From an uncultured Veillonellaceae bacterium (lineage in GTDB: Bacteria > Bacillota > Negativicutes > UBA1444): a stretch of 64,000 nt of DNA. The notes under the pieces were generated by a model. That model worked only from the letters and a program-made list of their open reading frames with translations, had not been told where the DNA came from and ran no database searches. Made by a program: the position numbers and the translations under genes. Below, in pieces: positions 1-64,000 of this stretch; positions within the stretch are counted from its first letter, which is position 1; each line of letters starts with the position of its first letter. Where the stretch lies: NCBI GenBank assembly GCA_964601085.1, contig CAZRLN010000002.1, positions 48,207-112,206 on the forward strand, written 5' to 3'.

Positions 1-237
1 GCCGGAATTTCAGAGTCGATCAATATAGAGGCCGAAGGCAGGGAATACGAACTGTTGCTGGAAGGGCACGATGAAGAGGAGCCTTTATTGGGTTATGGAC
101 GAACGGAACGGGAAGCTCCGGATATCGACGGGACGGTTTATGTCGAAGATGCGAAGGATCTGACAGTTGGCGAATTCGTCAAGGTTAGAATCATTCAGGG
201 GTTCTGTTACGACCGGGTTGCCGAAGTCGCCCGCTGA
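1..237 (+). CDS. rimO: ribosomal protein S12 methylthiotransferase RimO, C-terminal fragment (TRAM domain); 5' end outside window
   Basis: Track ORF 55..237 is in frame 1 and open back to nt 1. Motif GRTEREAPDIDGTVYV...GEFVKVRI...YDRV matches the RimO/MiaB-family TRAM C-terminus. Confidence 0.55.
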   Translation, partial: AGISESINIEAEGREYELLLEGHDEEEPLLGYGRTEREAPDIDGTVYVEDAKDLTVGEFVKVRIIQGFCYDRVAEVAR

Positions 238-261
238 ACCCACGAAAGGAAGAAAACGAGG

Positions 262-1506
262 ATGATTGTAGAAATTGTCAGTACCGGCACGGAATTGTTG
301 CTGGGGCAGATCGTAAACACAAACGCTCCCTATTTAGCCCGAAAACTGAATGAATTGGGCTACGATGCCGTGTATCAGACTACCGTGGGAGATAACCGGC
401 GCCGGATGGCCGGTGTGTTGGCGATTGCGTTGGAGCGGGCGGATATTGTCATTACCAGCGGCGGACTTGGTCCAACCCGTGGTGATATTACGAAGGAAGT
501 AACGGCGGAATTGTTGGGGCGTCCCATGACTTTGCACGAAGACAGCGTGGCGCACATCAAATGCTTCTTTGAACATCGAAACCTTTCCATGCCGCAAAAC
601 AATTTGCGGCAAGCCATGATGCCGGAAGGCGCGATTGTTGTGAAAAATTACCGGGGAACGGCGCCCGGCGTCATTTTGGAGCATGAAGGCAAGACGATCA
701 TCCACTTGCCGGGGCCACCGATTGAATTAGAACACATGTTCGAAAAGGGAATATTGCCCTATTTGGCGGATCGATTTGGCGATCAGGGCCAGATTGTTTC
801 TAAAGTTCTCCGTACCTTTGGTTTGGGAGAATCCGCGCTTGAAGAACGAATTCACGATTTCATTCTGGCTCAGAATAATCCTACGTTGGCGTTGCTGGCC
901 CGCAGCGGCGAAATTCACGTTCGCCTGACCGCCAAGGGGGAAACCGCCGAATTGGCGCATCAATTGATTTCGGAGCTGGAACCGAAGATCAGGGAACGGA
1001 TTGGCGAGTTTGTCTTCGGCACAGATGAGCAGGCGATGGAACAAGTGGTCGGAGAGACTTTGAAGGAAAAACAGTTCACGATCGCGCTGGCGGAATCGTG
1101 CACCGGTGGAGCCATTGCAGCGCGACTGACGGATATTCCCGGTAGTTCGGCCTATCTGAAAGGATCGATTGTCTGCTATAGCAATGAGGTGAAAACGAGC
1201 TTTGTTGGAGTACCTTCGGCAACAATCCAGGAAAAGGGCGCGGTTAGCTCCGAGACGGCCCGGGCGATGGCGGAAGGAATTCGGCAACGTCTTGATGCTA
1301 CTATTGGTGTAGGCGTAACCGGGATCGCCGGCCCAGAAGGCGGAACCGCTGACAAACCGGTGGGATTGGTTTATATCGCCGTTGCCGGACCCAAGGGAAC
1401 AGTCGTCGAAGAACAGCGGTTTGCAGGACAACGCAGCGGAATCCGGACTCGGAGTGTAAATGCCGCTTTGAATTTGGTGCGCCGATATCTGAAATTAATC
1501 AATTAA
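262..1506 (+). CDS. cinA: competence/damage-inducible protein CinA (MocF-like N-domain plus CinA C-domain)
   Basis: 414 aa ORF; N-terminus MIVEIVSTGTELLLGQIVNTNAPYLARKL is the classic CinA start. Conserved cinA-recA synteny in Firmicutes. Confidence 0.85.
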   Translation: MIVEIVSTGTELLLGQIVNTNAPYLARKLNELGYDAVYQTTVGDNRRRMAGVLAIALERADIVITSGGLGPTRGDITKEVTAELLGRPMTLHEDSVAHIKCFFEHRNLSMPQNNLRQAMMPEGAIVVKNYRGTAPGVILEHEGKTIIHLPGPPIELEHMFEKGILPYLADRFGDQGQIVSKVLRTFGLGESALEERIHDFILAQNNPTLALLARSGEIHVRLTAKGETAELAHQLISELEPKIRERIGEFVFGTDEQAMEQVVGETLKEKQFTIALAESCTGGAIAARLTDIPGSSAYLKGSIVCYSNEVKTSFVGVPSATIQEKGAVSSETARAMAEGIRQRLDATIGVGVTGIAGPEGGTADKPVGLVYIAVAGPKGTVVEEQRFAGQRSGIRTRSVNAALNLVRRYLKLIN

Positions 1507-1512
1507 CGAGCA

Positions 1513-1541
1513 TTGACATGCCGAACGTATGTTTGTATAAT
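1513..1541 (+). promoter_or_regulatory. recA sigma-A promoter TTGACA-17-TATAAT with LexA (Cheo) box CGAACGTATGTTTG at about 1522..1535 in the spacer
   Basis: Read directly: cattgacatgccgaacgtatgtttgtataatg 44 nt upstream of the recA ATG. The box matches the Gram-positive consensus CGAACRNRYGTTYG. Confidence 0.7.
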
Positions 1542-1584
1542 GACATTGAGCTAAAATGCGCCACTCAGAAGAGGAGGACATGTC

Positions 1585-2631
1585 ATGGATAAAGAAAAGA
1601 GCAAAGCGCTCGACATTGCCTTGCACCAGATTGAAAAGGATTTTGGCAAAGGTTCCATCTGGAAGTTGGGGGAAGCCGCCGCAAAAATGAATGTGGAGTA
1701 TATTCCTACCGGTTCCATTGGTTTGGATATTGCGTTGGGGATTGGCGGCGTGCCACGAGGGCGGGTTGTGGAGATTTATGGACCGGAGTCCTCCGGCAAG
1801 ACAACCGTGGCTCTTCAGATTATTGCGCAAGCCCAAAAAGCTGGAGGCGTTGCTGCTTTCATCGATGCGGAACATGCTCTGGACCCGTTGTACGCGCGAA
1901 AATTGGGCGTCGATATTGACAATTTGCTGATTTCGCAACCGGATTATGGCGAGCAAGCCTTGGAAATCGCCGATGCGCTGGTTCGCAGCGGCGCCATTGA
2001 CATCATCGTTGTCGACTCGGTTGCGGCGTTGGTTCCGAAAGCTGAAATCGAAGGCGACATGGGAGATTCCCACGTCGGGCTGCAAGCCCGGTTGATGTCC
2101 CAGGCTTTGCGAAAACTGACCGGGATCATTTCCAAGTCCAGGACAACGGCAATTTTCATTAATCAGCTTCGGGAAAAGGTCGGCGTAATGTTTGGGAATC
2201 CGGAAACGACGACCGGCGGCCGCGCCCTGAAATTTTACGCCAGTATTCGTCTGGATGTTCGGCGCATTGAAAGCATAAAGGTAGATAATGTGGTGGTCGG
2301 CAACCGCACCCGGGTGAAAGTGGTTAAGAACAAAGTCGCGCCGCCATTTCGGCAGGCGGAATTCGATATTATTTTTGGTGAAGGCATTTCTCGGGAGGGC
2401 AGTGTTGTGGATTTGGCGACCGAAATGGAGATTTTCGCCAAGAGCGGCGCCTGGTACTCCTATAAAGACACTCGGATCGGCCAAGGCCGGGAAAATGTGA
2501 AAGAATACTTGCGCAAAAATCCACAACTGACGGACGAATTGGAAGCAAGAATCCGTGAATCCGCCATGGGAAAATTGCTTGCCATGCCGGAATCGCCGGA
2601 ATCAACGGATGATGCGGCGGAAACAGAATGA
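1585..2631 (+). CDS. recA: recombinase RecA
   Basis: 348 aa; Walker [10 protein letters not shown]; near-identity to Firmicute RecA throughout. SD GAGGAGG 7 nt upstream of the ATG. Confidence 0.97.
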
Positions 2632-3086
2632 CAAGAAATCAAACGACAGGACCGTTGGAAACAGCGGTCCGTTTGCTTGCCCGGCGGGAATATGCTGAGA
2701 AGGAACTTCGACAAAAATTGTTGCGGCAAAATTTTGACCCGGATTCGATTTCCACCGTCATGGCGACACTGAAAGAGAAGGGATATTTGAATGACACCCA
2801 GTATATGCAGCGGACCATCGAACGACTAGTGGCGGAAAAACGCTGCGGCGTGCGTGGCATAATCGCTAAACTTCGACAAATGGGACTGACGGTAACCAAC
2901 GAAGAAGTTCGGGAGTATTGCCCTATGGAGGAAGAATGGAATATCGCCAGTCAATTGGTGGAAAAAAAGTTTCATTTGTTGGATTCCGAAGCTTTTCCCC
3001 GGATTGCCCGCTTTCTTGTCAACCGGGGTTTTTCCGCTGAAACGGTGAGCCGGTTTGCCGACGAATGCCGCAAACATCAGTACTGA
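2628..3086 (+). CDS. recX: RecA regulator RecX
   Basis: 152 aa ORF overlapping the recA stop (ATGA). Length and position are typical of recX; helical-repeat protein. Confidence 0.8.
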
Positions 3087-3099
3087 TGCGGCTCTAACC

Positions 3100-3128
3100 T
3101 TGACACTTTGGCGAAAAAGAATTACAAT
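3100..3128 (+). promoter_or_regulatory. sigma-A promoter TTGACA-17-TACAAT upstream of rny
   Basis: ccttgacactttggcgaaaaagaattacaatg read directly. About 55 nt before the rny ORF. Confidence 0.6.
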
Positions 3129-3183
3129 GAAATCGCCAATCGTGTGACCGGATACTGTCAAGTTGTAACACGAGACAATTTGA

Positions 3184-4800
3184 TTGAGGAAAGGTTACTT
3201 TGAAAAGCCGAGTATGTACTCGGCTTTCCCCTTACTATCGGATATGGAGAGGAGGCAAACTACCATTGTTGAAAAGTTAATCTTTGTATTGGTTGCCGCG
3301 GCAATCGGAACGGCTGCCGGTTATTGGATTCGAAAAAAACTGGCGGAAGCCAAGATCGCTTCGGCGGAAGAGGCCGCCCGGAAAATTCTCGACGATGCTC
3401 AGCACAGCGCGGATGCTCGAAAGAAAGAATCCCTGATTGAAGCCAAAGAGGAGATTCATCGTTTTAGGGCGGAAGCCGAGCGTGAACTCAAGGAACGCCG
3501 CTCCGAAGTTCAGCGGATGGAACGCCGCTTGCAGCAAAAAGAAGAGAACTTGGATCGAAAAATTGAGTCCATGGAGAAAAAGGAAGAGAATATCGGCAAA
3601 CGTGAATTGGAAGTAGACGGCAAACAGGCGGAGATCAACGAACTGTTTCAAAAGCAGGTCGACGAACTGGAACGTTTGGCCGGTTTGACACAAGAAGAAG
3701 CCAAAGCAGTTTTGCTTTCCAATGTTGAGCAAGAAACCCGTCATGAAATGGCAATTCTGATCAAAGATCTGGAGCACCAGGCGAAGGAAGAATCCGAGAA
3801 AAAAGCCCGTGAAATTATTTCGTTGGCGATTCAACGCTGTGCTGCTGATCATGCTGCAGAAACCACTGTTTCTGTAGTGAGTCTGCCCAACGACGAAATG
3901 AAAGGGCGAATTATTGGCCGGGAGGGCAGAAACATTCGGACCCTGGAAGCGCTGACCGGGATTGATCTGATTATTGACGATACCCCGGAAGCGATCCTTA
4001 TCTCCGGTTTTGATCCGGTTCGACGGGAAGTCGCCCGGATTGCCCTGGAAAAACTGATCAGTGATGGCCGCATTCATCCCGCACGGATTGAAGAAACTGT
4101 CGAAAAAGCGCAAAGGGAAGTGGAACAGCGGATCAAGGACGCCGGAGAACAGGCAACCTTTGAAACGGGTATCCATGGTTTGCACCCGGAATTGATCCGA
4201 TTGTTGGGCCGTTTGAAGTATCGTACCAGCTATGGCCAGAACGTATTGAAACATTCGATTGAAGTTTCGCATCTGGCCGGAGTGATGGCGGCGGAACTGG
4301 GCGTGGATGTTACATTGGCCAAACGGGCCGGATTGTTGCATGACATTGGCAAAGCGATCGATCATGAAGTGGAAGGCCCCCATGTGACAATTGGCGGGGA
4401 CCTGGCCAAGAAATATCGGGAATCAGCGGAAGTCATCAATGCGATAGTTGCGCATCATGGCGATGAGGAACCCAAAACAATCCAGGCGGTTCTCGTGGCC
4501 GCTGCAGATGCTGTTTCCGCCGCAAGACCTGGTGCACGGCGTGAAACCTTGGAAAGCTATATCAAGCGTTTGACCAAACTGGAAGAAATCGCCGATTCCT
4601 TTGATGGGGTCGACAAGTCGTATGCGATTCAAGCAGGACGTGAAGTCCGTATTATTGTCAAACCGGAAAAAATCGACGATCTGGCCTCGATTCGCTTAGC
4701 GAAGGACATCGTGAAACAAATCGAATCGGATATGGATTATCCGGGTCAAATCCGCGTAACAGTAATTCGGGAAACTCGTGCCGTTGATTACGCAAAATAA
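3184..4800 (+). CDS. rny: ribonuclease Y (N-terminal TM helix, KH and HD domains)
   Basis: Near-colinear with B. subtilis Rny (KH motif [12 protein letters not shown]; HD motif LLHDIGKA; C-terminus [13 protein letters not shown]-like). Track start is TTG 3184; an in-frame ATG at 3244 is the alternative. The only strong SD (GGAGAGGAGG about 3246-3255) lies just downstream of that ATG, so the start is ambiguous. Confidence 0.9.
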
Positions 4801-4840
4801 TCATTTTTAAACAACGGTTTCCCGATAGGGAAGATGATCT

Positions 4841-4882
4841 GGAAACGACCTTGTTTAAGGTCGTTTCCGATTTTTGGTTTTT
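4841..4882 (+). terminator. rho-independent terminator after rny
   Basis: GGAAACGACC-ttgtttaa-GGTCGTTTCC, a perfect 10-bp stem followed by GATTTTTGGTTTTT. Confidence 0.75.
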
Positions 4883-4900
4883 GAAGTGAGGGACGCAACC

Positions 4901-5437
4901 ATGGTACCTAAAATTAATTCGAATAGTTCAGATACGCGCTCTTCCGATGGCGTTAGTCTGTTAATTTCTTTATTGATGCGGTTTCCTCAAATTGGAACCC
5001 TTCAATTTGATTCCAAGCATCGCTTGCTGACGATGAACTTTATGTTGGCGCAAACTGTGTCGGCAACCGATCTGAATTCTGTAAAAATGGCCATAGACTC
5101 TCATCTGAAGGCGTATCATTTCATCACGGGAAAAGCTCCCTCCTGCTTAAAGATTACTACTAAACAGCCTTATGAAAAATTTTGCATGTTGTCGATTGTT
5201 CGAGACATTGCGACTTTGTCAAAAGGTGAAATTACTTTATTAAGCACGCTTTTGTCGGAAAACTTTCGGGAATGTCTGATTCTTGACGATTCGGAATACA
5301 TTGCCGATTTTGTTGATGACTTCGAGATTCCGGAAGAGATGATCGACAGTATGTTTGAAGTCGTTCGGGCGCAACGGGCGGCAAATAGTTTGACGGCGTT
5401 ACGTGAGAACGGACGCGTTCTTGTTTTTAGCAAGTAA
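4901..5437 (+). CDS. hypothetical protein (178 aa), no recognisable domain; occupies the ymdB-like position between rny and spoVS
   Basis: Track ORF 4874..5437. Chosen start ATG 4901 (M10) has SD GAGGGA 7 nt upstream. Visibly AT-richer than its neighbours. Confidence 0.5.
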   Translation: MVPKINSNSSDTRSSDGVSLLISLLMRFPQIGTLQFDSKHRLLTMNFMLAQTVSATDLNSVKMAIDSHLKAYHFITGKAPSCLKITTKQPYEKFCMLSIVRDIATLSKGEITLLSTLLSENFRECLILDDSEYIADFVDDFEIPEEMIDSMFEVVRAQRAANSLTALRENGRVLVFSK

Positions 5438-5514
5438 GTGGCAGGAGTTTTGAGAATTCTGACGAAACGTTAATCAGTACGGTGAAATATGGAGGAGGAG
5501 GGTGCAACGAAAGC

Positions 5515-5775
5515 ATGGGCGTTTTGAAGGTTTCAGCCAAATCTAATCCTAATTCGGTCGCAGGCGCATTGGCAGGCGTGATTCGCGAACAGGGATCCGC
5601 CGAAATTCAGGCAATTGGTGCTGGTGCGCTAAACCAGGCCGCCAAAGCGGTGGCTATTGCCCGTGGTTTTGTTGCCCCGCAGGGGATTGATTTGATTTGT
5701 ATTCCCGCTTTCGCGGATATTCTGATTGATGGAGAAGAAAGAACCGCTATTAAATTGATTGTCGAGCCGCGATAA
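5515..5775 (+). CDS. spoVS: stage V sporulation protein S
   Basis: 86 aa from M12 of track ORF 5482..5775; near-identical to B. subtilis SpoVS (LKVSAKS.PNSVAGALAGV...IKLIVEPR). Multiple GGAGG SDs upstream. Confidence 0.9.
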   Translation: MGVLKVSAKSNPNSVAGALAGVIREQGSAEIQAIGAGALNQAAKAVAIARGFVAPQGIDLICIPAFADILIDGEERTAIKLIVEPR

Positions 5776-5788
5776 ATCATTCGCAAGA

Positions 5789-5820
5789 GGAACCTGTTTG
5801 AGGACAGGTTCCGCTTTTAT
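5789..5820 (+). terminator. rho-independent terminator after spoVS
   Basis: GGAACCTGT-ttgagg-ACAGGTTCC followed by GCTTTTATC. Confidence 0.75.
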
Positions 5821-5894
5821 CGGAAAATTCCTGCGGCGGATTCGATTCCATTGAAACCGGTAATCGGATATTGTAGCTGCCGGGAGGGTATGGG

Positions 5895-6731
5895 TTGGAC
5901 GTAGTCGCATTCATCGGGCCGACAGGCACGGGAAAAAGCCATCGGGCTTCGAAAGTGGCTCATGATTGTGGCGCCGATGTAATTATTGACGATGGGCTGC
6001 TAATCAAAGATAATAAAATTATTGCGGGTTCGTCGGCCAAATATGAGACGAATAAGATTCGCTCGGTAAAAAAGGCCATCTTTGCGGATGACGATCATGC
6101 CGATCAAGTGCGAAACGCACTGGCGAAAATGCAGATTTCGCGTGTATTGGTGCTGGGAACTTCCCGAAATATGGTGGAAAAAATTATTCGTGTGCTGAAG
6201 TTGCCACCCGTCTCGCAAGTTATTAATATTCATGATGTTTCCACCCCGGATGCGATCCGTAAGGCCCGGGAGACAAGACGGACGCAAAACAAGCATATTG
6301 TACCCGTCCCGAAGATTGAACTTCAGCCGCATCTGCCGAATTTCATGATTGATCCGATGCGCTTGTTCGCCAAATCGACCCGGCAAGCCAGACATCATTA
6401 TGGCGAAGTATCCGTGGTCCGGCCCAATCGATTTTCGGTATTCGGCAAACTGATTATTACGGAACGCGCTGTGGCCATGATTGTACGGGAAGAGTTATTA
6501 AAAGATAAATCCTGGGTCGCGCTAACGCGTATTTCCGTAAAAAATATGGAAAAACCGGAACGTGGGTTGGTTTTACGTCTGGATGTGACGGTTCGATATG
6601 GCGTTAATATCCCGAACGCAGTTCGTGCCGCACAAGATCGGATCAAAATGCAGGTTGAATATATGACCTGGATGACGGTTACGGATGTTGACATTTTTGT
6701 TCGTAGCATTGTTGCGGAGACAAAAGGATAG
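5895..6731 (+). CDS. two-domain protein: N-terminal P-loop NTPase (Walker A GPTGTGKS, Walker-B-like VIIDDG) fused to a C-terminal Asp23/Gls24 (alkaline shock protein, DUF322-like) domain
   Basis: 278 aa; TTG start with SD GGGAGGG 6 nt upstream. The C-terminal about 110 aa (ITERAVAMIVREELL...LRLDVTVRYGVNIPNAVRAAQDRIKMQVEYMTW...) match the Asp23 family pattern. Confidence 0.6.
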   Translation: MDVVAFIGPTGTGKSHRASKVAHDCGADVIIDDGLLIKDNKIIAGSSAKYETNKIRSVKKAIFADDDHADQVRNALAKMQISRVLVLGTSRNMVEKIIRVLKLPPVSQVINIHDVSTPDAIRKARETRRTQNKHIVPVPKIELQPHLPNFMIDPMRLFAKSTRQARHHYGEVSVVRPNRFSVFGKLIITERAVAMIVREELLKDKSWVALTRISVKNMEKPERGLVLRLDVTVRYGVNIPNAVRAAQDRIKMQVEYMTWMTVTDVDIFVRSIVAETKG

Positions 6732-6751
6732 AAAGGGGGCCGTGTAACGAT

Positions 6752-7105
6752 TTGGCTACAAATGACGATGGGTTGGTTCTTTTTTCGGGTTATGCAAAAT
6801 TGCCGGTTGGAATTACTGCCAGTGAAATGTATAAAGTGATCGGGATGATTCTAGTCATCCGGGTGGAAACGGGTGAGATTGTGGAAGCTGATTGTACACT
6901 GGCGACAAAAGTTGCCCGGGAATATGTTTCCCAGGTTTTACTGGGACAGTCGTTGAAAAACGGACCAGACGCCGTCTTGCGAATTGTGGACAAACGTTAT
7001 CAGGGAAGCGCTAAAAAAGCCATTATGACTTCACTGCGGATTATTTATGATAAGTATCGGAGTTTTATGGAGGAGCAAATGGCATCCGAAACGGAGTTTC
7101 ATTGA
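6752..7105 (+). CDS. small conserved hypothetical protein (117 aa), likely co-transcribed with the P-loop/Asp23 gene
   Basis: Track ORF; 20-nt gap after the upstream gene. No domain recognised with confidence. Confidence 0.55.
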   Translation: MATNDDGLVLFSGYAKLPVGITASEMYKVIGMILVIRVETGEIVEADCTLATKVAREYVSQVLLGQSLKNGPDAVLRIVDKRYQGSAKKAIMTSLRIIYDKYRSFMEEQMASETEFH

Positions 7106-7137
7106 GTAGTTGATTGTTTGTTTGTTCAGGAGAAGAG

Positions 7138-7417
7138 ATGTCGTTTTATATCGATAGGGGTCCTGATAGGTATTTTGATTGGTTTGCTGAGGGTTGGCGG
7201 TGTTTTATTCGTTCCGATTATGGTGACGTAGCTGGCGGTTCCCAACATTCAGCGCCGATGAATGGTATTGTTGCTGGCGGCAGGATCAATCTTAGGCAGC
7301 CTGGTCAGCTTAAATTTGGTCCAGCGGATTGATGGAACGATACTAATGCGTATTTTGGGCATCCTTTTGATTTACTCCAGCTATAAAATGATTTTTCCTC
7401 ACGCCCAGAAATCTTAG
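7138..7417 (+). pseudogene. decayed TSUP/TauE-SafE family membrane transporter gene (frameshifted and internally deleted)
   Basis: Frame A gives MSFY...; frame B gives ISIGVLIGILIGLLRVGGVLFVPIMVT*, a typical TSUP N-terminal helix with a GG motif. Frame C ends AGSILGSLVSLNLVQRIDGTILMRILGILLIYSSYKMIF*, a typical TSUP C-terminus. The three pieces lie in three frames within about 280 nt, against about 750 nt for an intact gene. Confidence 0.6.
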
Positions 7418-7434
7418 AGGAAGAAATCATTCCG

Positions 7435-7463
7435 CGCTCTGCCGGTTTTGTGCCGGGAGAGCG
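7435..7463 (+). terminator. hairpin (11-bp stem, 1 mismatch) with T-rich tail; probable relic terminator of the decayed TSUP gene, or an attenuator before miaB
   Basis: CGCTCTGCCGG-ttttgtg-CCGGGAGAGCG followed by ACTTTGCATTTATG. Confidence 0.35.
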
Positions 7464-7500
7464 ACTTTGCATTTATGAAGTTTTATGGAGAGGAGTCCCT

Positions 7501-8844
7501 ATGCAGATTCAGTCCTACCATATTGAGAGTTTCGGCTGCCAGATGAACCTGAGCGATTCCGAACGCTTGGCCGCTCAACTGGAGAGTTTGGGTTGCGTTT
7601 CGGTGGATCAGGCGGAACAGGCCGATGTGATCATCCTGAACACCTGTTGCGTGCGCGAAAGCGCCGAAAACCGGATTTTTGGCCGTATTGGTGCTTTAAA
7701 GCGATGGAAACAGAATAATCCGGAATTAATCCTCGTGATTGCCGGATGCTTGGCGCAAAAGGATCAGGATGCGATTTTCCGTCGGGCGCCGCATGTGGAT
7801 ATTGTATTGGGAACTCAAAATATTGATCGCCTCGCGGAAATCCTCGGGGAAAAACAACGACGGCGGCGGATTGTCGAATCCCAGCCGCATAATGAGGACG
7901 GATTGGGCGAAGTGGCGGGTTCCCGTCGCCATGTCGGCATCAGCGCCTGGATTCCTGTCATGTACGGTTGTGATAATTTTTGCAGCTATTGCATTGTGCC
8001 ATATGTGCGAGGTCGGGAGCGCAGCAGGTCTCCCGAGGCGATCCTGCAGGAAATTCGAGACTTCGTAGCGTCTGGTGGACGTGAAGTGACGTTGTTGGGG
8101 CAGAACGTCAATTCCTATGGCAAAAATTTGCCGGAGCCGTGGAGTTTCCCCCAACTGTTATCGGCGGTGGACCAAATTCCCGGCTTGCGTCGAATCCGCT
8201 TCATGACCTCGCATCCGAAAGATTTCGGTGAAGAGTTGATCCAAGTGATGGCCACGGGCCGGAATATCTGCGCTCATCTTCATTTGCCGGTACAGTCGGG
8301 TTGTGACGAGATTTTGCGCCGAATGAATCGCCACTATACGACCGATGAATATCGGCGTCATGTCGCCGCCTTGCGCGCCGTTCTTCCCAAAGTCAGTCTC
8401 ACAACGGACCTCATTGTCGGTTTTCCGGGCGAGACGGACGCCATGTTTGACGAAACTTTGCAGTTTATTGGCGAAATGAAATTTGATGCCGCTTTTACTT
8501 TCCTATATTCCAAACGATCAGGAACTCCGGCGGCAACCCTGGAACAGCAAGTTCCACCGGAAGTAAAGCAGGCTCGTTTGCAGCGGCTGATGGATTTGCA
8601 AAATGAGATCAGTCTGCGTCGCAACGAACAGTGGTTGGATCAAACCGTCGAGGTGCTTGCCGATGGGCCGAGCAAGACGGATGCCGCCACCTATTCGGGG
8701 CGAACCGTTCAGAATAAGATTGTTCTTTGGCCTACGGAACCGGATGATGCTCCTGGTGTATTCCGGCGGATACGGATTACTTCCGCCCAGACATTTTTGC
8801 TCAAGGGAACCGCAGTTTCGGAAAGGAACGGGATGCAACCTTGA
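7501..8844 (+). CDS. miaB: tRNA-2-methylthio-N6-dimethylallyladenosine synthase MiaB
   Basis: Radical-SAM CxxxCxxC, MTTase N-domain and TRAM domain. Start ATG 7501 (M18 of the track ORF) follows SD GGAGAGGAG. Confidence 0.9.
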   Translation: MQIQSYHIESFGCQMNLSDSERLAAQLESLGCVSVDQAEQADVIILNTCCVRESAENRIFGRIGALKRWKQNNPELILVIAGCLAQKDQDAIFRRAPHVDIVLGTQNIDRLAEILGEKQRRRRIVESQPHNEDGLGEVAGSRRHVGISAWIPVMYGCDNFCSYCIVPYVRGRERSRSPEAILQEIRDFVASGGREVTLLGQNVNSYGKNLPEPWSFPQLLSAVDQIPGLRRIRFMTSHPKDFGEELIQVMATGRNICAHLHLPVQSGCDEILRRMNRHYTTDEYRRHVAALRAVLPKVSLTTDLIVGFPGETDAMFDETLQFIGEMKFDAAFTFLYSKRSGTPAATLEQQVPPEVKQARLQRLMDLQNEISLRRNEQWLDQTVEVLADGPSKTDAATYSGRTVQNKIVLWPTEPDDAPGVFRRIRITSAQTFLLKGTAVSERNGMQP

Positions 8845-11429
8845 ATTACACCCCCATGATGGAACAGTATCGTGAGGTAAAAAAACAACATCCGCAGGAT
8901 TTGCTGATGTTCCGTCTCGGCGATTTTTACGAATTGTTTTTTGACGATGCGGAACTGGCGGCGCGGGAGCTGGAAATCACCCTGACTTCCCGGGAAGCCG
9001 GTAACAACAACCGCGTTCCGATGTGCGGAGTGCCTTACCACGCTGTCGACGGCTACCTTGCCCGTTTGATCGCCAAAGGTTACCGGGTTGCGATTTGCGA
9101 ACAGATGGAAGATCCCCGGCAGGCGAAAGGGATCGTGAAACGGGAAGTCGTCCGGGTGGTGACGCCGGGAACGATTTTGTCCGAAAACGTACTGGCCGAA
9201 CGGGGAAATAATTATCTGGCCTTGGTATGGGAAGAAGGAGCGGAACTGGCGCTGGCCGCCGCCGATATTTCAACCGGTGAGTTCTTGTGGGCGATATTTG
9301 GCGGCGCCGATCGTTATTCGGCGCTATTGAATCAATTGTCGCGGTTGTTTCCGGCCGAACTGGTGGTGACGGGAAAACTTGAGCGATGGGATGAAATGGA
9401 GCGTTTTCTGCAAACGCGGTTAAGCGGCTGCACCGTAACCAACTTTGTGAACGAGACGACGGATACCTGGCGGGAATTGCCGGCAAAGCACTTTCCGACG
9501 GCGGAACTTCCGGCGGAGGCGGTTGCCTTTACAGCCGTTGCTCGACTCTTGCAATACCTGCATCAAACTTTGAAAACGGATTTATCCCATGTGAACCGGC
9601 TGACGCGGTTCCGGCTGCAAGATGCCCTGATGTTGGACGCGACTACGTTGCGAAATCTGGAAATTACCCGCAACATGCGCGAAGGAAGCAAACGCGGCAG
9701 CCTGCTGGGAGTTCTGGACTACACGACGACGGCCATGGGCGGTCGGTTGTTGCGGCAGTGGCTGGAAACTCCGTTGGTGAACTTGCTGGAAATCCGACGT
9801 CGCCATGATGCCGTTGAGGAGTTACTCGGCGCTCCGGCTGTCCGCCAAATCGTGCGCGAACGCTTGAAATCCGTATATGATCTGGAGCGGATTTTGACGC
9901 GGATTGAAGTAGGCAGCGCCAATGCCCGGGATCTGGCCGCCTTGCGGAGCTCCTTCGAAATCCTTCCCGAACTGAAACAGATTCTGCGGGAACTGAAAAC
10001 GACCGCATTGGCGGAGATCGGGTTGGGGATGGTGACTCATGTCGATTGCGCGGAAATGATCGGGGCGGCGATTGTCGATTCCCCGCCGTTTTCCGTGCGC
10101 GAAGGCGGCTTTATCCGTGATGGCTACGATCTGGAGCTGGATGAATTGCGCAGCTTGTCGCGCGACAGCCGGCAATGGGTTCAAGATTTGGAAACACGGG
10201 AAAAGGAAAGCACTGGCATCAAATCCCTGAAAATCAGCTACAATAAAGTGTTCGGTTATTATATCGAAGTGACTCACGCCAATACGACGGCCGTACCGGC
10301 CAACTATGTCCGCAAGCAGACCCTGGTCAACGCGGAACGGTATATCACGCCCGAATTGAAGGAATTTGAAACCAAGATTCTTGGGGCACAGGAAAAGATC
10401 GTCAACATTGAGTATCATTTGTTCTGCACGGTTCGGGATTTCATCAAGAAACAGTTGCCGGAAATTCAGGCAACCGCCCGACATCTGGCTGTTTTGGATT
10501 GCCTGCTGTCGTTTGCGGAGGCGGCGTCGAATCATCGCTATGTCCGGCCCGAAATGACCGAAGATCAGCGCATTGTCATTCGGGATGGCCGCCATCCCGT
10601 GGTGGAGCGGCTGTTGGCGGGAGAGATTTTTGTACCCAACGATACATTTCTGGATCCGGCGGAGTGTGAAGTGATGATTCTGACCGGCCCCAATATGGCG
10701 GGAAAATCGACCTATATGCGTCAGGTCGCCTTGTTGACGCTGATGGCGCAAGCCGGGTCGTTCATTCCGGCGAAAGAAGCGAGCATTTCTCCGGTGGACC
10801 GAATCTTTACCCGGGTTGGCGCCAGCGATGACCTGGCGACCGGACAGTCTACATTCATGTTGGAAATGAACGAGGTGTCGCAAATTTTAAAACATGCGAC
10901 ATCCCGTAGCCTGATCATTCTTGACGAAATTGGCCGGGGCACCAGTACCTTCGATGGGATGAGCATTGCCCGCGCCGTGGTCGAGTACGTCAGGGAAAAA
11001 ATACGCGCCAAAACGATTTTCGCCACCCATTATCACGAACTGACCTGTCTGGCGGAGTGGCGTCCCGGGATTCGGAACTATTCCATGGCCGTCAAGGAAC
11101 GGGGCAACGATGTGATGTTTCTGCGGCGCGTTGTCGCCGGCGGCGCGGATAAGAGCTACGGAATTCATGTCGCAAAACTTGCCGGATTGCCGGGAAAAGT
11201 CGTGGAACGGGCCCAGGAACTCCTGATTCAGATTGAATTGGAATCGCCCTGTGCGCCGACGGCGCCGACAGGCAAACCGGCGGAACCCGAGCCGACTCTG
11301 TCGCTGTTCCAGTCCACACTGGCGGACGAAATCATGGCGATCGACGTGATGACGCTGACCCCGCTGGAAGCGCTGAATGTGCTGAACAAACTGAATTTGC
11401 AGGCGAAGCAGGAGGCGGGCAAGCTATGA
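8841..11429 (+). CDS. mutS: DNA mismatch repair protein MutS
   Basis: 862 aa; N-terminal YTPMMEQY and Walker A GPNMAGKST. TTG start overlaps the miaB stop; an alternative ATG lies at 8856. Confidence 0.95.
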   Translation: MNYTPMMEQYREVKKQHPQDLLMFRLGDFYELFFDDAELAARELEITLTSREAGNNNRVPMCGVPYHAVDGYLARLIAKGYRVAICEQMEDPRQAKGIVKREVVRVVTPGTILSENVLAERGNNYLALVWEEGAELALAAADISTGEFLWAIFGGADRYSALLNQLSRLFPAELVVTGKLERWDEMERFLQTRLSGCTVTNFVNETTDTWRELPAKHFPTAELPAEAVAFTAVARLLQYLHQTLKTDLSHVNRLTRFRLQDALMLDATTLRNLEITRNMREGSKRGSLLGVLDYTTTAMGGRLLRQWLETPLVNLLEIRRRHDAVEELLGAPAVRQIVRERLKSVYDLERILTRIEVGSANARDLAALRSSFEILPELKQILRELKTTALAEIGLGMVTHVDCAEMIGAAIVDSPPFSVREGGFIRDGYDLELDELRSLSRDSRQWVQDLETREKESTGIKSLKISYNKVFGYYIEVTHANTTAVPANYVRKQTLVNAERYITPELKEFETKILGAQEKIVNIEYHLFCTVRDFIKKQLPEIQATARHLAVLDCLLSFAEAASNHRYVRPEMTEDQRIVIRDGRHPVVERLLAGEIFVPNDTFLDPAECEVMILTGPNMAGKSTYMRQVALLTLMAQAGSFIPAKEASISPVDRIFTRVGASDDLATGQSTFMLEMNEVSQILKHATSRSLIILDEIGRGTSTFDGMSIARAVVEYVREKIRAKTIFATHYHELTCLAEWRPGIRNYSMAVKERGNDVMFLRRVVAGGADKSYGIHVAKLAGLPGKVVERAQELLIQIELESPCAPTAPTGKPAEPEPTLSLFQSTLADEIMAIDVMTLTPLEALNVLNKLNLQAKQEAGKL

Positions 11430-13306
11430 GTACTTCGATCATTGCTTTGTTGGATGATACCTCGATCAATAAAATCGCCGCCGGCGAAGTAATCGACCGT
11501 CCGTCTTCCGTAGTCAAGGAACTGGTGGAGAATTCCCTGGATGCCGGTGCGCGCCGTATTGAAGTGGAGATCGTCGCGGGTGGTGTGGGAAAAATCACCG
11601 TAATCGATGACGGTTGCGGAATGTCGGCGGCCGATGTCCGGTTGGCGGTTTTGCGGCATGCAACCAGTAAAATCCGGAGCGCGGATGATTTGCTGATGGT
11701 GAAGTCGCTGGGGTTTCGCGGCGAAGCGCTGCCAAGCATCGCTTCGGTTTCCCGGTTTCAACTGGTGAGTCGTCAACCGGGGTCCGAGTTTGGTATACGA
11801 CTGGAGATGGAAGGCGGCCAGTTGCTGGATGTGCAGGAATGCGGCGCAGAGGTCGGCACCGTGGTCCGGGTCGCCGATTTGTTTTACAATACGCCGGCGC
11901 GGTTGAAATTCATGAAAACGGCTGCGGCGGAGAGCGCCCATATCCATGACGCGTTGGTCCGGCTGTCCATTTCCCGGCCTGATGTCACTTTTCGCCTGAC
12001 CAATAATGACCGGACTTCCTTGCATACCCCGGGCAGCGGTCAGCTGTCGGATACCTTGTCGTCCCTGTATGGTCCGGACACCCTGCAACTGTTATTTCCG
12101 ATCGATTATCGACAGGATGAAATCCGCATAACGGGCTTTGCGGCGCGGCCTTCGGTCCGCAAAGGGTCGCGGCAGTGGCAGAGTTTCACGGTAAATCGCC
12201 GGGTGATCGGCAGCCGGATGCTGAACCGGGCAGTCGACACCGCGTATCAGTCGTTGCTGCCAGTGGGCAGTTATCCGCTGGTTGCCTTGCAAATCGAAGT
12301 GGCGTCGGAACAAGTGGATGTCAACGTGCACCCGCAAAAAGCCGAAGTAAAGTTTCAGGATGAACGGGCGGTGTTCCGGGCCGTTCACGCCGCGTTGAAG
12401 GAAGCGTTGACGATATCGTCCCAGCCGGCGGCGGCGGCCGCCGCTTTTGACCATGAAGTCTATCGTCCGCAATATTCCGCGTCGTTCTTGCGGGAAAACC
12501 CGCCGCCTTCTCGCGTGCAGTCCAGCTTTTCGTTCGAAACGCCGGTCCTGGACGCCGCGGGCACAGAGGGCCGTTCATTAGGAGAAGAGGAAGCGAGGAG
12601 CCTACGGCCTTCTCACCTTGCTGATTCGGCAGAGGATGTAAGTTTTTACGTACCTGCGCCGGTAAGCAGGGAAGAAGTTCCGATCAATACCGTGAATAAT
12701 TCGACAACGGAACCGGACACCGCAACGCCGGCGGTGGAAAACCGGCTCAAAGCTTTGGCGCAGTATGCCCGGTGCTATATTCTCGCGGACGATGGCGACA
12801 GCTTGTATATTGTCGATCAACATGCGGCGCATGAACGGCTGCTGTTTGATCTATTGTCGAAAAAACAGGCGCCGGCCGCTTTTCAGACGTTGCTGATTCC
12901 CCGGGTGTTTGATTTGGATCCATTGGAAGTGCAGGCGGCGGAAACTTATGTCCATGAACTTGCCGGCCTGGGATTCGCCTATGATTGGGTGGGGCCCTGC
13001 GCCGTCCGGATTTCCGAACTGCCGACCCATATACCGCCCGATGAGGCGGAAAGCTTGTTTCATCAGATTTTGTCCTCGGCGTTGACCTTGAAAACGCCCG
13101 ATACGGAAACATTCCGTCAGTTGTGGATTGAAACCGCCGCCTGCCATATGGCGGTCCGGGCCGGGCAAACGTTGAATCAGCCGCAGATGCAAGGTTTGTT
13201 GGATGACTTGATGAAAGCGGAGCGACCCTATACCTGCCCGCATGGGCGGCCGACGCTGATCCGGCTGACGGAAAAAGACCTTGCCCGTCTGTTTAAGAGA
13301 ATATGA
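11426..13306 (+). CDS. mutL: DNA mismatch repair protein MutL
   Basis: 626 aa; GHKL ATPase motifs (IAAGEVIDRP; ELVENSLDAG); start overlaps the mutS stop. Confidence 0.95.
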   Translation: MSTSIIALLDDTSINKIAAGEVIDRPSSVVKELVENSLDAGARRIEVEIVAGGVGKITVIDDGCGMSAADVRLAVLRHATSKIRSADDLLMVKSLGFRGEALPSIASVSRFQLVSRQPGSEFGIRLEMEGGQLLDVQECGAEVGTVVRVADLFYNTPARLKFMKTAAAESAHIHDALVRLSISRPDVTFRLTNNDRTSLHTPGSGQLSDTLSSLYGPDTLQLLFPIDYRQDEIRITGFAARPSVRKGSRQWQSFTVNRRVIGSRMLNRAVDTAYQSLLPVGSYPLVALQIEVASEQVDVNVHPQKAEVKFQDERAVFRAVHAALKEALTISSQPAAAAAAFDHEVYRPQYSASFLRENPPPSRVQSSFSFETPVLDAAGTEGRSLGEEEARSLRPSHLADSAEDVSFYVPAPVSREEVPINTVNNSTTEPDTATPAVENRLKALAQYARCYILADDGDSLYIVDQHAAHERLLFDLLSKKQAPAAFQTLLIPRVFDLDPLEVQAAETYVHELAGLGFAYDWVGPCAVRISELPTHIPPDEAESLFHQILSSALTLKTPDTETFRQLWIETAACHMAVRAGQTLNQPQMQGLLDDLMKAERPYTCPHGRPTLIRLTEKDLARLFKRI

Positions 13307-14100
13307 TTGTTACCACTTCTTTGCGTGCGTTAGCCGCCGATGTGACGCTGGCCTGCCGGTTGGCGCAGGAGCTCGGTGCGGAATACGCCCCACGCCAGGA
13401 ACGACCGCTGGCCGTCATGCAGGCGGAATATCATACGAATTTGATGATCGTTTTCGAACAGGGGCAGCCCGTCGCCTATCAGGGAGACAGCCGCTTTTTC
13501 TTTCATCGGGGGATGGCGGAGTTGCGGATTCTGAATCTTATCCGCACCGGCCATGATCCGATGATTAAAGCCATGGAATTGTCAGCGGGCCTGTCGGTGC
13601 TGGATTGTACGCTGGGCCTGGCGGCCGATGCACTGGTCGCCGCTTTTGTCGCCGGCGACGCCGGCAGTGTGCTGGGAGTCGAAGCCTCGCCGATTGTGGC
13701 GGCATTGACCCGCTGGGGCTTGGCGGAACTTCAGGCAGCCGGTTCGGATGCCCGTGCGCAGACCAAACTGGCCGCCGGGAGAATTTGGGTGAGAAACGGC
13801 CGACATCAGGATGTTCTGGCCGAACTGCCGGACAATTCGTTTGACATCGTGTACTTTGACCCCATGTTTCGCCGCCCCAAGGTCGGTAGCTGCGGGATTC
13901 AGCCCTTACGGGACTTCGCCGCCGCCGACCCGTTGGATATTACATCCCTGCGGGAAGCGCTTCGTGTCGCCCGGTTGCGGGTTGTGGTCAAGGAAACGCA
14001 AGGCAGCCGGGAATTCGAACGTTTGGGAATCCGACGGATTGCCGGCGGGCGATATAGTTCCGTTCATTACGGAATTTTGCTCAAGGAGGAACAGAGTTGA
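13303..14100 (+). CDS. class I SAM-dependent methyltransferase, RsmJ/DUF548-like
   Basis: 265 aa; SAM fold motif VLDCTLGLAADAL and FDIVYFDPMF, similar to E. coli RsmJ (VVYLDPMF). ATGA overlap with the mutL stop. Confidence 0.6.
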   Translation: MIVTTSLRALAADVTLACRLAQELGAEYAPRQERPLAVMQAEYHTNLMIVFEQGQPVAYQGDSRFFFHRGMAELRILNLIRTGHDPMIKAMELSAGLSVLDCTLGLAADALVAAFVAGDAGSVLGVEASPIVAALTRWGLAELQAAGSDARAQTKLAAGRIWVRNGRHQDVLAELPDNSFDIVYFDPMFRRPKVGSCGIQPLRDFAAADPLDITSLREALRVARLRVVVKETQGSREFERLGIRRIAGGRYSSVHYGILLKEEQS

Positions 14101-15032
14101 ACCGTCTGCTTGTGATTGTCGGACCGACTGCCGTGGGGAAAAGCGGTTTGGCCATGCAATTGGCCCAGCACTTTGGCTGCGAGATCGTTTCCGGCGATTC
14201 GATGTGCGTTTATCATGGCCTGAATATTGGCGCCGCCAAGCCGTCCATTGCCGACCGGCAACAGATTCCGCATCATTTGATCGACATCCGGCAGCCGGAG
14301 GAAGAGTTTTCTGTCGTGGATTTCCAGCAGCTGGCCGCAGCAGCGATCGAATCCTCGAACCAGCGCGGCCGACTTCCCTTGTTGGTCGGAGGAACCGGCT
14401 TATATGTGCAGGCATTGCTGGAAGGCTATCAATTTAACCCCACCCGGCGAAATCCTGCTTCCGCATTGCAAAATCAGTTTGAAACCGAGGAAACGTCGGC
14501 ATTGCATCAGCGGTTAAGTTTGCTTGATCCGGCAACGGCGGCACGGATTCATCCCCACGATCGGAAACGGGTTCTACGGGCATTGGAGATTTTTTCTACG
14601 GAAGAACAGTCCATTTCCCGAACGAAAACAAGCACGGATCACGGGTTGCTATACGACTGTCTGGTATTGGGGATTACGATGGAACGAAGCGAACTATATC
14701 GACGTATTGATGCCAGGGTTGATCAGATGCTTGCGGACGGGTTGGTGGAGGAAGTGCGGGCGTTGTGGCAGAGGGATTTGACTGGCCAGGCGACCGCTCT
14801 GCAGGCGATCGGCTATAAAGAACTGATTGCCTGGTTCCAGGGGAAAGTCAGCCTGGAAGAGGCGGTTTCCCAAATCAAGCAATCGAGCCGCCGTTATGCC
14901 AAGCGACAATTGACCTGGTTTCGCCGAATGCCTTATATTCATTGGCTGGAGCGGACGGCGGACGATGAAACCGGCGCAGTGGTATTCCATGAAGCAACGC
15001 GGCAGGTTGCGGAAAAATTTTCAATCAAGTAG
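14097..15032 (+). CDS. miaA: tRNA dimethylallyltransferase MiaA
   Basis: P-loop GPTAVGKS; full-length similarity. TTG start overlaps the upstream stop. Confidence 0.93.
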   Translation: MNRLLVIVGPTAVGKSGLAMQLAQHFGCEIVSGDSMCVYHGLNIGAAKPSIADRQQIPHHLIDIRQPEEEFSVVDFQQLAAAAIESSNQRGRLPLLVGGTGLYVQALLEGYQFNPTRRNPASALQNQFETEETSALHQRLSLLDPATAARIHPHDRKRVLRALEIFSTEEQSISRTKTSTDHGLLYDCLVLGITMERSELYRRIDARVDQMLADGLVEEVRALWQRDLTGQATALQAIGYKELIAWFQGKVSLEEAVSQIKQSSRRYAKRQLTWFRRMPYIHWLERTADDETGAVVFHEATRQVAEKFSIK

Positions 15033-15065
15033 AATAATCATAGAATCAATTGGCGGAGGTGTGCT

Positions 15066-15317
15066 ATGACCGTTAAACTGTTGAATTTACAGGACAGTTT
15101 CTTGAACCAGATTCGCAAGGAAAATATTCCGGTGATTGTCTATCTGGCCAACGGATTTCAGTTGCGTGGCTCGGTGCGCGGCTTCGATAGCTTCACGGTG
15201 ATTCTGGAGAATGATGGAAAACAACAGTTGGTCTACAAGCACGCAATTTCCACCATAACGCCGATTCGGCCATTGCAGCCGATCTTTATGGAAAAACGTG
15301 AGGACTCGGCCGAATGA
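15066..15317 (+). CDS. hfq: RNA chaperone Hfq
   Basis: 83 aa; Sm motifs ([26 protein letters not shown]...YKHAISTI). SD GGAGGTG. Confidence 0.93.
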
Positions 15318-15340
15318 GCCGGTGCAGGAAAGGAGAGAGG

Positions 15341-15367
15341 CCCCGGGTTGATCGCCTGGGGTTTTCC
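15341..15367 (+). terminator. short GC hairpin with U-tail after hfq (partial terminator/attenuator before hflX)
   Basis: CCCCGGG-ttgatcg-CCTGGGG, a 7-bp stem with one G-U pair, followed by TTTTCC. Confidence 0.45.
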
Positions 15368-15376
15368 TGTGATTGA

Positions 15377-16657
15377 ATGTACGATCAGCAAGATACTAAT
15401 CACCAAGACAGAGTTGTAATCGTCGGCACTGACATTGACAAGGAACAAAAAGTCGAGGAAACGCTGCAGGAACTGGAACGCCTGGTGGAAACGGCCGGCG
15501 GCGAAACCGTGGGCCGCATCATTCAGCGACGGGAGTCGCCGGATCCGGCGACCTACATCGGCAAGGGAAAGCTGGAGGAACTGAAAGCGTTACAGACGGA
15601 AACACAGGCGACAACCGTGATTTTCGATGATCAGCTTTCACCGGCCCAACAGCGTAATCTGGAAAAGGCTCTCGAAGTCAAGGTGCTGGATCGAACGGCT
15701 CTGATCCTCGATATTTTTGCCCAACGGGCCCGATCGCATGAAGGCCAACTGCAGGTGGAACTGGCGCAGATGCGCTATGTTTTGCCCCGACTTGGCGGGA
15801 AGGGCCTGGTGTTGTCGCGTCTGGGCGGCGGCATCGGTACGCGGGGACCGGGGGAAACCAAGCTTGAAGTCGATCGCCGAAGAATTCGCAGCAAGATTCA
15901 CGACATTGAGGAAGAAATCAAGAATGTCTGCGCCCAACGCGCCGTACACCGCTCCCGCCGGGTGCAGTCGGGCTTGCCTTGTATCGCGATTGTCGGTTAC
16001 ACCAACGCGGGCAAGTCGACGCTGCTGAATCGACTGACGGATGCCGGCGTGTTGGTGGAAGACAAGTTGTTCGCCACGCTGGATCCTACCATCCGCTTGC
16101 TGGTACTTCCTTCCGGACGAAAAGTATTGCTGGCGGATACCGTCGGTTTTATCCGCAAGTTGCCGCATGCCTTGATTGCTGCCTTTCGGGCGACACTGGA
16201 AGAAGTGGTTTACGCGGATGTTCTGATGCATGTGCTGGATGCCGGCGCGCCCGATTGGCAGGAACAGAGCAAAGCCGTGTATGATGTGCTGAAGGAACTT
16301 GGGGTTGCCGATAAGCCGATGATCACCGTGATGAACAAGATCGACAGCCTTAGCGGACCGGCCAAATTCCAGCAATTGTTCTGGAAGGCTGGTGCCGTGG
16401 GGATTTCGGCCAAAGAAGGAAGCGGTATTGAAAAACTGTTTGAAAGCATCGAAGAGGTATTAAGCCGCTTGAATCGGGCGGTGACGCTCTTAATCCCCTA
16501 TGAAGAATCCGGTTTGATGAATTTGTTGTTTGAACAGGCCGTTGTTCAGGAAAAGGAATACAAACCGGAAGGGATTGAAGTCCGGGCGCTATTGACGCCT
16601 GCGGTAGCCGGCCAGTTGGCGGAATATATTATTTCAGGAAAGGAACCAAAAGAGTGA
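15377..16657 (+). CDS. hflX: GTPase HflX
   Basis: 426 aa; G1 GYTNAGKST, G3 DTVGF, and an HflX-type N-domain. No clear SD at the annotated ATG. Confidence 0.9.
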   Translation: MYDQQDTNHQDRVVIVGTDIDKEQKVEETLQELERLVETAGGETVGRIIQRRESPDPATYIGKGKLEELKALQTETQATTVIFDDQLSPAQQRNLEKALEVKVLDRTALILDIFAQRARSHEGQLQVELAQMRYVLPRLGGKGLVLSRLGGGIGTRGPGETKLEVDRRRIRSKIHDIEEEIKNVCAQRAVHRSRRVQSGLPCIAIVGYTNAGKSTLLNRLTDAGVLVEDKLFATLDPTIRLLVLPSGRKVLLADTVGFIRKLPHALIAAFRATLEEVVYADVLMHVLDAGAPDWQEQSKAVYDVLKELGVADKPMITVMNKIDSLSGPAKFQQLFWKAGAVGISAKEGSGIEKLFESIEEVLSRLNRAVTLLIPYEESGLMNLLFEQAVVQEKEYKPEGIEVRALLTPAVAGQLAEYIISGKEPKE

Positions 16658-17910
16658 AGCGATTTTCCCGGAAAAACATTGAACTGAAGAATCAAATTTT
16701 AGAGCAACTTTCTTCCCGTTTCCAAGCGATTGACGAGATTGCGCAACAAAACACCGCGCGAATATTGGATGCTTTTCGAACGCATCAGGTATCCGATTAT
16801 GATTTTCGGCAGACGACAGGGTATGGATATGGCGACAGCGGCCGCGACAAGTTGGATGCGGTCTGGGCGGATATTTTCGGCGCTCCGGCTGCTTTGGTGC
16901 GAAACCAGTTTGTATCCGGCACTCATGCGTTGGCGACCGCTTTGTTCGGAGCACTGCGACCCGGCGATGAATTGTTGTCGCTTACCGGAACCCCGTATGA
17001 CACTTTGTGCACCGTAATCGGCACTTCTTCCCGATCACCGGGCTGTCTTGCGGAATATGGCGTTCGTTATCGGGAAACTCCGTTTGAACAGATTCGTCGG
17101 CCCGAAACATTCGCCGGAATATTGGCGCCGGAAACACGATTGGTATTGATTCAGCGGTCCTGCGGCTACAGTTTGCGGGAATCGCTTTCGGTGGCCGAGA
17201 TTGGCGCCGTTTGTTCGGCGATTAAGGCGATAAAGCCGGATTGCATTGTCATGGTGGACAATTGTTACGGTGAATTCACGGAAGCCTGTGAACCTACGTC
17301 GGTCGGCGTGGATCTGATCGCCGGTTCCCTCATCAAGAACCCTGGCGGTGGGATTGCTCCCACGGGAGGATATATCGCCGGCAGGGCCGATTTGGTGGAG
17401 AGGGCGGCGGCACGTCTGACAGCGCCGGGAATCGGCGCCGAAGTGGGATCGTTTGTCGAAGGCTATCGTCTTTTTTTCCAGGGATTATTTTTGGCGCCGC
17501 ACGTTACGGCCCAGGCGATGAAGAGCGCCTTGTTCGCGGCCGCTTTTTTTGCGGCAAAAGGTTATTCCGTTCAACCGTCTTGCGATGTAGCGCGCCATGA
17601 TATTATCCAGGCTATCGAACTGGGTTCACCGGAAAAACTGACTGCGTTTTGCCGGGGACTGCAACAATATTCACCCGTCGACTCCCATTTAAAGCCAGAA
17701 CCGGCGCCAATGCCTGGATATGCCGATCCTGTCGTCATGGCCGGCGGTACTTTTATTCAAGGGTCTTCGATTGAACTGAGCGCCGACGGTCCGCTTCGCG
17801 AACCTTATGCCATCTATCTGCAGGGAGGGCTGACTTTTGAGCACGCCCTGTTAGCGCTGCTGGGGGCCGCTGAGGAAATGGAAAGAACGTTCACGGAAAC
17901 CAATCATTAA
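16654..17910 (+). CDS. PLP-dependent Cys/Met-metabolism family enzyme (YnbB / aluminium-resistance-protein-like, methionine gamma-lyase family)
   Basis: 418 aa; GTGA overlap with the hflX stop. hflX(ynbA)-ynbB synteny as in B. subtilis. Confidence 0.7.
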   Translation: MKRFSRKNIELKNQILEQLSSRFQAIDEIAQQNTARILDAFRTHQVSDYDFRQTTGYGYGDSGRDKLDAVWADIFGAPAALVRNQFVSGTHALATALFGALRPGDELLSLTGTPYDTLCTVIGTSSRSPGCLAEYGVRYRETPFEQIRRPETFAGILAPETRLVLIQRSCGYSLRESLSVAEIGAVCSAIKAIKPDCIVMVDNCYGEFTEACEPTSVGVDLIAGSLIKNPGGGIAPTGGYIAGRADLVERAAARLTAPGIGAEVGSFVEGYRLFFQGLFLAPHVTAQAMKSALFAAAFFAAKGYSVQPSCDVARHDIIQAIELGSPEKLTAFCRGLQQYSPVDSHLKPEPAPMPGYADPVVMAGGTFIQGSSIELSADGPLREPYAIYLQGGLTFEHALLALLGAAEEMERTFTETNH

Positions 17911-17950
17911 TCTCCTGTTTGCAGGACTCCGTGTTGCGCCTGTCGAACCA

Positions 17951-18205
17951 ATGAATATGGCATACGAGATTGTTGCTTTTTTCGTGGTTTGTTGTGTCTG
18001 TTTGTTGTTGATTGCTACGATGCGATGTTTTCAATGGGCCGTGAGTCTCCGTGCCCTTCTTTGGTGCGGAGCTTTTTCTTATATTGCTCTGTTGATTTTG
18101 CCACAAGTGGTGGTCTGGCCGAGCTCGGAAACAGCGATTCTATTGGCCTTCATAGGAGTAGTGGCGGCCTTGCTCGCCTGGATAATGGCCTATCATGGAT
18201 TTTAA
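17951..18205 (+). CDS. possible small two-TM membrane protein (84 aa), translationally coupled to the vanW-like gene
   Basis: Track ORF; two hydrophobic helices. Its stop (18203-18205) lies 8 nt before the vanW-like ATG. No SD at its own start. Confidence 0.3.
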   Translation: MNMAYEIVAFFVVCCVCLLLIATMRCFQWAVSLRALLWCGAFSYIALLILPQVVVWPSSETAILLAFIGVVAALLAWIMAYHGF

Positions 18206-18213
18206 ACCGGAGA

Positions 18214-19752
18214 ATGGCGGGGCTGTTGAATGTTAGTGGGGTGCATGCCGTGAACAGGAAGCAGAAAATCGGGTTGGGGATTGCAACGTTGGCTCTAGCC
18301 TGTGTGATTGGCTTCGCTGTCGCCGATCAATGGATTCTGCGCGACTCGAAAATTATGCCGGGTGTGCATGTTGCAAATGTGGATGTGGGCGGATTGGAGC
18401 CCCACGAAGCGGAAGCCAAGATTAAAGACGCTATACAGCCGGTATTGTCTTCGCCAATTTTGATTACTGATAGCCGCCAGATTTGGCCGGTTGCACCCGG
18501 AGACATCGATTTTTCCGTTGATGTCAAACGCAGTGTCGCGACGGCTTATTCGTCCGGCCGGGACGAAGATATTGTCCACCGGTGGGTGAACCTTCTGACG
18601 GGAGAGTCGCGTCCCATACTCCATGTACCGGTATCCGTGAGTATGAATCGTGATAAATTGGGCCGCCTTCTCGCTGCGCTGGCGCTTAAAACCAACCGTG
18701 ATGCCCGTGACGCCTCCCTTCAGGTAACGCTCCCAAACAAGAAGGTTACACTAATTCCGGCAGTGGAAGGGCGCAAACTCAATATTGAAAAAACCTTGGC
18801 GCAAGCGTTCAACTCACCGCAAAAACAGCTATCTTTTCAATTGAATCTAGTCTTTGATCAACAGATTCCCCGGATCACCGATGCGCATTATGCGGGGATC
18901 AATGCGGTATTGGCTACATATTCGACGTATTTCAAACCGTGGGATGCAGACAGGAACGCAAATTTGCGCCTTGCGACAAGCCGGATTCACGGCAAGGTAC
19001 TGAAACCCGGCGAAGTGTTTTCCTATAATACGCTTGTTGGCCATCGGAACCAGAAGGAAGGATTCCGCATGGCGCCGGTAATCTTGGATGGAAAGCTGGT
19101 TCCGGATTGGGGCGGCGGAGTTTGCCAGGTCAGCAGTACTCTTTATAATGCCGCGTTGTTGGCGGATCTGGAGATCGTCGATCGCAGCAATCATGGTCGA
19201 GCGATCGGTTATGTGCCGCTTGGCTTCGATGCCACGGTCGTGGACGGGCAGATCGATTTTAAATTCAAGAATAACCTTAAGCGTTCCATCCTCCTTTACT
19301 CAACGGTGACGGAAGATGAGCTGGTTTTTGCGGTATTAGGCAATGCGACGGATTCACCTCCGCCGATTGAATTGGACTACGTGGTTCATAAAGTAATCGA
19401 GCCAGTGGAGATTAAGCAACCGGACCCAACACTTGAAATTGGCAAAGAAGTGATTGACGAGTCGCCACAACGCGGCTTCAAGGTTTCCACCTATCGCATT
19501 CGCACCATCAATGGCAAACAGGTCAGTCAATTGTTGTTCACGGATGATTATGATCCGGTGAATCGAATTGTTAAAGTGGGCACAAAACCTCTTGGCGAAG
19601 CCGCATCGGCAAATTCTGACCCAGCCAAAAAAACGGCTCCGTCACCGAAACCCGATTCTCCGGTCAAAAAACCCGTCGCAAGCGGAACAATCACATTGAA
19701 TGGAGCAATAAACCAGCCGTCACACAAATCTTCCTCATCCCCGGCACGTTAA
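18214..19752 (+). CDS. VanW-family protein (YoaR-like; N-terminal TM anchor, VanW domain, C-terminal G5-like region and Pro/Ser-rich tail)
   Basis: Start chosen at ATG 18214 (M76 of track ORF 17989..19752) because the TM helix KIGLGIATLALACVIGFAV follows immediately. The upstream 75 codons overlap the small-ORF frame and lack homology. Confidence 0.8.
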   Translation: MAGLLNVSGVHAVNRKQKIGLGIATLALACVIGFAVADQWILRDSKIMPGVHVANVDVGGLEPHEAEAKIKDAIQPVLSSPILITDSRQIWPVAPGDIDFSVDVKRSVATAYSSGRDEDIVHRWVNLLTGESRPILHVPVSVSMNRDKLGRLLAALALKTNRDARDASLQVTLPNKKVTLIPAVEGRKLNIEKTLAQAFNSPQKQLSFQLNLVFDQQIPRITDAHYAGINAVLATYSTYFKPWDADRNANLRLATSRIHGKVLKPGEVFSYNTLVGHRNQKEGFRMAPVILDGKLVPDWGGGVCQVSSTLYNAALLADLEIVDRSNHGRAIGYVPLGFDATVVDGQIDFKFKNNLKRSILLYSTVTEDELVFAVLGNATDSPPPIELDYVVHKVIEPVEIKQPDPTLEIGKEVIDESPQRGFKVSTYRIRTINGKQVSQLLFTDDYDPVNRIVKVGTKPLGEAASANSDPAKKTAPSPKPDSPVKKPVASGTITLNGAINQPSHKSSSSPAR

Positions 19753-19774
19753 ATATTTATTTCGCACCAATGAG

Positions 19775-19822
19775 TCAAGAAGACCGGATTCGTAGGTAAT
19801 ACTACGAATCCGGTCTTCTTGA
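19775..19822. repeat. perfect 21-bp inverted repeat with 6-nt loop between convergent vanW-like and lexA genes (bidirectional terminator-like hairpin without U-tract)
   Basis: TCAAGAAGACCGGATTCGTAG-gtaata-CTACGAATCCGGTCTTCTTGA read directly. Confidence 0.8.
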
Positions 19823-19865
19823 GTTAAAAATGCTAACAATTCAACAATTATAAGTAATTCAATGG

Positions 19866-20483
19866 TTACATTTTTCGATATACGCCGATTACTTTGCCCA
19901 AAACAGAAACATCCCGGGAATAAATGGGGGAGAGACGGTCATTTTCAGGTTGCAGCCGGACGCGGTCCTTTTCGTGGAAAAACCGTTTAACTGTCGCTTC
20001 TTCGCCATCCACGAGCGCGACGACAATGTCACCGTTGCGGGCAGAATCCTGATCGCGAACAATGATATAGTCCCCATCAAAAATACCAGCCTGGATCATG
20101 CTGTCACCGTCAACTTTCAACATAAAGACACTCTCCTGGCCAACCAAGTCCATCGGCATCGGATAGGTCTCCTCAATATTTTCCACTGCCAGCACTGGCT
20201 GACCTGCCGTAACCCGGCCGACATAAGGGACCGAAACCATGGAAACATTGCGCATCGAAGCGTCACCTACAACATCGATCGCCCGGTTTTTGTCCGATTC
20301 GCGGCGAATGGCGCCAAGCTGCTCCAGTTTGCTGAGGTGCATATGGACAGTGGAAGGGGATTTGAGGCCGACTAATTCGCCAATTTCCCGAACGCTTGGC
20401 GGGTAACCCTTTTGTCGGATGGAGGTTTGAATAACGTCCAGAATTTGTTGCTGTTTTGAACTGAGGGAAGCGACTTTGCCCAT
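19866..20483 (-). CDS. lexA: SOS repressor LexA
   Basis: 205 aa; winged HTH (VREIGELVGLKSPSTVHMHLSKLE), Ala-Gly cleavage site, S24 peptidase Ser/Lys. SD GGAGG 6 nt upstream. Confidence 0.95.
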   Translation of the reverse strand: MGKVASLSSKQQQILDVIQTSIRQKGYPPSVREIGELVGLKSPSTVHMHLSKLEQLGAIRRESDKNRAIDVVGDASMRNVSMVSVPYVGRVTAGQPVLAVENIEETYPMPMDLVGQESVFMLKVDGDSMIQAGIFDGDYIIVRDQDSARNGDIVVALVDGEEATVKRFFHEKDRVRLQPENDRLSPIYSRDVSVLGKVIGVYRKM

Positions 20484-20513
20484 CTCATACCTCCGCGATG
20501 ATTTCTTATCTGT

Positions 20514-20553
20514 ATTATAGCAATATTATCACTTATTCGCAAACGTTTGTTCG
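20514..20553 (-). promoter_or_regulatory. lexA promoter (minus strand TTGCGA-17-TATAAT) overlapped by LexA box 1, CGAACAAACGTTTGCG (about 20538..20553)
   Basis: Read on the minus strand as gtttgcgaataagtgataatattgctataata. The box carries one mismatch to the Cheo consensus. Confidence 0.6.
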
Positions 20554-20571
20554 AAAAAGCATGAAAAACTA

Positions 20572-20600
20572 TTGCAAGAACGTTTGTTCTATACTATAAT
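20572..20600 (+). promoter_or_regulatory. sigma-A promoter TTGCAA-17-TATAAT for the divergent LysM gene
   Basis: attgcaagaacgtttgttctatactataat read directly; perfect 17-nt spacer. Confidence 0.7.
20576..20590. promoter_or_regulatory. LexA/Cheo box 2 (AGAACGTTTGTTCT) overlapping the -35/spacer of the LysM-gene promoter
   Basis: Palindromic GAAC-N4-GTTC core. Confidence 0.7.
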
Positions 20601-20608
20601 AATTTACA

Positions 20609-20623
20609 AGAACGTGTGTTCGA
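20609..20623. promoter_or_regulatory. LexA/Cheo box 3 (AGAACGTGTGTTCGA) just downstream of the -10, before the SD
   Basis: GAAC-N4-GTTC core; the reverse complement CGAACACACGTTCT closely matches the consensus. Confidence 0.7.
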
Positions 20624-20637
20624 AAGGTGGTTGCGCT

Positions 20638-21006
20638 ATGACACTGAAATCAAGAATCAAACGACAACGGCTTTGGAATGATTGCGTTATTGTACTGAGT
20701 TTACTGGTATTAACCGCCTGCGTTGGCCAAATCATAATGGAGCGTATGTTCGTTTCTTATAATGAATTGTTTGGCAAACGCACCATTCAAGAGATTTCTT
20801 GTAGAGTTTCCGCCGGGGATACACTTTGGACCATCGCTGGACAAATAACACAACCGGATGAGGATGTTCGGGATAAGGTGATTGCCATTCAAAAATTGAA
20901 CGGGTTAGCGGCAAATCAAACGATACAGCCAGGCCAGGTCATTAAGATTCCGGTTAAGCAACTACAGGATTCGGGCTGGCGCTATACATGGAATGATCGT
21001 CAGTGA
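20638..21006 (+). CDS. SOS-regulated LysM-domain membrane protein, YneA-like putative cell-division inhibitor (123 aa: N-terminal TM, C-terminal LysM)
   Basis: Start ATG 20638 (M23 of track ORF 20572..21006) with SD AAAGGTGG 7 nt upstream. TM helix CVIVLSLLVLTACV; LysM core VSAGDTLWTIAG...IQPGQVIKIP. Divergent from lexA with two Cheo boxes in its promoter. Confidence 0.75.
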   Translation: MTLKSRIKRQRLWNDCVIVLSLLVLTACVGQIIMERMFVSYNELFGKRTIQEISCRVSAGDTLWTIAGQITQPDEDVRDKVIAIQKLNGLAANQTIQPGQVIKIPVKQLQDSGWRYTWNDRQ

Positions 21007-21319
21007 TACTCGATGTGTGAACGTGTTAAAAATAGAGATTCTGTGAACCAGATGTCCGAAGATACATTTAGCGTGGAATGATTTTTAAGAATAGAGTATC
21101 GATCCGGTAGTTGACTCCAGAATGTCGGATTGCGGTAAGGGCTTGATGAAGGTTGATCCCTTTTATCTTTATATTAATAACGTCCTATAATATATATTAT
21201 GTAAAGTAAATGCGGGGCAAAGGTATAATCGTGAATTGTCAGCAAATCCAACATGCTTCTCGAAACTATACGGACATGATAAAATATAGTTTGAAATTGA
21301 ATTTGGTGGTGTTCTATTC

Positions 21320-22051
21320 TTGCATTATTGCAGTCATTGCGGTCGTGAGATTCCGCACCGTGAAAAATTTTGCCAACATTGCGGCACTCGGGTTGAATAT
21401 TTGTGCGCTTTGCCGCCATTACCATCCGAACCGGCGCAGCGTCGCGAGGTTCGCAGCGCAGCTTCAATTACAAAATGGATTGTATTCTATTTCTTTGCAA
21501 TTTTGCTTACGTTTGGCGCATCCTTCTTGTATTATTCCTCACCGGAATCGTTTTCCTGGAAGTGGCCGTTCGGCAACTCCAAGTCGGCGTCAACTTCTCA
21601 AACGCTCCCGCCGCAGGCTGTTTCTCAGCGTGTCGATCCGGCCGCCGGCGCCACTGCTTTGAAGAATGCCTATAATCAACTGTCTGTCGGCACCCAAAAA
21701 GCCGTCCAGCTAATTAGCGATGCACGAAAAGTCAATGTGGCCGGGGATCCCAAACGTACCGCCGCCAATTATCGTTCAGTGCAGAGCGGCAGCGATACCA
21801 TACTGGCCCAATTATCATTGCCTCCGGATGCTTCGACCGAAGTTGGAGCGGTCGTGATGCCGCTAAAAGAATGTCTGTCCCTGCTCAGCAAGTCTTCCTC
21901 CATTATGGCGGATTATCTGGATGGAAAGCTGTCGCTGGCGCCGCCTAATCCTGACTGGGTTGGACGCTCGCAGGAATACTTCGCTCAGTCTCAGGCCCGG
22001 TTAAAAGAATCTCAGCAGGCGTTATCTGTATTGCGGAAAAAAATCGAATAG
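21320..22051 (+). CDS. zinc-ribbon (CxxC-N13-CxxC) single-pass membrane protein, hypothetical
   Basis: 243 aa; TTG start with SD-like GGTGGTG; N-terminal HYCSHCGREI...CQHCG; TM helix ITKWIVFYFFAILLTFGASFLYY; followed by a terminator. Confidence 0.6.
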   Translation: MHYCSHCGREIPHREKFCQHCGTRVEYLCALPPLPSEPAQRREVRSAASITKWIVFYFFAILLTFGASFLYYSSPESFSWKWPFGNSKSASTSQTLPPQAVSQRVDPAAGATALKNAYNQLSVGTQKAVQLISDARKVNVAGDPKRTAANYRSVQSGSDTILAQLSLPPDASTEVGAVVMPLKECLSLLSKSSSIMADYLDGKLSLAPPNPDWVGRSQEYFAQSQARLKESQQALSVLRKKIE

Positions 22052-22107
22052 AACTCCTTCTATCCATTCTTTCTTCTGTGAAGAGAGGATTACAAAAAGA
22101 TCACAAC

Positions 22108-22154
22108 AAAAAACAGCCTGTGGCCGTTAGTACGGATACAGACTGTTTTTTTTT
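22108..22154. terminator. bidirectional rho-independent terminator between the convergent zinc-ribbon gene (+) and pfp (-)
   Basis: A-run, then ACAGCCTGT, an inner GGCCGT-tagt-ACGG hairpin, ACAGACTGT, then T9. Confidence 0.7.
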
Positions 22155-22205
22155 GTTGCAGTCTTTCAATTTTCAAGTGGAGTTGCGCCCTGAACAAAAA
22201 TGAAT

Positions 22206-23441
22206 TTAGATGTTCTTTCTTAAAATCTTTTCCGCCCGTGGCGCCCGTAAATGAGTCGCCGACCCCAAGCCCGAGCCTAACAGGGGGCGAAGATAAAATT
22301 TGAAAGCATCGGTGATATGGTTGCCGGCCGTATTAATGAACTCATCCGGCATATGACGGGTTTTTCCGGCTACATCGGCCAGCGCCGCCAAACGGTAGTC
22401 GACAGAATAATATCCGGTCCGCTCCATAACCACAGAACCGTCCATATTATGCCACAGAGCGAATTGTACGGCTCGCTCCCCGACTTCACGAGCTTCATGT
22501 TGGTCAACGTCCGAAACGCACCCAAAGAAGGATCGTTGCAGATAGCCGAATGTGTCCGAACGCACCCGACTGATTTTTAATTTATTTTTGATTTGTTCGG
22601 CCAACAAATCGCCGAGCATACCGGTTCCCGATAACTGAACATTTCCATGTGCATCTTTCTCAACACAATCGAGCAATTTGGACATGATAGGCGTGCCTTC
22701 CTGATCCTGAATGCCTTCCGAAACAGCCACCACGCAACATCCAAGACGGTCATACACTTTTTTGACATCCATCAGAAATTTATCCATGTCGAACGCACGT
22801 TCCGGCAAGTAAATTAGATGTGGTCCATCAGTGGGATATTTTTGGGCGATCGCCGAGGCCGCCGTCAGGAAGCCGGCGTGCCGGCCCATGACCACACCGA
22901 TATAGACTCCTGGTAAAGCCCGATTATCCAGGTTGGCGCCGATAAAGGCCTGCGCGACAAAGCGGGCGGCCGAACCGTATCCCGGTGTATGGTCATTCAA
23001 CACCAAATCATTATCGATTGTTTTGGGAATATGAATCGCCCGGAAATCATAATGGGCGTTTTCCGCTCGTTCATTGATGATGCGAACCGTGTCGGAGGAA
23101 TCGTTGCCGCCAATATAAAAGAAATAGCGAACATCATGGGCCCGCATCACTTCAAACATGGCGTCGCAATAATTTTCATCCGGTTTCTCGCGTGTCGACA
23201 ACAACGCCGAAGAGGGTGTCACCGCAACCTGTTCAAGATTGTGGGTGGTTTCTTGCGTCAGATCGAGAAAATCTTCGTTTACGATTCCTTTTACGCCGTT
23301 AATTGCGCCGTACACGCGGGTGACCTGAGAAAATTTGCGCGACTCCAGCACAACTCCCGCCATGGATTGATTAATTACAGCAGTCGGGCCGCCGCCCTGG
23401 GCAACCAAAACTTTTCCGTGCAGTTTGCTTTCCTCGTACAT
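22206..23441 (-). CDS. pfp: pyrophosphate-dependent 6-phosphofructokinase (PPi-PFK, PfkA family long form)
   Basis: 411 aa; GGGPTAVIN P-loop-like motif, MGRHAGF and typical PFK domains. Confidence 0.88.
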   Translation of the reverse strand: MYEESKLHGKVLVAQGGGPTAVINQSMAGVVLESRKFSQVTRVYGAINGVKGIVNEDFLDLTQETTHNLEQVAVTPSSALLSTREKPDENYCDAMFEVMRAHDVRYFFYIGGNDSSDTVRIINERAENAHYDFRAIHIPKTIDNDLVLNDHTPGYGSAARFVAQAFIGANLDNRALPGVYIGVVMGRHAGFLTAASAIAQKYPTDGPHLIYLPERAFDMDKFLMDVKKVYDRLGCCVVAVSEGIQDQEGTPIMSKLLDCVEKDAHGNVQLSGTGMLGDLLAEQIKNKLKISRVRSDTFGYLQRSFFGCVSDVDQHEAREVGERAVQFALWHNMDGSVVMERTGYYSVDYRLAALADVAGKTRHMPDEFINTAGNHITDAFKFYLRPLLGSGLGSATHLRAPRAEKILRKNI

Positions 23442-23507
23442 AAGCAGTCCTCCCTACTCAAGAATTTATTAGGTATTCCCCTTTTAACGCCGGTTTTCCT
23501 GCTGCTT

Positions 23508-24401
23508 TCAATGATTTGGCGGTTGATTGCTGGCGTAAGGGGGAGGATTTGACATTGTCTTCATTTTTTGCCGCCGTTTCCACCACCACCAGATCCCGGC
23601 CACCAATACTCCGAGCGGCGACAGTACGATAACCGTTGCAATGAGATATAGGACTACGTCCCCTGCCGCGACCCAGCTATCACGCAAAATGGCCTTCAGC
23701 TTGCCAAAGAAGTTAGTTTCCGTGATCACCGCGACTTCGCTGATTCGAAGCTGAAGCGTGGACATTTCAATTTTTCCGCTCAACGCTTTGAGCTTTCCAG
23801 TGGTGCTTTCGATCTGTGTTCGCACGGTCGCCAGCTCTTTCTCCACCTTGAGTACTTCTTCCACCGTATTGGCGGTAGCTAGTATCTCGCGCAATCGTTT
23901 TTCCTGTCGTTGCATGTTTTCCAAACGAGCGGAAATATCAACAACTTCTTCTGTGACATCCTGTGAAGAGATGCTGCGTTGCCGGACAATGACATCGGGC
24001 AGGATCGACAGTTCGTTGACAAAATCCTGCAACTGTCCGGCGGGAATTCGCAGGGTAAAGTTACCCGTTCGTCTGCCATTTCCATCCAGCGTGACATTGG
24101 CAGAACTCAGAATTCCCTTGCGCGCGGACAGGCGGTCCCGTACCCGGCCTTCGGTGGCCGGCAAATCTTTAGTCTCAAGCGCAACTTGCGCTGTTTCGAT
24201 GACCTTTCGCAGTTCGGGAAGCGGTTTGATGTTACCGTTAGCTGGCGCTGGAGCGGCGGTTTTCGAGGCAGGCTGCGGCGCAGAGGATGGTCTGGGCGAA
24301 TCGCTTTTGGAACCGCTGCCACAAGCCGCGGTAAGGATCAGAATCATTAGCATAGCCAGGAGCAGGATGCTATGGCGAACAAGTCGTCTGGATGAGTACA
24401 T
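23508..24401 (-). CDS. lipoprotein with coiled-coil region and C-terminal TM anchor (DUF4349-like)
   Basis: Start at M60 of the track ORF (ATG 24401, SD GGGAGG 9 nt upstream). Signal plus lipobox MLMILILTAAC; coiled-coil middle; C-terminus ...LVAGIWWWWKRRQK. Confidence 0.7.
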   Translation of the reverse strand: MYSSRRLVRHSILLLAMLMILILTAACGSGSKSDSPRPSSAPQPASKTAAPAPANGNIKPLPELRKVIETAQVALETKDLPATEGRVRDRLSARKGILSSANVTLDGNGRRTGNFTLRIPAGQLQDFVNELSILPDVIVRQRSISSQDVTEEVVDISARLENMQRQEKRLREILATANTVEEVLKVEKELATVRTQIESTTGKLKALSGKIEMSTLQLRISEVAVITETNFFGKLKAILRDSWVAAGDVVLYLIATVIVLSPLGVLVAGIWWWWKRRQKMKTMSNPPPYASNQPPNH

Positions 24402-24441
24402 TGCATACGCCTCCCTGCTGTCTGTTCTATTACAGACCAGA

Positions 24442-25215
24442 CTATAAGTTTTGGCCGCAATGGCTGCAAAATCGTGAATTTGGGGGAACCGCGGCGCCGC
24501 AATGCGGACAAGCGCCAAACGACGGCTGTTGCGGTTGGTTGTAGTTTTGATAACCTGGTTGAGGCGGATATGACGCATAGGCGGGCTGTTTGGTGAGAAC
24601 GAGGGTGCCGGCGATCAGATCATGCAATGCTTGTTTTCGCTGAGTAAAGAAAGCCATGATGTAACCGATCAGAAACCAACCGCTGAGACAAGCTTTGACC
24701 ACGAGGCGGGCAGTTGCCCGTCCGACGGAGATACGGGCTCCATTTAAGTCGGTAACCTGAATGCCCATTATTTTTTTGCCGACAGTCCCTTGCCAACCGG
24801 AGCTTTCCATTAACGCAAAATACGCCCAAGTCAAGAGAAAAGAGATGATCATGATCATGCCGAAACCGGCGAGAAAAGTTCCGATGGCGTCAGCCGCCAT
24901 GCCCGGATTAAATGAAGTATCCTTACCACCGGTGCGGTGAATGACTCTCACTGCCATCATGGCGCTAAGTACTGAAGAGATAATTCCGATGGGAATCCCT
25001 AGTATGATGCCATCAATCAAAGCAGCCAGAAAACGTTGCCCAATACCGGCATAGCTCATTGGCGGTCCATACGCAGGAAAAGATGGCTGTTGCGGTGGAT
25101 ATCCTGGATACCCGGGCGGCGGCATTGGCGGCGGAGCGGTTGTCAACGGGGTTGCACAGGCTTGGCAGTAATATACCTCTGGAGGGTTGTCCCGGCCACA
25201 TCGTGGGCATATCAT
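24442..25215 (-). CDS. RDD-family membrane protein flanked by N- and C-terminal zinc ribbons and Pro/Gln/Tyr-rich linkers
   Basis: 257 aa; N-terminal CPRCGR...CQAC and C-terminal CPHCG...CSHCG; central RDD domain (RFLAALIDGIIL...RQALHDLIAGTLV). Confidence 0.75.
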   Translation of the reverse strand: MICPRCGRDNPPEVYYCQACATPLTTAPPPMPPPGYPGYPPQQPSFPAYGPPMSYAGIGQRFLAALIDGIILGIPIGIISSVLSAMMAVRVIHRTGGKDTSFNPGMAADAIGTFLAGFGMIMIISFLLTWAYFALMESSGWQGTVGKKIMGIQVTDLNGARISVGRATARLVVKACLSGWFLIGYIMAFFTQRKQALHDLIAGTLVLTKQPAYASYPPQPGYQNYNQPQQPSFGACPHCGAAVPPNSRFCSHCGQNL

Positions 25216-25269
25216 ATTATCTTATCCTGCCTTTCTTTCAACTTCGGTACAATGAAAAGCGTTGCCGGA

Positions 25270-25950
25270 TCAGGAGGCTGAACTGGTTTCGCTTTTTTCC
25301 AGCCGTCGGAGCAATTCCATCGGATGTTCCAGCAGAACGGATTCCAAAATTTCGACGGGAATGCCTGCGCCTTGCGCGACTTTGGCGGCAAACCCTTCTT
25401 TCATTAGATTATCGGGCGAATGGGCGTCGCTGTTGACCAGAAGTTTCGCTCCGACCGCGAGCCCAACTTTCACGACGTGGCCGTTCGTTAAGGAGTGACC
25501 GGCCCGGGCCGTAACCTCCAGAAAGATATCGTTGACTACGGCAATTTGGGCTTCTTCTGTCGTAAGAAAACCTGGATGAGCCAACACATCGACGAAGGAA
25601 GACATCAAAGCGGCTCGATTGGTTCCTGGTTCAACCGGCTCAACCGGTGTTTCACCATGAACGACGACAATTCGTGCACCGAACGACTTGGCCTGCCGCG
25701 CGCATTCATTGATGGCTGCCGCTGGAACATGGGTCAACTCAACACCAGGCAACGCTTTGATACCCCAGTGCTTTTCCGCCAAGGCGCAATCTTTTGCCAC
25801 TTCCCGGATCGTTGATTCCATATTGGCCAGACCAATGTGGTCGGTTACTGCGATGGCGCGATAACCGGCAACATGGGCGCGTCGAATCAGTTCAATCGGT
25901 GACAGGACTCCATCGCTGAAAAATGAGTGCGTATGAAAATCAAAAGTCAT
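25270..25950 (-). CDS. PHP-domain (polymerase/histidinol-phosphatase) metal-dependent phosphoesterase
   Basis: Start at M5 of the track ORF (MTFDFHTHSFFSDG, the PHP motif); Asp/His-rich metal ligands throughout. Confidence 0.75.
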   Translation of the reverse strand: MTFDFHTHSFFSDGVLSPIELIRRAHVAGYRAIAVTDHIGLANMESTIREVAKDCALAEKHWGIKALPGVELTHVPAAAINECARQAKSFGARIVVVHGETPVEPVEPGTNRAALMSSFVDVLAHPGFLTTEEAQIAVVNDIFLEVTARAGHSLTNGHVVKVGLAVGAKLLVNSDAHSPDNLMKEGFAAKVAQGAGIPVEILESVLLEHPMELLRRLEKSETSSAS

Positions 25951-26076
25951 TCTTCTTCCCAACCTTTCTGGCTATAACTATTCGTTCGCCGCTTCTCCGG
26001 CGCTTTCCTGCTCGTCTCTTACAAAATGCGGAAAAATGCCGGGCTTAAATAGCGAACCGAAAATTGATCGATTCAT

Positions 26077-26110
26077 AAAAAAAATGACTGAGACAAAATC
26101 CCAGTCACTT
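26077..26110 (-). terminator. terminator after the 2-oxoacid oxidoreductase operon (6-bp stem plus T8 on the minus strand)
   Basis: Minus strand: TGACTG-ggattttgtct-CAGTCA followed by TTTTTTTT. Confidence 0.45.
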
Positions 26111-26130
26111 TCTTTATGAGAGAGTGAAGT

Positions 26131-26673
26131 TTATTTACCGGTTACACATTCCAAACCGCGTCGGATTGCCTGTTCATTGATAGGCATCACTTTTGGTTTA
26201 TTTTTGAAGATCTTTTTGGCCAGAACCGTGATAACCGAATCGATGTTCACTACCCCGCTGGCGGCGATGATCGCTCCCACCATGACCATATTGGCGACTT
26301 TCAGGTTTCCGAGTTCCTGCGCAATATCATTACAGGGAACATAATGCGTTTTAACATCCGTGCGATGCGGTTTGCGGTCAATCAGCGAACTGTTTATCAG
26401 CAGGGTTCCCCCTACGGGCAACATCGGCTCAAATTTATCCAGGGACGGCAGATTCATCGCCACGACCACGCTGGGTTCAGTAACGATGGGAGTTCCTACG
26501 GGTTCGTCACCAATGATGATCGAGCAGTTGGCGGTGCCACCGCGCATTTCAGGGCCATAGGCGGGAAACCAAGAAACTTGTTGGCCTTCCAGCATTCCAG
26601 CATAGGCCAGAATTTGTCCCATCAGCATGACGCCTTGACCACCGAATCCGGCAAAAATCATTTCCTTATTCAT
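26131..26673 (-). CDS. 2-oxoacid:ferredoxin oxidoreductase, gamma subunit
   Basis: Start ATG 26673 (SD AGGAGGTG; ATGA overlap with the beta stop). [19 protein letters not shown] is the typical POR/VOR/KOR gamma N-terminus. Confidence 0.85.
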
Positions 26674-27422
26674 TTCACCACCTCCTCGCCGGTGCGGAAG
26701 GTTCCGAGCGGATAATACGGCATCATGTTCTTTTCCATCCAGCCAACCGCTTCCAGTGGACTCATACCCCAGTTGGTCGGACAAATCGACAACACTTCGA
26801 CCAAACTGAACCCAAGACCGGCGATCTGAATTTCGAACGCCTTTTTGATGGCGGCTTTGGCTTTGGCCATATTGGCAGGAGTGTTTACGGCTACTCGAGC
26901 CAGATATTTGGCGCCATCCAGCGTGGCCAGCATTTCCGTCATCCGGATCGGCATTCCGGCGGATTCCAGTTTGCGTCCGTAAGGCGATGTGGTCGTGACC
27001 TGGTTCACCAAGGTTGTCGGCGCCATTTGACCGCCGGTCATGCCGTAGATGGCATTATTGACAAAGATGGTGGTGATTTTTTCGCCCCGGGCGGCGGCAT
27101 GGACGATTTCCGCCGTGCCGATGGCGGCAAGGTCGCCGTCTCCCTGATAGGTAAAGACGACTCCGTCGGGATGCACCCGTTTGACCCCGGTAGCGACGGC
27201 GGGCGCCCGACCATGGGCGGCTCCGACCATATCCACGTTGAAATAATCGTAGGCCAGCACCGAACAACCGACCGAAGCTACCCCTATTGCCTTGTCCATC
27301 ACCTTGAGCTCATCGAGGGCTTCGGCCACCAGACGATGGACGATGCCATGATGGCAGCCGGGGCAATAGTGTGTTGGCATATCCGCCAACGACTCGGGAC
27401 GGCCGAATACTCTTTCCGCCAT
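26670..27422 (-). CDS. 2-oxoacid:ferredoxin oxidoreductase, beta subunit (TPP-binding)
   Basis: Start at M30 of the track ORF (ATG 27422, SD AAGGAGGG). CPGCHHG plus a GDG...NN TPP motif. Confidence 0.87.
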
Positions 27423-27423
27423 C

Positions 27424-28500
27424 TTACTTCCCTCCTTCGCCGCGCGAGACGGACATAATGAAATCGAACAGTTCCTTGGGATTCGGCAACATGCCGCCGG
27501 TGCGTCCATGGAAGAACACCGGACAGGCGCCGTTCAGCGACAGCTTTACGTCTTCTACCATTTGGCCGGCACTCATCTCGAAGACTATAAAGGTTTTGGC
27601 CGTTTTGCCAAGATCAGCCAAAGGTTTTTCCGGGAATGGCCACAGGCTTATCGGTCGGAACAGGCCGACTTTCACGCCGGCTGCCCGCGCCTTGGCGATG
27701 GCGGTCTGGGCGATTCGGCTGGTGATGCCGTAGGCGACGACAATAATGTCGGCGTCGTCGGTTTGAAGCGTCTCCCAACGAGTTTCCTCGGCCTGAATGC
27801 GGGCAAATTTTTCCTGCAAGTCATGATTGTGTTTTTCACACAAATCCGGCTGCAGATACAAGGAATTTATGACATTGTGTTTTTTTCTTCCATGAAGCCC
27901 GGTTGCTGCCCACGGTTTTTCCGGCAGCGCACCGGTTTTCTCCTTGAATTCGACCGGTTCCATCATTTGACCCAGTGCACCATCGCCGAGAATCATCACG
28001 GCATTGCGCCATTTATCCGCCAAATCGAAAGCTTCGACCGTGATGTCCGCCATTTCCTGCACCGAATTGGGCGCCAGCACGATGTTTCGATAATCGCCGT
28101 GTCCGCCTCCCTTGGTCGCCTGAAAATAATCGGCCTGACCCGGTTGGATACTCCCCAGACCAGGGCCGCCACGTTGCATGTTCACGATCACGCAAGGCAG
28201 CTGGGAGCCGGCGATATAGGAAATCCCTTCCTGCTTCAAGCTGATCCCGGGGCTTGATGATGAGGTCATTACCCGGCAGCCGGCGGCTGCGGCGCCATAA
28301 ACCATATTGATGGCCGAGATCTCGCTTTCCGCTTGCAAAAATACTCCGTCAACCTGTGGCAGGCGTTTGGCCATATATTCGATCAATTCACTCTGAGGTG
28401 TAATCGGGTAACCGAAGTAGTGGCGACATCCGGCAACAACAGCGGCTTCGCCGATGGCTTCGTTTCCCTTCATCAGGACTTTTTCCGCCAAATCTCTCAC
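27424..28500 (-). CDS. 2-oxoacid:ferredoxin oxidoreductase, alpha subunit
   Basis: 358 aa; [25 protein letters not shown] is the typical alpha N-terminus. The true start may be TTG at about 28491 (SD AAGGAG 7 nt upstream) rather than the GTG at 28500. Confidence 0.87.
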
Positions 28501-28503
28501 TCC

Positions 28504-28707
28504 TTATTTCCAGATTTCGATCACTACATCCGGACAAGTCCGGGCGCACATTGCACAGCCGATACATTGGGACTCGTCAATGCAGCTGGAAGGGTGATAC
28601 CCTTTGCTATTGAAGTGGTCCGCCAGAACGATGATTTTTTTTGGGCAGACAACTGTGCACAGTCCGCAACCCTTGCATCGTTCTTCGTTGAATACTGGTT
28701 TTGGCAT
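28504..28707 (-). CDS. 2-oxoacid:ferredoxin oxidoreductase, delta subunit (2x[4Fe-4S] ferredoxin)
   Basis: 67 aa; two CxxCxxCxxxCP motifs; SD AAGGAGG. Confidence 0.85.
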   Translation of the reverse strand: MPKPVFNEERCKGCGLCTVVCPKKIIVLADHFNSKGYHPSSCIDESQCIGCAMCARTCPDVVIEIWK

Positions 28708-28764
28708 TCATCTCGCCTCCTTTACCCTACTGGATTATGCTGTTTTGCCGCGATTTTGGCGGCA

Positions 28765-29571
28765 TTAGAAGCCGATCATCCGAGAAATCTCTGCGGCTTT
28801 GGTTTTCAGGATGTTGGCCATTTCGTCGTATTTATTGACTGACAGGCGGGCCGATGCGCTGGATATGGATACCGCTGCCGCCAGTTTGCCATGGGCGCCG
28901 AAAATTGGGGCTCCCATGCAGGTCAACCCTTCAATGGTTTCATTACAGGACACGGCGAAACCTTGCTTTCGAATTTGCTGTATTTCCGCCGAAATTTCTT
29001 CTTCCGTACTCAATGTAAATGGAGTGTAGCGTGATAACGGTTGGGAAAGGATTGTCCGGCGAATCTGCTCGCCGCCAAAGGCCAGAAAGATCTTACCAAG
29101 GGCTGTGCAATGAAAGGTACGGGCAAAATCGATTCGGGGCACAATGAACGTGCTGCGCGGCGGCGCCACACTATCAATGATCGCAACTTCATCCCGATTC
29201 AACACACCCAATAGAACATATTCGTTTGCACCTTCCGCCAACTCACGCAACACCGGATCGGCAATGCGGCGGATATCCAGCCGGTCCGCCGCCGCTGCGC
29301 CAAGCCTCATCAGGCGAAAGCCAAGCGTAAAGCGACCGGACTCGGTTTGTCGGACAAAATCGCGGGCCAACAGAGTTTGTAATAGATTATGAACCGTGCT
29401 TTTCTGCACACCCAACAGCTTGCTCAATTCCGTAACTCCGATTTCGCGCGGAGAGGCTTCAAGAAGCAACAACAGTTCAATGGCCCTGTCGACGGAGGCA
29501 ATGGTATAGGAAAACTCTTTTTTTTGCGCTATAGGTTTGATCGGATTGTCGATTGATTCGGAAAGGTTCAT
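28765..29571 (-). CDS. IclR-family transcriptional regulator
   Basis: 268 aa; N-terminal wHTH (SVDRAIELLLLLEASPREIGVTELSKLLGV.KSTVHNLL) and C-terminal IclR effector domain. Confidence 0.88.
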   Translation of the reverse strand: MNLSESIDNPIKPIAQKKEFSYTIASVDRAIELLLLLEASPREIGVTELSKLLGVQKSTVHNLLQTLLARDFVRQTESGRFTLGFRLMRLGAAAADRLDIRRIADPVLRELAEGANEYVLLGVLNRDEVAIIDSVAPPRSTFIVPRIDFARTFHCTALGKIFLAFGGEQIRRTILSQPLSRYTPFTLSTEEEISAEIQQIRKQGFAVSCNETIEGLTCMGAPIFGAHGKLAAAVSISSASARLSVNKYDEMANILKTKAAEISRMIGF

Positions 29572-29590
29572 CCTCTGTGATTAGCTCCTT

Positions 29591-29613
29591 ACTGTTCATC
29601 TATAATGAACAGT
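29591..29613. promoter_or_regulatory. 9-bp perfect inverted repeat ACTGTTCAT-ctata-ATGAACAGT immediately upstream of the iclR SD; candidate IclR autoregulatory operator
   Basis: Read directly; no U-tail on the minus strand, so not a terminator for pduL. Confidence 0.4.
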
Positions 29614-29702
29614 GTTTTTATTTTTGGGCATAAAATAATTTTCGACTCTTCCTTGCAAAATCCTGCATGGTTTACAAAAAAAAGTCGAAGAATATTCACG
29701 GA

Positions 29703-30290
29703 TCAAACGATGCGGACTTTATCCCCCGTTTTTAGACAGGCCGCGTTTCCTTCGTCCGTATCGACGTGCATTTCCAGGGCATACTGATCGTTGACGCGAA
29801 CCAGAACCTGCCCCATGATCATGCCTCGCTCGCCCGAACATTCCACTTGAACAATGTCCTTGTCTTTGACGCCAAAACGTTCGGCATCGGCCGGGGTCAT
29901 GTGAATATGACGCAAAGCAGCGATAGCGCCCTGATCCAGAGTAATCGTTCCGTTCGGTCCGACCAGCACGACGCCCGGTGAACCGGCGACATTTCCGGAA
30001 TCCCGGATCGGTGGATTGATTCCCAACTTAACGGCATCCGTCAAGGATAGTTCGATTTGGGTATCTTTTCGGACTGGTCCCAGAATCCGGACACGAGTAA
30101 AGGCGCCTTTCGTAGTCATGATGTCTACCGTTTCTTCCGAAGCATATTGCCCGGGTTGTGACAAGTCTTTCTTCTTGGTCAGTTCGTAACCAGGTCCGAA
30201 CAGGGCATCCAGATGAGCTCGGCTCAAGTGTAGGTGTCTTCCGGATACTCCTACCGGAATACAGGCCTCGGTGATTTTTGGTTCAGTCAC
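29703..30290 (-). CDS. pduL: PduL/EutD-type phosphate acyltransferase (phosphate propanoyl/acetyl-transferase)
   Basis: Start GTG 30290 (V42 of the track ORF, SD GGAGGGA 9 nt upstream). IPVGVSGRHLHLS and two PduL repeats with the HxH motif. Confidence 0.8.
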   Translation of the reverse strand: MTEPKITEACIPVGVSGRHLHLSRAHLDALFGPGYELTKKKDLSQPGQYASEETVDIMTTKGAFTRVRILGPVRKDTQIELSLTDAVKLGINPPIRDSGNVAGSPGVVLVGPNGTITLDQGAIAALRHIHMTPADAERFGVKDKDIVQVECSGERGMIMGQVLVRVNDQYALEMHVDTDEGNAACLKTGDKVRIV

Positions 30291-30321
30291 GTTGTTGATC
30301 CCTCCATCTTTCTTTTGGCGA

Positions 30322-30669
30322 TTACTCGATGATTTCGGAAAAATACACCACGGATACCGTGTCGGACTCCAGGATCTTTTTATTATAGATCCCTTCCAAA
30401 AATGAAATGACATCCTTCACGTTTTCAATGTCCGGATTCTCGCCCCGCAGATCATCCTGCGTCAATTCCGAAATGCTCTTCACAAGCACGCGGTCAATCA
30501 TGGCCGTGTAAATACGCTTCTTTTGGGCGAACTTCTTGCCAACGGTAACCCAGACGATGTCGCCTTCGGCATATTTGTCCGTTTTGTCGCCCATACGAAT
30601 CGTACACGTTTTGCGCCGACAAATCAATTGATTGTGATACGTGGAAGAATAGAAATTCAACGCGCGCAA
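30322..30669 (-). CDS. ASCH-domain protein (YqfB-like small RNA/nucleotide-binding fold)
   Basis: 115 aa; TTG start with SD AGGAGG; GDKTDKYAEGDIVWV fits the ASCH pattern. Confidence 0.6.
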   Translation of the reverse strand: MRALNFYSSTYHNQLICRRKTCTIRMGDKTDKYAEGDIVWVTVGKKFAQKKRIYTAMIDRVLVKSISELTQDDLRGENPDIENVKDVISFLEGIYNKKILESDTVSVVYFSEIIE

Positions 30670-30701
30670 ACTAACACCCTCCTTACTTCACATGGGAGCT
30701 C

Positions 30702-31868
30702 TTATTTTGCCAGCCATTTTTCGGCCCGATCAACAAATTCAGCCAGCCGAGCTTCGGATTGGACGAGGGCGATTCGAACGTAACCTTCGCCGCAATCGCC
30801 AAAACCAATGCCGGGAACCACCGCTACCCCCGTATTCTTTAGTAGATCAGCGACAAAATCAAAGGAGGTTTGGCGAGTTGGCACGGGTGCCCAAATATAC
30901 ATGGAGGCTTTGGGTCGCTCCACTTTCCAGCCAAACCGGGCAAAACCGTCTACCAAGACATCCCTTCGCCGTTGATAACGCAGGGCAGTTTCGAGGATGC
31001 AATCGTCCGGACCGTTCAATGCGGCGATAGCCCCCTGTTGGATCGCATAAAAGATCCCATAATCAAAATTGGATTTCAAGCGCCCCAGCAAGGCGATGAC
31101 TTCCGCATTGCCCACGACGAAAGCTACCCGGCAGCCAGCCATGCTATAGGTTTTGGACAGGGAATGAAATTCAATGGCCACATCCTTGGCGCCCGGAATG
31201 GACAAAAAACTGTCAGGGCGATAACCGTCAAACACCAGTTCGCTATAGGCGAAATCATGAATCACCAAGAAATTATATTGTTTTGCCAAGGCAACAACTT
31301 TGACGAAGAAATCCCGGGGCGCGGTTGCAGCAAGCGGGTTGTTGGGATAATTCAGGATCATGATTTTGGCTCGACGCAAGATTGCGGGATCAATCGCGTC
31401 CAGGTCCGGCAGGTACGCATTTTCCGGTTTCAATGGCATCGTTACGATTTCCGCGCCGGCAACCAGCGGTCCGGCGAAGAAAATCGGATACCCGGGATCG
31501 GGAACCAGGACGACATCACCAGGATTGACCAAGCATAACCCGATGTGGGCCAGGCCGTCCTGGGATCCCATTAAGGAATGAATTTCAGTGGCGGGATCCA
31601 GACCGACGGAAAACTTTCTTTGGTACCAATTGGCGACTGCCTGAAGGAATTCCGGCGTTCCCTTCGACAAGGTGTAGCCATAACTGGCATCGTTGTCCAG
31701 GGCGTCCTTCATGGCGGCTACGATATGGGGCGCCGGAGCCAAATCGGGACTGCCCAAACTGAGGGTAATGACATCCTTTCCTTCCGCAATCGCCTGCTTT
31801 CGCATCGTATCCACTTGCGTGAATATGGCGGAAGAAAGTCCTTTAAGTCGTTCAGCCTGTTGAAACAT
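30702..31868 (-). CDS. class I/II PLP-dependent aminotransferase (aspartate/aromatic/branched-chain type)
   Basis: Start at M6 of the track ORF (SD GGGAGAG). SLSKTYSMAGCRVAF carries the PLP-lysine motif. Confidence 0.85.
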   Translation of the reverse strand: MFQQAERLKGLSSAIFTQVDTMRKQAIAEGKDVITLSLGSPDLAPAPHIVAAMKDALDNDASYGYTLSKGTPEFLQAVANWYQRKFSVGLDPATEIHSLMGSQDGLAHIGLCLVNPGDVVLVPDPGYPIFFAGPLVAGAEIVTMPLKPENAYLPDLDAIDPAILRRAKIMILNYPNNPLAATAPRDFFVKVVALAKQYNFLVIHDFAYSELVFDGYRPDSFLSIPGAKDVAIEFHSLSKTYSMAGCRVAFVVGNAEVIALLGRLKSNFDYGIFYAIQQGAIAALNGPDDCILETALRYQRRRDVLVDGFARFGWKVERPKASMYIWAPVPTRQTSFDFVADLLKNTGVAVVPGIGFGDCGEGYVRIALVQSEARLAEFVDRAEKWLAK

Positions 31869-31957
31869 CACATTCTCTCCCATCTGTTCATGCCCATTGG
31901 TAATGGATTTCTACATGTATTATTCTCGGCGCAAAGAGAAAATCCTTGTTTTCCGGA

Positions 31958-32006
31958 GAAGAAAAATACTATCCTGGCGATCATTGAAATGCTGCCAGGA
32001 TAGTAT
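31958..32006 (-). terminator. strong rho-independent terminator closing the ior...nfnAB operon
   Basis: Minus strand: ATACTATCCTGGC-(15 nt)-GCCAGGATAGTAT, a 13-bp stem, followed by TTTTTCTTC. Confidence 0.8.
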
Positions 32007-32030
32007 GGTTTTGAGTTTGACCGAAAAAAA

Positions 32031-33434
32031 TTATTTTTTGGCGTTTTGTTTCTGTTGCACGTATTCGTGAATGGCTTCGGCCGCCTTTTTCCCGGCGCCC
32101 ATGGCCAAAATGACGGTGGCGGCGCCGGTAACGATATCGCCGCCGGCGAAAACCCCTTCTTTAGTTGTTTTGCCGTTTTCATCCGCGACGATATTGCCGT
32201 GCTTATTTGTTTCCATCCCCGGGGTGGTGTTCTGGATCAATGGATTGGGGCCCTGACCGATGGCGATGACCACGGTGTCCACATCCAGTACGAAGTTGGA
32301 TCCTGCTTTTTCTACCGGACGACGGCGACCCGACGCATCCGGTTCGCCCAGCTCCATCCGAACGCATTCCAGTCCCTTGACCCAGCCGGCTTCATCGCCA
32401 ATCACCTGAATCGGGTTGGTCAGCAATTGGAAATCGACGCCTTCTTCGTGAGCATGTTCCACTTCTTCGGCCCTTGCCGGCATTTCATCCTTGGAGCGGC
32501 GGTACACGATATAGACGTTTTCCGCACCAAGACGCAAGGCGGTACGCGCGGAGTCCATGGCGACATTGCCGCCGCCGACGACGGCGACATTTCGGCCAAC
32601 GCGAACCGGGGTGGCGGTTTCCGGGAACTTGTACGCTTTCATGAGATTCACGCGGGTCAAAAATTCATTGGCAGAATAAACGCCGTTGAGATTTTCGCCC
32701 AGCATTTTCATGAAGTGCGGCAATCCGGCGCCGGTGCCGATAAATACCGCGTCATATTTCTCTTCTTCCATCAGTTCGTCGACGGTGTAGGTTTTGCCAA
32801 TGACGGCATTGACTACCACTTCGACGCCGAGATATTTCAGGGTTTCGATTTCGCATTTTACGATTTCCTTCGGCAGCCGGAATTCGGGAATCCCGTACAT
32901 CAGAACGCCGCCGGGCGTATGCAATGCTTCAAACAGGGTTACCTGATACCCGAGGCGGACCAAATCGCCGGCCGCGGTCAGGCTGGCCGGTCCCCCACCG
33001 ATGACCGCCACTTTGCCGATTTTTTTCTCGGGCGGCAATTCCGGCATCGGGCAGCTTCCGCCCAACGAAAAGTCGGCGACAAACCGTTCCAGACGGCCAA
33101 TGGCGACCGGTTCCCCTTTTATTCCGCGGATACAGAGCTTTTCGCACTGATTTTCCTGGGGGCAGACCCGACCGCAGACCGCCGGCAGATTGTTATACTG
33201 GCGGATGATTTTATTGGCGGCGATATAATCGCCTTCTTTAACTTTACTGATGAATGCGGGAATATCAATTCCAACCGGGCAGCCATTACGGCAGGGCGAG
33301 TTTTTGCACTGCAGGCAGCGGGCGGCTTCGGCTTTGGCGGTTTCTTCATCATAACCCAAGGTAACTTCGTTAAAATTATGCCGGCGAACGTTGGCTTCCT
33401 GTTCCGGCATTTTATGTTTTACTTGTTGTGACAT
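32031..33434 (-). CDS. nfnB: NADH-dependent reduced ferredoxin:NADP+ oxidoreductase subunit B (GltD-like; 2x[4Fe-4S], FAD/NADPH)
   Basis: CLQCKNSPC...CPV...CGRVCPQENQCE; two Rossmann GxGxxG/A motifs. Start ATG 33434 with SD GGGGGA. Confidence 0.85.
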   Translation of the reverse strand: MSQQVKHKMPEQEANVRRHNFNEVTLGYDEETAKAEAARCLQCKNSPCRNGCPVGIDIPAFISKVKEGDYIAANKIIRQYNNLPAVCGRVCPQENQCEKLCIRGIKGEPVAIGRLERFVADFSLGGSCPMPELPPEKKIGKVAVIGGGPASLTAAGDLVRLGYQVTLFEALHTPGGVLMYGIPEFRLPKEIVKCEIETLKYLGVEVVVNAVIGKTYTVDELMEEEKYDAVFIGTGAGLPHFMKMLGENLNGVYSANEFLTRVNLMKAYKFPETATPVRVGRNVAVVGGGNVAMDSARTALRLGAENVYIVYRRSKDEMPARAEEVEHAHEEGVDFQLLTNPIQVIGDEAGWVKGLECVRMELGEPDASGRRRPVEKAGSNFVLDVDTVVIAIGQGPNPLIQNTTPGMETNKHGNIVADENGKTTKEGVFAGGDIVTGAATVILAMGAGKKAAEAIHEYVQQKQNAKK

Positions 33435-34249
33435 GATCCATCCCCCTTGCATTGCCGTTCCTGCGTTTGATACATGCGCGCCCGGGACATCAGTCCGTTG
33501 AAGTCGACGGCATGACCGTCAAACTCCGGTCCATCCACACAGGCGAATTTGGTTTCGCCGCCAACGCTGCAACGGCAACCGCCGCACATGCCGGTTCCGT
33601 CCACCATGATCGGGTTGAGGCTGACCAATGTGGGAATCTTATAGGGACGGGTTACCTCGGCAACGCCCCGCATCATGATCATTGGTCCGATCGCCATGAC
33701 CCGGTCGATTTTTTCGCCGGCGGCAATCATGTCTTTCAGGGGATCGACAACCAATCCCTTGCGTCCGGCGGAGCCGTCATCGGTGGTAATGTGCAGAACA
33801 TCGCTGACCGAACGCATTTCTTTCTCCATGATCAACAAATCCGCATTACGGGCGCCGATGATGGATACTACACGGTTGCCTGCTTCCTTATAAGCACGGG
33901 CGATGGGATAGACCGGCGCGACACCGATGCCGCCGCCAATGCAAACCACCGTGCCGAAATTTTCAATTTCAGTTGCTTTGCCGAGCGGTCCGGCAACGTC
34001 CAGAAGCGCATCACCGGCTTTTAGTGTGCCGAGTTGACGGGTAGTGTCGCCCACTTCTTGAAAAATCAAGTGAATGGAGCCCTGTTCGCGATTATAGTCG
34101 GCGATCGTCAAGGGAATCCGTTCGCCGTTTTCATCAATCCGCAGGATGATGAATTGTCCGGCCTGACATTTGCGAGCAACCATCGGCGCTTCCACGATAA
34201 AGGACTTCACGCCGGCGGACAGCTCTTCCGCACTGAGAATTTTGTACAA
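33419..34249 (-). CDS. nfnA: NfnA / sulfide dehydrogenase beta-like ferredoxin-NADP+ reductase subunit (PyrK fold, 2Fe-2S)
   Basis: Start TTG 34249 (L51 of the track ORF, SD AAGGAGG 7 nt upstream). C-terminus GMCGGCRCSVGGETKFACVDGP. Confidence 0.85.
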   Translation of the reverse strand: MYKILSAEELSAGVKSFIVEAPMVARKCQAGQFIILRIDENGERIPLTIADYNREQGSIHLIFQEVGDTTRQLGTLKAGDALLDVAGPLGKATEIENFGTVVCIGGGIGVAPVYPIARAYKEAGNRVVSIIGARNADLLIMEKEMRSVSDVLHITTDDGSAGRKGLVVDPLKDMIAAGEKIDRVMAIGPMIMMRGVAEVTRPYKIPTLVSLNPIMVDGTGMCGGCRCSVGGETKFACVDGPEFDGHAVDFNGLMSRARMYQTQERQCKGDGSCHNK

Positions 34250-34262
34250 TTGAATTCCTCCT

Positions 34263-35546
34263 TTATTTAACCAGCCGTAACCCGCGTGCGTTGGTTTCGG
34301 CTTTAACCTTGGCAATGTCGAGAGTGGTGAATTCCCCGTTGCGATAAAGAATGCGTCCATCGACCAAGGTATGGCTGACATCGGCCGAAGCCGCCGCATA
34401 CGTTAGGATGGAGGCAAGGTCGTGTTTGGGGTACCAATGGGGCGCCGTGATGTCGTAAATCGCCAAATCAGCTTTATAACCCGGCTCAATACGACCCAAA
34501 GCGTCACTTTGACCAATGGCGGCGGCGCCGCCTTGATGGGCAATTTGTAATACCTGGCTGGAAGGCAGTACCGTCGGATCCATACGGTCAAGCTTTTGCA
34601 GGAATGAGGCCATCCGGATCTCTTCCAGCATGTCCAGTTTATTGTTGCTGGTGGCGCCGTCCGTTCCCAGCGCGACGGTGACCCCGGCGTTCAGCATGGC
34701 GGCGACTGGTGCGGCGCCGCTGGCCAGTTTTAGATTACTGGAAGGATTGTGGACCACTCGGACTTTTTTTTCGGCGAGAATTCGGATATCATCTTCGGAA
34801 ACCCATACGCAGTGCGCTGCCAAAGTGCCGCAATCGAACACTCCCAGGCCGTCAAGCAAGGCAACCGGCGATTTTCCATAGATGTTTTTGCATTTTTCGA
34901 CTTCATCTTTGGTTTCCGACAAATGAACATGAATTTCCGCCCCGATCCGCCGGGCGATGCCAACGACTTTTTCCATGCAGCGCGGCGGACAGGTGTACGG
35001 GGCATGCGGCCCCAACATCACGGTAATCCGGCCGTCTGCGGCGCCATGGAAGTCATGGAACAATTGTTCATTCTCGGCGAATCGTTCCTCTTGACCTGGA
35101 CCGTCGACCGCAATGAGTCCGCGGGACAACGACGCCCGCATTCCAGTCTCGACGCAGGCCTTCGCCACTTGATCCATAAAAAAGTACATATCGGCAAAAG
35201 CGGTTGTGCCCGAGGCCAGCATTTCGGCAATGGCCAGCTGCGTTCCCCAATATACGTCTTCGGCGGTCAAGTTGGCTTCCGCCGGCCAGATTTTCTTTTG
35301 CAGCCAGTCCATCAGGGCCATGTCGTCGGCATAGCTGCGGAACAGAGTCATAGCCGCATGGGTATGGGCGTTCACCAGACCCGGGGTCGTCAGTTTATTC
35401 CCGCAATCGATTTTCTCTTCCGCTTCCCAATTCGGCGGAGCTTCGCCGCAGAACAGGATACGGCCGTTCTCGATGCCGATATCGCCGTCGATAATTTTGC
35501 CGGCTGGATCAAGGTAGCGCCCGGAGTGCAACAGCAATCTACTCAT
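34263..35546 (-). CDS. mtaD: 5'-methylthioadenosine / S-adenosylhomocysteine / 5'-deoxyadenosine deaminase (amidohydrolase MtaD/DadD family)
   Basis: 427 aa; metal ligands HTH...H...H...D; full-length match to MtaD-type deaminases. Confidence 0.85.
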   Translation of the reverse strand: MSRLLLHSGRYLDPAGKIIDGDIGIENGRILFCGEAPPNWEAEEKIDCGNKLTTPGLVNAHTHAAMTLFRSYADDMALMDWLQKKIWPAEANLTAEDVYWGTQLAIAEMLASGTTAFADMYFFMDQVAKACVETGMRASLSRGLIAVDGPGQEERFAENEQLFHDFHGAADGRITVMLGPHAPYTCPPRCMEKVVGIARRIGAEIHVHLSETKDEVEKCKNIYGKSPVALLDGLGVFDCGTLAAHCVWVSEDDIRILAEKKVRVVHNPSSNLKLASGAAPVAAMLNAGVTVALGTDGATSNNKLDMLEEIRMASFLQKLDRMDPTVLPSSQVLQIAHQGGAAAIGQSDALGRIEPGYKADLAIYDITAPHWYPKHDLASILTYAAASADVSHTLVDGRILYRNGEFTTLDIAKVKAETNARGLRLVK

Positions 35547-35550
35547 ACGA

Positions 35551-36207
35551 TCATCCTTTCCGTTTCAACTGACAATAGTTTTCCACGTAAAACCGGCGCA
35601 TTTGCAGAATATCTTCTTCGTTCAGGCTGCGGGCGCCGCCCAGTTGGCTGGCGATGGCATGGATCTGCGCTGCTTTTTCGACCAATTCGGCGACTAGCAA
35701 CGCTTCCGCCAGGGAGGGCCCGCAAGCAACCGCTCCATGATTCGCCAGTAATACCGCTGTTCTGTCGCCAAGCGCCAAGACGGCGTTTTGGGCCAGCTCG
35801 GGTGTTCCCGGCAACGCATATGGGGCGACAGCCACTTCGCCGCCCACGACTTGCACCATTTCCTCCAGACTGGGCGGAATCGCCTTTCCTGCGACAGCGC
35901 AGGCCGTTGCATAAATGCTGTGGGTGTGGACGACAGCCTGAACTTCAGGATGGGCTTGATAAATCGCCAAATGCAATGGCAATTCGGAGGAAGGGCGTTC
36001 GCCTTCCAGAATATTACCGGCCAAATCGACCACGACGAGGTCGGTGGTCTGCAACTCGGGATATGGACGGCCCGACGGCGTGATCACGACCTGATTGTCC
36101 CGGTCGCCGCGACAACTGATGTTTCCCCAGGTTCCGGCAACCAGGCCCCGCTCGATCATTTGACGCCCGGTATCGATGACGGCCTGTTTGATTTCCGACA
36201 AACTCTT
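35551..36207 (-). CDS. class II aldolase (FucA-like; DHAP-shunt Ald2 / 5-deoxyribulose-1-P aldolase candidate, not MtnB-like)
   Basis: GTWGNIS, catalytic PSSE (as in FucA PSSEW), HTHS; start at M14 of the track ORF (36207) or M1 (36246). Confidence 0.75.
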   Translation of the reverse strand, partial: KSLSEIKQAVIDTGRQMIERGLVAGTWGNISCRGDRDNQVVITPSGRPYPELQTTDLVVVDLAGNILEGERPSSELPLHLAIYQAHPEVQAVVHTHSIYATACAVAGKAIPPSLEEMVQVVGGEVAVAPYALPGTPELAQNAVLALGDRTAVLLANHGAVACGPSLAEALLVAELVEKAAQIHAIASQLGGARSLNEEDILQMRRFYVENYCQLKRKG

Positions 36208-36215
36208 CATTTGGG

Positions 36216-37457
36216 TTACGCCTGATGGAGATAGTCGGTTTGGCAACTGGTCAATGCGTCGATTTTTATGCCCATTGCCGCCAGCTTCAGGTGGGCGACC
36301 TGCAAATCCAGTTCGTGCGGCAAATTATGAACCTCATTGGTCATGGCGTCGTGATTCTTCAAGATATGCAACGCGGCCAGCGCTTGCATTGCAAAGGAAA
36401 GATCCATGATTTCCGTCGGATGGCCGTCGCCGGCCGCCAAATTCACCAGTCGGCCTTCCGCCAGCAAATAAATTTTTCGGCCATCGGCCATTTCGAATTC
36501 TTCGATATTCTTTCGCACAGTACGGGTCGATTTGGCCAAGGCCGCCAGATCGATCTTGTTGATTTCTACGTCGAAGTGACCGGCATTCGCCATGATGGCG
36601 CCCGGCTTCATCCGTTCCAGGTGCTCCCGTCGAATGACATCGTTGCAGCCGGTAACCGTGACAAAGATGTCTCCTGTTTCCGCCGCCGCCAGCATCGGCA
36701 GGACCTGATATCCGTCAAAAACCGCTTCCGCCGCCTTGATCGGATTGATTTCGGTTACGATGACATGAGCTCCCAGACCACGGGCCCGCATCGCCACGCC
36801 TTTGCCGCACCAACCGTAACCGGCGACGACGACGGTTTTGCCGGCGATCGACAGATTCGTCGTTCGCATGATGCCATCCCATACGGACTGGCCGGTACCG
36901 TAACGATTGTCGAACAAATGTTTGCAATCGGCATCGTTCACTGAAATCATGGGGAATTTCAGGCGTCCCTGGGCCGCCAGCGCCCGCAGACGCAATACGC
37001 CGGTGGTGGTTTCTTCCGATCCACCCATCACATTGACGGCCAAGTCGGCGCGTTCGCCATGCAGCAGGGATACCAGGTCGCCGCCGTCGTCGATGATAAT
37101 TTGCGGTTTGGTGTCCAGGGCATGATGCAAAAATTGATCATATTCCGCCGCCGTAGTATTGTACCAAGCGAACACCCCGACTCCGGATTCAGCCAGCGCC
37201 GCCGCCACATCATCCTGCGTGGACAAGGGATTGCTGCCGGTGACCACTACATTGGCCCCCGCATTTTTCAATACCATGCAGAGATAGGCTGTTTTGGCTT
37301 CCAAATGGACCGTCACAACCATGTTGATGCCGGCCAGCGGCTTGGTTTTCGTAAATTCGGCGTTCAGGGAATTCAGTACCGGCATATGCTCCATAACCCA
37401 GTGAATTTTGTCCCATCCCTGCGGCGCAAGTTTAGGATCCCGGATAATTGATTTCAT
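36216..37457 (-). CDS. ahcY: adenosylhomocysteinase, short archaeal/Firmicute type (possibly S-inosylhomocysteine hydrolase)
   Basis: 413 aa; NAD-binding GYGWCGKG; full-length AhcY. Confidence 0.92.
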   Translation of the reverse strand: MKSIIRDPKLAPQGWDKIHWVMEHMPVLNSLNAEFTKTKPLAGINMVVTVHLEAKTAYLCMVLKNAGANVVVTGSNPLSTQDDVAAALAESGVGVFAWYNTTAAEYDQFLHHALDTKPQIIIDDGGDLVSLLHGERADLAVNVMGGSEETTTGVLRLRALAAQGRLKFPMISVNDADCKHLFDNRYGTGQSVWDGIMRTTNLSIAGKTVVVAGYGWCGKGVAMRARGLGAHVIVTEINPIKAAEAVFDGYQVLPMLAAAETGDIFVTVTGCNDVIRREHLERMKPGAIMANAGHFDVEINKIDLAALAKSTRTVRKNIEEFEMADGRKIYLLAEGRLVNLAAGDGHPTEIMDLSFAMQALAALHILKNHDAMTNEVHNLPHELDLQVAHLKLAAMGIKIDALTSCQTDYLHQA

Positions 37458-38518
37458 TGTTTTTCCTCCTCAGAATGTTTCGTGGCCAACTTGCCAATGG
37501 ATAGATCATAAGGCGCTTTCAGAACGCCGGCTTCAGTAATGATGGCCGTCACCAAGTCCGCCGGAGTTACATCGAACGCCGGATTGAAAGCCTGGATTCC
37601 ATACGGCGCGGTGCGGACTCCGCCAAACTGGAAGATTTCATCGTGATGACGTTCCTCGATCGGGATGCCGGACCCATCCGGCAATGAAAAATCAAACGTT
37701 GACAACGGGGCCGCGACATAAAATGGAATATCATGCGCCTGAGCCAATACGGCCAAACCATAGGTGCCGATTTTGTTGGCGACATCGCCATTGCTGGCGA
37801 TGCGGTCGGCGCCGACGATCACCGCTTGCACCCGGCCGGTTTTCATGACCCAGGCGGCCATATTGTCGGTAATCAAGGTGACGGGAATTCCCTGCCGTGA
37901 CAGTTCAAATGCAGTCAGGCGGGCGCCCTGCAACAACGGACGAGTTTCATCGGCATAGACGCCGGTCACGTTTCCGTCGAGCCAGGCCTGCTGAATGACG
38001 CCGAGCGCGGTGCCGACAGCGACGGTCGCCAGAGCTCCGGCATTGCAATGCGTCAGGATGGTCGTCGGCCGACTGAACAACGTAGCTCCATAACGGGAAA
38101 TTTTTTCGTTCATGGCCCGGTCGTCGCGAGCGATGGTTTCCGCCTCTGCTTCCAGCCGACGGAGAAGTTCGGCATCCGACACTTGCTCCCCCGCTTCCCG
38201 GCAGACGTGCATCAGGCGGCGGAGCGCCCAGGACAGGTTCACCGCCGTGGGACGGGTTGCGTTTAACTCGGCGGCGATTCCGGGCAGTTCCGTCCGTAGG
38301 GATTTTCCGGATCTCACCAGTTCGATTGCACCCAGAACCAAGCCAAACGCAGCTGCCGCGCCAATGGCGGGAGCGCCCCTCACTTCCAGCCGCCGGATGG
38401 CTTCCGCCACCCTGCGGTAGTCATGGCAATCAATATAAGATTCCATTAATGGCAGGCGGGTTTGATCCAACAGAATCAAAACTCCGTTTTCCCAACGCAA
38501 AGATGCTGTCATGGCCAT
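37454..38518 (-). CDS. mtnA: S-methyl-5-thioribose-1-phosphate isomerase (eIF-2B-like)
   Basis: LRWENGVLILLDQTRLP and AIGAAAAFG; start at M19 of the track ORF, 1 nt after the mtnP stop. Confidence 0.88.
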   Translation of the reverse strand: MAMTASLRWENGVLILLDQTRLPLMESYIDCHDYRRVAEAIRRLEVRGAPAIGAAAAFGLVLGAIELVRSGKSLRTELPGIAAELNATRPTAVNLSWALRRLMHVCREAGEQVSDAELLRRLEAEAETIARDDRAMNEKISRYGATLFSRPTTILTHCNAGALATVAVGTALGVIQQAWLDGNVTGVYADETRPLLQGARLTAFELSRQGIPVTLITDNMAAWVMKTGRVQAVIVGADRIASNGDVANKIGTYGLAVLAQAHDIPFYVAAPLSTFDFSLPDGSGIPIEERHHDEIFQFGGVRTAPYGIQAFNPAFDVTPADLVTAIITEAGVLKAPYDLSIGKLATKHSEEEKQ

Positions 38519-38519
38519 A

Positions 38520-39323
38520 TCAGAGTTTGAACCCGCCGAATTCACGCAACGCATGCGGGCAGGAACATTCATCCGTCCGGGTCGCGATAAGAATGGTCTG
38601 TTTCAGCAAAGCCCGAATGTTGGCGGCATTTTGTTTCATGGTGTCAACCACTTCGGCATGGGTCAACGGCGTTGAACTGATGCCGGCTGCAAAATTGGTA
38701 ACCATCGAAATCGTTGCATAACAAATTTCCGCTTCGCGCGCCAGCCCGGCTTCCGGAACACCGGTCATTCCCACCAGATCACCGCCCAGCATTGCATAGG
38801 CTTTGATTTCCGCCGCCGTTTCAAACCGGGGGCCCTCGGTGCAGACATAACAGCCGTTTCCATGCAGGGGCAATTCCAGAGTCGCGGCGGCGGCGGCAAT
38901 CGCTTGCCGCAGGGTCGGACAATAAGGGGAAGTCATGTCCACATGCACGACACCCCGATCGCTGCCCTCGTAAAAAGTAGGAATCCGGAGTTTGGTAAAA
39001 TCGAGAAACTGATCCGGCAATACAATATCGCCCGGTTTCATGGTCGCATTTAACGACCCGACAGCCGTAGTCGCGAGGATTTGCTGCACGCCCAGTTTTT
39101 TTAGCGCCCAAATATTCGCCCGATAATTGATCAAATGCGGTGGAATGGAATGATGGCGGCCATGTCGCGGAATAAAGGCAACCGGTCGGCCTTCCAGCAG
39201 TCCGGTCTGGCAGGATACTTCGCCATAGGGTGTATCGACAACAACGGTGGAAACCTGGTCCAGCACGGCGGGATCATAAACTCCCGTACCGCCAATGACG
39301 GCAAGCGACGGCTTGATGCTCAA
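38520..39323 (-). CDS. mtnP: S-methyl-5'-thioadenosine (or methylthioinosine) phosphorylase
   Basis: 267 aa; PNP family II motifs (AVIGGTGVY; HGRHHS). Confidence 0.9.
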   Translation of the reverse strand: MSIKPSLAVIGGTGVYDPAVLDQVSTVVVDTPYGEVSCQTGLLEGRPVAFIPRHGRHHSIPPHLINYRANIWALKKLGVQQILATTAVGSLNATMKPGDIVLPDQFLDFTKLRIPTFYEGSDRGVVHVDMTSPYCPTLRQAIAAAAATLELPLHGNGCYVCTEGPRFETAAEIKAYAMLGGDLVGMTGVPEAGLAREAEICYATISMVTNFAAGISSTPLTHAEVVDTMKQNAANIRALLKQTILIATRTDECSCPHALREFGGFKL

Positions 39324-40000
39324 CTTTGCTCCTCCTTCTGCTCCGCGAAAACGATCTTCAGCAAATCAGACATGGTTTCCAGAATATAATCGGGATTGAC
39401 TGCGATCAGTTCTTCCCAGGGAACGTGGGTCCAACGCACGGCGGCTGTTTTCACGCCGGCGCCCTTCCCGCTCAGCAAATCATGGGCACTGTCGCCGATC
39501 ATGATGCATTCTCCCGCGTCGAGACGGGTATGTTGCAGGGCCGTTAGCACCGGTTCGGGCTCGGGCTTGTGACGAACGGTTTCATCGACGCCGATGACCG
39601 TCGAGAAATACTGTTCGATGTCGAACAGCTTCAAGCCCCGCCGGGCCATGACCGAAGTTTTGGATGTGACGATCGCCAGTTTTACACCGGCGTCATGCAA
39701 AGCGCGGATGGTTTCCGGCACGCTCTCAAAAATGCCGGCCAACTGATCGTGATGAATATGATTGAAGGCACGATAGGTCGCGATCACGGCATCCTCTTCG
39801 CCAGGCGCCAATACTTCCATGGCGGCCCGCAGAGGTTTTCCCATGTAGGGCTGGATGTCCTTCAAAGTGATTGAACGCTGATAATGGGTTTGGAAAGCGT
39901 GCTGAAACGACTTGACGATGAGAGGTGTGGTGTCCAGCAATGTGCCGTCAAGATCAAAAAAAACTCCCCGAAAAAAAGGTAAACTCACGAAATGTTCCAT
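39320..40000 (-). CDS. HAD-superfamily hydrolase (phosphatase, subfamily IA)
   Basis: Start at M25 of the track ORF; motif I FFDLDGTL and motif IV GDSAHD. Confidence 0.7.
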   Translation of the reverse strand: MEHFVSLPFFRGVFFDLDGTLLDTTPLIVKSFQHAFQTHYQRSITLKDIQPYMGKPLRAAMEVLAPGEEDAVIATYRAFNHIHHDQLAGIFESVPETIRALHDAGVKLAIVTSKTSVMARRGLKLFDIEQYFSTVIGVDETVRHKPEPEPVLTALQHTRLDAGECIMIGDSAHDLLSGKGAGVKTAAVRWTHVPWEELIAVNPDYILETMSDLLKIVFAEQKEEQS

Positions 40001-40563
40001 CCTTTGTTGAAAGCTTCTTGATTGGCGGTTACAAATGCCGCCGGGCTTTTGGCCGCGATAGCATCCAACCATAACTCGCGGGTCATGGGCAAACGTTTGG
40101 CCAGCATTCCCAGCAATACGATATTGACTGCTTTGGGATTGCCGGACCGGGCGGCAATGGCGGGGGCATCGACCCTCACAGTTTGGACGCCGGCCCTGTC
40201 CAACCGGTCAAAAACATCGGCAGGGTATTTGGCGGCGCCGATGATGACGGGCATGGGCGAAATCATCTGCTCGTTCACGATGACGATGCCGTTTGGTTTT
40301 AAAAATTCTATCCACCGCAGCGCTTCCAATTGCTCGAAGGCTACAATGAGATCCGCCTCGCCTTTTTCAATCAGCGGCGATATCACCTGATCGCCGATCC
40401 GAACATAGGTCACGACGCTGCCGCCGCGTTGGGCCATACCATGGACTTCCGACTGCTTGACAGACAGGCCGCTTTTTTCGGCAACTTCGCCAATCACTTT
40501 GCCTGCGAACAGGGTCCCCTGTCCGCCAACGCCGACAATCAGAACATTAATGGTGTCCGTCAT
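39985..40563 (-). CDS. iorB: indolepyruvate:ferredoxin oxidoreductase beta subunit
   Basis: 192 aa; VLIVGVGGQGTLFAGKV N-terminus. Confidence 0.8.
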   Translation of the reverse strand: MTDTINVLIVGVGGQGTLFAGKVIGEVAEKSGLSVKQSEVHGMAQRGGSVVTYVRIGDQVISPLIEKGEADLIVAFEQLEALRWIEFLKPNGIVIVNEQMISPMPVIIGAAKYPADVFDRLDRAGVQTVRVDAPAIAARSGNPKAVNIVLLGMLAKRLPMTRELWLDAIAAKSPAAFVTANQEAFNKGWNIS

Positions 40564-42305
40564 TTTTCCCCACCTGCCTTCCGGATCGCCTGGAATTTAC
40601 AAACCTGTTGGCAGACGCCACAACCGGTGCACATTTTGCTTTCAATGCGCACCTTGCCGTCCTTCAGTTCAATCGCCGGACAGCCGATTTTCAGACAAGA
40701 GCGGCAAAGTTTGCAGGCGTCGGAGTCGATCCAATACGATTCGCGAACGGGATTGCGCAGAATCAACATGCAGGGGCGACGGGCAATAATGACTGCCGGC
40801 TCACGGGCGACCAGCGCTTCCCGTAGCGCCGAAGCGGTTTCTTCCAGGTTGTATGCGTCAACAATCCACAGTTTTTCGACGCCGCAGGCGCGCACAATTT
40901 CTTCTATACGGACTTGCGGAGCCGGTTTGCCGGAAATGTCGAAGCCGGTGGCGGGGTTTTGCTGATGACCGGTCATGCCGGTAATGCTGTTGTCCAGAAT
41001 AACGACCGTAACCAGGCCTTTGTTGTAGACCACATCGATCAGGCCGGTGATGCCCGAATGCAAAAATGTCGAATCGCCGATGGTGGCGACGATTTTCTTA
41101 TCCGGCAGGACTTTGGAAAACCCCAGGGCATTTGGAATGCTGGCGCCCATGTCGATGCAGGTGTCGCCCGCGCTGAGCGGCGGCATGTATCCCAATGAAT
41201 AACAACCGATGTCGCTGGTGATGATATCCGCCATTTTTGCGATGACGGAAAACACTCCCCGATGTGGGCACCCGGCGCATAATACCGGCGGCCGGCCCGG
41301 CACTTCCGAACAATCCACGGTTAACAAAGGCAACCGGATACCCAGCAATTTTTCGCGGATTATCGCCACGCTTAATTCGCCGATCCGGGGAAAAATCTCC
41401 TTGCCCTTTACCGGCAAGCCCAAGGCTTTGATTTGCTCTTCGAGGAATGGTTCCCCTTCTTCAATCACCAAAACCTCGCCGTGATTGGCGATGAAATCCC
41501 GGATCAATCCTTCCGGCAATGGCCAGGTCAAGCTGAGTTTCAGGTACGTGGCCCGGTCGCCGAGCGCTTCCCGGGCATACAGATAGCCGGGACCGCTGGT
41601 AATGACCGCAAATTCCTTGCCGTCGCCTTCCACGCGATTGCCGGGGAAACGATCCGCATACTTGGACAGACGCAGTACCCGGTCTTCAATGATCGGGCGT
41701 TTTGGACGTTGATTCGCCGGTACCACGAAATATTTCGCGGAGTCTTTTTTGTAGGGTTTAACCGGGATTTCCACTCGTTCCTGTAATTCCACGAGACTTT
41801 TGGAATGTGAAATCCGTGTGGTGGTCCGCAACATAACTGGAGTATCAAACAATTCGCTGATTTCCAGGGCGGCTGCGACAAAATCTTTGGCTTCCTGACT
41901 ATCGGTAGGTTCCAACAGGGCAATCTTCATAAATTTGGCGTAATAGCGGTTGTCCTGTTCATCCTGGGAACTGTGCATGCCGGGATCGTCGGCGGAAACC
42001 AGAACAAATCCGCCGCTCACTCCATTGTAGCCCGCCGTGAACAAGGGATCGGCTGCAACATTCACACCAACGTGTTTCATCGCGGCAAGGACGCGGGCGC
42101 CGGCGATCGAAGCGCCCTGCGCCACTTCCACGGCAACTTTTTCATTGGTGGACCATTGCGCATTAATTTCCGGATATCGGGCGATGTTTTCCAAAATTTC
42201 CGTGCTCGGTGTTCCGGGATAGGCGCAGGCAACCCGAACGCCTGCCTCATAGGCTCCCCGGGCGATGGCCTCATTGCCGGTCAACAATTTTTTGATAACG
42301 TCCAC
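40560..42305 (-). CDS. iorA: indolepyruvate:ferredoxin oxidoreductase alpha subunit
   Basis: KKLLTGNEAIARGAYEAG, a TPP motif, and C-terminal 2x[4Fe-4S]. Start approximated at GTG (V43 of the track ORF); uncertain by a few codons. Confidence 0.85.
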   Translation of the reverse strand: MDVIKKLLTGNEAIARGAYEAGVRVACAYPGTPSTEILENIARYPEINAQWSTNEKVAVEVAQGASIAGARVLAAMKHVGVNVAADPLFTAGYNGVSGGFVLVSADDPGMHSSQDEQDNRYYAKFMKIALLEPTDSQEAKDFVAAALEISELFDTPVMLRTTTRISHSKSLVELQERVEIPVKPYKKDSAKYFVVPANQRPKRPIIEDRVLRLSKYADRFPGNRVEGDGKEFAVITSGPGYLYAREALGDRATYLKLSLTWPLPEGLIRDFIANHGEVLVIEEGEPFLEEQIKALGLPVKGKEIFPRIGELSVAIIREKLLGIRLPLLTVDCSEVPGRPPVLCAGCPHRGVFSVIAKMADIITSDIGCYSLGYMPPLSAGDTCIDMGASIPNALGFSKVLPDKKIVATIGDSTFLHSGITGLIDVVYNKGLVTVVILDNSITGMTGHQQNPATGFDISGKPAPQVRIEEIVRACGVEKLWIVDAYNLEETASALREALVAREPAVIIARRPCMLILRNPVRESYWIDSDACKLCRSCLKIGCPAIELKDGKVRIESKMCTGCGVCQQVCKFQAIRKAGGEK

Positions 42306-42360
42306 CCTCTTTTCACGAAATCGGAATTTTAAGCCCAAATTTTTTATCTTCTCGCAAAAC

Positions 42361-43134
42361 TTAAAAAATCCTGCTAATCGACTCGTTCCATTGTTGCAGA
42401 TTTTTAAGACGTGAATAATCCGTAAGATCAAAATGAATCGGCGTCAAGGAAATTTGATTAGCTCGGATGGCAGCTACGTCAGTATCGTCGGAATTCGGCG
42501 TTTCCATGGGTGTTCCCGCCATCCAGTAATAGATCCGTCCACGCGGATCAACCCGTTTTTCGAAAGCATTTTCATATTCTATGCTTCCCAGCCGGGTGAT
42601 CGATACGCCACGGATTTCTGTCGTCGGAACGGGTGGTACGTTAATGTTGATCAGGCTAAAAGCAGGAAATGTCTTGTCGATGATTTGCTGCACAACACTA
42701 CGACAAAAGGCGGCCGCCGGAGCGAAATCCGGCTCACCATCTGTGGCCAGGGAAACAGCGATGGCCGGAATCCCGTGCATCGCCCCTTCCACGGCCGCAC
42801 TGACCGTGCCGGAATACAAGACATCGGTTGCCAGATTCGGACCGTGATTGATTCCGGAGATCACCAAATCAGGCTTCTCCGTCATTAACGTGTCCAGGGC
42901 AATTTTGACGCTGTCGGCCGGAGTGCCGCCAATGCGCCAACCGGTGATGCGGGAATCCTCAAATGATTGTTTATTGACCCAGATGGGATGGTAGACTGTG
43001 ATGGAATGACCGGTGGCGCTTTGTTGCTGGCTTGGCGCGGCTACTATAATTTCAGCGATTGATTTTAGTTGCTCCCAAAGCGCCTGGATTCCCGGCGCCC
43101 GGATCCCGTCGTCGTTTGTTAGTAATATGTGCAA
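42361..43134 (-). CDS. surE: 5'/3'-nucleotidase SurE
   Basis: MHILLTNDDGIRAPGI N-terminus. Confidence 0.9.
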   Translation of the reverse strand: MHILLTNDDGIRAPGIQALWEQLKSIAEIIVAAPSQQQSATGHSITVYHPIWVNKQSFEDSRITGWRIGGTPADSVKIALDTLMTEKPDLVISGINHGPNLATDVLYSGTVSAAVEGAMHGIPAIAVSLATDGEPDFAPAAAFCRSVVQQIIDKTFPAFSLININVPPVPTTEIRGVSITRLGSIEYENAFEKRVDPRGRIYYWMAGTPMETPNSDDTDVAAIRANQISLTPIHFDLTDYSRLKNLQQWNESISRIF

Positions 43135-43164
43135 TTTTTGTCCCTGCCTTTTTGCTTGTAGTAT

Positions 43165-43923
43165 TTAAAGCTGTCCCATCAGTTTATGGGTCTGCGGAAT
43201 CACCCGTACGTTTTGGAGGCTCGCCAAGGCCAGCTCCTGCCACCGCAAGACTTGCTCCGGAACTACCGGCGTGACGCCGTGGACCGGTGTGACGGGCTGG
43301 AGAATCAGGGGAATTGCGGGATTAATATCACAAATCAAAGCAATGGCTCTTTCTAGTTCGCTCGGAGATGTCCGCCCGCTCAGCACGATTTTTACAAAGA
43401 CTTCGCGTTGGCAGGCCACTTTTAAAAATTCAGCGTGTTCTTGCCAATACTCTTGTTGTTCCGGCAATTCGCTGGGGAGTTTAAAATCCATGGAAACAAT
43501 ATCGATATGTTGAATCACTTGCGCCAATATCGTCGGCAAAGTTCCGTTCGTTTCCAGATATAGCCTTACACCTTTGTCCCGCAACGGCGATAATGCAACA
43601 ACCGCCTGGGGCTGCAGCAAGGGTTCACCGCCAGTCAGACTGATGGAATGATGCGGGGTGCGGCAGAGATTGGCGACGGCAGCGAACAGTTCGGAGGCTG
43701 CGACTGGATTCGTAATGGATCCGAACATCCTGCTTCCCGCCTCCGTCTCGACGCGTGCCGCCGCCGGAACGGCGAAAGAGTCCCGGGTATCGCAATACCG
43801 GCAGAAAAGATTGCAGCCGGCCAAGCGAACGAACACTTGCCGGCAGCCTACAAATAGCCCTTCTCCCTGAATCGATGAAAAGATTTCTACTAAGTTCATG
43901 GGTGAGACAACATTTTCCTGCAT
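43165..43923 (-). CDS. queE: 7-carboxy-7-deazaguanine synthase QueE (radical SAM)
   Basis: CNLFCRYCDT cluster; start at M4 of the track ORF (SD GGAGG). Confidence 0.85.
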   Translation of the reverse strand: MQENVVSPMNLVEIFSSIQGEGLFVGCRQVFVRLAGCNLFCRYCDTRDSFAVPAAARVETEAGSRMFGSITNPVAASELFAAVANLCRTPHHSISLTGGEPLLQPQAVVALSPLRDKGVRLYLETNGTLPTILAQVIQHIDIVSMDFKLPSELPEQQEYWQEHAEFLKVACQREVFVKIVLSGRTSPSELERAIALICDINPAIPLILQPVTPVHGVTPVVPEQVLRWQELALASLQNVRVIPQTHKLMGQL

Positions 43924-43928
43924 GGGAA

Positions 43929-44306
43929 TCACGCCTCCGGAATGTAAGAAGCACAGGAACGAGGGGATTCCCAGACTCTTACGGCAAAGACCCTTACCCG
44001 GTCCGAGAAGGCCGGGTTGTTGGCAAGAGTATCATACACATATTTAGCGATATGTTCGGCAGTTGGCGGCAGCGATGAAAACACCGGCGTCTCGTTCAGG
44101 TAATAATGATCCAATGTTGCCAGGACCTCCGCCACATGGGATTTCAGAACCTTGAAATCCATTAACAGGCCCGAGGAATCCAGCGTCGATCCCCGTACGG
44201 ACACTTCCACCTTCCAGTTGTGGCCGTGCAGACGGCAGCATTTTCCTTCGTAATCGGGCAAACGATGTGCCGCTTCAAACTCTTCAATAATGGTCAGTTC
44301 AAACAT
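43929..44306 (-). CDS. queD: 6-carboxy-5,6,7,8-tetrahydropterin synthase QueD
   Basis: CxxxHGH motif (CCRLHGHNW); start at M16 of the track ORF (SD GGAGA). Confidence 0.85.
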   Translation of the reverse strand: MFELTIIEEFEAAHRLPDYEGKCCRLHGHNWKVEVSVRGSTLDSSGLLMDFKVLKSHVAEVLATLDHYYLNETPVFSSLPPTAEHIAKYVYDTLANNPAFSDRVRVFAVRVWESPRSCASYIPEA

Positions 44307-44351
44307 CTGATTTCTCCATTCGCAATGAAATGCAAAAAGTGAGCCATGCAC

Positions 44352-45629
44352 TCACCTTTCATTTGCCGCCTGTTTGGTTAGCATATTTTCTTTTGGAAAT
44401 GTTCCCAGAACTTCCTGGTAACTCAGGCTCCGCGAGTGCGGCGTATGGCTCCAGTTCTTATCATGCCGCTGTTGGTAACCAATGAAGGTAACCGGCACCC
44501 AACTGTAAATAAATACCGGATAAAGCAGCATGTAGAACCAGGATTTCAGCGGCGCCCGGATTTTTGTGAGCACAATGAGCGGGAAAATATATTGGCCGAC
44601 GGCGACTACCGCCCACACTTCTCCGGGAAGAATCGTGTAGAGAATGTTGGTGTAAAACGGAACGTGTTGATGAATCATACTCAAAAGAACAAAAAAGGTT
44701 GACAGAATAAGAAAATGCGGCTGAAACAAATGCAGGATTCCATCCAACAGACGGATATCCCGGCGCCGGATTCCTTCCGCAAACAAACGCGGAATAAATC
44801 GGGCGGCAACGTCAAAATGACCCTGCGCCCAGCGTTTGCGCTGATTCCAGGATTGCATGAAGGTCAGCGGTTTTTCATCGTAGACGACCGCATCGTGCGC
44901 CCACGAAGTCGGAATCCCTTCCAACAAACATTTCATCGTAAATTCCAGATCTTCGGTCAGACAGGTCGCTCCCCAACCATGCCGTTTCAGCAGCTCGGTG
45001 GAAATCACCATGCCGGTACCGCCCAGGCAACTACTCAAGCCGATGTTGTACTTTGCGAGATGCCAGATATGATCAACCACCCAGAAGCAAATGGCGAAGG
45101 TTCCGGCAACCCAAGTGTCGGTGGGGTTTTTGGCGTCAAGATAGCCCTGAATAACCAACTCACCGTTCAGAAGATGATGGTTCATTACCCGCAGAAATTG
45201 CGGATCCACCAGATTATCGGCGTCAAAGACCGCAATGGCGTCATACTGACGATCCAACGCAAATAATCGGGCGAATCCCCATTCCATGGCGAAACCTTTG
45301 CCGCGATTTTCGGAATCGAACCGTTCCATTACAATCGCGCCGGTGTTTCGGGCGACGATTGCGGTTTTGTCCGTGCAGTTGTCGGCAATGACATACACAT
45401 CGAACAATTGTCGGGGGTAATCCATGATCTTGAAATTTTCAACCAACTGGCCAATGACAGATTCTTCATTATGGGCGGCGACCAGCACCGCGAATCTTTT
45501 TTGAGGGGCGGCCGTGATCTTTTTTGGCGAACGGAACAAACCGAAAAATGCCAATACAAAATAGTATAGCGTAAAGAACACTACGATCAATTGTACGGGA
45601 ATCATGATGAGATCCAAAGGAAAATTCAT
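44352..45629 (-). CDS. family 2 processive glycosyltransferase (multi-TM; DxD and Q-x-x-R-W motifs)
   Basis: 425 aa; VFDADN; QRKRWAQG; N- and C-terminal TM helices. Confidence 0.8.
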   Translation of the reverse strand: MNFPLDLIMIPVQLIVVFFTLYYFVLAFFGLFRSPKKITAAPQKRFAVLVAAHNEESVIGQLVENFKIMDYPRQLFDVYVIADNCTDKTAIVARNTGAIVMERFDSENRGKGFAMEWGFARLFALDRQYDAIAVFDADNLVDPQFLRVMNHHLLNGELVIQGYLDAKNPTDTWVAGTFAICFWVVDHIWHLAKYNIGLSSCLGGTGMVISTELLKRHGWGATCLTEDLEFTMKCLLEGIPTSWAHDAVVYDEKPLTFMQSWNQRKRWAQGHFDVAARFIPRLFAEGIRRRDIRLLDGILHLFQPHFLILSTFFVLLSMIHQHVPFYTNILYTILPGEVWAVVAVGQYIFPLIVLTKIRAPLKSWFYMLLYPVFIYSWVPVTFIGYQQRHDKNWSHTPHSRSLSYQEVLGTFPKENMLTKQAANER

Positions 45630-45654
45630 TTAGGATGTCCTTTCTAATACCTAC

Positions 45655-46320
45655 CTATTTGCTTATTGAGAATAAACTGTTGATTAGTCCGAAAAGCATA
45701 AACGTTAAAAATGGGGCGAACAACCAACTTTGCGGGAAATAGTACACCATTGCGATTACGATCATCAACGTGATTATCACAGGCGCCCGCTTGATTTTTT
45801 CTCCGTGGCCTTTGAAGTCCGGATATTTCACTTTGCTGACCATCAGAAAGCCGACAAATACGACAAATCCGACGAACAGCCAGCCAGGTAACAGCTTCGG
45901 AATCATCGTGCCGGTCGCGACCAAGGCTCCGCCGCAGGGAATCGGCAATCCCATGAAATATCCCTTGACTGTTGAGACATTCACGTTAAAGCGCGCCAGC
46001 CGAAAAGCGCCGCAACAGGCAAAAAACGCTGCAACTGCGTAACCGATCCAGCCAAAGTCTTTTAAGGCGAACATGTATGCCATCGCCGCCGGGGCAACGC
46101 CAAAGGAACCCAGATCACACAAAGAATCCAGCTCTTTGCCAAACTCTCCGCTAACGCCAAAATAGCGGGCGGCTCGTCCGTCAAGACTGTCGGCCGCGAG
46201 GGCGGCAACCACAAAATACGCCGCAAACGTAAAATCTCCGTGAAAAACGGTCAGCACGGCAAATACGCCAAATACAAGGTTCATGGCTGTTAACGCATTG
46301 GGAATCCAGGCTTTGCTCAA
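45655..46320 (-). CDS. pssA: CDP-diacylglycerol--serine O-phosphatidyltransferase (CDP-alcohol phosphatidyltransferase family)
   Basis: Start TTG 46320 (SD GGGAGG 9 nt upstream); D-x2-DG-x2-AR...G-x3-D-x3-D motif. Confidence 0.8.
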   Translation of the reverse strand: MSKAWIPNALTAMNLVFGVFAVLTVFHGDFTFAAYFVVAALAADSLDGRAARYFGVSGEFGKELDSLCDLGSFGVAPAAMAYMFALKDFGWIGYAVAAFFACCGAFRLARFNVNVSTVKGYFMGLPIPCGGALVATGTMIPKLLPGWLFVGFVVFVGFLMVSKVKYPDFKGHGEKIKRAPVIITLMIVIAMVYYFPQSWLFAPFLTFMLFGLINSLFSISK

Positions 46321-46955
46321 GATGGAAGCCTCCCTATTATCGTTACCCCGGCCCGAACGCGCTGGCCTTTGTGAACCAGGATATCCACATTGTTCGGAAC
46401 GATAAGTTCCGTACAGGAACCGAACTTGATCATTCCATATAGTTGTCCTTGGGAAAGCTCCGTTCCCAATGTGACCCAGGAGACGATGCGTCGGGCCAGA
46501 ATGCCGGCGATTTGGGTAACCAGGATCCGGCAATGTTCGGATTCAATACCAATGGCGTGCCGCTCATTTTCCCAGGCCGCGATCGCCTTGTAGGCCGGTC
46601 GGAATCGTCCGCAGACATACTGTTGAAATTTGATCGTTCCCTCCATGGGGCTACGGTTGACATGCACGTCAAATGGAGAAAGGAAAATCGTAACTTTTTT
46701 TCCGTCCTCACCGAGATATTCATCATCATGGACCTCGGTGATGCTCATAACCTTTCCGTCAGCCGGAGAAAGCAAATGCGATGGATTATAGTCCACTCTT
46801 CGGGGAGGGTTGCGAAAAAAATAAGTAAAAAAACAGCATACAACGGCGGGCAATATCGCCCAATAAACGTTCACGACCGTCGCCACCAAGGCTGTGACGC
46901 AAATCATGATGCCGATAAAAGACCAGCCTTCTTTCACAATCGGGAAAGCCGTCAT
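46317..46955 (-). CDS. psd: phosphatidylserine decarboxylase proenzyme (short form)
   Basis: 212 aa; C-terminal GST cleavage motif region; SD GGAGG 7 nt upstream. Confidence 0.85.
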   Translation of the reverse strand: MTAFPIVKEGWSFIGIMICVTALVATVVNVYWAILPAVVCCFFTYFFRNPPRRVDYNPSHLLSPADGKVMSITEVHDDEYLGEDGKKVTIFLSPFDVHVNRSPMEGTIKFQQYVCGRFRPAYKAIAAWENERHAIGIESEHCRILVTQIAGILARRIVSWVTLGTELSQGQLYGMIKFGSCTELIVPNNVDILVHKGQRVRAGVTIIGRLPS

Positions 46956-46994
46956 CTATTCGCCTCCAACCTTTTCGTATTCGTTAAACAGCAG

Positions 46995-47020
46995 AATAAA
47001 AGCAAGTGTGGCCACTTGCT
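46995..47020 (-). terminator. hairpin with T-rich tail between tagA and psd (minus strand); weak terminator/attenuator
   Basis: AGCAAGTG-gcca-CACTTGCT followed by TTTATTCTGC on the minus strand. Confidence 0.4.
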
Positions 47021-47053
47021 CTTATCAATTTCACAATTATTATAAACCATTGG

Positions 47054-47797
47054 TCATCGGGTTGTCCATGAGGCCAGCAGAACTCTCAGGGCGAATTTTG
47101 GCAGAGCCAGCATGCGAATCAGTCGGCTGGGTTGGCGAATGAGACGATAGGACCATTCCAGCCCCGCTCTTTGCATCCAAACTGGCGCCCGTTTCACTTT
47201 TCCGGCCATGACGTCAAAAGTACCGCCGATCCCGATCGAGACCGGAACCTGAAGTTGGGCCAGATGTTCCCGCAGCCATTTTTCCTGCTTGGGGACGCCC
47301 AGTGCGCAAAGCAGAATATCTGGTCGGGTTTCCCGGACCATCTGTATGATCGTTCGATCCTCCGATGCAAAATATCCATCATGGATTCCCACCGTGATCA
47401 ATCCCGGATAACGCCGCGACGCATTTTGCGCCGCCGTTTCGGCGATTCCCGGCGCGGCGCCCAACCAAAAAATTCGGTACCCTGAAATGGCGGCCCGCGC
47501 CAGCAGTTCCTGTGTCAAGTCGAACCCGGCCACACGTTCCGGCACTCCCGTACCCAAACGTTTCGCAGCCCAAACGACCCCTGCTCCGTCAGCCAGAACC
47601 AAGTCGGCGGAATTGAGGATACCGGACAAGAGTTGGTCTTCTTGCGCCAGCATTACCATTTCCGCATTCGCAGTCGCTACCAGACGGGGCTGGCGTTCGC
47701 ATATAAAGGTTTCGACCTGGTTAAGGGCCTCGGCCATTGTTATGGCATCAACCCTGATTCCCAGAATATTTACCTGAACCCTGTTCATGCTTGACAA
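47054..47797 (-). CDS. tagA: WecB/TagA/CpsF-family glycosyltransferase (N-acetylmannosaminyltransferase-like)
   Basis: 247 aa full-length match. Confidence 0.85.
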   Translation of the reverse strand: MSSMNRVQVNILGIRVDAITMAEALNQVETFICERQPRLVATANAEMVMLAQEDQLLSGILNSADLVLADGAGVVWAAKRLGTGVPERVAGFDLTQELLARAAISGYRIFWLGAAPGIAETAAQNASRRYPGLITVGIHDGYFASEDRTIIQMVRETRPDILLCALGVPKQEKWLREHLAQLQVPVSIGIGGTFDVMAGKVKRAPVWMQRAGLEWSYRLIRQPSRLIRMLALPKFALRVLLASWTTR

Positions 47798-47805
47798 TAT
47801 CCTGA

Positions 47806-49278
<1,473 letters not shown>

Positions 49279-49303
49279 TTATTTTAAATAGTATATCACA
49301 ACA

Positions 49304-49335
49304 AAATTCCGGTATCTAGGGAAATGCCGGAATTT
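49304..49335. repeat. 9-bp inverted repeat AAATTCCGG-(14 nt)-CCGGAATTT in the guaB/ppx divergent intergenic region
   Basis: Read directly; function unknown (operator or RNA structure). Confidence 0.5.
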
Positions 49336-49386
49336 TACCAAGGAATATTTACGGGTTAACGCAAACTTAACGTTTTGGGCAAGGGT

Positions 49387-49414
49387 TTGCTTCAAAACCG
49401 TCGAATTATACAAT
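49387..49414 (+). promoter_or_regulatory. candidate sigma-A promoter TTGCTT-16-TACAAT for ppx
   Basis: tttgcttcaaaaccgtcgaattatacaatatt, 25 nt before the ppx SD. Confidence 0.5.
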
Positions 49415-49438
49415 ATTAGGGTAAGGAGGCTGACGCAT

Positions 49439-51007
49439 TTGGCCAAAAAAAACACCCCCCGTTTATTTGCGATCATTCATATCGGCTCCGAGCAGATTAC
49501 CTTCCAAATTAGCGAGTTTTCCGATTTGAGCGATCTGCATGTCATCGAACGAACGTCCCGGGAAGTTTTTTTAGGGGAAGAAACCTTTAAAACCGGTCGG
49601 ATCAGCTTTACCACATCTGGACAGTTGTGTTCATTGCTGCGCAGTTATAAGCGTTTGATGACCGAATACGGCGTGAAGGATTATCGGGTGATCGCCACGA
49701 CAGCCTTGCGTGAAGCCGAAAATCAGCATTACATTGTCGATCAGATCCGGATCCGAACCGGATTTGAACTGGAAGTCGTCGACATGTTGCAGGAAATTTT
49801 CTTCAAGTATGCCGCGCTCTATCACATGATTCGCAAACATCGGATCGAACGATCCGACGAAGCTCTTCTGTTTGTGGACATTTCTTCCGGTGGACTGGGC
49901 TTTACGCTGCTCAAGAACGGAGTCATTCACTATCAGCAAAATATCCATATCGGTGCGGTCAGAATCAAAGAAAGCTTTGACAAGAACGAAAGGGATTCGA
50001 TTCATTTTCACCAGGCATTGTCCGAGTATATATATAGTTCGATAGAATCGGTAAAATCCGGACTGTCCCAACACTCCATCAAATACATCGTGACTTCAGG
50101 AAATGAAAATCATCTGCTACTCCAAATGCTGGGCCGTGGCGCCGCCGATGGACTGACCTGTGTAAGCCGCCGGGAGTTTCAGTCCCTTTACGAGAATGTT
50201 CAGAGTCTGAATCTTCCCCAACTGATGAAAACTTATCGGTTGAGCGAAAATAAAGCGGAGATGGCTTTACCGACCATCGTTCTCTATAGTCAAATCTTAT
50301 CCATTACCAACGCGCCGGAAATCATTTTCCCCGACGCGCAGTTGGTTGACGGGGTTACGTTGTTGCATGCGGCGGAAAAGGTTGATGATTCGCTAATTGC
50401 CATGTTGGAGCAGCAAGTCTTGTCACTCGTTCGCAATATTGGCGCAAAATATTGCTATGAACGCCCCCATTCCGAAGCCGTGGAAGAAGGATCACTGAAA
50501 ATTTTTGACGCCATGGCATCCCTGCACGGCATGCAGCGACGCGACCGGTTGCTGTTACAGGTGGCGGCGATACTCCATGACATCGGTAAATTCGTAAATT
50601 TGCGACGACATTACTTTTATTCTTACCGCCTCATCCTGTCATCTGACATTATCGGGTTTTCTGAACAAGAAAAGGCTATGATCGCCAATATCGCCCATTA
50701 TCATTCCAAAGGAACCCCCTCGGACATGGATTCGAACTTTGCCCGTCTTGGCAAGGAAGAAAAAGTCAAAGTGGCCAAATTAGCCTCCATGATTCGGCTA
50801 GCCGACGCGATTGACCGAAGTCACAGGCAAAAAGCATCTTCCTACGAAATACGACTGCATGGCGATAATTTGGAAGTGATCGTATTGCCGTTGGAGGATT
50901 TTTCCCTGGAACAATGGACCTTTGACGACAAGGCCGATTTTTTCGAGCATGTTCACGGCGTCAAACCGGTTCTGATCCTTAAATCTGGAGGCGCGTATGG
51001 AGTTTAA
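49439..51007 (+). CDS. ppx: Ppx/GppA-family exopolyphosphatase with C-terminal HD domain
   Basis: 522 aa; TTG start with SD AAGGAGG 9 nt upstream; actin-like ATPase fold N-terminus; HD motif ILHDIGKF. Confidence 0.85.
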   Translation: MAKKNTPRLFAIIHIGSEQITFQISEFSDLSDLHVIERTSREVFLGEETFKTGRISFTTSGQLCSLLRSYKRLMTEYGVKDYRVIATTALREAENQHYIVDQIRIRTGFELEVVDMLQEIFFKYAALYHMIRKHRIERSDEALLFVDISSGGLGFTLLKNGVIHYQQNIHIGAVRIKESFDKNERDSIHFHQALSEYIYSSIESVKSGLSQHSIKYIVTSGNENHLLLQMLGRGAADGLTCVSRREFQSLYENVQSLNLPQLMKTYRLSENKAEMALPTIVLYSQILSITNAPEIIFPDAQLVDGVTLLHAAEKVDDSLIAMLEQQVLSLVRNIGAKYCYERPHSEAVEEGSLKIFDAMASLHGMQRRDRLLLQVAAILHDIGKFVNLRRHYFYSYRLILSSDIIGFSEQEKAMIANIAHYHSKGTPSDMDSNFARLGKEEKVKVAKLASMIRLADAIDRSHRQKASSYEIRLHGDNLEVIVLPLEDFSLEQWTFDDKADFFEHVHGVKPVLILKSGGAYGV

Positions 51008-53102
51008 CAAACCGGAATATTATCTGAATCGGGAATTAAGTTGGTTGAAATTTAACGAACGGGTTCTGGGCGAAGCGTCGATCCCCGTCACTCCCCTGCT
51101 GGAACGCTTGAAGTTTATCGCCATTGCCTGTTCCAACCTGGATGAGTTTTTCATGGTGCGAGTCGGCACGTTGAAAAACCAACAGGAAGAATCCCCGGAC
51201 TGGCTTGACGCCGCAGGGATGTCCCCGGCCCAGCAACTTTCGGAAATTGCCAAATCCACGCATAAACAGGTAAAGCAGCAATATCGCCTGCTCAAAGAAT
51301 TGCGGCGAAAATTGGAATCCGAGCAAATTGTGTTTTTTAACGCCGAAAATTTGTCACCCATTTCCGCCGAGTGGATCCGCAAATATTTCGAGAGCACGAT
51401 TGCGCCGGTATTAACTCCATTGGCAGTCGATGCCAGCCACCCTTTCCCGTTTTTATCGAATCGAAGCCTGAACCTTGGCGTAACACTACTGGACAAAACG
51501 GGAGAGGCAAATATTGCCGTGATCCAGGTTCCCAGCGTTTTGCCCCGACTGTTGGAAATCCCGATAGAAAAAGGTAAACGGTGCTTTGTCTTTTTGGAGG
51601 ATGTAATCCGCCTATATTGCCGGAAACTTTTTCACGGGTATAAAATTAAAAACATCGTACCCTTTCGGATCACCCGAAATGCCGATTTTCTCATTGATGA
51701 AGAAGAAGCGGATGATCTGCTGCTGGAGGTTGAGCGATCTCTGCGTCAACGCAAGCGCGGGCGGGCGGTTCGTCTGGAGATCGGCGCCGTTGATAACAAA
51801 TCTCTGAAGAAGTTTTTGCTTGCCGAACTTCGGATATCCGAGGATGATTTGTATGAAATCCATGGTCCGCTGGATTTGACCTGCTTTAATAAATTCGCCG
51901 ACATCGCCGGCCTGGATCATTTGCGGCAGGCGCCGTTGCAGCCCCAGCGTCCTTTGGATTTGTTATACCGGGATAATCTGTTCGATGCAATTCGGGAACG
52001 GGATCTATTGTTGCATCATCCGTATGAATCGTTTCGTCCGGTTGTCGAATTCGTCCGGCAGGCGGCGGAGGATCCGGATGTTCTGGCGATTAAGCAAACC
52101 TTATATCGTGTCAGTGGCAACTCCCCCATTGTCCGGGCGCTGGCCCAGGCGGCGGAGAACGGCAAACAGGTTACGGTCGTGGTCGAAATCATGGCGCGAT
52201 TCGATGAAGAAAACAACATTTTATGGGCTCGTCGGTTGGAAGAGGCCGGATGCCACGTGATTTACGGTCTGGTTGGGTTGAAAACGCATGCGAAAATGTG
52301 TCTCGTCGTCCGTCGTGAAAACAGTGGAATCCGCCGCTATGTTCACATGGGAACCGGCAACTATAATGACGCAACCGCCCGTGTATATACCGATATGGGT
52401 CTTTTTACCGCCAATGACCAGTTTGGCGCCGATGCCTCTGGGTTTTTCAATGTTCTCACCGGCTATTCCGATCCACCGGTCTGGAATAAGATTTCTGTGG
52501 CCCCGCTGGGCCTACGGGACCGGATCGTTGAACTTATCGACCAGGAAATCCAATTTGCCAGGGAAGGAAAACCGGCCCGGATCATTGCCAAGATGAATTC
52601 TCTCGTGGACAAGGATATTATTGCCCAATTGTACGAGGCCTCCGCCGCCGGCGTCAGAATCGATCTGATTGTCAGGGGAATTTGCGTTCTGCGTCCTGGT
52701 CTGCCCGGCGTCAGCGCCAACATTTTGGTCCGAAGTATCGTTGGTCGTTTTCTTGAACACAGCCGCATCTTCTATTTTAACGGCGGCGGCGAAGAAAAAT
52801 GTTTTCTGTCGAGCGCGGATTGGATGCCGCGTAATCTGAACAGTCGCGTGGAGTTGTTTTTTCCGGTGGAAACCGAAGTGCACCGTAAGCGTATTCTGGG
52901 AGTATTGGAACTCCTTCTCACCGACAATCAAAAAGCGTACGAAATGCGAGAGGATGGCTCCTATCGACGCCGGAAGCTCAGTGGAAAACCTAAAATCGGC
53001 GCGCAGGATGAATTGCTTCGTCAAGCCCGCGACAATGCCGTTGATGCCACGCCGGCAACCTGGCAGGTTGTACCGCTTAACAAAACCCTGGAACAACGAT
53101 AA
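50997..53102 (+). CDS. ppk: polyphosphate kinase 1
   Basis: 701 aa; full-length PPK1 with PLD-like domains and catalytic His region. Confidence 0.93.
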   Translation: MEFNKPEYYLNRELSWLKFNERVLGEASIPVTPLLERLKFIAIACSNLDEFFMVRVGTLKNQQEESPDWLDAAGMSPAQQLSEIAKSTHKQVKQQYRLLKELRRKLESEQIVFFNAENLSPISAEWIRKYFESTIAPVLTPLAVDASHPFPFLSNRSLNLGVTLLDKTGEANIAVIQVPSVLPRLLEIPIEKGKRCFVFLEDVIRLYCRKLFHGYKIKNIVPFRITRNADFLIDEEEADDLLLEVERSLRQRKRGRAVRLEIGAVDNKSLKKFLLAELRISEDDLYEIHGPLDLTCFNKFADIAGLDHLRQAPLQPQRPLDLLYRDNLFDAIRERDLLLHHPYESFRPVVEFVRQAAEDPDVLAIKQTLYRVSGNSPIVRALAQAAENGKQVTVVVEIMARFDEENNILWARRLEEAGCHVIYGLVGLKTHAKMCLVVRRENSGIRRYVHMGTGNYNDATARVYTDMGLFTANDQFGADASGFFNVLTGYSDPPVWNKISVAPLGLRDRIVELIDQEIQFAREGKPARIIAKMNSLVDKDIIAQLYEASAAGVRIDLIVRGICVLRPGLPGVSANILVRSIVGRFLEHSRIFYFNGGGEEKCFLSSADWMPRNLNSRVELFFPVETEVHRKRILGVLELLLTDNQKAYEMREDGSYRRRKLSGKPKIGAQDELLRQARDNAVDATPATWQVVPLNKTLEQR

Positions 53103-53117
53103 GGCAGGTGAATTTTT

Positions 53118-53633
53118 ATGGAACTGGTTTTTATGCGCCACGGCAAGGCCGAGCCGCGTTCGGATGCGAAACCGGATTATGAACGAGAGTTGACATCGAT
53201 CGGCCGTAAAAAAGTGAAACAGGCGGCGCGCGGATTGGCGCACTGCCTGTATTACGGTCGCAATATCATTATTTGGTCCAGTCCGGTCAAAAGAGCCATT
53301 CAAACCGCCGATCTACTGCGCAGCGCTTTCGGCAGAAAAAACAAGATTCAGGTCATAGATGCCATTGCCAACGGAGATTTTGCGGAATTACAGACCGAGT
53401 GGGAAAAAATCTCCAATCAGGATGTGTTGATTGTCGTCGGGCATGAGCCGTTACTTAGTGAATGGACGAAAAAACTTAGCGACGCCAGCCTGACATTTCG
53501 TCCGGCCAGTGCAACGGCCATTCTGCTTGCAGACCCAGCTCAACCGAAAGGGTCACTTGCATGGTTCATGCGTTCCAGCATCTTGGCGCGTCTTTGCCCC
53601 CCGGTTTGTCCGCATCGCCGCCAACGTTCGTAA
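53118..53633 (+). CDS. sixA: phosphohistidine phosphatase SixA-like (histidine phosphatase superfamily)
   Basis: MELVFMRHGKAE (RHG motif), an HEP motif, and C-terminal similarity to E. coli SixA. The 3' end overlaps the convergent CHAD gene by about 80 nt. Confidence 0.7.
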   Translation: MELVFMRHGKAEPRSDAKPDYERELTSIGRKKVKQAARGLAHCLYYGRNIIIWSSPVKRAIQTADLLRSAFGRKNKIQVIDAIANGDFAELQTEWEKISNQDVLIVVGHEPLLSEWTKKLSDASLTFRPASATAILLADPAQPKGSLAWFMRSSILARLCPPVCPHRRQRS

Positions 53634-55163
53634 ACGTTGTTTGGCCGATTGACGGAAGGTCACCACCGCTTTGGGAAGCTCGTCGTAATAACTCAAAAGA
53701 TCACGTGTACGCCAACTGATAAAAAGTTCTTTTTCCAATCGCAAAACATCATTTTCACCGCCTGCATCGAATTGATCGAGCAGGCATTTAATTTGGGCGG
53801 CATCGTGGATTTTGCCCATTTGTCCCTGCAACTTTTTCAATGCGGCGCAGAATTCGTCATCATGATATCGAGGGTAGAAATTGAATGACTCCTGAATATA
53901 ACGTAGTCTTTTGACGCGGATACGAAATCGATGCAGCACCTTGATGGGTTCCAGACTTCTCAGCTCCTGCACATCTTCCCTCAGCTCCTTGATCGTCTGA
54001 AAAAATGACTTTTGCACATAATGATCCGCCCAATGATCTTCCCGACCGGATTGCTGTTGTTCTTCCATCTGATACAACCATCCTTGAATCTCCAGCAGGA
54101 GTTGTGTCAGGTTGCCCAGGCGCAGGCGGTGAAATACATCTTCCGCCAAGAATTCTCGTCGTTCCCGAACGGGGTCCAACCACGATGAGGATGTCGAGAC
54201 AATCGGCTGAAACCGGATCGTGAATTTTTCCCACGAATTGATCAGTACATCGAGATCACGAATTTGGCCCAACAATACCCCCCACTGTTGCAGACGTTCT
54301 GAATACATATGAAATGATTCTTTGACAAAGCAGGGTTGAAAAAATTTCAAGAGAGATCGCAAACGCCGGAATTGAATCCGCAGAGCCTTAATATTTTCCG
54401 GTGTGGACATTGCATTGGACAGGTCGGATTGAAGCAGAAACAATTCCTTCATTTGGGCATTCAGCAAGACCATCGGTGTTGGTTCCGGCATTCTTTCGGG
54501 AATGATTTGATTACAAATCTCTTTTAGTTCGGGATTGCTGGTTTGCAACAATTCCAGACCGCGGGCAAACTTGCTTTTTATTTCCGGCAACAAATGCCAG
54601 CGCCCGGCGATCCGGGCCGCCAATTTCATCAATTCGCTTGGCGAGCCTTCTTTCAGTTCCAGCTCCAATTCACTAATCGGAATTCCGGCCAGCCCACTCC
54701 ATATTGAACCCTTATCCAGCGCCATCTCGATGGTGGCGCCGCCGTCAGTCAGCAAACACGCCGTCGTTCGTGAGAACCGGGTGGAAAATAGCAATTTCAA
54801 CTTTTCCGCGCCAAGGATCAGCGCAAGGCGGTCACCCACATTGGTTCCGGCGAACGGCTTGGGCGACGGCTCCGGTCCGGCGACCTTTTCATTCCATTCT
54901 TCCCGTTCCGAAAGACCACCGCTACTCAACAGATCGCTTTTCACCGTGGCGACCCAATCCTGCCCTTCGTGGCGGATGCGGTAGGCATACCCGGTCTTTT
55001 GCAGCAAAAATTGCGGTGTATCATAATAAAAAGCTTCAAAAGCGCGAACAACAGGTTTTTGCTCCTGCATCATCGCCACAATTTCCGGATCATTCAAAAT
55101 CAGGTCAAAGAATCGATGCTCCGGTATCGCCAGTTTAATTTCCAATTCCGATCCGTCGGGCAT
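53553..55163 (-). CDS. CYTH (triphosphate tunnel metalloenzyme) plus CHAD domain protein, polyphosphate-associated
   Basis: 536 aa; N-terminal ELEIKLAIPE (the CYTH ExExK motif), C-terminal helical CHAD; SD AGGAGG 8 nt upstream. Confidence 0.8.
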   Translation of the reverse strand: MPDGSELEIKLAIPEHRFFDLILNDPEIVAMMQEQKPVVRAFEAFYYDTPQFLLQKTGYAYRIRHEGQDWVATVKSDLLSSGGLSEREEWNEKVAGPEPSPKPFAGTNVGDRLALILGAEKLKLLFSTRFSRTTACLLTDGGATIEMALDKGSIWSGLAGIPISELELELKEGSPSELMKLAARIAGRWHLLPEIKSKFARGLELLQTSNPELKEICNQIIPERMPEPTPMVLLNAQMKELFLLQSDLSNAMSTPENIKALRIQFRRLRSLLKFFQPCFVKESFHMYSERLQQWGVLLGQIRDLDVLINSWEKFTIRFQPIVSTSSSWLDPVRERREFLAEDVFHRLRLGNLTQLLLEIQGWLYQMEEQQQSGREDHWADHYVQKSFFQTIKELREDVQELRSLEPIKVLHRFRIRVKRLRYIQESFNFYPRYHDDEFCAALKKLQGQMGKIHDAAQIKCLLDQFDAGGENDVLRLEKELFISWRTRDLLSYYDELPKAVVTFRQSAKQRLRTLAAMRTNRGAKTRQDAGTHEPCK

Positions 55164-55185
55164 ATCTTCAACCTCCTAAAATCCG

Positions 55186-55209
55186 CAGGGGACCGATATC
55201 GGTCCCCTG
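55186..55209 (-). terminator. perfect 24-nt palindrome (GC-rich 10-12 bp stem) after the 4-OT gene, followed by GGAUUUUAGGAGG that includes the SD of the CHAD gene
   Basis: CAGGGGACCGATATCGGTCCCCTG read directly. Confidence 0.5.
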
Positions 55210-55261
55210 TTGGTCTCTTCTCCCTGTCCGTCACGTCAATGAGTTTTCCCACGGTGAAGGC

Positions 55262-55447
55262 CTAAGCGTCGGAACGTAGCTTGCCGCCTTTACCCAGATG
55301 TGTGGGAGGCATTTCGCGAATGATGATGGTCACTGCATCGGCAGGACACTTGGCGGTCTCCTGGATTGCTTCGGTGACTTTGGCGACCATGGCGCGTTTT
55401 TGTTCCACTGTCCGTCCTTCCAGCAAATCAATCTGAACGATGGGCAT
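55262..55447 (-). CDS. 4-oxalocrotonate tautomerase family enzyme
   Basis: 61 aa; catalytic Pro1 (MPIVQIDLLEGR); SD GGAGGAACC. Confidence 0.8.
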   Translation of the reverse strand: MPIVQIDLLEGRTVEQKRAMVAKVTEAIQETAKCPADAVTIIIREMPPTHLGKGGKLRSDA

Positions 55448-55523
55448 GGGGGTTCCTCCTTCAAATGAAATAATTACTGGGGTGTTTAATAGTTTATTAT
55501 TCTGCGCAGTTGTCTATATCCCT

Positions 55524-57566
55524 TCAACCGGCGAACAGAACGCCAAAAAAACTGTTGAACCGTTGTTGGAGAAGCGGCATAATTTCCGATGACAGTCCTG
55601 GGGTGTTCATTACCATGAGGCCGGCTTGCCGGGCTTCTTCCAGAACGTGAAGGTCATCGGCCAGGTTGGCCATTTTCATTTCCGGCAGGCCATGTTGCCG
55701 ATACCCGAGGAACTGTCCCGGACCGCGCAGCAACAAATCTTTCTCGGCAACAATGAACCCATCGCCGGTTTCCGCCAGCACTTTCAAGCGTTCTGGCGCG
55801 GCTGCGGTTTTATCATCATGCAAGAGGACGCAGTAAGATCGGTCGGCGCCCCGGCCAACCCGGCCGCGCAGCTGATGCAATTGCGCCAGCCCAAATCGCT
55901 CCGCATTTTCAATGATCATCATTGTCGCTTTCGGGACATTGATCCCGACCTCTATCACCGTAGTGGCAATCAGTACCGAAATGCGTCCCCCGGCGAAGTC
56001 CTGCATGATCGCCTCTTTGTCCGCCGCGCTCATTCTGCCATGCAAAAGCCCGCAACGGACCTGTTGCAACATCGAGGAAGTCAGTTCATTGAACACTTCC
56101 GTCGCCGACTGGGCGGATAACTTATCGGATTCCTCCACCAGCGGACAGACAACATATCCCTGCCTCCCTGCCGCGACTTCCGTCTCCAGAAATCGATATA
56201 CTTTTTCCCGTGCGGCCTGACCGGACCGAATCGCCGTAACAATCGGCTGACGTCCTGGCGGAAGCTGACGAATGACGGAAACATCCATATCCCCATAAAG
56301 AGTTAGCGCCATGGTTCGGGGAATCGGCGTAGCCGACATCACCAGGGTGTGGGGAACCGGACCTTTTTCCTGCAATGCAGCCCGTTGCCCCACGCCGAAG
56401 CGGTGCTGTTCATCGGTGACGACCAAGCCCAGATTATTAAAAATGACATCGGGCTGCAGCAAAGCGTGAGTGCCGATCAATAGCTGAATTTCTCCATTCT
56501 GTAAAGAATCGAGCAGCTTTTGACGGTTGCTTCCTTTGACCCGCCCGGTTAATAATGCAGCTTCCAGACCGAGCTGTTTATAAAGAGGAGCGCAAGTTCG
56601 ATAATGCTGTTCCGCCAAAATTTCGGTCGGCGCCATCAAGGCTCCCTGAAAACCATTTTCGATCGTTTTGGCGAGCGCCAGCAGAGCAACGGCGGTTTTG
56701 CCGGATCCGACATCCCCTTGCAACAGTCGAAGCATGGGACGTATTGATTCCATGTCTCGCGCAATGTCCAGATAAGCCGCCTGCTGATCGGCGGTAAGCT
56801 GGAATGGCAGAAGCGACTGCAACATTCTCACCATCTTGCCATCGGGAGAGTGGGCCTTGCTGCGCCGGTCTTCCACCCGCTGTCGACGCAGAAAAGCCAA
56901 CGCGCATTGAAGAAAAAACAATTCCTCGAAGACAATCCGGCGTTTGGCCTGCTGCATCAAGTTCCAATCGGTAGGAAAATGGATTTCATTCAACGCCTTG
57001 GTTCGGTCGATCAGTCGATGATCTTGCAAGATTTGTTCAGGCAACGTTTCGGCAATTTGCCGCTCAGTGTGCAGCGCTGCGGAAATCAGCTTTCGCAGGA
57101 CACGGGCGCCGAGGCCCTGTGTCAGAGGATATACCGGAACAATCCGCGCCGAGTTCAAAAGTTCGGCATCAGAAACCGGATCGACTTCCGGCGCTTCGAT
57201 CTGCAAATTATCTCGAAATCGATTGACTTTTCCGTATACCATGAGCTTGGCGCCGCTTTTCCAGGCAGTCGCCCGATAGGGCTGGTTGAACCAGACCAAC
57301 ACGGCGACTCCTGTTTCATCCTGAACAAAAACGCGGGCAAGAGATTTTCCCCGAACCCTTTGCACATCTCCCCGCTCCACCGTGGCGGTAAAAGTAGCGA
57401 AGTCACCATGGCGCAATTGATTGATTTGGATCAGGCGGCTCCGGTCTTCATAGCGTAGCGGAAAATGTTCCAACAAATCGTCGATGGTGTGAATGCCCAG
57501 CCGCTGCAGCCGGAAAGCCATGGCTTCGCCGACGCCCTTAAGGTTTTTTATCGATTCTTTACCCAT
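55524..57566 (-). CDS. recG: ATP-dependent DNA helicase RecG
   Basis: Start at M29 of the track ORF (SD GAGGAG 8 nt upstream); wedge domain, Walker A GDVGSGKT, DEQH box. Confidence 0.93.
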   Translation of the reverse strand: MGKESIKNLKGVGEAMAFRLQRLGIHTIDDLLEHFPLRYEDRSRLIQINQLRHGDFATFTATVERGDVQRVRGKSLARVFVQDETGVAVLVWFNQPYRATAWKSGAKLMVYGKVNRFRDNLQIEAPEVDPVSDAELLNSARIVPVYPLTQGLGARVLRKLISAALHTERQIAETLPEQILQDHRLIDRTKALNEIHFPTDWNLMQQAKRRIVFEELFFLQCALAFLRRQRVEDRRSKAHSPDGKMVRMLQSLLPFQLTADQQAAYLDIARDMESIRPMLRLLQGDVGSGKTAVALLALAKTIENGFQGALMAPTEILAEQHYRTCAPLYKQLGLEAALLTGRVKGSNRQKLLDSLQNGEIQLLIGTHALLQPDVIFNNLGLVVTDEQHRFGVGQRAALQEKGPVPHTLVMSATPIPRTMALTLYGDMDVSVIRQLPPGRQPIVTAIRSGQAAREKVYRFLETEVAAGRQGYVVCPLVEESDKLSAQSATEVFNELTSSMLQQVRCGLLHGRMSAADKEAIMQDFAGGRISVLIATTVIEVGINVPKATMMIIENAERFGLAQLHQLRGRVGRGADRSYCVLLHDDKTAAAPERLKVLAETGDGFIVAEKDLLLRGPGQFLGYRQHGLPEMKMANLADDLHVLEEARQAGLMVMNTPGLSSEIMPLLQQRFNSFFGVLFAG

Positions 57567-58485
57567 GATTACGCTCCTCGTCTGCCTGGTTGGATGGTAT
57601 TGTTCCTTGTAATGATTTCTGGGCATACCGCAGCCATTGACGCGCCGCAAAAGAAAGATGGCGATTCTTCTCCCAAATAACAGCCAAGTTCCAGCGTAAT
57701 GGAGAATCTTCCAGCATGAGCATCTGAACCTGATTTTTTGCGTTCATTTCCCATACTTTTTGCGGCAGAAAGCCGATTCCTAAATTTTCCGCAACCATAC
57801 CGACAATAAAATCCCATTGGGAAGTCTGACAGGCAATCTGTGGAGAAAAACCCAGTTCTCGACATTGATCGATGATTTGATCATGGAGCGTGAAATCTTC
57901 GCGAAACATGATGAACTTGTCCATCGACAAACTTTTCATGGACACGCTCGTTTCCCCGTGAAAGCGATGTCCGGGACCAACAATGACAACTACCGGTTCA
58001 CAAACAAACTCAAACACTTCGAAATGAGAATCCCGCAACGGCAACTGCACGATGCCCAAATCCAGTTCCCCCGCTAATAATCCCTGCTCTACCCGTTTGG
58101 AACCGAATTCGAGCCATTGGATCGAGATTTGGGGAAATTTCTTACTGAACTCGCCGGCTATCTTCGAGAAGTATCCGACGCCAGCCATCGGCGGCATACC
58201 GATCCGAATGTTTCCTGTTCGTAAATTCGCTACGTCATCCAGTTCTGCGCTCAGATTCTGAAATGCTTTCACAATATCTTGGGCCGGTTTTATTATCGCC
58301 TTGCCGGCATCGGTCAGTTCCACTTTTTTTGTCGCCCGGTTGAATAACGCGACGCCGAGTTCTTCTTCCAGATTGCGAACCATTTTACTTATGGTTGGTT
58401 GCGTGATAAACAGTTCTTCGGCCGCAGCCGAAAAACTGCGTTTTCTGGCTACTTCCGTAAAATAAAGCAAATGCCGGATTTCCAT
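57559..58485 (-). CDS. LysR-family transcriptional regulator
   Basis: 308 aa; HTH MEIRHLLYFTEVARKRSFSAAAEELFITQPTISK; overlaps the recG start by 8 nt. Confidence 0.88.
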   Translation of the reverse strand: MEIRHLLYFTEVARKRSFSAAAEELFITQPTISKMVRNLEEELGVALFNRATKKVELTDAGKAIIKPAQDIVKAFQNLSAELDDVANLRTGNIRIGMPPMAGVGYFSKIAGEFSKKFPQISIQWLEFGSKRVEQGLLAGELDLGIVQLPLRDSHFEVFEFVCEPVVVIVGPGHRFHGETSVSMKSLSMDKFIMFREDFTLHDQIIDQCRELGFSPQIACQTSQWDFIVGMVAENLGIGFLPQKVWEMNAKNQVQMLMLEDSPLRWNLAVIWEKNRHLSFAARQWLRYAQKSLQGTIPSNQADEERNHG

Positions 58486-58522
58486 CTCATCCTCCTAAAA
58501 TAGACATCGAGAATGATCGCCA

Positions 58523-58550
58523 TTGATACTATTCATTTTACATATATTAT
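58523..58550 (+). promoter_or_regulatory. candidate sigma-A promoter TTGATA-16-TATTAT for the small-ORF pair, divergent from lysR
   Basis: cattgatactattcattttacatatattatt read directly. Confidence 0.45.
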
Positions 58551-58609
58551 TGCTGGAAGTACACTAAAAGAAAAGAGTATTTAAATGAAGAACTCGAGGA
58601 GGTAGACCG

Positions 58610-58705
58610 ATGGACAAAAACACACTGATTGCTTATACCAATTTGGCGACGTTACTGGACAAAATCATGCGACGTTACCACAATATCAACACTTGCCAAT
58701 TTTAA
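58610..58705 (+). CDS. unannotated small ORF, 31 aa (MDKNTLIAYTNLATLLDKIMRRYHNINTCQF)
   Basis: Not in the ORF track (below the size cutoff). SD GAGGAGG with 7-nt spacing to the ATG; its stop TAA overlaps the SD of the next ORF. Confidence 0.4.
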   Translation: MDKNTLIAYTNLATLLDKIMRRYHNINTCQF

Positions 58706-58720
58706 AGGAGATGAAGCTTT

Positions 58721-58861
58721 ATGGAACGTTACTGTGAATATTGCGGCAAAGATATCCGGGACGAAGCCGTGTTCTGCCCTTTTTGCGGCAGCAATCCAGT
58801 CGCGGTAACCGGCAATTTCGAGCGGAAGGAAGATGCCGAACCCATAAAATCGGTCGCGTAA
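58721..58861 (+). CDS. unannotated small zinc-ribbon protein, 46 aa (MERYCEYCGKDIRDEAVFCPFCGSNPVAVTGNFERKEDAEPIKSVA)
   Basis: SD AAAGGAG 10 nt upstream; CxxC-N9-CxxC; followed 25 nt later by a strong terminator. Confidence 0.5.
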   Translation: MERYCEYCGKDIRDEAVFCPFCGSNPVAVTGNFERKEDAEPIKSVA

Positions 58862-58885
58862 TAAAAACATGCCGGATTTATTCTT

Positions 58886-58915
58886 AAGCAAGGCGATATG
58901 CCTTGCTTTTTCCTT
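58886..58915 (+). terminator. rho-independent terminator after the small-ORF pair
   Basis: AAGCAAGGC-gatat-GCCTTGCTT followed by TTTCCTTTC. Confidence 0.75.
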
Positions 58916-58991
58916 TCTGCCTATGTTAAAATTACTTCGTTGTTCAGCGTGAATACGTACTTAACCCTCAAGATTGAAGGAGGTGTAATTG

Positions 58992-59180
58992 ATGGCCAAT
59001 TTGTGTGAAGTCTGCGGAAAAGGTGAACGCAGCGGATTTAATGTCAGCCATTCCCACCTTAAAACCAAACGGACTTGGAAACCGAACATTCAACGCGTCC
59101 GCGCTTTGGTGAAAGGTGAAATCACTCGTCTGAATGTTTGCACCCGTTGCCTGCGCTCCGGGAAAGTCGTTCGTCCCTAG
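58992..59180 (+). CDS. rpmB: 50S ribosomal protein L28 (Zn-ribbon C+ form)
   Basis: 62 aa MANLCEVCGKG...CTRC; SD AAGGAGG 8 nt upstream. Confidence 0.92.
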   Translation: MANLCEVCGKGERSGFNVSHSHLKTKRTWKPNIQRVRALVKGEITRLNVCTRCLRSGKVVRP

Positions 59181-59213
59181 TTTTTCGAGTTTCCATTAAA
59201 TTCGAATTAAAAA

Positions 59214-59251
59214 AGATTGTGCTGAAAATTTGTTTCGGCACAATCTTTTTT
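59214..59251. terminator. bidirectional terminator between rpmB (+) and hslO (-)
   Basis: A-run, then AGATTGTGC-(15 nt)-GCACAATCT, then T6. Confidence 0.8.
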
Positions 59252-59283
59252 ATTGTCATTGTATTGCATCGGTACAATCGAAC

Positions 59284-60162
59284 CTACTGGTCGGCTTTTT
59301 TCTTGCCTGACTGAATTTGTTTTAATTCCGCCGCATCAAAGCGATAAAGCTCGTTGCAGAAATTGCAGCGAACTTCCGCCTGCCCGTCCTGTAACATGGC
59401 GGTGAGTTCCGCTTCCCCCAGGCTGTTGATCATCGCAGTTACGCGTTGCCGGCTGCACGTACAGGAAAAAGCAACCGGTTCCGGGTCATAGACGGTGTCG
59501 TCGGCTACTCCCGCCAGCAGCAGCCGAATCATTCCGGCTGCTGTCACTCCCTCAAAGGCCAGCTGGGAAGGTGAGGAAACCAGAATCAGATTTTTTTCAA
59601 TGGCGCCCAATACCTCTTCCGTGGCATCAGGCATCACCTGCACCAAAAATCCGGCGGCGCCGGCGACATGGCCGTCGGAATCGACCAACACGCCCAACCC
59701 AACTGTGGACGGAATCTGTTCCGACTCCAAAAGATACCGGGTGATGTCTTCGGCGATTTCACCGGAAACGAGCTCCACGGTTCCCGTGAATACTTCACGC
59801 TGTGGATTGAACCGGGTTACATACAGCATCCCCCATCCGATTCCTTCGCCCACCGGAAGTTTTCCATTTACGGCCGGCAAATCGGCAGCGGGGTTGTGAA
59901 CATAGCCGCGCACACAATGCCTCGAAGGCGTATCGCCGACAACATCGCCCAGGGGTCCATCGCCGGATAGCCGAACTGTGATGCATTCATCGCCCTTGAG
60001 GTTTTCCGAGAGCAGTAACGCCGCCGTCATCGCTCGTCCTATTGCCGCAGTCGCCAGTGGGCTGCAATGATGGCGTTTTCTGGCCTCTTCCGTCAACTCC
60101 GTGGTAATGGCGGCTACCAGGCGAACTCCCGGCGCAATCGCCGTCACGATATGGTCAGACAT
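59284..60162 (-). CDS. hslO: redox-regulated chaperone Hsp33
   Basis: 292 aa; C-terminal zinc centre CTCS...CNFC. Confidence 0.92.
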
Positions 60163-60631
60163 TGCCGGGTTCCCAACTTTTGAGAAGGTTGGCCATCTCG
60201 ATTGCGGTCATGGCCGCATCGAATCCTTTATTGCCGGCCTTGGTTCCGGCCCGTTCAATCGCCTGCTCGATAGTGTCGGTGGTCAATACGCCAAATACGG
60301 TAGGTACGCCGGTTTGCAGGCCAACATGCGCTACCCCTTTTGTCACTTCGTTCGAGACGTAATCAAAATGCGGAGTGCTGCCACGAATCACCGCGCCCAG
60401 ACAAATGACCGCGTCAAACTTGCCGCTGTTGGCCATTTTCTGCGCCGCCAGCGGGATTTCAAACGCGCCCGGCACCCAGGCCATCGTCATATTGTCCTCC
60501 AACGCGCCATGTCGGGTCAAGGCATCGATTGCTCCGCTAACCAGTTTATTGGTGATGAATTCGTTGAACCGGGCCGCGACAATTCCGATTCGCAACCCTT
60601 CCGCCGTCAGTTTTCCTTCCAATACTTTCAT
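60155..60631 (-). CDS. ribH: 6,7-dimethyl-8-ribityllumazine synthase
   Basis: 158 aa full-length match. Confidence 0.93.
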
Positions 60632-61845
60632 TTCGACTCACCCTCCACTTTCAGTAAATGTCCCATTTTGGCCTTTTTGACTGCCAGATATTTTTTATTG
60701 AAGGCATTCGCCGTGATTTCCACTGGAACCCGCTCGGTGATTGTCAGGCCATAGCCTTCCAGACCGGCGCGTTTTTCCGGATTGTTGGTCAACAGGCGAA
60801 TGGTGGTAAGTCCAAGATCCGATAAAATCTGGGCGCCAATCCCATATTCCCGCATATCCGGCGCAAATCCCAGCAGGACATTCGCTTCCACGGTGTCCTT
60901 GCCTTGATCCTGCAACGCATAGGCCCGGATCTTATTCGCCAACCCAATCCCCCGTCCCTCCTGCCGCATATAGAGGAGTACGCCGGAGCCTTCCTGCTCG
61001 ATCCGCTTCATGGCGACCCCCAACTGATCGCCGCAGTCGCAGCGTAGAGAGCCCAATACATCGCCGGTCAGGCATTCCGAATGAACCCGCACCAAAACGT
61101 TGGCTTGATTCTCTACATCCCCCTTGACCAAAGCAAGATGGCATTGTTGGTCAATTGAACTTTCATAGGCAATCACCCGGAACGAACCGTATTTGGTCGG
61201 CAAATTAGCTTCCGCCACTCTTTCCACAACCCGTTCGTGGTGTTTGCGGTACTTGATCAAATCGGCCACCGTAATCAATTTGAGGCCATGATGGTTGGCG
61301 AACTCCATTAATTGAGGCACCCGGGCCATTGTTCCGTCTTCATTCATGATTTCGCAGATGACAGCCGCCGGATATAACCCCGCCATAATCGCCAAATCGA
61401 CCGAGGCTTCCGTGTGGCCGGTCCGCCGCAAAACGCCGCCTTCACGATAACGAAGCGGGAACATGTGTCCGGGGCGACGTATGTGCTCAGGTCCCTTGCT
61501 TGGGTCAATCAATGTCTCTACTGTCAGGGCCCGTTCAAAAGCCGAAATGCCAGTTGCGACCTCGTAAGCGTCGACCGATACGGTGAAGGCGGTGCAATGC
61601 GAATCAGTGTTTTCGCAGACCATGGGACCGATTCCCAGTTGATCAAGTCGTTCGCCCTTCATGGGAACGCAGATCAATCCCCGGGCGTTTTTGGCCATAA
61701 AATTGATCATCTCCGGTGTCGCCTTGGACGCGGCGATCACCAAATCGCCTTCATTTTCGCGGTCTTCGTCATCGACTACGATGACCATCCGGCCTTCCCG
61801 GATATCCTCAACCGCTTCTTCCACAGTACTAAATTGGAACGCCAT
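60628..61845 (-). CDS. ribBA: bifunctional 3,4-dihydroxy-2-butanone-4-phosphate synthase / GTP cyclohydrolase II
   Basis: 405 aa; DHBP synthase N-domain and GCHII C-domain with the CxCxxxxC zinc site. Confidence 0.93.
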
Positions 61846-61860
61846 AACTTTTCTCCCCTT

Positions 61861-62526
61861 TCAATCCATAAACCCATGTTTCATTAAAAAACCAGTATCG
61901 ATGGGTGTGGTTGCCGGTTTTGTTTTGCCTGTCTGTTCGCCGCAACGCAGCAACCGATGAACATACTTTCCTAAAACATCCGTTTCGACGTTGACCCGAC
62001 CGCCGGCTTGTTTCCGGGACAACACCGTTACATCCCACGTGTGGGGAATCAGGGAAACTTCAAACCAATCGTCACCGCAATCGACGATGGTCAGACTGAC
62101 GCCGTCGACAGCCACCGATCCCTGCGGGATGACGAAGGCCCCCAAAGAGGCCGGGATTTGGATTCGCAAAATGTTGGCATTGTCCCGCGGTGTGACCGAA
62201 ACAATTGTTCCAGTGGCGTCAACATGACCACTGACAATGTGGCCGCCCAGCCGGTCCCCTACGCGGAGCGTTCGTTCGAGATTGACAGATTCACCGGGTT
62301 TTCGCGACGACAACGTTGTTCGATCATATGTTTCGGGCATGATGTCGACGGTGAAATTGCGGGAATCATATTCCACGACCGTCAGGCAAGCGCCATCTAC
62401 GGCGATGCTGTCGCCGATCTTCACATCCGCCAGTACTTTTTCTGCACCAACCGTCAAACGGATGGAATGGGCGCCGCGGGATACGGCCCGAACTTTACCC
62501 AATTCCTCCACAAGTCCTGTAAACAT
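61861..62526 (-). CDS. ribE: riboflavin synthase alpha chain
   Basis: [10 protein letters not shown] with an internal repeat. Confidence 0.92.
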
Positions 62527-63640
62527 CGCGAGCCTCCCTTCGTTTTACCCATCCTTCAATCATCAGATCATCGCCGGTATTTTGAACCCTCACATCTTCC
62601 AATTCAACGGCCTCCGACAAACGGTCGCAGCCTGTTCCGCCGTAGGGTCCGGGTGCGCCGGCGCCGCCGATGATTTTTGGGGCGACGAACATCACCACTT
62701 TGTCGACATAGTTGCCGAACAGGAACGAAGAATTCAGGGTTCCGCCGGCTTCTACCATGACGTGGGTTAAACAGCGTTCTCCCAAAATCCGTAACAATGC
62801 GCCCAGATTCAACCGCCCGTTCGAGTCTTCGGGAAGCGGCAAAATCTCGATATTCTTTGCTTTCAGAGCAGCGACCCTCTCGATGGGAGCCTTATTAGAT
62901 ATGGCGATAATCGTCGGCGCTTTGCCGTCGTTAACGAGTTTCGCTGACAACGGGGTTCGCGCCAGACTGTCGACAACAACCCTGACTGGCGATTTTCCAC
63001 CCTCCGGCAAACGGGTGGTCAGTTCCGGGTCGTCGGCCAGAACCGTGCCGACACCGGTAATGATGGCATCGGCGGCATCACGCAGGTGGTGAACCTCCAG
63101 CCGGGACGCTTCCCCGGTGATCCACCGGGAGTCGCCGGTGCGGGTCGCAATTTTTCCATCCAGGCTGATTCCGTTTTTCAACGTGACAAAGGGCAACTTG
63201 CAGGTAATCCACTTGATGAACGGGGCGTTCAGACTGGCGGCTTCGGTGGCCAATACGCCCGTATCGACACGGATCCCACGTTGTCGCAGTGTTTCAATGC
63301 CGCAACCGGCAACTAATGGATTGGGGTCGGTCATGGCCACGACCACCCGCTGAATACCGGCGGTTGCAATCGCTTCCGTGCAGGGGCCCGTCCGACCAAA
63401 ATGACAGCATGGTTCCAATGTCACATATATAGTCGCGTTTCTGGTTTCATTTCCGGCATCGGCAATCGCGTGGACTTCCGCATGGGCGGTACCGGCTTTT
63501 TGATGCCAGCCTCGGCCAATGACCTTGTCATCTTTCACGATGACAGCGCCCACGACCGGATTGGGGCTGGTTCGTCCCCGGCCCCGTCGGGCCAGCTCCA
63601 GCGCTTCCCGCATGTACTTTTCGTCTGTCTCCCGCTGCAT
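62495..63640 (-). CDS. ribD: bifunctional diaminohydroxyphosphoribosylaminopyrimidine deaminase / 5-amino-6-(5-phosphoribosylamino)uracil reductase
   Basis: Start at M26 of the track ORF (SD GGGGGAAGG). Deaminase zinc motif HAE...PCxxC and a reductase domain. Confidence 0.9.
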   Translation of the reverse strand: MQRETDEKYMREALELARRGRGRTSPNPVVGAVIVKDDKVIGRGWHQKAGTAHAEVHAIADAGNETRNATIYVTLEPCCHFGRTGPCTEAIATAGIQRVVVAMTDPNPLVAGCGIETLRQRGIRVDTGVLATEAASLNAPFIKWITCKLPFVTLKNGISLDGKIATRTGDSRWITGEASRLEVHHLRDAADAIITGVGTVLADDPELTTRLPEGGKSPVRVVVDSLARTPLSAKLVNDGKAPTIIAISNKAPIERVAALKAKNIEILPLPEDSNGRLNLGALLRILGERCLTHVMVEAGGTLNSSFLFGNYVDKVVMFVAPKIIGGAGAPGPYGGTGCDRLSEAVELEDVRVQNTGDDLMIEGWVKRREARDVYRTCGGIG

Positions 63641-63690
63641 AAACCTTCCCCCAAAAAATAAAATCCCAAAGAAAAAATTCTTTGGGAAAA
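63641..63690 (-). terminator. terminator hairpin of the FMN-riboswitch expression platform
   Basis: Minus strand: CCCAAAGAA-tttt-TTCTTTGGG followed by ATTTTATTTTTTGGGGG, immediately 5' of the ribD SD. Confidence 0.7.
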
Positions 63691-63699
63691 TAACCACAG

Positions 63700-63880
63700 A
63701 CCTGTAACAGGTCATATTTTGCCTTTTCCCATCCAGACTTTACTGTCGGCTCCGGAATTCATACCGGATCAACCTCTCGGCTCGCGGGCTTAACCGCCGG
63801 TCAGGAATTGAAGGTTTCCCTTCTCACCATGCCCCAAAGGCGCTATTCAGTTGTCCTGTTCGTATATAGGATAACACTGG
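63700..63880 (-). promoter_or_regulatory. FMN riboswitch (RFN element) aptamer in the ribD leader
   Basis: Minus strand contains GGGGCATGGTGAGAAGGGAAACC, GACCGGCGGTTAAGCCCGCGAGCC and CCGGAGCCGACAGTAAAGTCTGGATGGGAAAAGG. These match the conserved RFN helices P1/P2 and the invariant CCGACAGT.AAGTCTGGATGGGAGA core. Confidence 0.8.
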
Positions 63881-64000
63881 AATTATTAAAATGCAAGCAT
63901 TCGGCAGAGTGATGTTTGGTTCAGCCGAGAAATTCACCAGTCTCCACGTTATATTTTATCGAACCCGACATTTCCGATACCACGCCCGTCCGGATCACCT

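Follow-up and report, generated by a model that had tools for sequence, protein, structure and literature searches.

A widespread family of proteins joining a kinase-like P-loop domain to an Asp23 domain, with a locus from the Veillonellaceae as an ordinary member

Few Gram-positive proteins whose mechanism is unknown are as abundant as Asp23 proteins. Asp23 from Staphylococcus aureus is membrane-associated (PMC5437119; bioRxiv 10.1101/2024.02.19.580884) and forms filaments (PMC6954212). In Bacillus subtilis, YqhY/RfaA controls acetyl-CoA carboxylase and has only recently been shown to be a proteolytic adaptor, handing the ATP-dependent enzyme AccC to ClpEP, while the gene for YloU shares an operon with that for the fatty-acid kinase FakA (PMC5437119; bioRxiv 10.1101/2024.02.19.580884). 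Herein, we describe a family in which an Asp23 domain and a catalytic-looking P-loop domain form a single protein, an architecture that offers a natural handle on what Asp23 modules do, with the linked partners PHP, DUF3870, YebC and DUF6062 as an extra one. Literature searches on Asp23 together with P-loop, ATPase or Veillonella, as well as on DUF6062, returned no account of this fusion.

The family member that we analysed lies in a 64,000-nucleotide stretch of DNA from an uncultured Veillonellaceae bacterium, hereafter the window. The fusion gene (5895-6731, forward strand; TTG start, 278 aa) is followed after a 20 nt spacer (6732-6751) by a second open reading frame on the same strand (6752-7105; TTG start, 117 aa), with coordinates exactly as the original prediction had given them. 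Shine-Dalgarno-like elements were read from the sequence itself on the forward strand, GGGAGGG (5882-5888) 6 nt 5' of the fusion-gene TTG and AAAGGGGG (6732-6739) ahead of the partner gene. The assigned location between spoVS and miaB was likewise correct, as spoVS (5482-5775; 129 bits) is found upstream and miaB (7450-8844), along with mutS, downstream; in B. subtilis, the interval between these two genes presumably holds the unrelated tdh-kbl genes. A terminator-like hairpin on the forward strand after spoVS (5789-5812; a 10-bp stem with 5 GC pairs, then a T-rich tail) marks the upstream boundary of the transcription unit. The gap between the partner gene and miaB is occupied by the decayed remnant of a TauE/TSUP permease (7114-7430, forward strand), which is 41% identical over 113 aa (tblastn) to the intact gene of another locus (L002), itself a Pfam TauE member, and which is outside the system formed by the two genes. 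No RNA element was matched in the intergenic regions at E <= 1, and base composition is unremarkable. The genes are real, far beyond chance, because they have thousands of homologues and 14 residues are invariant in 92 diverged sequences.

The original prediction had regarded the fusion as unusual. However, clustered at 50% identity, the matches of the N-terminal domain among 1.8 billion proteins fall into 733 clusters, which with few exceptions have the identical fusion architecture and a length of 265-290 aa; a second large clade, of 340-440 aa, is found in Clostridia. The fusion is a large conserved family and not a rarity, and the window gene is an ordinary member of it. The original prediction had also allowed that the fusion might prove to be a populated, named family; populated it is, but neither a model nor a name is dedicated to its N-terminal domain. 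No alternative architecture for this domain was established: the one protein carrying a DHQS_C domain (P0348) is insufficient, and of two proteins lacking a recognisable C-terminal domain one looks frameshifted (P0280) and the other is very diverged or altered (P0371). Annotation pipelines call members 'Asp23/Gls24 family envelope stress response protein', a name that is probably misleading because the N-terminal domain has no Pfam or NCBIfam model, and some members carry the JGI name 'YloU/adenylate kinase family enzyme'. A role as a defence system or mobile element was rejected, as no PADLOC defence-system model matched either window protein, phage records contained no match to the family, and plasmid records contained a single match in a non-mobilisable 'plasmid'.

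Members are distributed amongst spore-forming and non-spore-forming Negativicutes as well as Clostridia, and include gut and oral commensals (Veillonella, Phascolarctobacterium, Selenomonas, Ruminococcaceae and Monoglobus). This distribution bears on the hint in the original prediction that the gene might have a sporulation-specific function, which draws on the adjacency of spoVS and the fusion gene in the window. Four genera that do not form spores, Veillonella, Selenomonas, Mitsuokella and Phascolarctobacterium, retain the gene, and in Clostridia it occurs in unrelated contexts. Furthermore, the terminator-like hairpin stands between the two genes in the window, and in most genomes pepA and a gene for a PHP phosphoesterase intervene between them. 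No link to sporulation was found, and this explanation is largely refuted, retaining next to no probability; the adjacency to spoVS is inherited gene order.

To describe the protein itself we used an AF2 model made from 92 sequences (overall pLDDT 87), and the same number of homologues, each just 30-43% identical to the window protein, served to assess conservation. Both halves of the predicted two-domain organisation were recovered: the model has an alpha/beta P-loop domain at the N-terminus, and the Asp23 domain passes its Pfam threshold. The N-terminal domain (aa 1-131; 5895-6287, forward strand) is compact and kinase-like, with a pLDDT above 89 in each 10-residue block, and its elements run in the order b1, P-loop, a1, b2, hairpin and three helix-strand units. 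The predicted Walker A motif, GPTGTGKS, occupies residues 8-15 (5916-5939, forward strand), has its G8, G11, G13, K14 and S15 invariant in the 92 homologues, and sits between strand 2-7 and helix 14-24, which is the arrangement of a P-loop fold. In one homologue, an intein-like insert interrupts Walker A itself. The Walker-B-like hhhhDD segment of the original prediction corresponds to VIIDD at residues 29-33, and its Asp32-Asp33 pair (5988-5993, forward strand) is invariant. The pair ends strand b2, which follows helix 1 directly, and DxD-type kinases have the same arrangement. We take this position to match the one that the DxD motif occupies in shikimate and gluconate kinases. In total, G8, G11, G13, K14, S15, D32, D33, G45, K49, A61, A124, R128, H134 and P137 are invariant in 92/92 homologues and, judging by the alignment, this points to catalysis and not to a relic.

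No Pfam or NCBIfam model, kinase families included, reaches its threshold over the N-terminal domain of the window protein or the 92 members. The sub-threshold Pfam matches of the window protein are AAA_33 (20.5 bits), IPT (19.5 bits) and AAA (19.5 bits), of which AAA_33 (cut-off 27; E = 6e-4; residues 3-135), a family that includes polynucleotide- and gluconate-kinase-like proteins, is the sole HMM match to span the entire domain, although only 13 of the 92 members match it at E <= 0.01. Across the family, such matches are divided between the kinase-type models AAA_33, IPT and AAA_17 and the ATPase-type models AAA and ABC_tran, the last two being the commonest (28/92 and 24/92, respectively). 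The top solved analogue in Foldseek is gluconate kinase (1ko1/1ko4; probability 0.97-0.99), with TM-scores of only ~0.4. A likeness to HprK/P, suggested by the similarity of GxSGxGKSxxA...DD to the motifs of the window protein, was rejected, as there was no Hpr_kinase match at E <= 1 in Pfam or NCBIfam, and none among the 92 members or the listed Foldseek and PDB-profile matches.

The lead of AAA and ABC_tran amongst the sub-threshold matches would suit a protein that hydrolyses NTP as a switch, with a cycle of ATP binding and hydrolysis that drives Asp23 oligomers or filaments to assemble and disassemble, or the binding of a partner such as DUF3870, and with no phosphotransfer. Asp23 forms filaments in vitro and has a filament-like distribution in vivo (PMC6954212), and the N-terminal domain is small (~130 aa), with no substrate-binding or lid subdomain in the secondary-structure summary of the AF2 model. 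No acidic residue closes strand b3, whose end reads LGTS. After b4 an acidic residue is usually retained (consensus I-x-I-E-D), which favours a switch, but in variable form (HD, ED, DE or EQ) and not as the invariant Asp-Glu of a Walker B. Given also that the invariant D32/D33, K49, R128 and H134 fall outside canonical ATPase motifs and that the top structural analogue is a kinase, we regard a pure switch as unlikely.

The P-loop domain is joined to the Asp23 domain by a linker (aa 132-183; 6288-6443, forward strand) that is conserved and poorly modelled: H134 and P137 are invariant and G132, P139 and P177 almost so, and pLDDT falls below 50 at residues 148-161. The Asp23/DUF322 domain that follows (aa 184-275; 6444-6719, forward strand) matches PF03780 at residues 214-272 (37.5 bits; cut-off 28), and 76 of the 92 diverse members match the same model at E <= 0.01. 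The alignment is restricted to the C-terminal half of the profile (positions 51-107 of 108); in the AF2 model, helix 190-202 precedes the aligned part and could be a diverged first half of the domain. Its modelled topology is helix-strand-strand-helix-strand, which is shared by its Foldseek matches, the C-terminal domains of CDF transporters. There is also a weak match between residues 184-267 and the NCBIfam model of AmaP.

AmaP is an anchor, and its weak match is one reason to consider that the family serves lipid or envelope homeostasis, with the P-loop domain as a kinase or regulator related to lipids or fatty acids, the counterpart of FakA beside YloU, and the Asp23 domain as the means of placing it at the membrane. 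The characterised Asp23 proteins are, moreover, all linked to the envelope or to lipids (PMC5437119; bioRxiv 10.1101/2024.02.19.580884). However, no conserved lipid, fatty-acid or envelope gene neighbours the fusion gene in any clade examined, no gene for an AmaP-like anchor, acc or fakA adjoins it at the loci examined, and the database name that suggests an envelope role has the Pfam domain as its only source. The family also spans Negativicutes, which have an outer membrane, and Clostridia, which do not. Collectively, we consider a lipid or envelope function unlikely.

The original prediction had named the 117-aa gene as a partner of the fusion gene, and the genomic context is in agreement. 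Its product is a DUF3870 protein (PF12986; 91 bits, cut-off 22; profile positions 3-94 of 94), and DUF3870 lies directly behind the fusion gene in 70/70 metagenome loci, these being the loci with sufficient upstream DNA; seen from the fusion gene, it is present at only 14/75 genome loci. We favour its TTG start over the 92-aa calls in public records because the invariant residues L10-K16 precede the ATG of those calls. Several candidate relatives of DUF3870 were rejected. Comparisons with the Asp23 domain and with the downstream genes of Clostridia (encoding DUF6062, 136-aa and 117-aa proteins) each gave an hhalign probability < 1%. Sequence and profile searches against the PDB found no match, 3kog included, an entry that a 2015 paper assigned to DUF3870. 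The 'DUF3870' protein MtsB of the MANTIS preprint has residues numbered to at least 190, against a Pfam model of 94 positions, and probably belongs to another family.

A gene for a TrpH-type PHP phosphoesterase is a commoner neighbour than DUF3870, being found directly upstream of the fusion gene in the majority of Negativicutes and at 62/79 genome loci, mostly at a distance of 9-30 nt or with a 10-nt overlap. These upstream proteins match the NCBIfam models of 3',5'-nucleoside bisphosphate phosphatase and RNase RNM with E ~1e-50, and on sequence we assign them to the pAp-phosphatase / RNase AM branch. The remaining 17 of the 79 loci have no adjacent PHP gene, nor does the window's lineage, and the sole PHP match elsewhere in the window is a different, histidinol-phosphatase-like protein (25270-25962).

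A P-loop gene beside a PHP phosphoesterase gene is the same pairing as that of a BY-kinase and its PHP phosphatase, exemplified by CpsD/CpsB and PtkA/PtpZ, and would allow the fusion to be a protein kinase opposed by a protein phosphatase. We consider this very improbable, as the PHP partner falls in the pAp-phosphatase / RNase AM branch, no BY-kinase model was matched by the window protein in Pfam or NCBIfam or by the 92 members, the C-terminus (...VRSIVAETKG) contains no tyrosine cluster, and the window has no PHP partner at all.

In other clades, too, the genes nearby encode nucleic-acid or translation proteins. One set consists of rny, ymdB, miaB and mutS, and another of pnp, sfsA and genes for DnaD-like and DnaI-like proteins; further clades have YebC, Impact/YigZ and serS, an Smr-like gene and UDG, or a DNA glycosylase, and YebC and DUF6062 are the neighbours in Clostridia. 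These sets change from clade to clade and none indicates a specific substrate. Since the majority of loci belong to one class, the linkage could largely be inherited order and not functional coupling.

From the observed fold, motifs, conservation and gene linkage we infer ATP use, kinase chemistry, a class of substrate and a role for the Asp23 module, and tentatively propose, with a confidence just short of even, that the family is a housekeeping ATP-dependent kinase-like enzyme with an Asp23 oligomerisation or adaptor module and a nucleotide or an RNA/DNA end as substrate. The 278-aa protein would be a chromosomally encoded, cytoplasmic housekeeping protein of two modules. Its N-terminal module, a putative minimal kinase-type P-loop domain, would most likely bind ATP through Lys14/Ser15 of Walker A, with transfer of the gamma-phosphate or its hydrolysis carried out by Asp32/Asp33, Lys49, Thr89/Ser90, Arg128 and His134. 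The Asp23 module is predicted to be non-catalytic and, because characterised Asp23 proteins oligomerise and dock onto partners, probably builds dimers or oligomers or couples the enzyme to a regulator. In the window's lineage, the linked fusion and DUF3870 genes make up a two-gene unit. A nucleotide or an RNA/DNA end appears to be the likeliest substrate, and where the PHP enzyme is present it may supply a complementary phosphoesterase or exonuclease step.

A more specific version of this proposal, which we hold to be quite improbable, is that the P-loop domain acts as a kinase of polynucleotides or nucleotides, on 5'-OH RNA ends or on a ribose hydroxyl of a nucleotide, thereby licensing or opposing the PHP enzyme, with the Asp23 domain as a built-in adaptor. 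If true, the family would be a bacterial counterpart of the Grc3-Rat1 logic of eukaryotic RNA end processing and would provide the first biochemical activity tied to an Asp23 domain, and it would suggest that Asp23 modules in general are adaptors for ATP-using enzymes, namely AccC, FakA and the P-loop domain described here.

Among known systems, the N-terminal domain is most like gluconate and shikimate kinases and the polynucleotide-kinase-like AAA_33 proteins, with which it shares a Walker A at the extreme N-terminus, acidic residues that end b2, ~17 residues past the Walker Lys, and a late helix with an Arg that is conserved. It differs from them in being shorter (~130 aa), in that its HMM matches are all sub-threshold, and in a TM-score of ~0.4. 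Furthermore, b2 is followed by a beta-hairpin (35-45) and a conserved AG-x-SAK, at a position that in these kinases is, we assume, the site of the substrate-binding helices. Yeast Grc3-Rat1/Las1 and bacterial Pnkp resemble the family in that a P-loop kinase-like gene stands beside a PHP related to RNase AM and pAp-phosphatase in a neighbourhood rich in RNA metabolism, but this is an analogy only, with no sequence relationship and with no PHP gene in the window. The GTPase Era, a P-loop domain with a C-terminal alpha/beta RNA-binding KH domain, has a similar domain order and a Foldseek E of 2e-4 to 1e-3; however, at an rmsd of 17-19 A the two domains are not co-superposable, and the fusion has neither NKxD nor the GXXG of KH. 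The Era-like and PaaK-like matches to the whole protein (rmsd 17-21 A) were accordingly rejected as a two-domain coincidence.

At its C-terminus, the fusion carries the same ~90-residue unit as S. aureus Asp23, Enterococcus faecalis Gls24, and YloU/RfaB and YqhY/RfaA from B. subtilis. These characterised proteins are stand-alone and ~120-170 aa in length, whereas in the 278-aa fusion the domain makes up the tail, joined to what is probably an ATP-using P-loop enzyme and encoded amongst different neighbours (spoVS, DUF3870, PHP, YebC and DUF6062). As in YloU-FakA and YqhY-AccC, an Asp23 module is paired with a putative ATP-using enzyme. FakA has a Dak2 kinase fold in place of the P-loop, and neither a DegV/FakB partner nor a lipid context accompanies the fusion, but both cases combine a kinase-type ATP enzyme with Asp23, and to that extent the fusion can be seen as the FakA-YloU pairing in 'Rosetta stone' form.

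The original prediction of two adjacent ORFs was borne out in both position and spacing: a fusion ORF (5895-6731, + strand; TTG start; 278 aa) encoding a P-loop::Asp23 protein is followed after a gap of 20 nt by a DUF3870 ORF (6752-7105, + strand; TTG start; 117 aa). A purine-rich ribosome-binding site can be read from the sequence before both starts, and base composition is unremarkable. Upstream of the fusion gene lie rny, a conserved 187-aa ORF (orf187) and spoVS, with terminator-like hairpins at the ends of rny and of spoVS; downstream of the DUF3870 ORF, what is left of a decayed TauE/TSUP permease gene (two short ORFs at 7114-7430, + strand) precedes miaB and mutS. The TauE/TSUP gene is intact in relatives (e.g. 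7578-7967 in locus L002). Located between rny and spoVS, orf187 (4874-5437, + strand) has no family match in Pfam or NCBIfam and is an uncharacterised syntenic gene, kept at the same position with 25-75% identity in about 45 of the Negativicutes loci retrieved, where it occupies roughly the place of ymdB or adjoins it.

The DUF3870 protein matches its Pfam model over the full profile length (91 bits). In public gene calls it comprises only 92 aa, beginning at an internal ATG (window 6752-6826; 3933-4211 in the closely related locus L172). The TTG at 6752 is the better start, since the family-invariant residues L10-K16 lie upstream of that ATG. In the literature, the DUF3870 label is also attached to the C-terminal domain of Bacteroides BVU_4064 (PDB 3kog) and to MtsB of the MANTIS system. 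No connection could be made between either protein and the DUF3870 of the 94-position Pfam model: a PDB profile search with the window DUF3870 did not find 3kog, and MtsB residues are numbered to at least 190.

The N-terminal sequence of the fusion protein, MDVVAFIGPTGTGKS..., contains a Walker A motif at residues 8-15, followed by VIIDD at residues 29-33. The Asp23 domain (residues 214-272) scores 37.5 bits against a Pfam cut-off of 28; P-loop matches of the N-terminus to Pfam are all sub-threshold (AAA_33 20.5, IPT 19.5 and AAA 19.5 bits), and no NCBIfam model passes on the protein, the top match being the Asp23-like part of AmaP (residues 184-267). An AlphaFold2 model built from 92 diverse homologues (mean pLDDT 87) comprises a compact alpha/beta domain at residues 1-131, with pLDDT >89 in every 10-residue block, a poorly modelled and strongly conserved stretch at residues 132-187, and an Asp23 helix-strand-strand-helix-strand unit at residues 190-273. 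The elements of the N-domain are, in order, strand 2-7, the P-loop, helix 14-24, strand 29-32, hairpin 35-38/41-45, two helices, strand 83-88, a helix, strand 106-111 and helix 118-131. Fourteen residues do not vary at all in the 92 homologues, although these share only 30-43% identity with the window protein (G8, G11, G13, K14, S15, D32, D33, G45, K49, A61, A124, R128, H134 and P137); T89, S90, G132, P139 and P177 are nearly invariant.

Foldseek found no close relative of the fusion protein in the PDB. The structure most similar to the N-domain is gluconate kinase (probability 0.97-0.99, TM ~0.4), and the Asp23 domain resembles the C-terminal domains of cation-diffusion-facilitator transporters, with which it has its topology in common. 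Whole-chain matches to Era and PaaK1 were discarded, as at an rmsd of 17-21 A only the domain order is similar; PDB sequence and profile searches gave matches confined to Walker A segments. A Pfam scan of the 92 members identified Asp23 in 76, and N-domain matches that were scattered and sub-threshold (AAA in 28, ABC_tran in 24, IPT in 15 and AAA_33 in 13), so that the N-domain is a P-loop domain without a model of its own. The modelled fold and the position of the acidic pair, just behind strand 2, make the N-domain appear kinase-like; membership of any named kinase family is not demonstrable.

Searching with the full-length protein returned ~5,100 proteins at E <= 0.001 (representatives of 90%-identity clusters), a figure that will include a share of Asp23-only proteins. 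Of the best 120, which extend to 47% identity, nearly all span the full length (272-303 aa), and those from named organisms belong to Negativicutes such as Sporomusa, Acetonema, Pelosinus, Methylomusa and Sporolituus. Any name these proteins bear is usually 'Asp23/Gls24 family envelope stress response protein'. With only the N-domain (aa 1-180) as query, a search of 1.84 billion cluster representatives matched 733 clusters at E <= 0.001, 506 of them at E <= 1e-10; a length of 265-290 aa in nearly all of them indicates the same fusion. Scanning a single genome for each species yielded 275 loci, the best 80 of which include Sporomusaceae, Selenomonadaceae, Veillonella, Mitsuokella, Pectinatus, Phascolarctobacterium, Acidaminococcaceae, Peptococcaceae and other Clostridia. 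A second large clade in Clostridia (340-440 aa; at least 992 clusters at E <= 1e-20) contains members named 'YloU/adenylate kinase family enzyme' by JGI. Exact copies of the window protein turn up in 153 blocks of a public assembly index; phage records gave no fusion-family match, and plasmid records a single one, on a non-mobilisable Monoglobus 'plasmid'. The architecture had been thought rare or undescribed, which is only half right. We found no description of a P-loop/Asp23 fusion in the literature, and the N-domain lacks a curated model, but the family is large, widespread and already labelled by annotation pipelines.

Longer family members carry disordered N- or C-terminal extensions. Three Clostridia-clade proteins (P0343, P0363 and P0382) have long disordered N-terminal extensions that share a short motif, roughly R-[RE]-E-[EK]-F-F-x-[SA]-[LI]-x-x-[FL]-N-P-L, that could be a docking motif. 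A 425-aa homologue (P0317) has its Walker A motif split precisely at the K14/S15 junction by an insert of ~143 aa that shows intein features (Cys1 ... His-Asn | Ser+1; Pfam Intein_splicing 23 bits, sub-threshold). A recognisable C-terminal domain is absent from 3/92 members (one with a DHQS_C fragment ending, one frameshifted-looking, one very diverged or altered), none of which establishes an alternative N-domain architecture.

The ancestral gene order in Negativicutes is rny, orf187, (ymdB), spoVS, (pepA), PHP, fusion gene, (DUF3870), (TSUP), miaB, mutS, where PHP encodes a TrpH-type PHP phosphoesterase. In 62 of the 79 genome loci with enough sequence, the gene directly upstream of the fusion gene, and in the same orientation, is PHP, mostly with a 9-30 nt gap or a 10-nt overlap. 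Its product matches the NCBIfam models for 3',5'-nucleoside bisphosphate phosphatase and RNase RNM at E ~1e-50, scoring below the curated equivalog cut-offs of both. DUF3870 follows the fusion gene in only 14/75 genome loci; viewed from DUF3870, the fusion gene is immediately upstream in all 70 informative metagenome loci, in a search reaching only close relatives of the window DUF3870. In Veillonella, miaB directly follows the fusion gene.

Most other Negativicutes (L004-L008, L104, L114 and others) have ymdB, pepA and PHP between orf187/spoVS and the fusion gene. All three are absent from this site (window 5776-5894) in the window and in its nearest relatives (L001-L003, L092-L101 and L172-L174); about 3 kb has been lost or relocated in this lineage, as a result of which spoVS abuts the fusion gene. 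The hint of sporulation taken from the proximity to spoVS found no support, and we consider such a role scarcely credible. The only PHP protein within the window (25270-25962, - strand) is of a different, histidinol-phosphatase-like type; the window gene is an ordinary family member that has lost its usual PHP neighbour.

Partners are clade-specific, as the neighbours differ across clades. YebC/TACO1 is directly upstream in 9/9 Clostridia-clade loci examined (explicitly in 8, taking the unannotated, end-cut gene of L091 to be YebC), and DUF6062, whose two CxxC...CxxH units look like zinc-binding modules, is directly downstream in 6/9 and close by in L091. In 4/9 loci serS, NUDIX and Impact/YigZ genes lie upstream, and in 4/9 a Smr-like 117-aa gene lies downstream (the L089 match being sub-threshold). 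The cluster conserved across L081-L090 reads serS, NUDIX, Impact_N/YigZ, YebC, fusion gene, DUF6062, a 136-161-aa protein and the 117-aa Smr-like protein (23 bits, sub-threshold). Elsewhere, with X the fusion gene, the orders are fur-sfsA-X-DnaD-like-DnaI-like (a Peptococcaceae genome), pnp-X (a Clostridia MAG) and rex-X-DNA glycosylase (Monoglobus). The sole recurrent theme, nucleic-acid and translation housekeeping, is suggestive but weak.

The family combines a conserved P-loop fold, catalytic-looking invariant polar residues and a fused Asp23 domain; its gene is linked in operon-like fashion to DUF3870 and, in the majority of genomes, to the gene of a PHP phosphoesterase. We tentatively propose, at a little under an even chance for the whole, that the N-domain would bind ATP and transfer phosphoryl groups, that the Asp23 domain would serve in oligomerisation or as an adaptor, and that the substrate may be a nucleotide or nucleic-acid end. 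The Asp23 role is suggested by analogy: S. aureus Asp23 makes filaments (PMC6954212), RfaA/YqhY hands AccC to ClpEP, and YloU is paired with FakA (bioRxiv 10.1101/2024.02.19.580884; PMC5437119). A nucleotide-driven assembly switch, which would also draw on the P-loop and on such filaments, seems unlikely to us. The suggestion of a nucleotide or nucleic-acid substrate is drawn from the type of the PHP partner and from the neighbourhoods; the lipid or envelope role implied by the annotation is, in our estimate, rather improbable, and a protein kinase/phosphatase pair, for which a P-loop protein encoded beside a PHP phosphoesterase might speak, very improbable.

HprK-like, BY-kinase-like and Era-like readings were each tested on the protein and did not fit. 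The fusion protein has a P-loop fold, yet none of the named P-loop families tested matches it above threshold. By HMM score it belongs to the Asp23 family, whose characterised members differ from it, without exception, in both architecture and neighbours.

Follow-up and report, generated by a model that had tools for sequence, protein, structure and literature searches.

The closest described systems for the salvage genes fall into three groups. In the DHAP shunt of Rhodospirillum rubrum and ExPEC E. coli, MtnP or MtnK is combined with MtnA and the aldolase Ald2, and a phosphorylase variant of the gene cluster has already been described (PMC6079011; PMC10986504); DrdK-DrdI-DrdA of Bacillus thuringiensis is a comparable set. 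The S-inosyl-L-homocysteine (SIH) route pairs DadD with an SIH hydrolase in Methanocaldococcus jannaschii, and TM0936 with TmSAHH in Thermotoga maritima; among such hydrolases, the motif HxExK marks SIH-preferring and HxTxE/Q SAH-preferring enzymes (Koeppl et al. 2024, PMC10978960). Finally, Pseudomonas aeruginosa has an MTA deaminase and a methylthioinosine phosphorylase (PA3004), the latter solved with hypoxanthine (3OZB; PMC5738077).

We examined a window of 64,000 nucleotides from an uncultured Veillonellaceae bacterium, in which ten tightly packed minus-strand open reading frames at 32031–42305 were confirmed by reading the sequence, and profile searches placed all ten in the families originally assigned to them. 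The same ten genes were called independently on identical metagenome contigs. Together with their flanking features, they are:

42361–44351, minus strand: queD, queE (radical SAM) and surE, co-directional and upstream of iorA (Pfam PTPS, Radical_SAM, SurE)
40560–42305, minus strand: iorA, indolepyruvate:ferredoxin oxidoreductase (IOR) alpha subunit (TIGR03336, 701 bits, cut-off 651)
39985–40563, minus strand: iorB, IOR beta subunit (NF005325, 257 bits, cut-off 230)
39320–40000, minus strand: HAD-IA phosphatase, PpaX/Gph-like (PpaX-like NF009804, 238 bits, cut-off 218)
38520–39323, minus strand: mtnP-family phosphorylase (MTAP model TIGR01694, 310 bits, cut-off 275)
37454–38518, minus strand: mtnA, 5-methylthioribose-1-P/5-deoxyribose-1-P isomerase (TIGR00512, 431 bits, cut-off 279)
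36216–37457, minus strand: ahcY, archaeal-type hydrolase (NF004005, 668 bits)
35551–36210, minus strand: class II (FucA-like) aldolase (Pfam Aldolase_II; below every equivalog cut-off)
34263–35546, minus strand: mtaD/dadD-like amidohydrolase (best NF004701, 487 bits, cut-off 609; below all NCBIfam equivalog cut-offs)
33419–34249, minus strand: nfnA, small subunit of NADH-dependent ferredoxin:NADP oxidoreductase (NF004862, 417 bits)
32031–33434, minus strand: nfnB, large subunit (TIGR01316, 601 bits)
about 31961–32006, minus strand: intrinsic terminator, a 13-bp hairpin stem followed by U5

Five of these genes, mtnP-mtnA-ahcY-aldolase-mtaD (34263–39323), form a portable cassette that occurs in many anaerobes. 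We favor, at a probability of roughly 0.6, a reading in which the cassette disposes of all three SAM adenosyl by-products via deaminated (hypoxanthine) nucleosides, with iorAB and nfnAB belonging to a shared neighborhood. MtaD would convert SAH, MTA and 5'-deoxyadenosine to S-inosylhomocysteine, methylthioinosine and 5'-deoxyinosine, of which the first would yield inosine and homocysteine through the AhcY homologue, and the other two hypoxanthine and 5-methylthioribose-1-P or 5-deoxyribose-1-P through the MtnP homologue. MtnA would then isomerize these sugar phosphates to ribulose-1-phosphates, from which the FucA-like aldolase would release DHAP and either 2-(methylthio)acetaldehyde or acetaldehyde. 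We infer all of these steps and substrate specificities from motif rules of a few characterized enzymes.

The genes mtaD, ahcY and mtnP point to a single logic, a deaminase followed by an SIH-type hydrolase and a hypoxanthine-type phosphorylase. Solved MTA/SAH deaminases are homologues of MtaD, whose PDB matches are 4F0R (MTA/SAH deaminase, 281 bits), 4GBD and TM0936 (1P1M); its predicted substrates are SAH, MTA and 5'-deoxyadenosine. Residues 51–55 of AhcY read HLEAK, an HxExK motif found in 51/51 cluster-linked homologues. The best PDB matches of AhcY are 7R37, 7R3A ('S-inosyl-L-homocysteine hydrolase') and 3X2E, and PfuSAHH, an 'S-inosyl-L-homocysteine hydrolase' and TmSAHH stand nearest to it among solved proteins (470–522 bits, against ~315 bits for human SAHH). 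We predict from these features that AhcY prefers S-inosyl-L-homocysteine, and 'SAH hydrolase' is probably the wrong substrate label. MtnP passes not only the MTAP model but also the MTI phosphorylase model NF006599 (281 bits, cut-off 223), and its purine-pocket motif is MVTNFAAG, compared with VVNPAAG in P. aeruginosa 3OZB, VTNLAAG in PNP 1C3X and VTDYD in MTAPs, such that Asn and Ala stand where four solved MTAPs have Asp-x-Asp. Asn occupies this position in every cluster-linked MtnP read, and TN[FYM][AG] is present in all but one. The predicted substrates are 5'-methylthioinosine and 5'-deoxyinosine (6-oxopurine type), and the original prediction of an MTA phosphorylase probably named the wrong substrate. 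Taken with the homology of MtaD and the HxExK motif of AhcY, the Asn pocket thus suggests that MTA and SAH are probably not what MtnP and AhcY, respectively, act on.

Like the DHAP shunt, the locus has clustered genes for a phosphorylase, an isomerase and a FucA-like aldolase, and its predicted products, DHAP and an aldehyde, resemble those of the shunt and of 5-deoxyribose salvage; unlike the shunt, it has a putative deaminase for MTA, SAH and 5'-deoxyadenosine and an AhcY homologue built into the operon, as well as a 6-oxopurine pocket in the phosphorylase. The aldolase (invariant residues E76, H95, H97 and H158) shares its catalytic Glu76 and His triad with DrdA, and 5-deoxyribulose-1-P and 5-methylthioribulose-1-P are its predicted substrates. 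Its suggested placement against Ald2/DrdA, MtnB and FucA came out only in part as anticipated: it is not an MtnB, but at 30% identity to E. coli Ald2 and 38% to DrdA it groups with neither characterized enzyme and forms its own clade. With the SIH route, the locus shares a deaminase homologue and an archaeal-type HxExK AhcY, whereas here both genes lie in one operon with DHAP-shunt genes, in hosts that we take to be mesophilic (Negativicutes, Peptococcales and other Firmicutes). Deamination before phosphorolysis would be common to this locus and P. aeruginosa, as is Asn-x-Ala-Ala-Gly to both phosphorylases, although archaeal MTAPs (251 bits) score higher overall against the window MtnP than 3OZB does (198 bits), and we know of no DHAP-shunt operon that contains the P. 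aeruginosa genes. The cassette is most likely a deaminase-first DHAP shunt combined with the S-inosylhomocysteine pathway of Methanocaldococcus and Thermotoga.

Junction spacing across the ten genes runs from −16 to +13 nt. The iorB start overlaps the iorA stop (ATGA), the HAD gene overlaps the iorB stop (GTGA), and the TTG start of mtnP overlaps the HAD stop (TTGA); the following junctions are +1, an ATGA overlap, +5 and +4, after which nfnA, preceded by an AGGAGG ribosome-binding site, has a TTG start 13 nt past the mtaD stop, and nfnB overlaps nfnA by 16 nt. The string of overlapping or closely spaced genes, and with it their proposed translational coupling, is therefore borne out by the coordinates and junctions, and related genomes keep the tight spacing. 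The single strong terminator proposed 3' of nfnB was likewise recovered (−25.1 kcal/mol, z = −5.96, with 0/200 shuffles folding as well), and a check for internal promoters and terminators gave only weak matches at chance level (10 found vs 13.6 expected, and 27 vs 23.6, respectively). Both iorAB and nfnAB encode genuine enzymes, and their co-transcription and translational coupling with the cassette are probable. Less secure is a unit of exactly ten genes starting at iorA, whose start codon is GTG at 42305 or, by start-codon alignment, more likely ATC at 42296. The surE-iorA gap is only ~55 nt, with no terminator hairpin (z = −0.26) and no conserved or recognizable promoter found in it; the transcript may therefore begin further upstream, at queD or back to psd near 46955, and queD-queE-surE, whose order is conserved in Negativicutes, may share it.

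To place the locus in context, we compared 80 species loci, a biased sample because it comprises the nearest relatives of this aldolase. The genes mtnP, mtnA, the aldolase and mtaD occur together in 50/80, with ahcY in 40 of those 50. In seven loci, from Peptococcales, Clostridia and Syntrophaceticus, the cassette is inserted between smc-ftsY and ylxM-ffh, a signal recognition particle (SRP) housekeeping cluster, and in this setting in other Firmicutes it comes without any redox genes. The Negativicutes lineage has a co-directional string of queD-queE-surE, optional iorAB, the HAD gene, the cassette and optional nfnAB, then aat-ASCH-pduL; in many of these loci the HAD gene is immediately upstream of mtnP, and in some mtaD is directly followed by aat or pduL. 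Downstream neighbors are aat, ASCH, pduL, IclR, a ferredoxin gene and vorABC. Whereas iorAB flanks the cassette in only 7/80 loci, nfnAB follows mtaD in 26/35 Negativicutes-type loci and 0/14 others, with a gap of 14–75 nt in all 26 (Sporomusaceae, Pelosinus, Anaerospora, Phascolarctobacterium). The nfnA and nfnB products are close homologues of the T. maritima and Pyrococcus furiosus NfnAB (nfnA: 5JCA_S 338 bits, 4YLF_A 282 bits; nfnB: 4YLF_B 593 bits, 5JCA_L 542 bits). In three genomes lacking nfnAB (L019, L029 and L030), the Sporomusa-type Nfn (StnABC), a functional analogue of NfnAB, occupies the same slot at a stnA gap of ~200 nt, so stnABC may have its own promoter; 8–9 Negativicutes-type loci have no transhydrogenase there.

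A canonical methionine salvage pathway, with the aldolase-like protein as an MtnB dehydratase and the HAD protein as an MtnC/MtnX-type phosphatase, would fit the class II aldolase fold, the HAD gene adjoining mtnP and weak matches to MtnB models. These matches, however, reach 83–87 bits where the cut-offs are 137 and 226 (TIGR03328, 87 bits, cut-off 137) and cover the N-terminal half only, while the best solved relatives are FucA (147 bits) and DrdA (133 bits), ahead of MtnB-like 2IRP (72 bits), and the aldolase-type catalytic residues are present. Since PpaX and Gph, and not enolase-phosphatase, are what the HAD protein most resembles, and a Pfam survey of ~57 window ORFs found no mtnK, mtnN, RubisCO-like or ARD proteins, agreeing with the predicted absence of mtnK, mtnN, mtnW and mtnD, we regard this pathway as very improbable. 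As had been proposed, the aldolase belongs with FucA-like enzymes rather than MtnB, which makes the cluster a disposal route of the DHAP-shunt type instead of the aerobic methionine salvage cycle. Its original form, an adenine-type anaerobic shunt (MtnP on MTA and 5'-deoxyadenosine, AhcY on SAH, MtaD accessory) hard-wired to IOR and NfnAB and tying disposal to the ferredoxin/NADPH economy, draws on the one co-directional, overlapping string with its one terminator, the MTAP model passed by MtnP, the nfnAB linkage and StnABC replacement in Negativicutes, and a searchable literature in which we found neither Nfn tied to MTA metabolism nor nfnAB directly behind a SAM by-product cassette. Against it stand the PNP/MTIP-type pocket, the SIH-type AhcY motif, the scarcity of iorAB, the redox-free cassettes of the SRP cluster and the Negativicutes loci with aat or pduL directly after mtaD; moreover, no shunt step needs ferredoxin. 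We consider it unlikely, and the hard-wiring itself is not upheld by the distribution of iorAB and nfnAB.

A somewhat better, though still doubtful, prospect is partial coupling, in which the hypoxanthine route is accompanied by an Nfn or Stn selectively kept beside the cassette in Negativicutes; its NADPH might serve, for example, to reduce the aldehyde products, or for homocysteine-to-methionine conversion and SAM resynthesis. The short mtaD-nfnA gap across several Negativicutes families and the non-orthologous replacement at the same position argue for it, as does the near mutual exclusion of Stn and Nfn reported by Kremp et al. (PMC7483475). On the other hand, the slot also adjoins aat-pduL and here the vor operon, ferredoxin-linked amino-acid oxidation genes that are equal or better partners; the cluster has no aldehyde reductase, some loci leave the slot without a transhydrogenase, stnABC may be independently expressed, and conservation could be merely inherited synteny. 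The presence of iorAB and nfnAB is a lineage-specific neighborhood, best explained by sharing it with amino-acid-oxidation and ferredoxin genes (aat, pduL, vor) and not by a role in salvage, and we infer that the flanking redox genes and the disposal cassette lack functional coupling. Within the Negativicutes, StnABC in the nfnAB slot could nonetheless mean that there is selection for a transhydrogenase beside the cassette.

The ten genes at 32031-42305 were assigned one by one, and NCBIfam puts every ORF in a named family, which upholds the gene identities given in the original prediction. The features of this stretch are as follows, with the genes in operon order:

32031-42305, (-): ten ORFs, from ORF calls and NCBIfam family matches
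(-): iorA, TIGR03336, 701 bits (NCBIfam cut-off 651)
(-): iorB, NF005325, 257 bits (NCBIfam cut-off 230)
39320-40000, (-): HAD-IA phosphatase, PpaX/Gph-like, top match PpaX, 238 bits (cut-off 218)
(-): mtnP, TIGR01694, 310 bits (cut-off 275)
(-): mtnA, TIGR00512, 431 bits
(-): ahcY, NF004005, 668 bits
(-): class II aldolase, FucA-like, under all NCBIfam equivalog cut-offs
(-): mtaD-like amidohydrolase, under all NCBIfam equivalog cut-offs
(-): nfnA, NF004862, 417 bits
(-): nfnB, TIGR01316, 601 bits
~31961-32006, (-): intrinsic terminator 3' of nfnB, a 13-bp hairpin with a U5 tail, from folding

Both IorAB subunits exceed their NCBIfam equivalog cut-offs, and the same ten genes were called on identical metagenome contigs. 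As read from the sequence, the junctions from iorA to nfnB consist, in order, of ATGA, GTGA and TTGA overlaps, a spacing of +1, an ATGA overlap, spacings of +5, +4 and +13, and an overlap of 16 nt. The hairpin 3' of nfnB folds with an energy of -25.1 kcal/mol (z = -5.96), and 0 of 200 shuffled sequences folded equally well; the tight packing and single strong 3' terminator claimed for the string are thus confirmed. Two ORFs antisense to it, at 32046-33431 (+; 461 aa, opposite nfnB) and 34749-36083 (+; 444 aa, opposite the aldolase and mtaD), are taken to be shadow ORFs of the coding strand.

The proposal that these ten genes form one transcript is plausible for the interior of the string, and its 5' limit may lie further upstream. 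A scan for promoters and terminators inside the operon returned weak matches only, at a frequency not above that in shuffled sequence, whereas no boundary signal sets iorA apart from the genes before it:

upstream of iorA, (-): queD, queE (a radical SAM enzyme) and surE, tightly packed on the same strand

The surE-iorA spacer of ~55 nt folds no better than chance (z = -0.26), and an alignment of seven related genomes revealed no conserved promoter in it. Since the spacer lacks both kinds of signal and packed, co-directional genes lie upstream, the transcript may be longer than ten genes. Further upstream of queD, psd, pssA and a family-2 glycosyltransferase gene (GT2) follow on the same strand. 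A 12-bp hairpin is found at the GT2/queD junction (44333-44361, (-)), weaker than the terminator near psd; the latter, a 13-bp hairpin upstream of psd at 47026-46995 (site spanning 46995-47068, (-)), is the nearest clear upstream terminator and is preceded by a promoter-like TGGACA-18-TATAAT site. We regard these two elements as candidate limits of a longer transcription unit. Rfam searches of 31.5-47.5 kb, at the gathering threshold and at E <= 1, returned no SAM, SAH or preQ1 riboswitch; an FMN riboswitch over its gathering score (88 bits) is located at 63717-63845 (-), upstream of ribD, ribE and ribBA. At iorA itself, the ribosome-binding site directly abuts the proposed GTG start (42294-42305, (-)), and the codon aligned to the ATG start of two related loci (L009 and L013) is ATC in the window and ATT in three others (L011, L028 and L048), with good spacing to the ribosome-binding site. 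Given this combination, translation of iorA may, in several lineages, begin at a non-canonical AUC/AUU codon.

To place the string among its relatives, we searched a set holding a single genome for each GTDB species, using an aldolase-homolog alignment as the query, kept the best 80 loci and mapped the window proteins onto them by tblastn. The nearest genomes come from uncultured Negativicutes; they are MAGs whose deposited names are 'Veillonellaceae' and 'Sporomusaceae'. The aldolase sequence recurs unchanged on several metagenome contigs. Among those of the best 80 loci with enough upstream sequence, mtnA was found in 58/64, mtnP in 55/64 and ahcY in 46/64; mtaD was present in 57 of the 67 with downstream sequence. 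mtnP, mtnA, the aldolase gene and mtaD occur together in 50 of the best 80 loci, 40 of which also hold ahcY, and the gene order and close spacing of this cassette are kept across relatives. Its carriers include Anaerospora, Pelosinus and Phascolarctobacterium among the Negativicutes, and, beyond them, Desulfotomaculum, Desulforamulus, further Peptococcales, Syntrophaceticus, Clostridia MAGs and Armatimonadota, with a reduced form in Acetothermia. Some 20 Negativicutes loci conserve a PpaX/Gph-like HAD gene immediately upstream of mtnP, and the two genes frequently overlap.

The redox genes at either end of the string are genuine. nfnA and nfnB are adjacent genes for a PyrK-like small and a GltD-like large subunit, nearest to characterized Nfn (nfnB, 593 bits against T. 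maritima NfnB; nfnA, 338 bits against P. furiosus NfnI), and they are predicted from sequence to encode an electron-bifurcating NADH-dependent Fd:NADP oxidoreductase; the identity of iorAB is equally genuine. The functional fusion of these genes with by-product disposal, which had been the core of the original prediction, was not borne out by the comparison. Only 7 of the best 80 loci carry iorAB in the interval from surE to HAD/mtnP. Of the 35 Negativicutes-type loci with enough sequence, 26 have nfnAB behind mtaD at a distance of 14-75 nt and 8-9 lack it there; of 14 other loci, none has nfnAB behind mtaD. Moreover, in seven non-Negativicutes loci mtnP-mtnA-aldolase-mtaD, without ahcY, is flanked by smc-ftsY on one side and ylxM-ffh on the other, within the classical and conserved SRP housekeeping cluster:

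L036, L040, L043, L045, L046, L061 and L084: insertions of the cassette in the SRP cluster

With the cassette able to reside among housekeeping genes in this way, a functional tie between it and its neighbors is clearly not required.

Beyond the terminator, the window continues on the same strand with a further set of genes:

25270-31883, (-): class I/II aminotransferase, ASCH protein, PduL-type phosphotransacylase, IclR regulator, ferredoxin gene, vor-type 2-oxoacid:ferredoxin oxidoreductase alpha/beta/gamma and PHP-domain protein

This region looks like a ferredoxin-linked amino-acid oxidation neighborhood. IOR, Nfn, PduL, VOR and the aminotransferase fit together coherently as genes that would serve the oxidation of amino acids and the handling of ferredoxin, and the salvage cassette seems to be embedded among them. 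A closer tie to transhydrogenase is kept open by three loci (L019, L029 at 12125-17717, and L030), in which the slot between mtaD and aat-pduL holds genes for a NuoE-like protein of 134 aa, a NuoF-like protein of 592 aa and a GltD/NuoG fusion of 1126 aa; the arrangement corresponds exactly to that of StnABC, the Sporomusa-type Nfn (PMC7483475), and takes the position that nfnAB has elsewhere in Negativicutes. Such replacement of Nfn by Stn could reflect a real transhydrogenase link to the locus, with either the cassette or aat-pduL as the partner. Published transcript maps of Sporomusa sphaeroides KIAC give nfnAB its own start and 3' end, but the gene upstream of nfnAB in that strain, of only ~750 nt, is given there without annotation, so that the maps are uninformative on the mtaD-nfnA junction. 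We consider it improbable that Negativicutes selectively keep and co-express a transhydrogenase (mostly NfnAB, in some StnABC) beside the cassette and so tie by-product disposal to the NADPH/ferredoxin balance, and functional coupling of the cassette to ferredoxin/NADPH metabolism is, in our assessment, a minority hypothesis.

The finding is real, and its main interest lies in the cassette itself rather than in a fusion with redox genes. A DHAP-shunt cluster has been defined by a FucA-like class II aldolase alongside an MTR-1-P isomerase and either an MTA-type phosphorylase or an MTR kinase (PMC6079011), and the window cluster holds the gene set of the DHAP shunt/5-deoxyribose salvage. In an alignment with DrdA (6BTD), Glu76, His95, His97 and His158 of the window aldolase match the catalytic Glu76 and the metal ligands, and all four residues are invariant in the aldolase alignment. 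FucA and DrdA are far stronger matches to the enzyme than MtnB-type proteins are, so the earlier assignment as FucA-like and 'not MtnB' was right. Matches to the MtnB models of canonical methionine salvage stayed under their cut-offs (TIGR03328, 87 bits vs 137; NF006672, 83 bits vs 226) and were confined to the N-terminal half of the protein; on these scores, an MtnB role within that pathway was rejected.

For comparison with characterized enzymes, E. coli Ald2 was located by stepping along the ATCC 25922 chromosome; blastn of mtnA-ahcY-aldolase against E. coli genomes gave no match. The E. coli reference genes are:

L088, 45137-45778: ald2 of E. coli ATCC 25922, experimentally validated
L089, 3042-3689: fucA of E. 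coli K-12

In a small neighbor-joining tree of the window clade and four references (E. coli Ald2, E. coli FucA, DrdA and S. pneumoniae FucA), the window aldolase and the cluster-linked proteins form a clade of their own, apart from all four, to which the window aldolase is only 30-40% identical. A grouping with Ald2 or DrdA failed, these references being nearer to FucAs than to each other: E. coli Ald2 shares 58% identity with E. coli FucA and only 31% with B. thuringiensis DrdA, which in turn shares 53% with S. pneumoniae FucA. As Ald2 and DrdA are each nearer a FucA, the 5-deoxyribulose-1-P aldolases characterized so far look polyphyletic among FucA-family proteins, and recruitment to this function seems to have taken place several times. 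The predicted activity of the window enzyme (5-deoxyribulose-1-P/methylthioribulose-1-P to DHAP and an aldehyde) is assigned from gene context, not from clade membership.

The signatures that distinguish the cassette lie in AhcY, MtnP and MtaD. SAH hydrolase homologs with an HxExK fingerprint prefer SIH, and those with HxTxE/Q prefer SAH (Koeppl et al. 2024, PMC10978960). Window AhcY carries HxExK as HLEAK at residues 51-55, and 51/51 cluster-linked homologs likewise have the motif; the closest solved structures to window AhcY are the Pyrococcus enzyme, an entry titled 'S-inosyl-L-homocysteine hydrolase' and the Thermotoga enzyme. The purine pocket of window MtnP reads VTNFAAG; that of four solved archaeal MTA phosphorylases reads VTDYD. 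The human MTAP pocket carries TD220YD222. Going by established work on Asn243 of human PNP, the Asn at this position selects 6-oxopurines. Window MtnP combines an MTAP-like fold with a PNP-like 6-oxopurine pocket in which Asn replaces the Asp of MTAPs. By fragment search, window MtnP shares its Asn-x-Ala-Ala-Gly motif with P. aeruginosa 3OZB (VVNPAAG), which we take to be the methylthioinosine phosphorylase described by Guan et al. (2011), and with the 6-oxopurine PNP 1C3X (VTNLAAG). Hypoxanthine is present in the P. aeruginosa 3OZB structure (PMC5738077). The pocket Asn occurs in all cluster-linked MtnPs, with TN[FYM][AG] in all but one, and window MtnP passes the MTI phosphorylase model NF006599 (281 bits, cut-off 223). 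mtaD, two genes downstream of ahcY in the same operon, encodes a DadD/MtaD-type deaminase homolog with strong homology to the solved MTA/SAH deaminases 4F0R, 4GBD and TM0936, yet it scores 375 bits against DadD model NF005557, whose cut-off is 522.

Together, AhcY HxExK, the MtnP Asn pocket and MtaD homology suggest a deaminase-first, hypoxanthine-type route for SAM by-products, in which we infer all substrate specificities from sequence. SAH, MTA and 5'-deoxyadenosine would be deaminated first. SIH would then be hydrolyzed to inosine and homocysteine, and MTI and 5'-deoxyinosine would undergo phosphorolysis to hypoxanthine and ribose-1-phosphates, after which MtnA and then the aldolase would complete the DHAP shunt. 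The HAD gene notwithstanding, this proposed route needs a phosphatase step at no point. Further SAM-/sulfur- and phosphate-related genes of the window, at 7450-8844 (+), 16654-17910 (+) and 49439-55163, include a MiaB-type radical SAM methylthiotransferase, a PF06838 methionine gamma-lyase family protein and a ppx-ppk-CHAD/CYTH polyphosphate cluster.

Earlier publications describe the DHAP shunt and the phosphorylase-isomerase-aldolase cluster (PMC6079011, PMC10986504), as well as the SIH route (PMC10978960) and the MTI route. Within an incomplete coverage of the literature, we found no report of this operon and none joining NfnAB with MTA metabolism. The deaminase-first signatures, as far as sequence can tell, are coherent, and the cassette that bears them is widespread in anaerobic Firmicutes. 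The Nfn/Stn link poses a testable side question on redox-gene organization in anaerobes. If the proposed route is true, the SIH and MTI routes would not be curiosities of methanogens, Thermotoga and Pseudomonas; both would be a single operon-encoded pathway of many anaerobic Firmicutes, including human-gut Phascolarctobacterium. The annotations 'MTA phosphorylase' and 'adenosylhomocysteinase' would then name the wrong substrates for the cassette genes, the Asn pocket and HxExK would serve as cheap re-annotation markers for thousands of genomes, and hypoxanthine, not adenine, would be the salvaged base for metabolic models to predict.

Follow-up and report, generated by a model that had tools for sequence, protein, structure and literature searches.

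A candidate deamination-first operon for the recycling of S-adenosylmethionine by-products in a Sporomusaceae genome

Does this gene string, from a Sporomusaceae (Negativicutes) genome, recycle the adenosyl by-products of S-adenosylmethionine by deaminating them first? Such recycling has so far been shown only in methanogens, Thermotoga and, partly, Pseudomonas. In a preliminary description of the window (the whole 64-kb stretch of DNA analyzed), an MtaD-type deaminase was held to be co-operonic with a 413-aa short-form AhcY and MtnP, and the open reading frames, strand, tight junctions and family models agreed with this. The region it described (34263-37457) contains MtaD and AhcY; MtnP (38520-39323) and MtnA (37454-38518) lie beyond its end. 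The deaminase, AhcY and MtnP that it listed for the routes were present, and MtnA and an aldolase (35551-36210) had been overlooked. The genes are as follows.

39985..42305, minus strand: putative indolepyruvate:ferredoxin oxidoreductase (IOR) alpha and beta ORF pair, read from translations
39320..39988, minus strand: HAD-family phosphatase (PpaX-like; NF009804, Pfam HAD_2), 222 aa
38520..39323, minus strand: MtnP, MTAP-family nucleoside phosphorylase with a 6-oxopurine (hypoxanthine) signature, 267 aa
37454..38518, minus strand: MtnA-type 5-methylthioribose-1-phosphate / 5-deoxyribose-1-phosphate isomerase, 354 aa
36216..37457, minus strand: short-form (archaeal-type) AhcY homologue with HxExK motif, predicted S-inosyl-L-homocysteine hydrolase, 413 aa
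35551..36210, minus strand: class II (metal-dependent) FucA/DrdA-like aldolase between AhcY and MtaD, 219 aa
34263..35546, minus strand: MtaD/Tm0936/DadD-type amidohydrolase, predicted SAH, MTA and 5'-deoxyadenosine deaminase, 427 aa
33419-34249, minus strand: NfnA-like oxidoreductase subunit (the pair with NfnB spans 32031..34249)
32031-33452, minus strand: NfnB/GltD-like oxidoreductase subunit, paired with the NfnA-like gene

From IOR-alpha through NfnB, junctions were 4-nt overlaps (GTGA, TTGA, ATGA) or gaps of 1-13 nt, and the string is therefore arranged as a single operon; the likely ATG of MtnA lies 1 nt past the MtnP stop, and no terminator signal above chance was found within the string. 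The preferred reading, to which a probability of about 0.65 was assigned from sequence, is that the operon recycles three adenosyl by-products via hypoxanthine nucleosides, with deamination first. Judging by homology and conserved ligand residues, MtaD would deaminate SAH to S-inosylhomocysteine (SIH), MTA to methylthioinosine (MTI) and 5'-deoxyadenosine to 5'-deoxyinosine. AhcY would then convert SIH to inosine and homocysteine, as its HxExK motif and the published structural and biochemical basis for that motif suggest. The phosphorylase would split MTI, 5'-deoxyinosine and probably inosine (the last because of a PNP-like His in its 5' pocket) into hypoxanthine and 5-methylthioribose-1-P, 5-deoxyribose-1-P and ribose-1-P. 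MtnA, which passes the MtnA equivalog model, would turn the 1-phosphates into ribulose-1-phosphates, and the aldolase, from its context and family, would cleave these, like the aldolase of the DHAP shunt, to DHAP and either acetaldehyde or 2-(methylthio)acetaldehyde. Phosphoribosylation, for which no gene was found in the operon, would return hypoxanthine to the purine pool. The aldolase would give the MTA/5'-deoxyadenosine branch a DHAP-shunt end, and the whole operon can be read as a DHAP shunt that begins with deamination and has an SIH branch.

For MtaD, a PDB search returned the MTA/SAH deaminases 4f0r, 4gbd and Tm0936 as the best solved relatives (E = 1e-83 to 1e-76). The first seven matches (251-281 bits) represented five proteins: the MTA/SAH deaminases Cv1032 (4f0r) and PA3170 (4dyk/4gbd), Tm0936 (1p1m/1j6p), and 3lnp and 4dzh, deposited merely as amidohydrolases; 8-oxoguanine, guanine and triazine enzymes reached at most 188 bits. 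Tm0936 residues H55, H57, W75, E84, R136, R148, H173, H200, E203, H228 and D279 are all kept, and conservation of these catalytic and ligand residues, Arg136 and Arg148 included, favors the MTA/SAH type that had been proposed. Most syntenic MtaD relatives have Ala or Lys in place of Arg148. MtaD is a predicted deaminase of SAH, MTA and 5'-deoxyadenosine. Were recycling conventional and adenine-based, AhcY would cleave SAH to adenosine and homocysteine, MtnP would take MTA and 5'-deoxyadenosine to adenine in an ordinary DHAP shunt, and the amidohydrolase would be a side enzyme acting on adenosine, 5'-deoxyadenosine only, aminofutalosine or another purine. This was considered quite improbable. 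MtaD reached the curated cut-off of none of the NCBIfam equivalog models; its scores on the aminofutalosine deaminase (105 bits vs. 320) and guanine deaminase (154 bits vs. 375) models count against the adenine-based reading.

AhcY exceeded the cut-offs of NF004005 (668 bits vs. 275) and TIGR00936 (594 vs. 498), and its residues 51-55, HLEAK, fit the HxExK fingerprint. Among 18 enzymes assayed by Koeppl 2024, HxExK was found in 6/6 that prefer SIH and 0/12 that prefer SAH, the 12/12 HxTxE/Q enzymes all preferring SAH; in the PfuSAHH and MmaSAHH crystal structures the motif Lys is hydrogen-bonded to O6 and the Glu to N1 (PMC10978960). The nearest solved structures were the SIH-preferring PfuSAHH (7R37/7R38, 522 bits), MmaSAHH (7R3A, 508 bits, deposited as 'S-inosyl-L-homocysteine hydrolase') and TmSAHH (470 bits), and the SAH-only SacSAHH (7R39) scored 446 bits. 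The window AhcY is thereby predicted to be an S-inosyl-L-homocysteine hydrolase, and its SIH-type motif speaks against adenine-based recycling; that alternative draws some support from the slow SAH turnover that HxExK enzymes keep (PMC10978960). HLEAK was identical in 80/80 closest AhcY genome relatives, and since these include Paenibacillus and Brevibacillus, with no deaminase within 10 kb, the motif may be partly a lineage mark.

MtnP passed both TIGR01694 (310 bits vs. 275) and NF006599, the MTI phosphorylase model (281 vs. 223). Its segments GPRFET, VTNFAAG and LTHAEV align with human MTAP positions 178 (Glu in the window), 220 (Asn), 222 (Ala) and 233 (His). PaMTIP, the characterized Pseudomonas aeruginosa MTI phosphorylase (PDB 3ozb; GPRLET, VVNPAAG, ITMAEI), has the same Glu/Asn/Ala, and the solved MTAPs aligned (Sulfolobus, Aeropyrum, human, Schistosoma, bacterial RsfP) have Ser178/Asp220/Asp222 (S/D/D). 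Searched alone against the PDB, the base-binding segment ranked 3ozb first; the whole protein gave 198 bits for PaMTIP, 198 for human MTAP and 228-251 for archaeal MTAPs. E/N/A was shared by the window MtnP and 24/24 MTAP-family homologues adjoining AhcY. At two signature positions, E/N occurred in 118/150 family representatives and S/D in 27/150 with almost no mixes, for which reason E/N versus S/D is, on alignment, a coupled signature. Base specificity for hypoxanthine nucleosides is well supported by these comparisons, 5' specificity is suggested by gene context, and the predicted substrates are MTI, 5'-deoxyinosine and probably inosine, in keeping with the MTI route for MTA put forward earlier. 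For adenine-based recycling it can be said that NCBI names close homologues S-methyl-5'-thioadenosine phosphorylase and that TIGR01694 is passed; against it, Glu and Asn, the 6-oxo pair of PaMTIP, stand where MTAP reads the 6-amino group with Ser178 and Asp220. PaMTIP reportedly does not use MTA.

Human MTAP Val233 corresponds to His in the window MtnP and to Met in PaMTIP. Trimeric PNPs contact the 5'-hydroxyl through a His at this site, and on that ground inosine and guanosine could be the main substrates of the phosphorylase; the UniRef label of close homologues is 'Probable 6-oxopurine nucleoside phosphorylase' rather than MTI phosphorylase. In that event the SAH branch alone might be deamination-first, with a plain PfPNP-type (Pyrococcus) inosine/guanosine phosphorylase ending purine salvage, and with MtnA and the aldolase serving another 5-deoxypentose supply or MTA/5'-deoxyadenosine products of enzymes encoded elsewhere. 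This was judged rather unlikely. MtnA passed the methylthioribose-1-P isomerase model (TIGR00512 salvage_mtnA, 430.7 bits vs. 279) and failed the ribose-1,5-bisphosphate isomerase model (TIGR00511, just 188 bits vs. 314); a methylthioribose-1-P or 5-deoxyribose-1-P isomerase would have no substrate unless the neighboring phosphorylase supplied one. MTI and 5'-deoxyinosine are also among six purine nucleosides that the Methanocaldococcus jannaschii orthologue of the phosphorylase reportedly accepts, in the account of Miller 2018 relayed by PMC6302742.

The aldolase matched Pfam Aldolase_II (5.6e-60) and, in the PDB, Streptococcus pneumoniae FucA (4c24, 146.7 bits), Bacillus thuringiensis DrdA (6btd, 133.1) and Escherichia coli FucA (129), being no nearer DrdA, a proven 5-deoxyribulose-1-P aldolase (PMC6079011), than true FucA. 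Glu and His-x-His plus His are kept in the alignment. It is predicted to cleave 5-methylthioribulose-1-P and 5-deoxyribulose-1-P to DHAP and an aldehyde, the DHAP-shunt step. Its place in an MtnP/MtnA cluster would also suit an MtnB-type methylthioribulose-1-P dehydratase opening classical methionine salvage, a very improbable reading: matches to TIGR03328 (86.7 bits) and NF006672 (83.8 bits) covered the N-terminal half only, well under the cut-offs of 137 and 226, whereas fuculose-phosphate aldolase models matched full length at about 172 bits and the best solved relatives, DrdA among them, are aldolases. Enolase-phosphatase and dioxygenase genes were not found among the ORFs scanned. Classical methionine salvage requires O2, and Sporomusaceae are strict anaerobes.

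Synteny was assessed in the 80 closest AhcY loci of species-representative genomes. MtaD lay directly downstream of AhcY on the same strand in 26/80, an aldolase homologue lay between the two in 10/80, and the order MtnP-MtnA-AhcY-MtaD was found in 22/80 (22 species-level genomes), including Sporomusa, Veillonella, Phascolarctobacterium and Pelotomaculum. Because it recurs in this way, the arrangement is not chance adjacency, and conservation of the cluster extends across Negativicutes and into some Desulfotomaculia. The Firmicute example first suggested is not a one-off, and Thermotoga is an earlier bacterial precedent. The fixed place of MtnA directly between phosphorylase and AhcY in the 22 loci counts against deamination-first recycling of SAH alone; absence of the aldolase from the Veillonella and Pelotomaculum clusters counts for it.

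Where an E-N-A phosphorylase adjoined AhcY, the latter had HLEAK in 24/24 loci and MtaD was adjacent in 23/24. MtaD was found in the sequenced flanks of 0/80 S-D-D phosphorylase metagenome loci; in the six with AhcY nearby the AhcY motif was HVTTE or HVTSE (HxTxE), and no deaminase was present in their flanks, the downstream flank being usable in 4/6. As E-N-A goes with HLEAK and MtaD, and S-D-D with HxTxE and no deaminase, the phosphorylase signature, AhcY motif and deaminase presence co-vary across loci (raw counts, shared ancestry included). This co-occurrence tells against adenine-based recycling and, with the AhcY motif and its SIH-preferring relatives, lends weight to the SIH route for SAH that had been suggested. 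Clusters of phosphorylase, isomerase and aldolase that use 5'-deoxyadenosine directly have been described (PMC6079011), a point in favor of an adenine-based scheme, and one such locus (L157) has an S-D-D phosphorylase and neither deaminase nor AhcY. No MtnN-type nucleosidase had been noted earlier, and a search of the 64-kb window for Pfs/MtnN-like and LuxS-like sequences, by tblastn with approximate E. coli queries and by Pfam scans of 29 ORFs of the cluster and its surroundings, found none.

The closest known set is that of M. jannaschii: DadD (MJ1541), SIH hydrolase (MJ1388), MTI phosphorylase (MJ0060) and MTR-1-P isomerase (MJ0454) (Miller and White 2014, 2015, 2018, via PMC6302742, PMC10978960). 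As relayed there, a single promiscuous deaminase turns SAH, MTA and 5'-deoxyadenosine into hypoxanthine nucleosides, SIH is cleaved by an HxExK AhcY, and an MTAP-family 6-oxopurine phosphorylase and MtnA-type isomerase handle MTI and 5'-deoxyinosine, much as predicted for the window. Unlike that set, the window genes, known here from sequence alone, form a single bacterial operon in a Sporomusaceae genome, of a lineage known mainly for mesophiles, and include a class II aldolase that points to a DHAP-shunt end, whereas an archaeal 6-deoxy-5-ketofructose-1-P route is the one proposed for M. jannaschii.

In Thermotoga maritima, Tm0936 (SAH/MTA deaminase) and TmSAHH carry SAH through SIH to inosine and homocysteine, a bacterial precedent that the window resembles in the Tm0936 residues of MtaD and in an HxExK AhcY at 470 bits to TmSAHH. 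Thermotoga differs as a hyperthermophile that also has an MTA/SAH nucleosidase (PMC10978960), and an operon joining its two genes to a phosphorylase, isomerase and aldolase was not found in the literature examined. Pseudomonas aeruginosa deaminates MTA (PA3170, 4gbd), and its MTI phosphorylase (PA3004, 3ozb) then yields hypoxanthine and MTR-1-P; the window shares the Glu/Asn/Ala of PaMTIP, and MtaD scores 263 bits to PA3170. The window phosphorylase differs in its 5'-pocket His (Met in PaMTIP) and is overall no closer to PaMTIP than to human MTAP, and P. aeruginosa SAHH is of the SAH-preferring type, unlike the predicted window AhcY (PMC10978960). DHAP shunts or 5-deoxyribose salvage are known from Rhodospirillum rubrum and ExPEC E. 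coli (MtnP or MtnN+MtnK, MtnA, Ald2) and B. thuringiensis (DrdK-DrdI-DrdA) (PMC6079011, PMC10986504). The window likewise clusters phosphorylase, MtnA-type isomerase and class II aldolase, with DHAP and an aldehyde as predicted products, but known shunts start from adenine nucleosides and free adenine, whereas entry here would be through a deaminase and hypoxanthine-type phosphorylase, with an SIH hydrolase embedded in the operon.

The IOR alpha/beta ORFs upstream are joined to the HAD gene via 4-nt overlaps, and a syntenic IOR pair occurred in only one related locus (L001). The HAD protein, whose GTG start overlaps the IOR-beta stop, matched NF009804 PpaX (237.7 bits vs. 218) and HAD_2 (6.9e-50); at a guess it dephosphorylates a sugar 1-phosphate or a nucleotide, and homologues sit immediately upstream of MtnP in loci L001, L002, L005, L006, L013 and L023. 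The NfnA/NfnB-like pair (NF004862, 421 bits; TIGR01316, 601 bits) appears to be co-transcribed after MtaD, across a 13-nt gap with AGGAGG, and is probably outside the salvage chemistry; MtaD-Nfn adjacency was also seen in loci L001, L005, L007, L008, L013 and L023.

From about 42.3 kb down to 32.0 kb, the genes of the window formed an unbroken minus-strand string, joined by 4-nt overlaps (GTGA, TTGA, ATGA) or gaps of 1-13 nt. The ORFs, their order on the minus strand and the tight junctions bore out the preliminary description, in which MtaD and a short AhcY had been placed in one operon. MtnP belonged to the same string, as had been proposed, although MtnP and MtnA fell outside the interval 34263-37457 to which the set had been assigned; the proposed members were all present, but an aldolase between AhcY and MtaD had been overlooked. 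Identities were assigned with NCBIfam and Pfam, except where indicated:

39985-42305, minus strand: alpha and beta ORFs of indolepyruvate:ferredoxin oxidoreductase (IOR), identity read from translations only
39320-39988, minus strand: HAD phosphatase (PpaX-like)
38520-39323, minus strand: MTAP-family phosphorylase (MtnP)
37454-38518, minus strand: MtnA
36216-37457, minus strand: AhcY, 413 aa
35551-36210, minus strand: class II aldolase
34263-35546, minus strand: MtaD-type amidohydrolase
32031-34249, minus strand: NfnA/NfnB-like pair

Terminator-like signals within the string did not exceed shuffled expectation, and the promoter and terminator scan gave counts at or below it. The operon starts at IOR-alpha or farther upstream. 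With Rfam at gathering thresholds, neither the window nor seven syntenic loci gave a riboswitch or leader match in the operon or its vicinity; the only matches were an FMN riboswitch in the window, unrelated to the operon, and another in a Veillonella locus (L010). The absence of an MtnN-type nucleosidase, also part of the earlier proposal, held within the 64-kb window, the part of the genome covered, in which a search with Pfs and LuxS query sequences found neither.

The operon was read as a deamination-first scheme with a probability of about 0.65; gene identities, signature residues and synteny were observed, and the substrates are predicted. MtaD would convert SAH, MTA and 5'-deoxyadenosine to S-inosylhomocysteine (SIH), methylthioinosine (MTI) and 5'-deoxyinosine, and AhcY would cleave SIH to inosine and homocysteine. 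The phosphorylase would release hypoxanthine and 1-phosphosugars, and MtnA with the aldolase would turn the 5-methylthio sugars and the 5-deoxy sugars into DHAP and an aldehyde.

For MtaD, the top seven matches of the PDB search represented five proteins, all at 251-281 bits, and included the characterised MTA/SAH deaminases Cv1032 (4f0r), PA3170 (4dyk, 4gbd) and Tm0936 (1p1m, 1j6p); 3lnp and 4dzh are deposited as amidohydrolases only. The 8-oxoguanine, guanine and triazine enzymes scored far lower in the same search. MtaD was aligned to a Tm0936 sequence that had been checked and agreed fully with PDB 1p1m. The metal ligands (H55, H57, H200, D279) and catalytic residues (E203, H228) were all kept, as were W75, E84 and H173, taken here to be nucleoside contacts, and R136 and R148, taken to contact the homocysteine carboxylate; these roles were reportedly described by Hermann et al. 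(2007). Among syntenic MtaD relatives R136 was invariant, and R148 was replaced by Ala or Lys in most. No NCBIfam equivalog model was reached by MtaD at its curated threshold (best NF004701, 487 bits vs. 609), with the 5'-deoxyadenosine deaminase model NF005557 at 375 vs. 522 and the bifunctional MTA/SAH deaminase model NF012037 at 299 vs. 779, and MtaD was therefore not placed in a named subfamily. Guanine deaminase (154 bits vs. 375), 8-oxoguanine deaminase (267 vs. 532) and aminofutalosine deaminase (105 vs. 320) were rejected as identities, and SsnA and triazine hydrolase were rejected on score.

AhcY had the fold of AdoHcyase with an NAD-binding domain (Pfam AdoHcyase 1.9e-56, AdoHcyase_NAD 9.8e-54; NCBIfam NF004005, 668 bits). 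At 413 aa it was of the short archaeal type, lacking the insertion of ~40 residues and with a shortened C-terminus, and it aligned over its full length to the SIH-preferring enzymes of P. furiosus, M. maripaludis and T. maritima (PfuSAHH, MmaSAHH, TmSAHH); its alignment with the long forms of bacteria and plants began only at about residue 135. In the PDB search these three enzymes were the best solved matches, at 522 bits (PfuSAHH, 7R37/7R38), 508 bits (MmaSAHH, 7R3A, deposited as "S-inosyl-L-homocysteine hydrolase") and 470 bits (TmSAHH), with the SAH-only Sulfolobus enzyme below them at 446 bits. Among 18 SAHH homologues assayed by Koeppl et al. (2024; PMC10978960), those with HxExK (n = 6; M. 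jannaschii, M. infernus, M. maripaludis, P. furiosus, T. kodakarensis and T. maritima) preferred SIH and those with HxTxE/Q (n = 12) preferred SAH; in the crystal structures of that study the motif Lys binds hypoxanthine O6 and the motif Glu binds N1. The window AhcY carried HLEAK at residues 51-55 (within VHLEAKTA), which fits HxExK and not HxTxE/Q, and the candidate SAH deaminase of the same genome, MtaD, lay in this operon too, 670 nt farther downstream. AhcY is predicted to be a SIH-preferring hydrolase that would turn over SIH faster than SAH.

HLEAK was found in all of the 80 closest genomic relatives of AhcY, including loci with no deaminase nearby, so the motif is also a mark of the clade. 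Carriers among loci L015-L080 included Paenibacillus, Brevibacillus, Cohnella, Moorella and two Bacteroidales MAGs (L075, L079), many being aerobic Bacillales that had no deaminase within 10 kb. No deaminase was found within 10 kb of AhcY in the Paenibacillus and Brevibacillus loci, although HLEAK was present. In HLEAK genomes of this kind, either MtaD is encoded elsewhere or the HxExK enzyme is an ordinary SAH hydrolase, which matters for the generality of the published motif rule.

MtnP exceeded the cut-offs of both the MTA phosphorylase model TIGR01694 (310 bits vs. 275) and the 'S-methyl-5'-thioinosine phosphorylase' model NF006599 (281 bits vs. 223), so base specificity was not decided by HMM scores. 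Scores for PNP models were at most 142 bits, under their cut-offs; within the trimeric PNP superfamily, MtnP falls into the MTAP branch. Close homologues are named "Probable 6-oxopurine nucleoside phosphorylase" in UniRef and MTA phosphorylase at NCBI; a search of plasmid records for a PGAP-named MTI phosphorylase returned MTA phosphorylase names only, among the 40 listed of 94 matching records.

MtnP was then compared at residue level by alignment to human MTAP (reference sequence checked against PDB 1cb0). Glu, Asn and Ala replaced human Ser178, Asp220 and Asp222 in MtnP and in 24/24 MTAP-family homologues adjoining AhcY. Ser/Asp/Asp was kept in every solved MTAP of the alignments (Sulfolobus, Aeropyrum, human, Schistosoma and the bacterial RsfP), within the motifs PRFST or PQFST and TDYD or TDFD. 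When the base-binding segment of MtnP alone (residues 153-234) was searched against the PDB, the top match was 3ozb, the characterised MTI phosphorylase of P. aeruginosa (PaMTIP), in which GPRLET, VVNPAAG and ITMAEI correspond to GPRFET, VTNFAAG and LTHAEV of the window protein. Of 150 family representatives from clustering at 50% identity, 118 had Glu/Asn at positions 178 and 220 and 27 had Ser/Asp, with hardly any mixed; position 222 was Ala, Gly or Cys alongside Glu/Asn, and Asp alongside Ser/Asp. As judged from these sequences, the three positions are a coupled two-state specificity signature, with the window MtnP in the 6-oxopurine state.

The main competing explanation limits deamination-first recycling to the SAH branch, the phosphorylase being a plain inosine/guanosine enzyme. 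It bears on the position of human MTAP Val233 (Met in PaMTIP), which was His in MtnP and most syntenic homologues and not hydrophobic. This residue corresponds to the 5'-hydroxyl-contacting His of trimeric PNPs, and its spacing of 12 residues from the Asn is that of bacterial trimeric PNPs. The His suggests that MtnP may also, or mainly, accept inosine, and MtnP was filed as a putative MTAP-family 6-oxopurine nucleoside phosphorylase and not as a strict MTI phosphorylase. The restriction to the SAH branch was considered unlikely, and the full scheme, with MTI and 5'-deoxyinosine among the predicted substrates, was retained.

MtnA matched the MTR-1-P isomerase equivalog at 431 bits (cut-off 279). 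Ribose-1,5-bisphosphate isomerase was rejected for this protein (TIGR00511, 188 vs. 314; NF053831 and NF053830 far under their cut-offs), and with that identity falls a halophile-style pentose-bisphosphate pathway in which the HAD phosphatase would act along with an aldolase for ribulose-1-P. The class II protein matched fuculose-phosphate-type aldolases over its full length (NCBIfam). It was rejected as an MtnB dehydratase (TIGR03328, 86.7 vs. 137; NF006672, 83.8 vs. 226), both MtnB models covering only its N-terminal half. Its catalytic Glu and three His were kept in the alignment, and scores against solved relatives were 146.7 bits for S. pneumoniae FucA, 133.1 for B. thuringiensis DrdA and 129 for E. 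coli FucA. DrdA is a proven 5-deoxyribulose-1-P aldolase (PMC6079011). [quoted passage not shown]

Conservation was assessed across the 80 loci whose AhcY was closest to that of the window, drawn from species-representative genomes (L001-L080). The nearest were a Sporomusaceae MAG (AhcY 93% identical) and then Sporomusa silvacetica (77%), which places the window in the Negativicutes. MtaD lay directly downstream of AhcY in 26/80 loci, the set MtnP-MtnA-AhcY-MtaD was present in 22/80 (Sporomusaceae, Phascolarctobacterium, Veillonella, Succiniclasticum, Pelotomaculum, Desulfotomaculum), and the aldolase sat between AhcY and MtaD in 10/80. As a control, metagenome contigs were scanned with an alignment of phosphorylases bearing Ser/Asp/Asp (S-D-D, adenine-type), which gave 80 loci. 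MtaD was found in the available flanks of none of them (0/80). The S-D-D phosphorylase was near AhcY in 6 of the 80, five of these six also with MtnA, the downstream flank being adequate in only 4/6 and the covariation counts ignoring kinship. In all six the AhcY motif was of the SAH type (HVTTE or HVTSE). Phosphorylase residues, AhcY motif and deaminase presence are three independent characters that switched together, and no other line of evidence speaks as strongly for hypoxanthine nucleosides as the substrates of the operon. An entirely conventional interpretation, based on adenine, is at odds with this covariation and with the signatures of both the phosphorylase and AhcY, and was considered very improbable. 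Five control loci (L091, L108, L112, L117, L125) shared a distinct conserved order, MtnA-MtnP(S-D-D)-...-AhcY(HVTTE), the available flanks lacking a deaminase, which looks like an adenine-type counterpart of the studied operon. Another control locus (L157) was an ordinary S-D-D MtnP-aldolase-MtnA shunt cluster.

The predicted hypoxanthine-based scheme is the same as that of M. jannaschii (DadD/SIHH/MTIP/MTRI) and partly the same as those of Thermotoga (Tm0936 and TmSAHH) and P. aeruginosa (PA3170 and PA3004). Unlike these three systems, it is contained in a single conserved operon, includes a putative DHAP-shunt aldolase, and occurs in Negativicutes and Desulfotomaculia, which are known mainly as mesophilic and include gut and oral commensals. 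The known DHAP shunt takes in adenine nucleosides and releases adenine, whereas the window has a predicted 6-oxopurine phosphorylase and a clustered deaminase instead; papers on the DHAP shunt and 5-deoxyribose disposal clusters mention no deaminase or hypoxanthine-type entry. The current literature knows the SIH route only from thermophilic bacteria and part of the Euryarchaeota, and the HxExK switch has been connected with hyperthermophily in a 2026 review (PMC13406329). No earlier description of the operon in Negativicutes was found in the searchable literature. The scheme is a well-supported and readily testable prediction and no surprise in principle; the locus and its relatives would put the whole of it, with the putative DHAP-shunt aldolase, into Negativicutes and Desulfotomaculia.

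MTA and 5'-deoxyadenosine inhibit radical-SAM enzymes, and canonical methionine salvage requires O2. If true, the scheme would explain the disposal of both compounds in strict anaerobes, put right the substrates that two widely copied gene names imply in these lineages, make relatives such as Veillonella parvula and Sporomusa (moderate growth temperature) systems for in vivo pathway tests, and give a simple genome rule for the route (an AhcY with HxExK, a phosphorylase with Glu/Asn/Ala, and MtaD adjacent). There is an even chance that deamination-first recycling via hypoxanthine nucleosides is not special to methanogens and hyperthermophiles but is the standard route, encoded in an operon, of many Bacillota reputed to be mesophilic, including the human-associated Veillonella and Phascolarctobacterium, a single operon taking SAH, MTA and 5'-deoxyadenosine to homocysteine, hypoxanthine and DHAP. 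In that case, the annotations 'adenosylhomocysteinase' and 'MTA phosphorylase' would name the wrong substrates across these lineages.

Several neighbouring genes were also recorded. The HAD phosphatase was translationally coupled to MtnP via the TTGA overlap, and a homologue immediately preceded MtnP in six loci of Negativicutes (L001, L002, L005, L006, L013, L023). It could be a putative sugar-1-phosphate phosphatase serving as an overflow valve, as is reportedly the case for 5-deoxyribose-1-P in Synechococcus. The NfnA-like and NfnB/GltD-like pair came next after MtaD, with AGGAGG in the 13 nt between them, and the adjacency recurred in L001 (the Sporomusaceae MAG), L005, L007, L008, L013 and L023, including Phascolarctobacterium and Succiniclasticum; no chemical link to SAM by-product recycling is obvious. 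L008, on a contig labelled Segatella copri, had MtnP-MtnA-AhcY-aldolase-MtaD-NfnAB in order and similarity as in Phascolarctobacterium loci, and was probably mis-binned. A class I/II aminotransferase (30702-31883, minus strand) lay 147 nt downstream of NfnB and was noted also for L001 and L002, the latter (Sporomusa silvacetica) having the homologue directly after MtaD. It scored just under the cut-offs of LL-DAP aminotransferase and transaminase models, and may be an MtnE-like transaminase or unrelated.

The FMN riboswitch of the window (63717-63845, minus strand, 88 bits) was at its downstream edge and was assumed to head a riboflavin operon (ORFs 59284-63715); that of Veillonella L010 lay ~5 kb upstream of its MtnP. 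A DUF4349 gene (23508-24578, minus strand) was located ~12 kb from AhcY in the window, and in Paenibacillus chitinolyticus (L049) another (11445-12572) came right after AhcY, probably by coincidence. Directly upstream of the IOR genes (42361-44351, minus strand) were SurE (5'/3'-nucleotidase) and two proteins of the radical-SAM and PTPS families, read as QueE and QueD respectively; SurE was upstream of the cluster in L001-L004 too.
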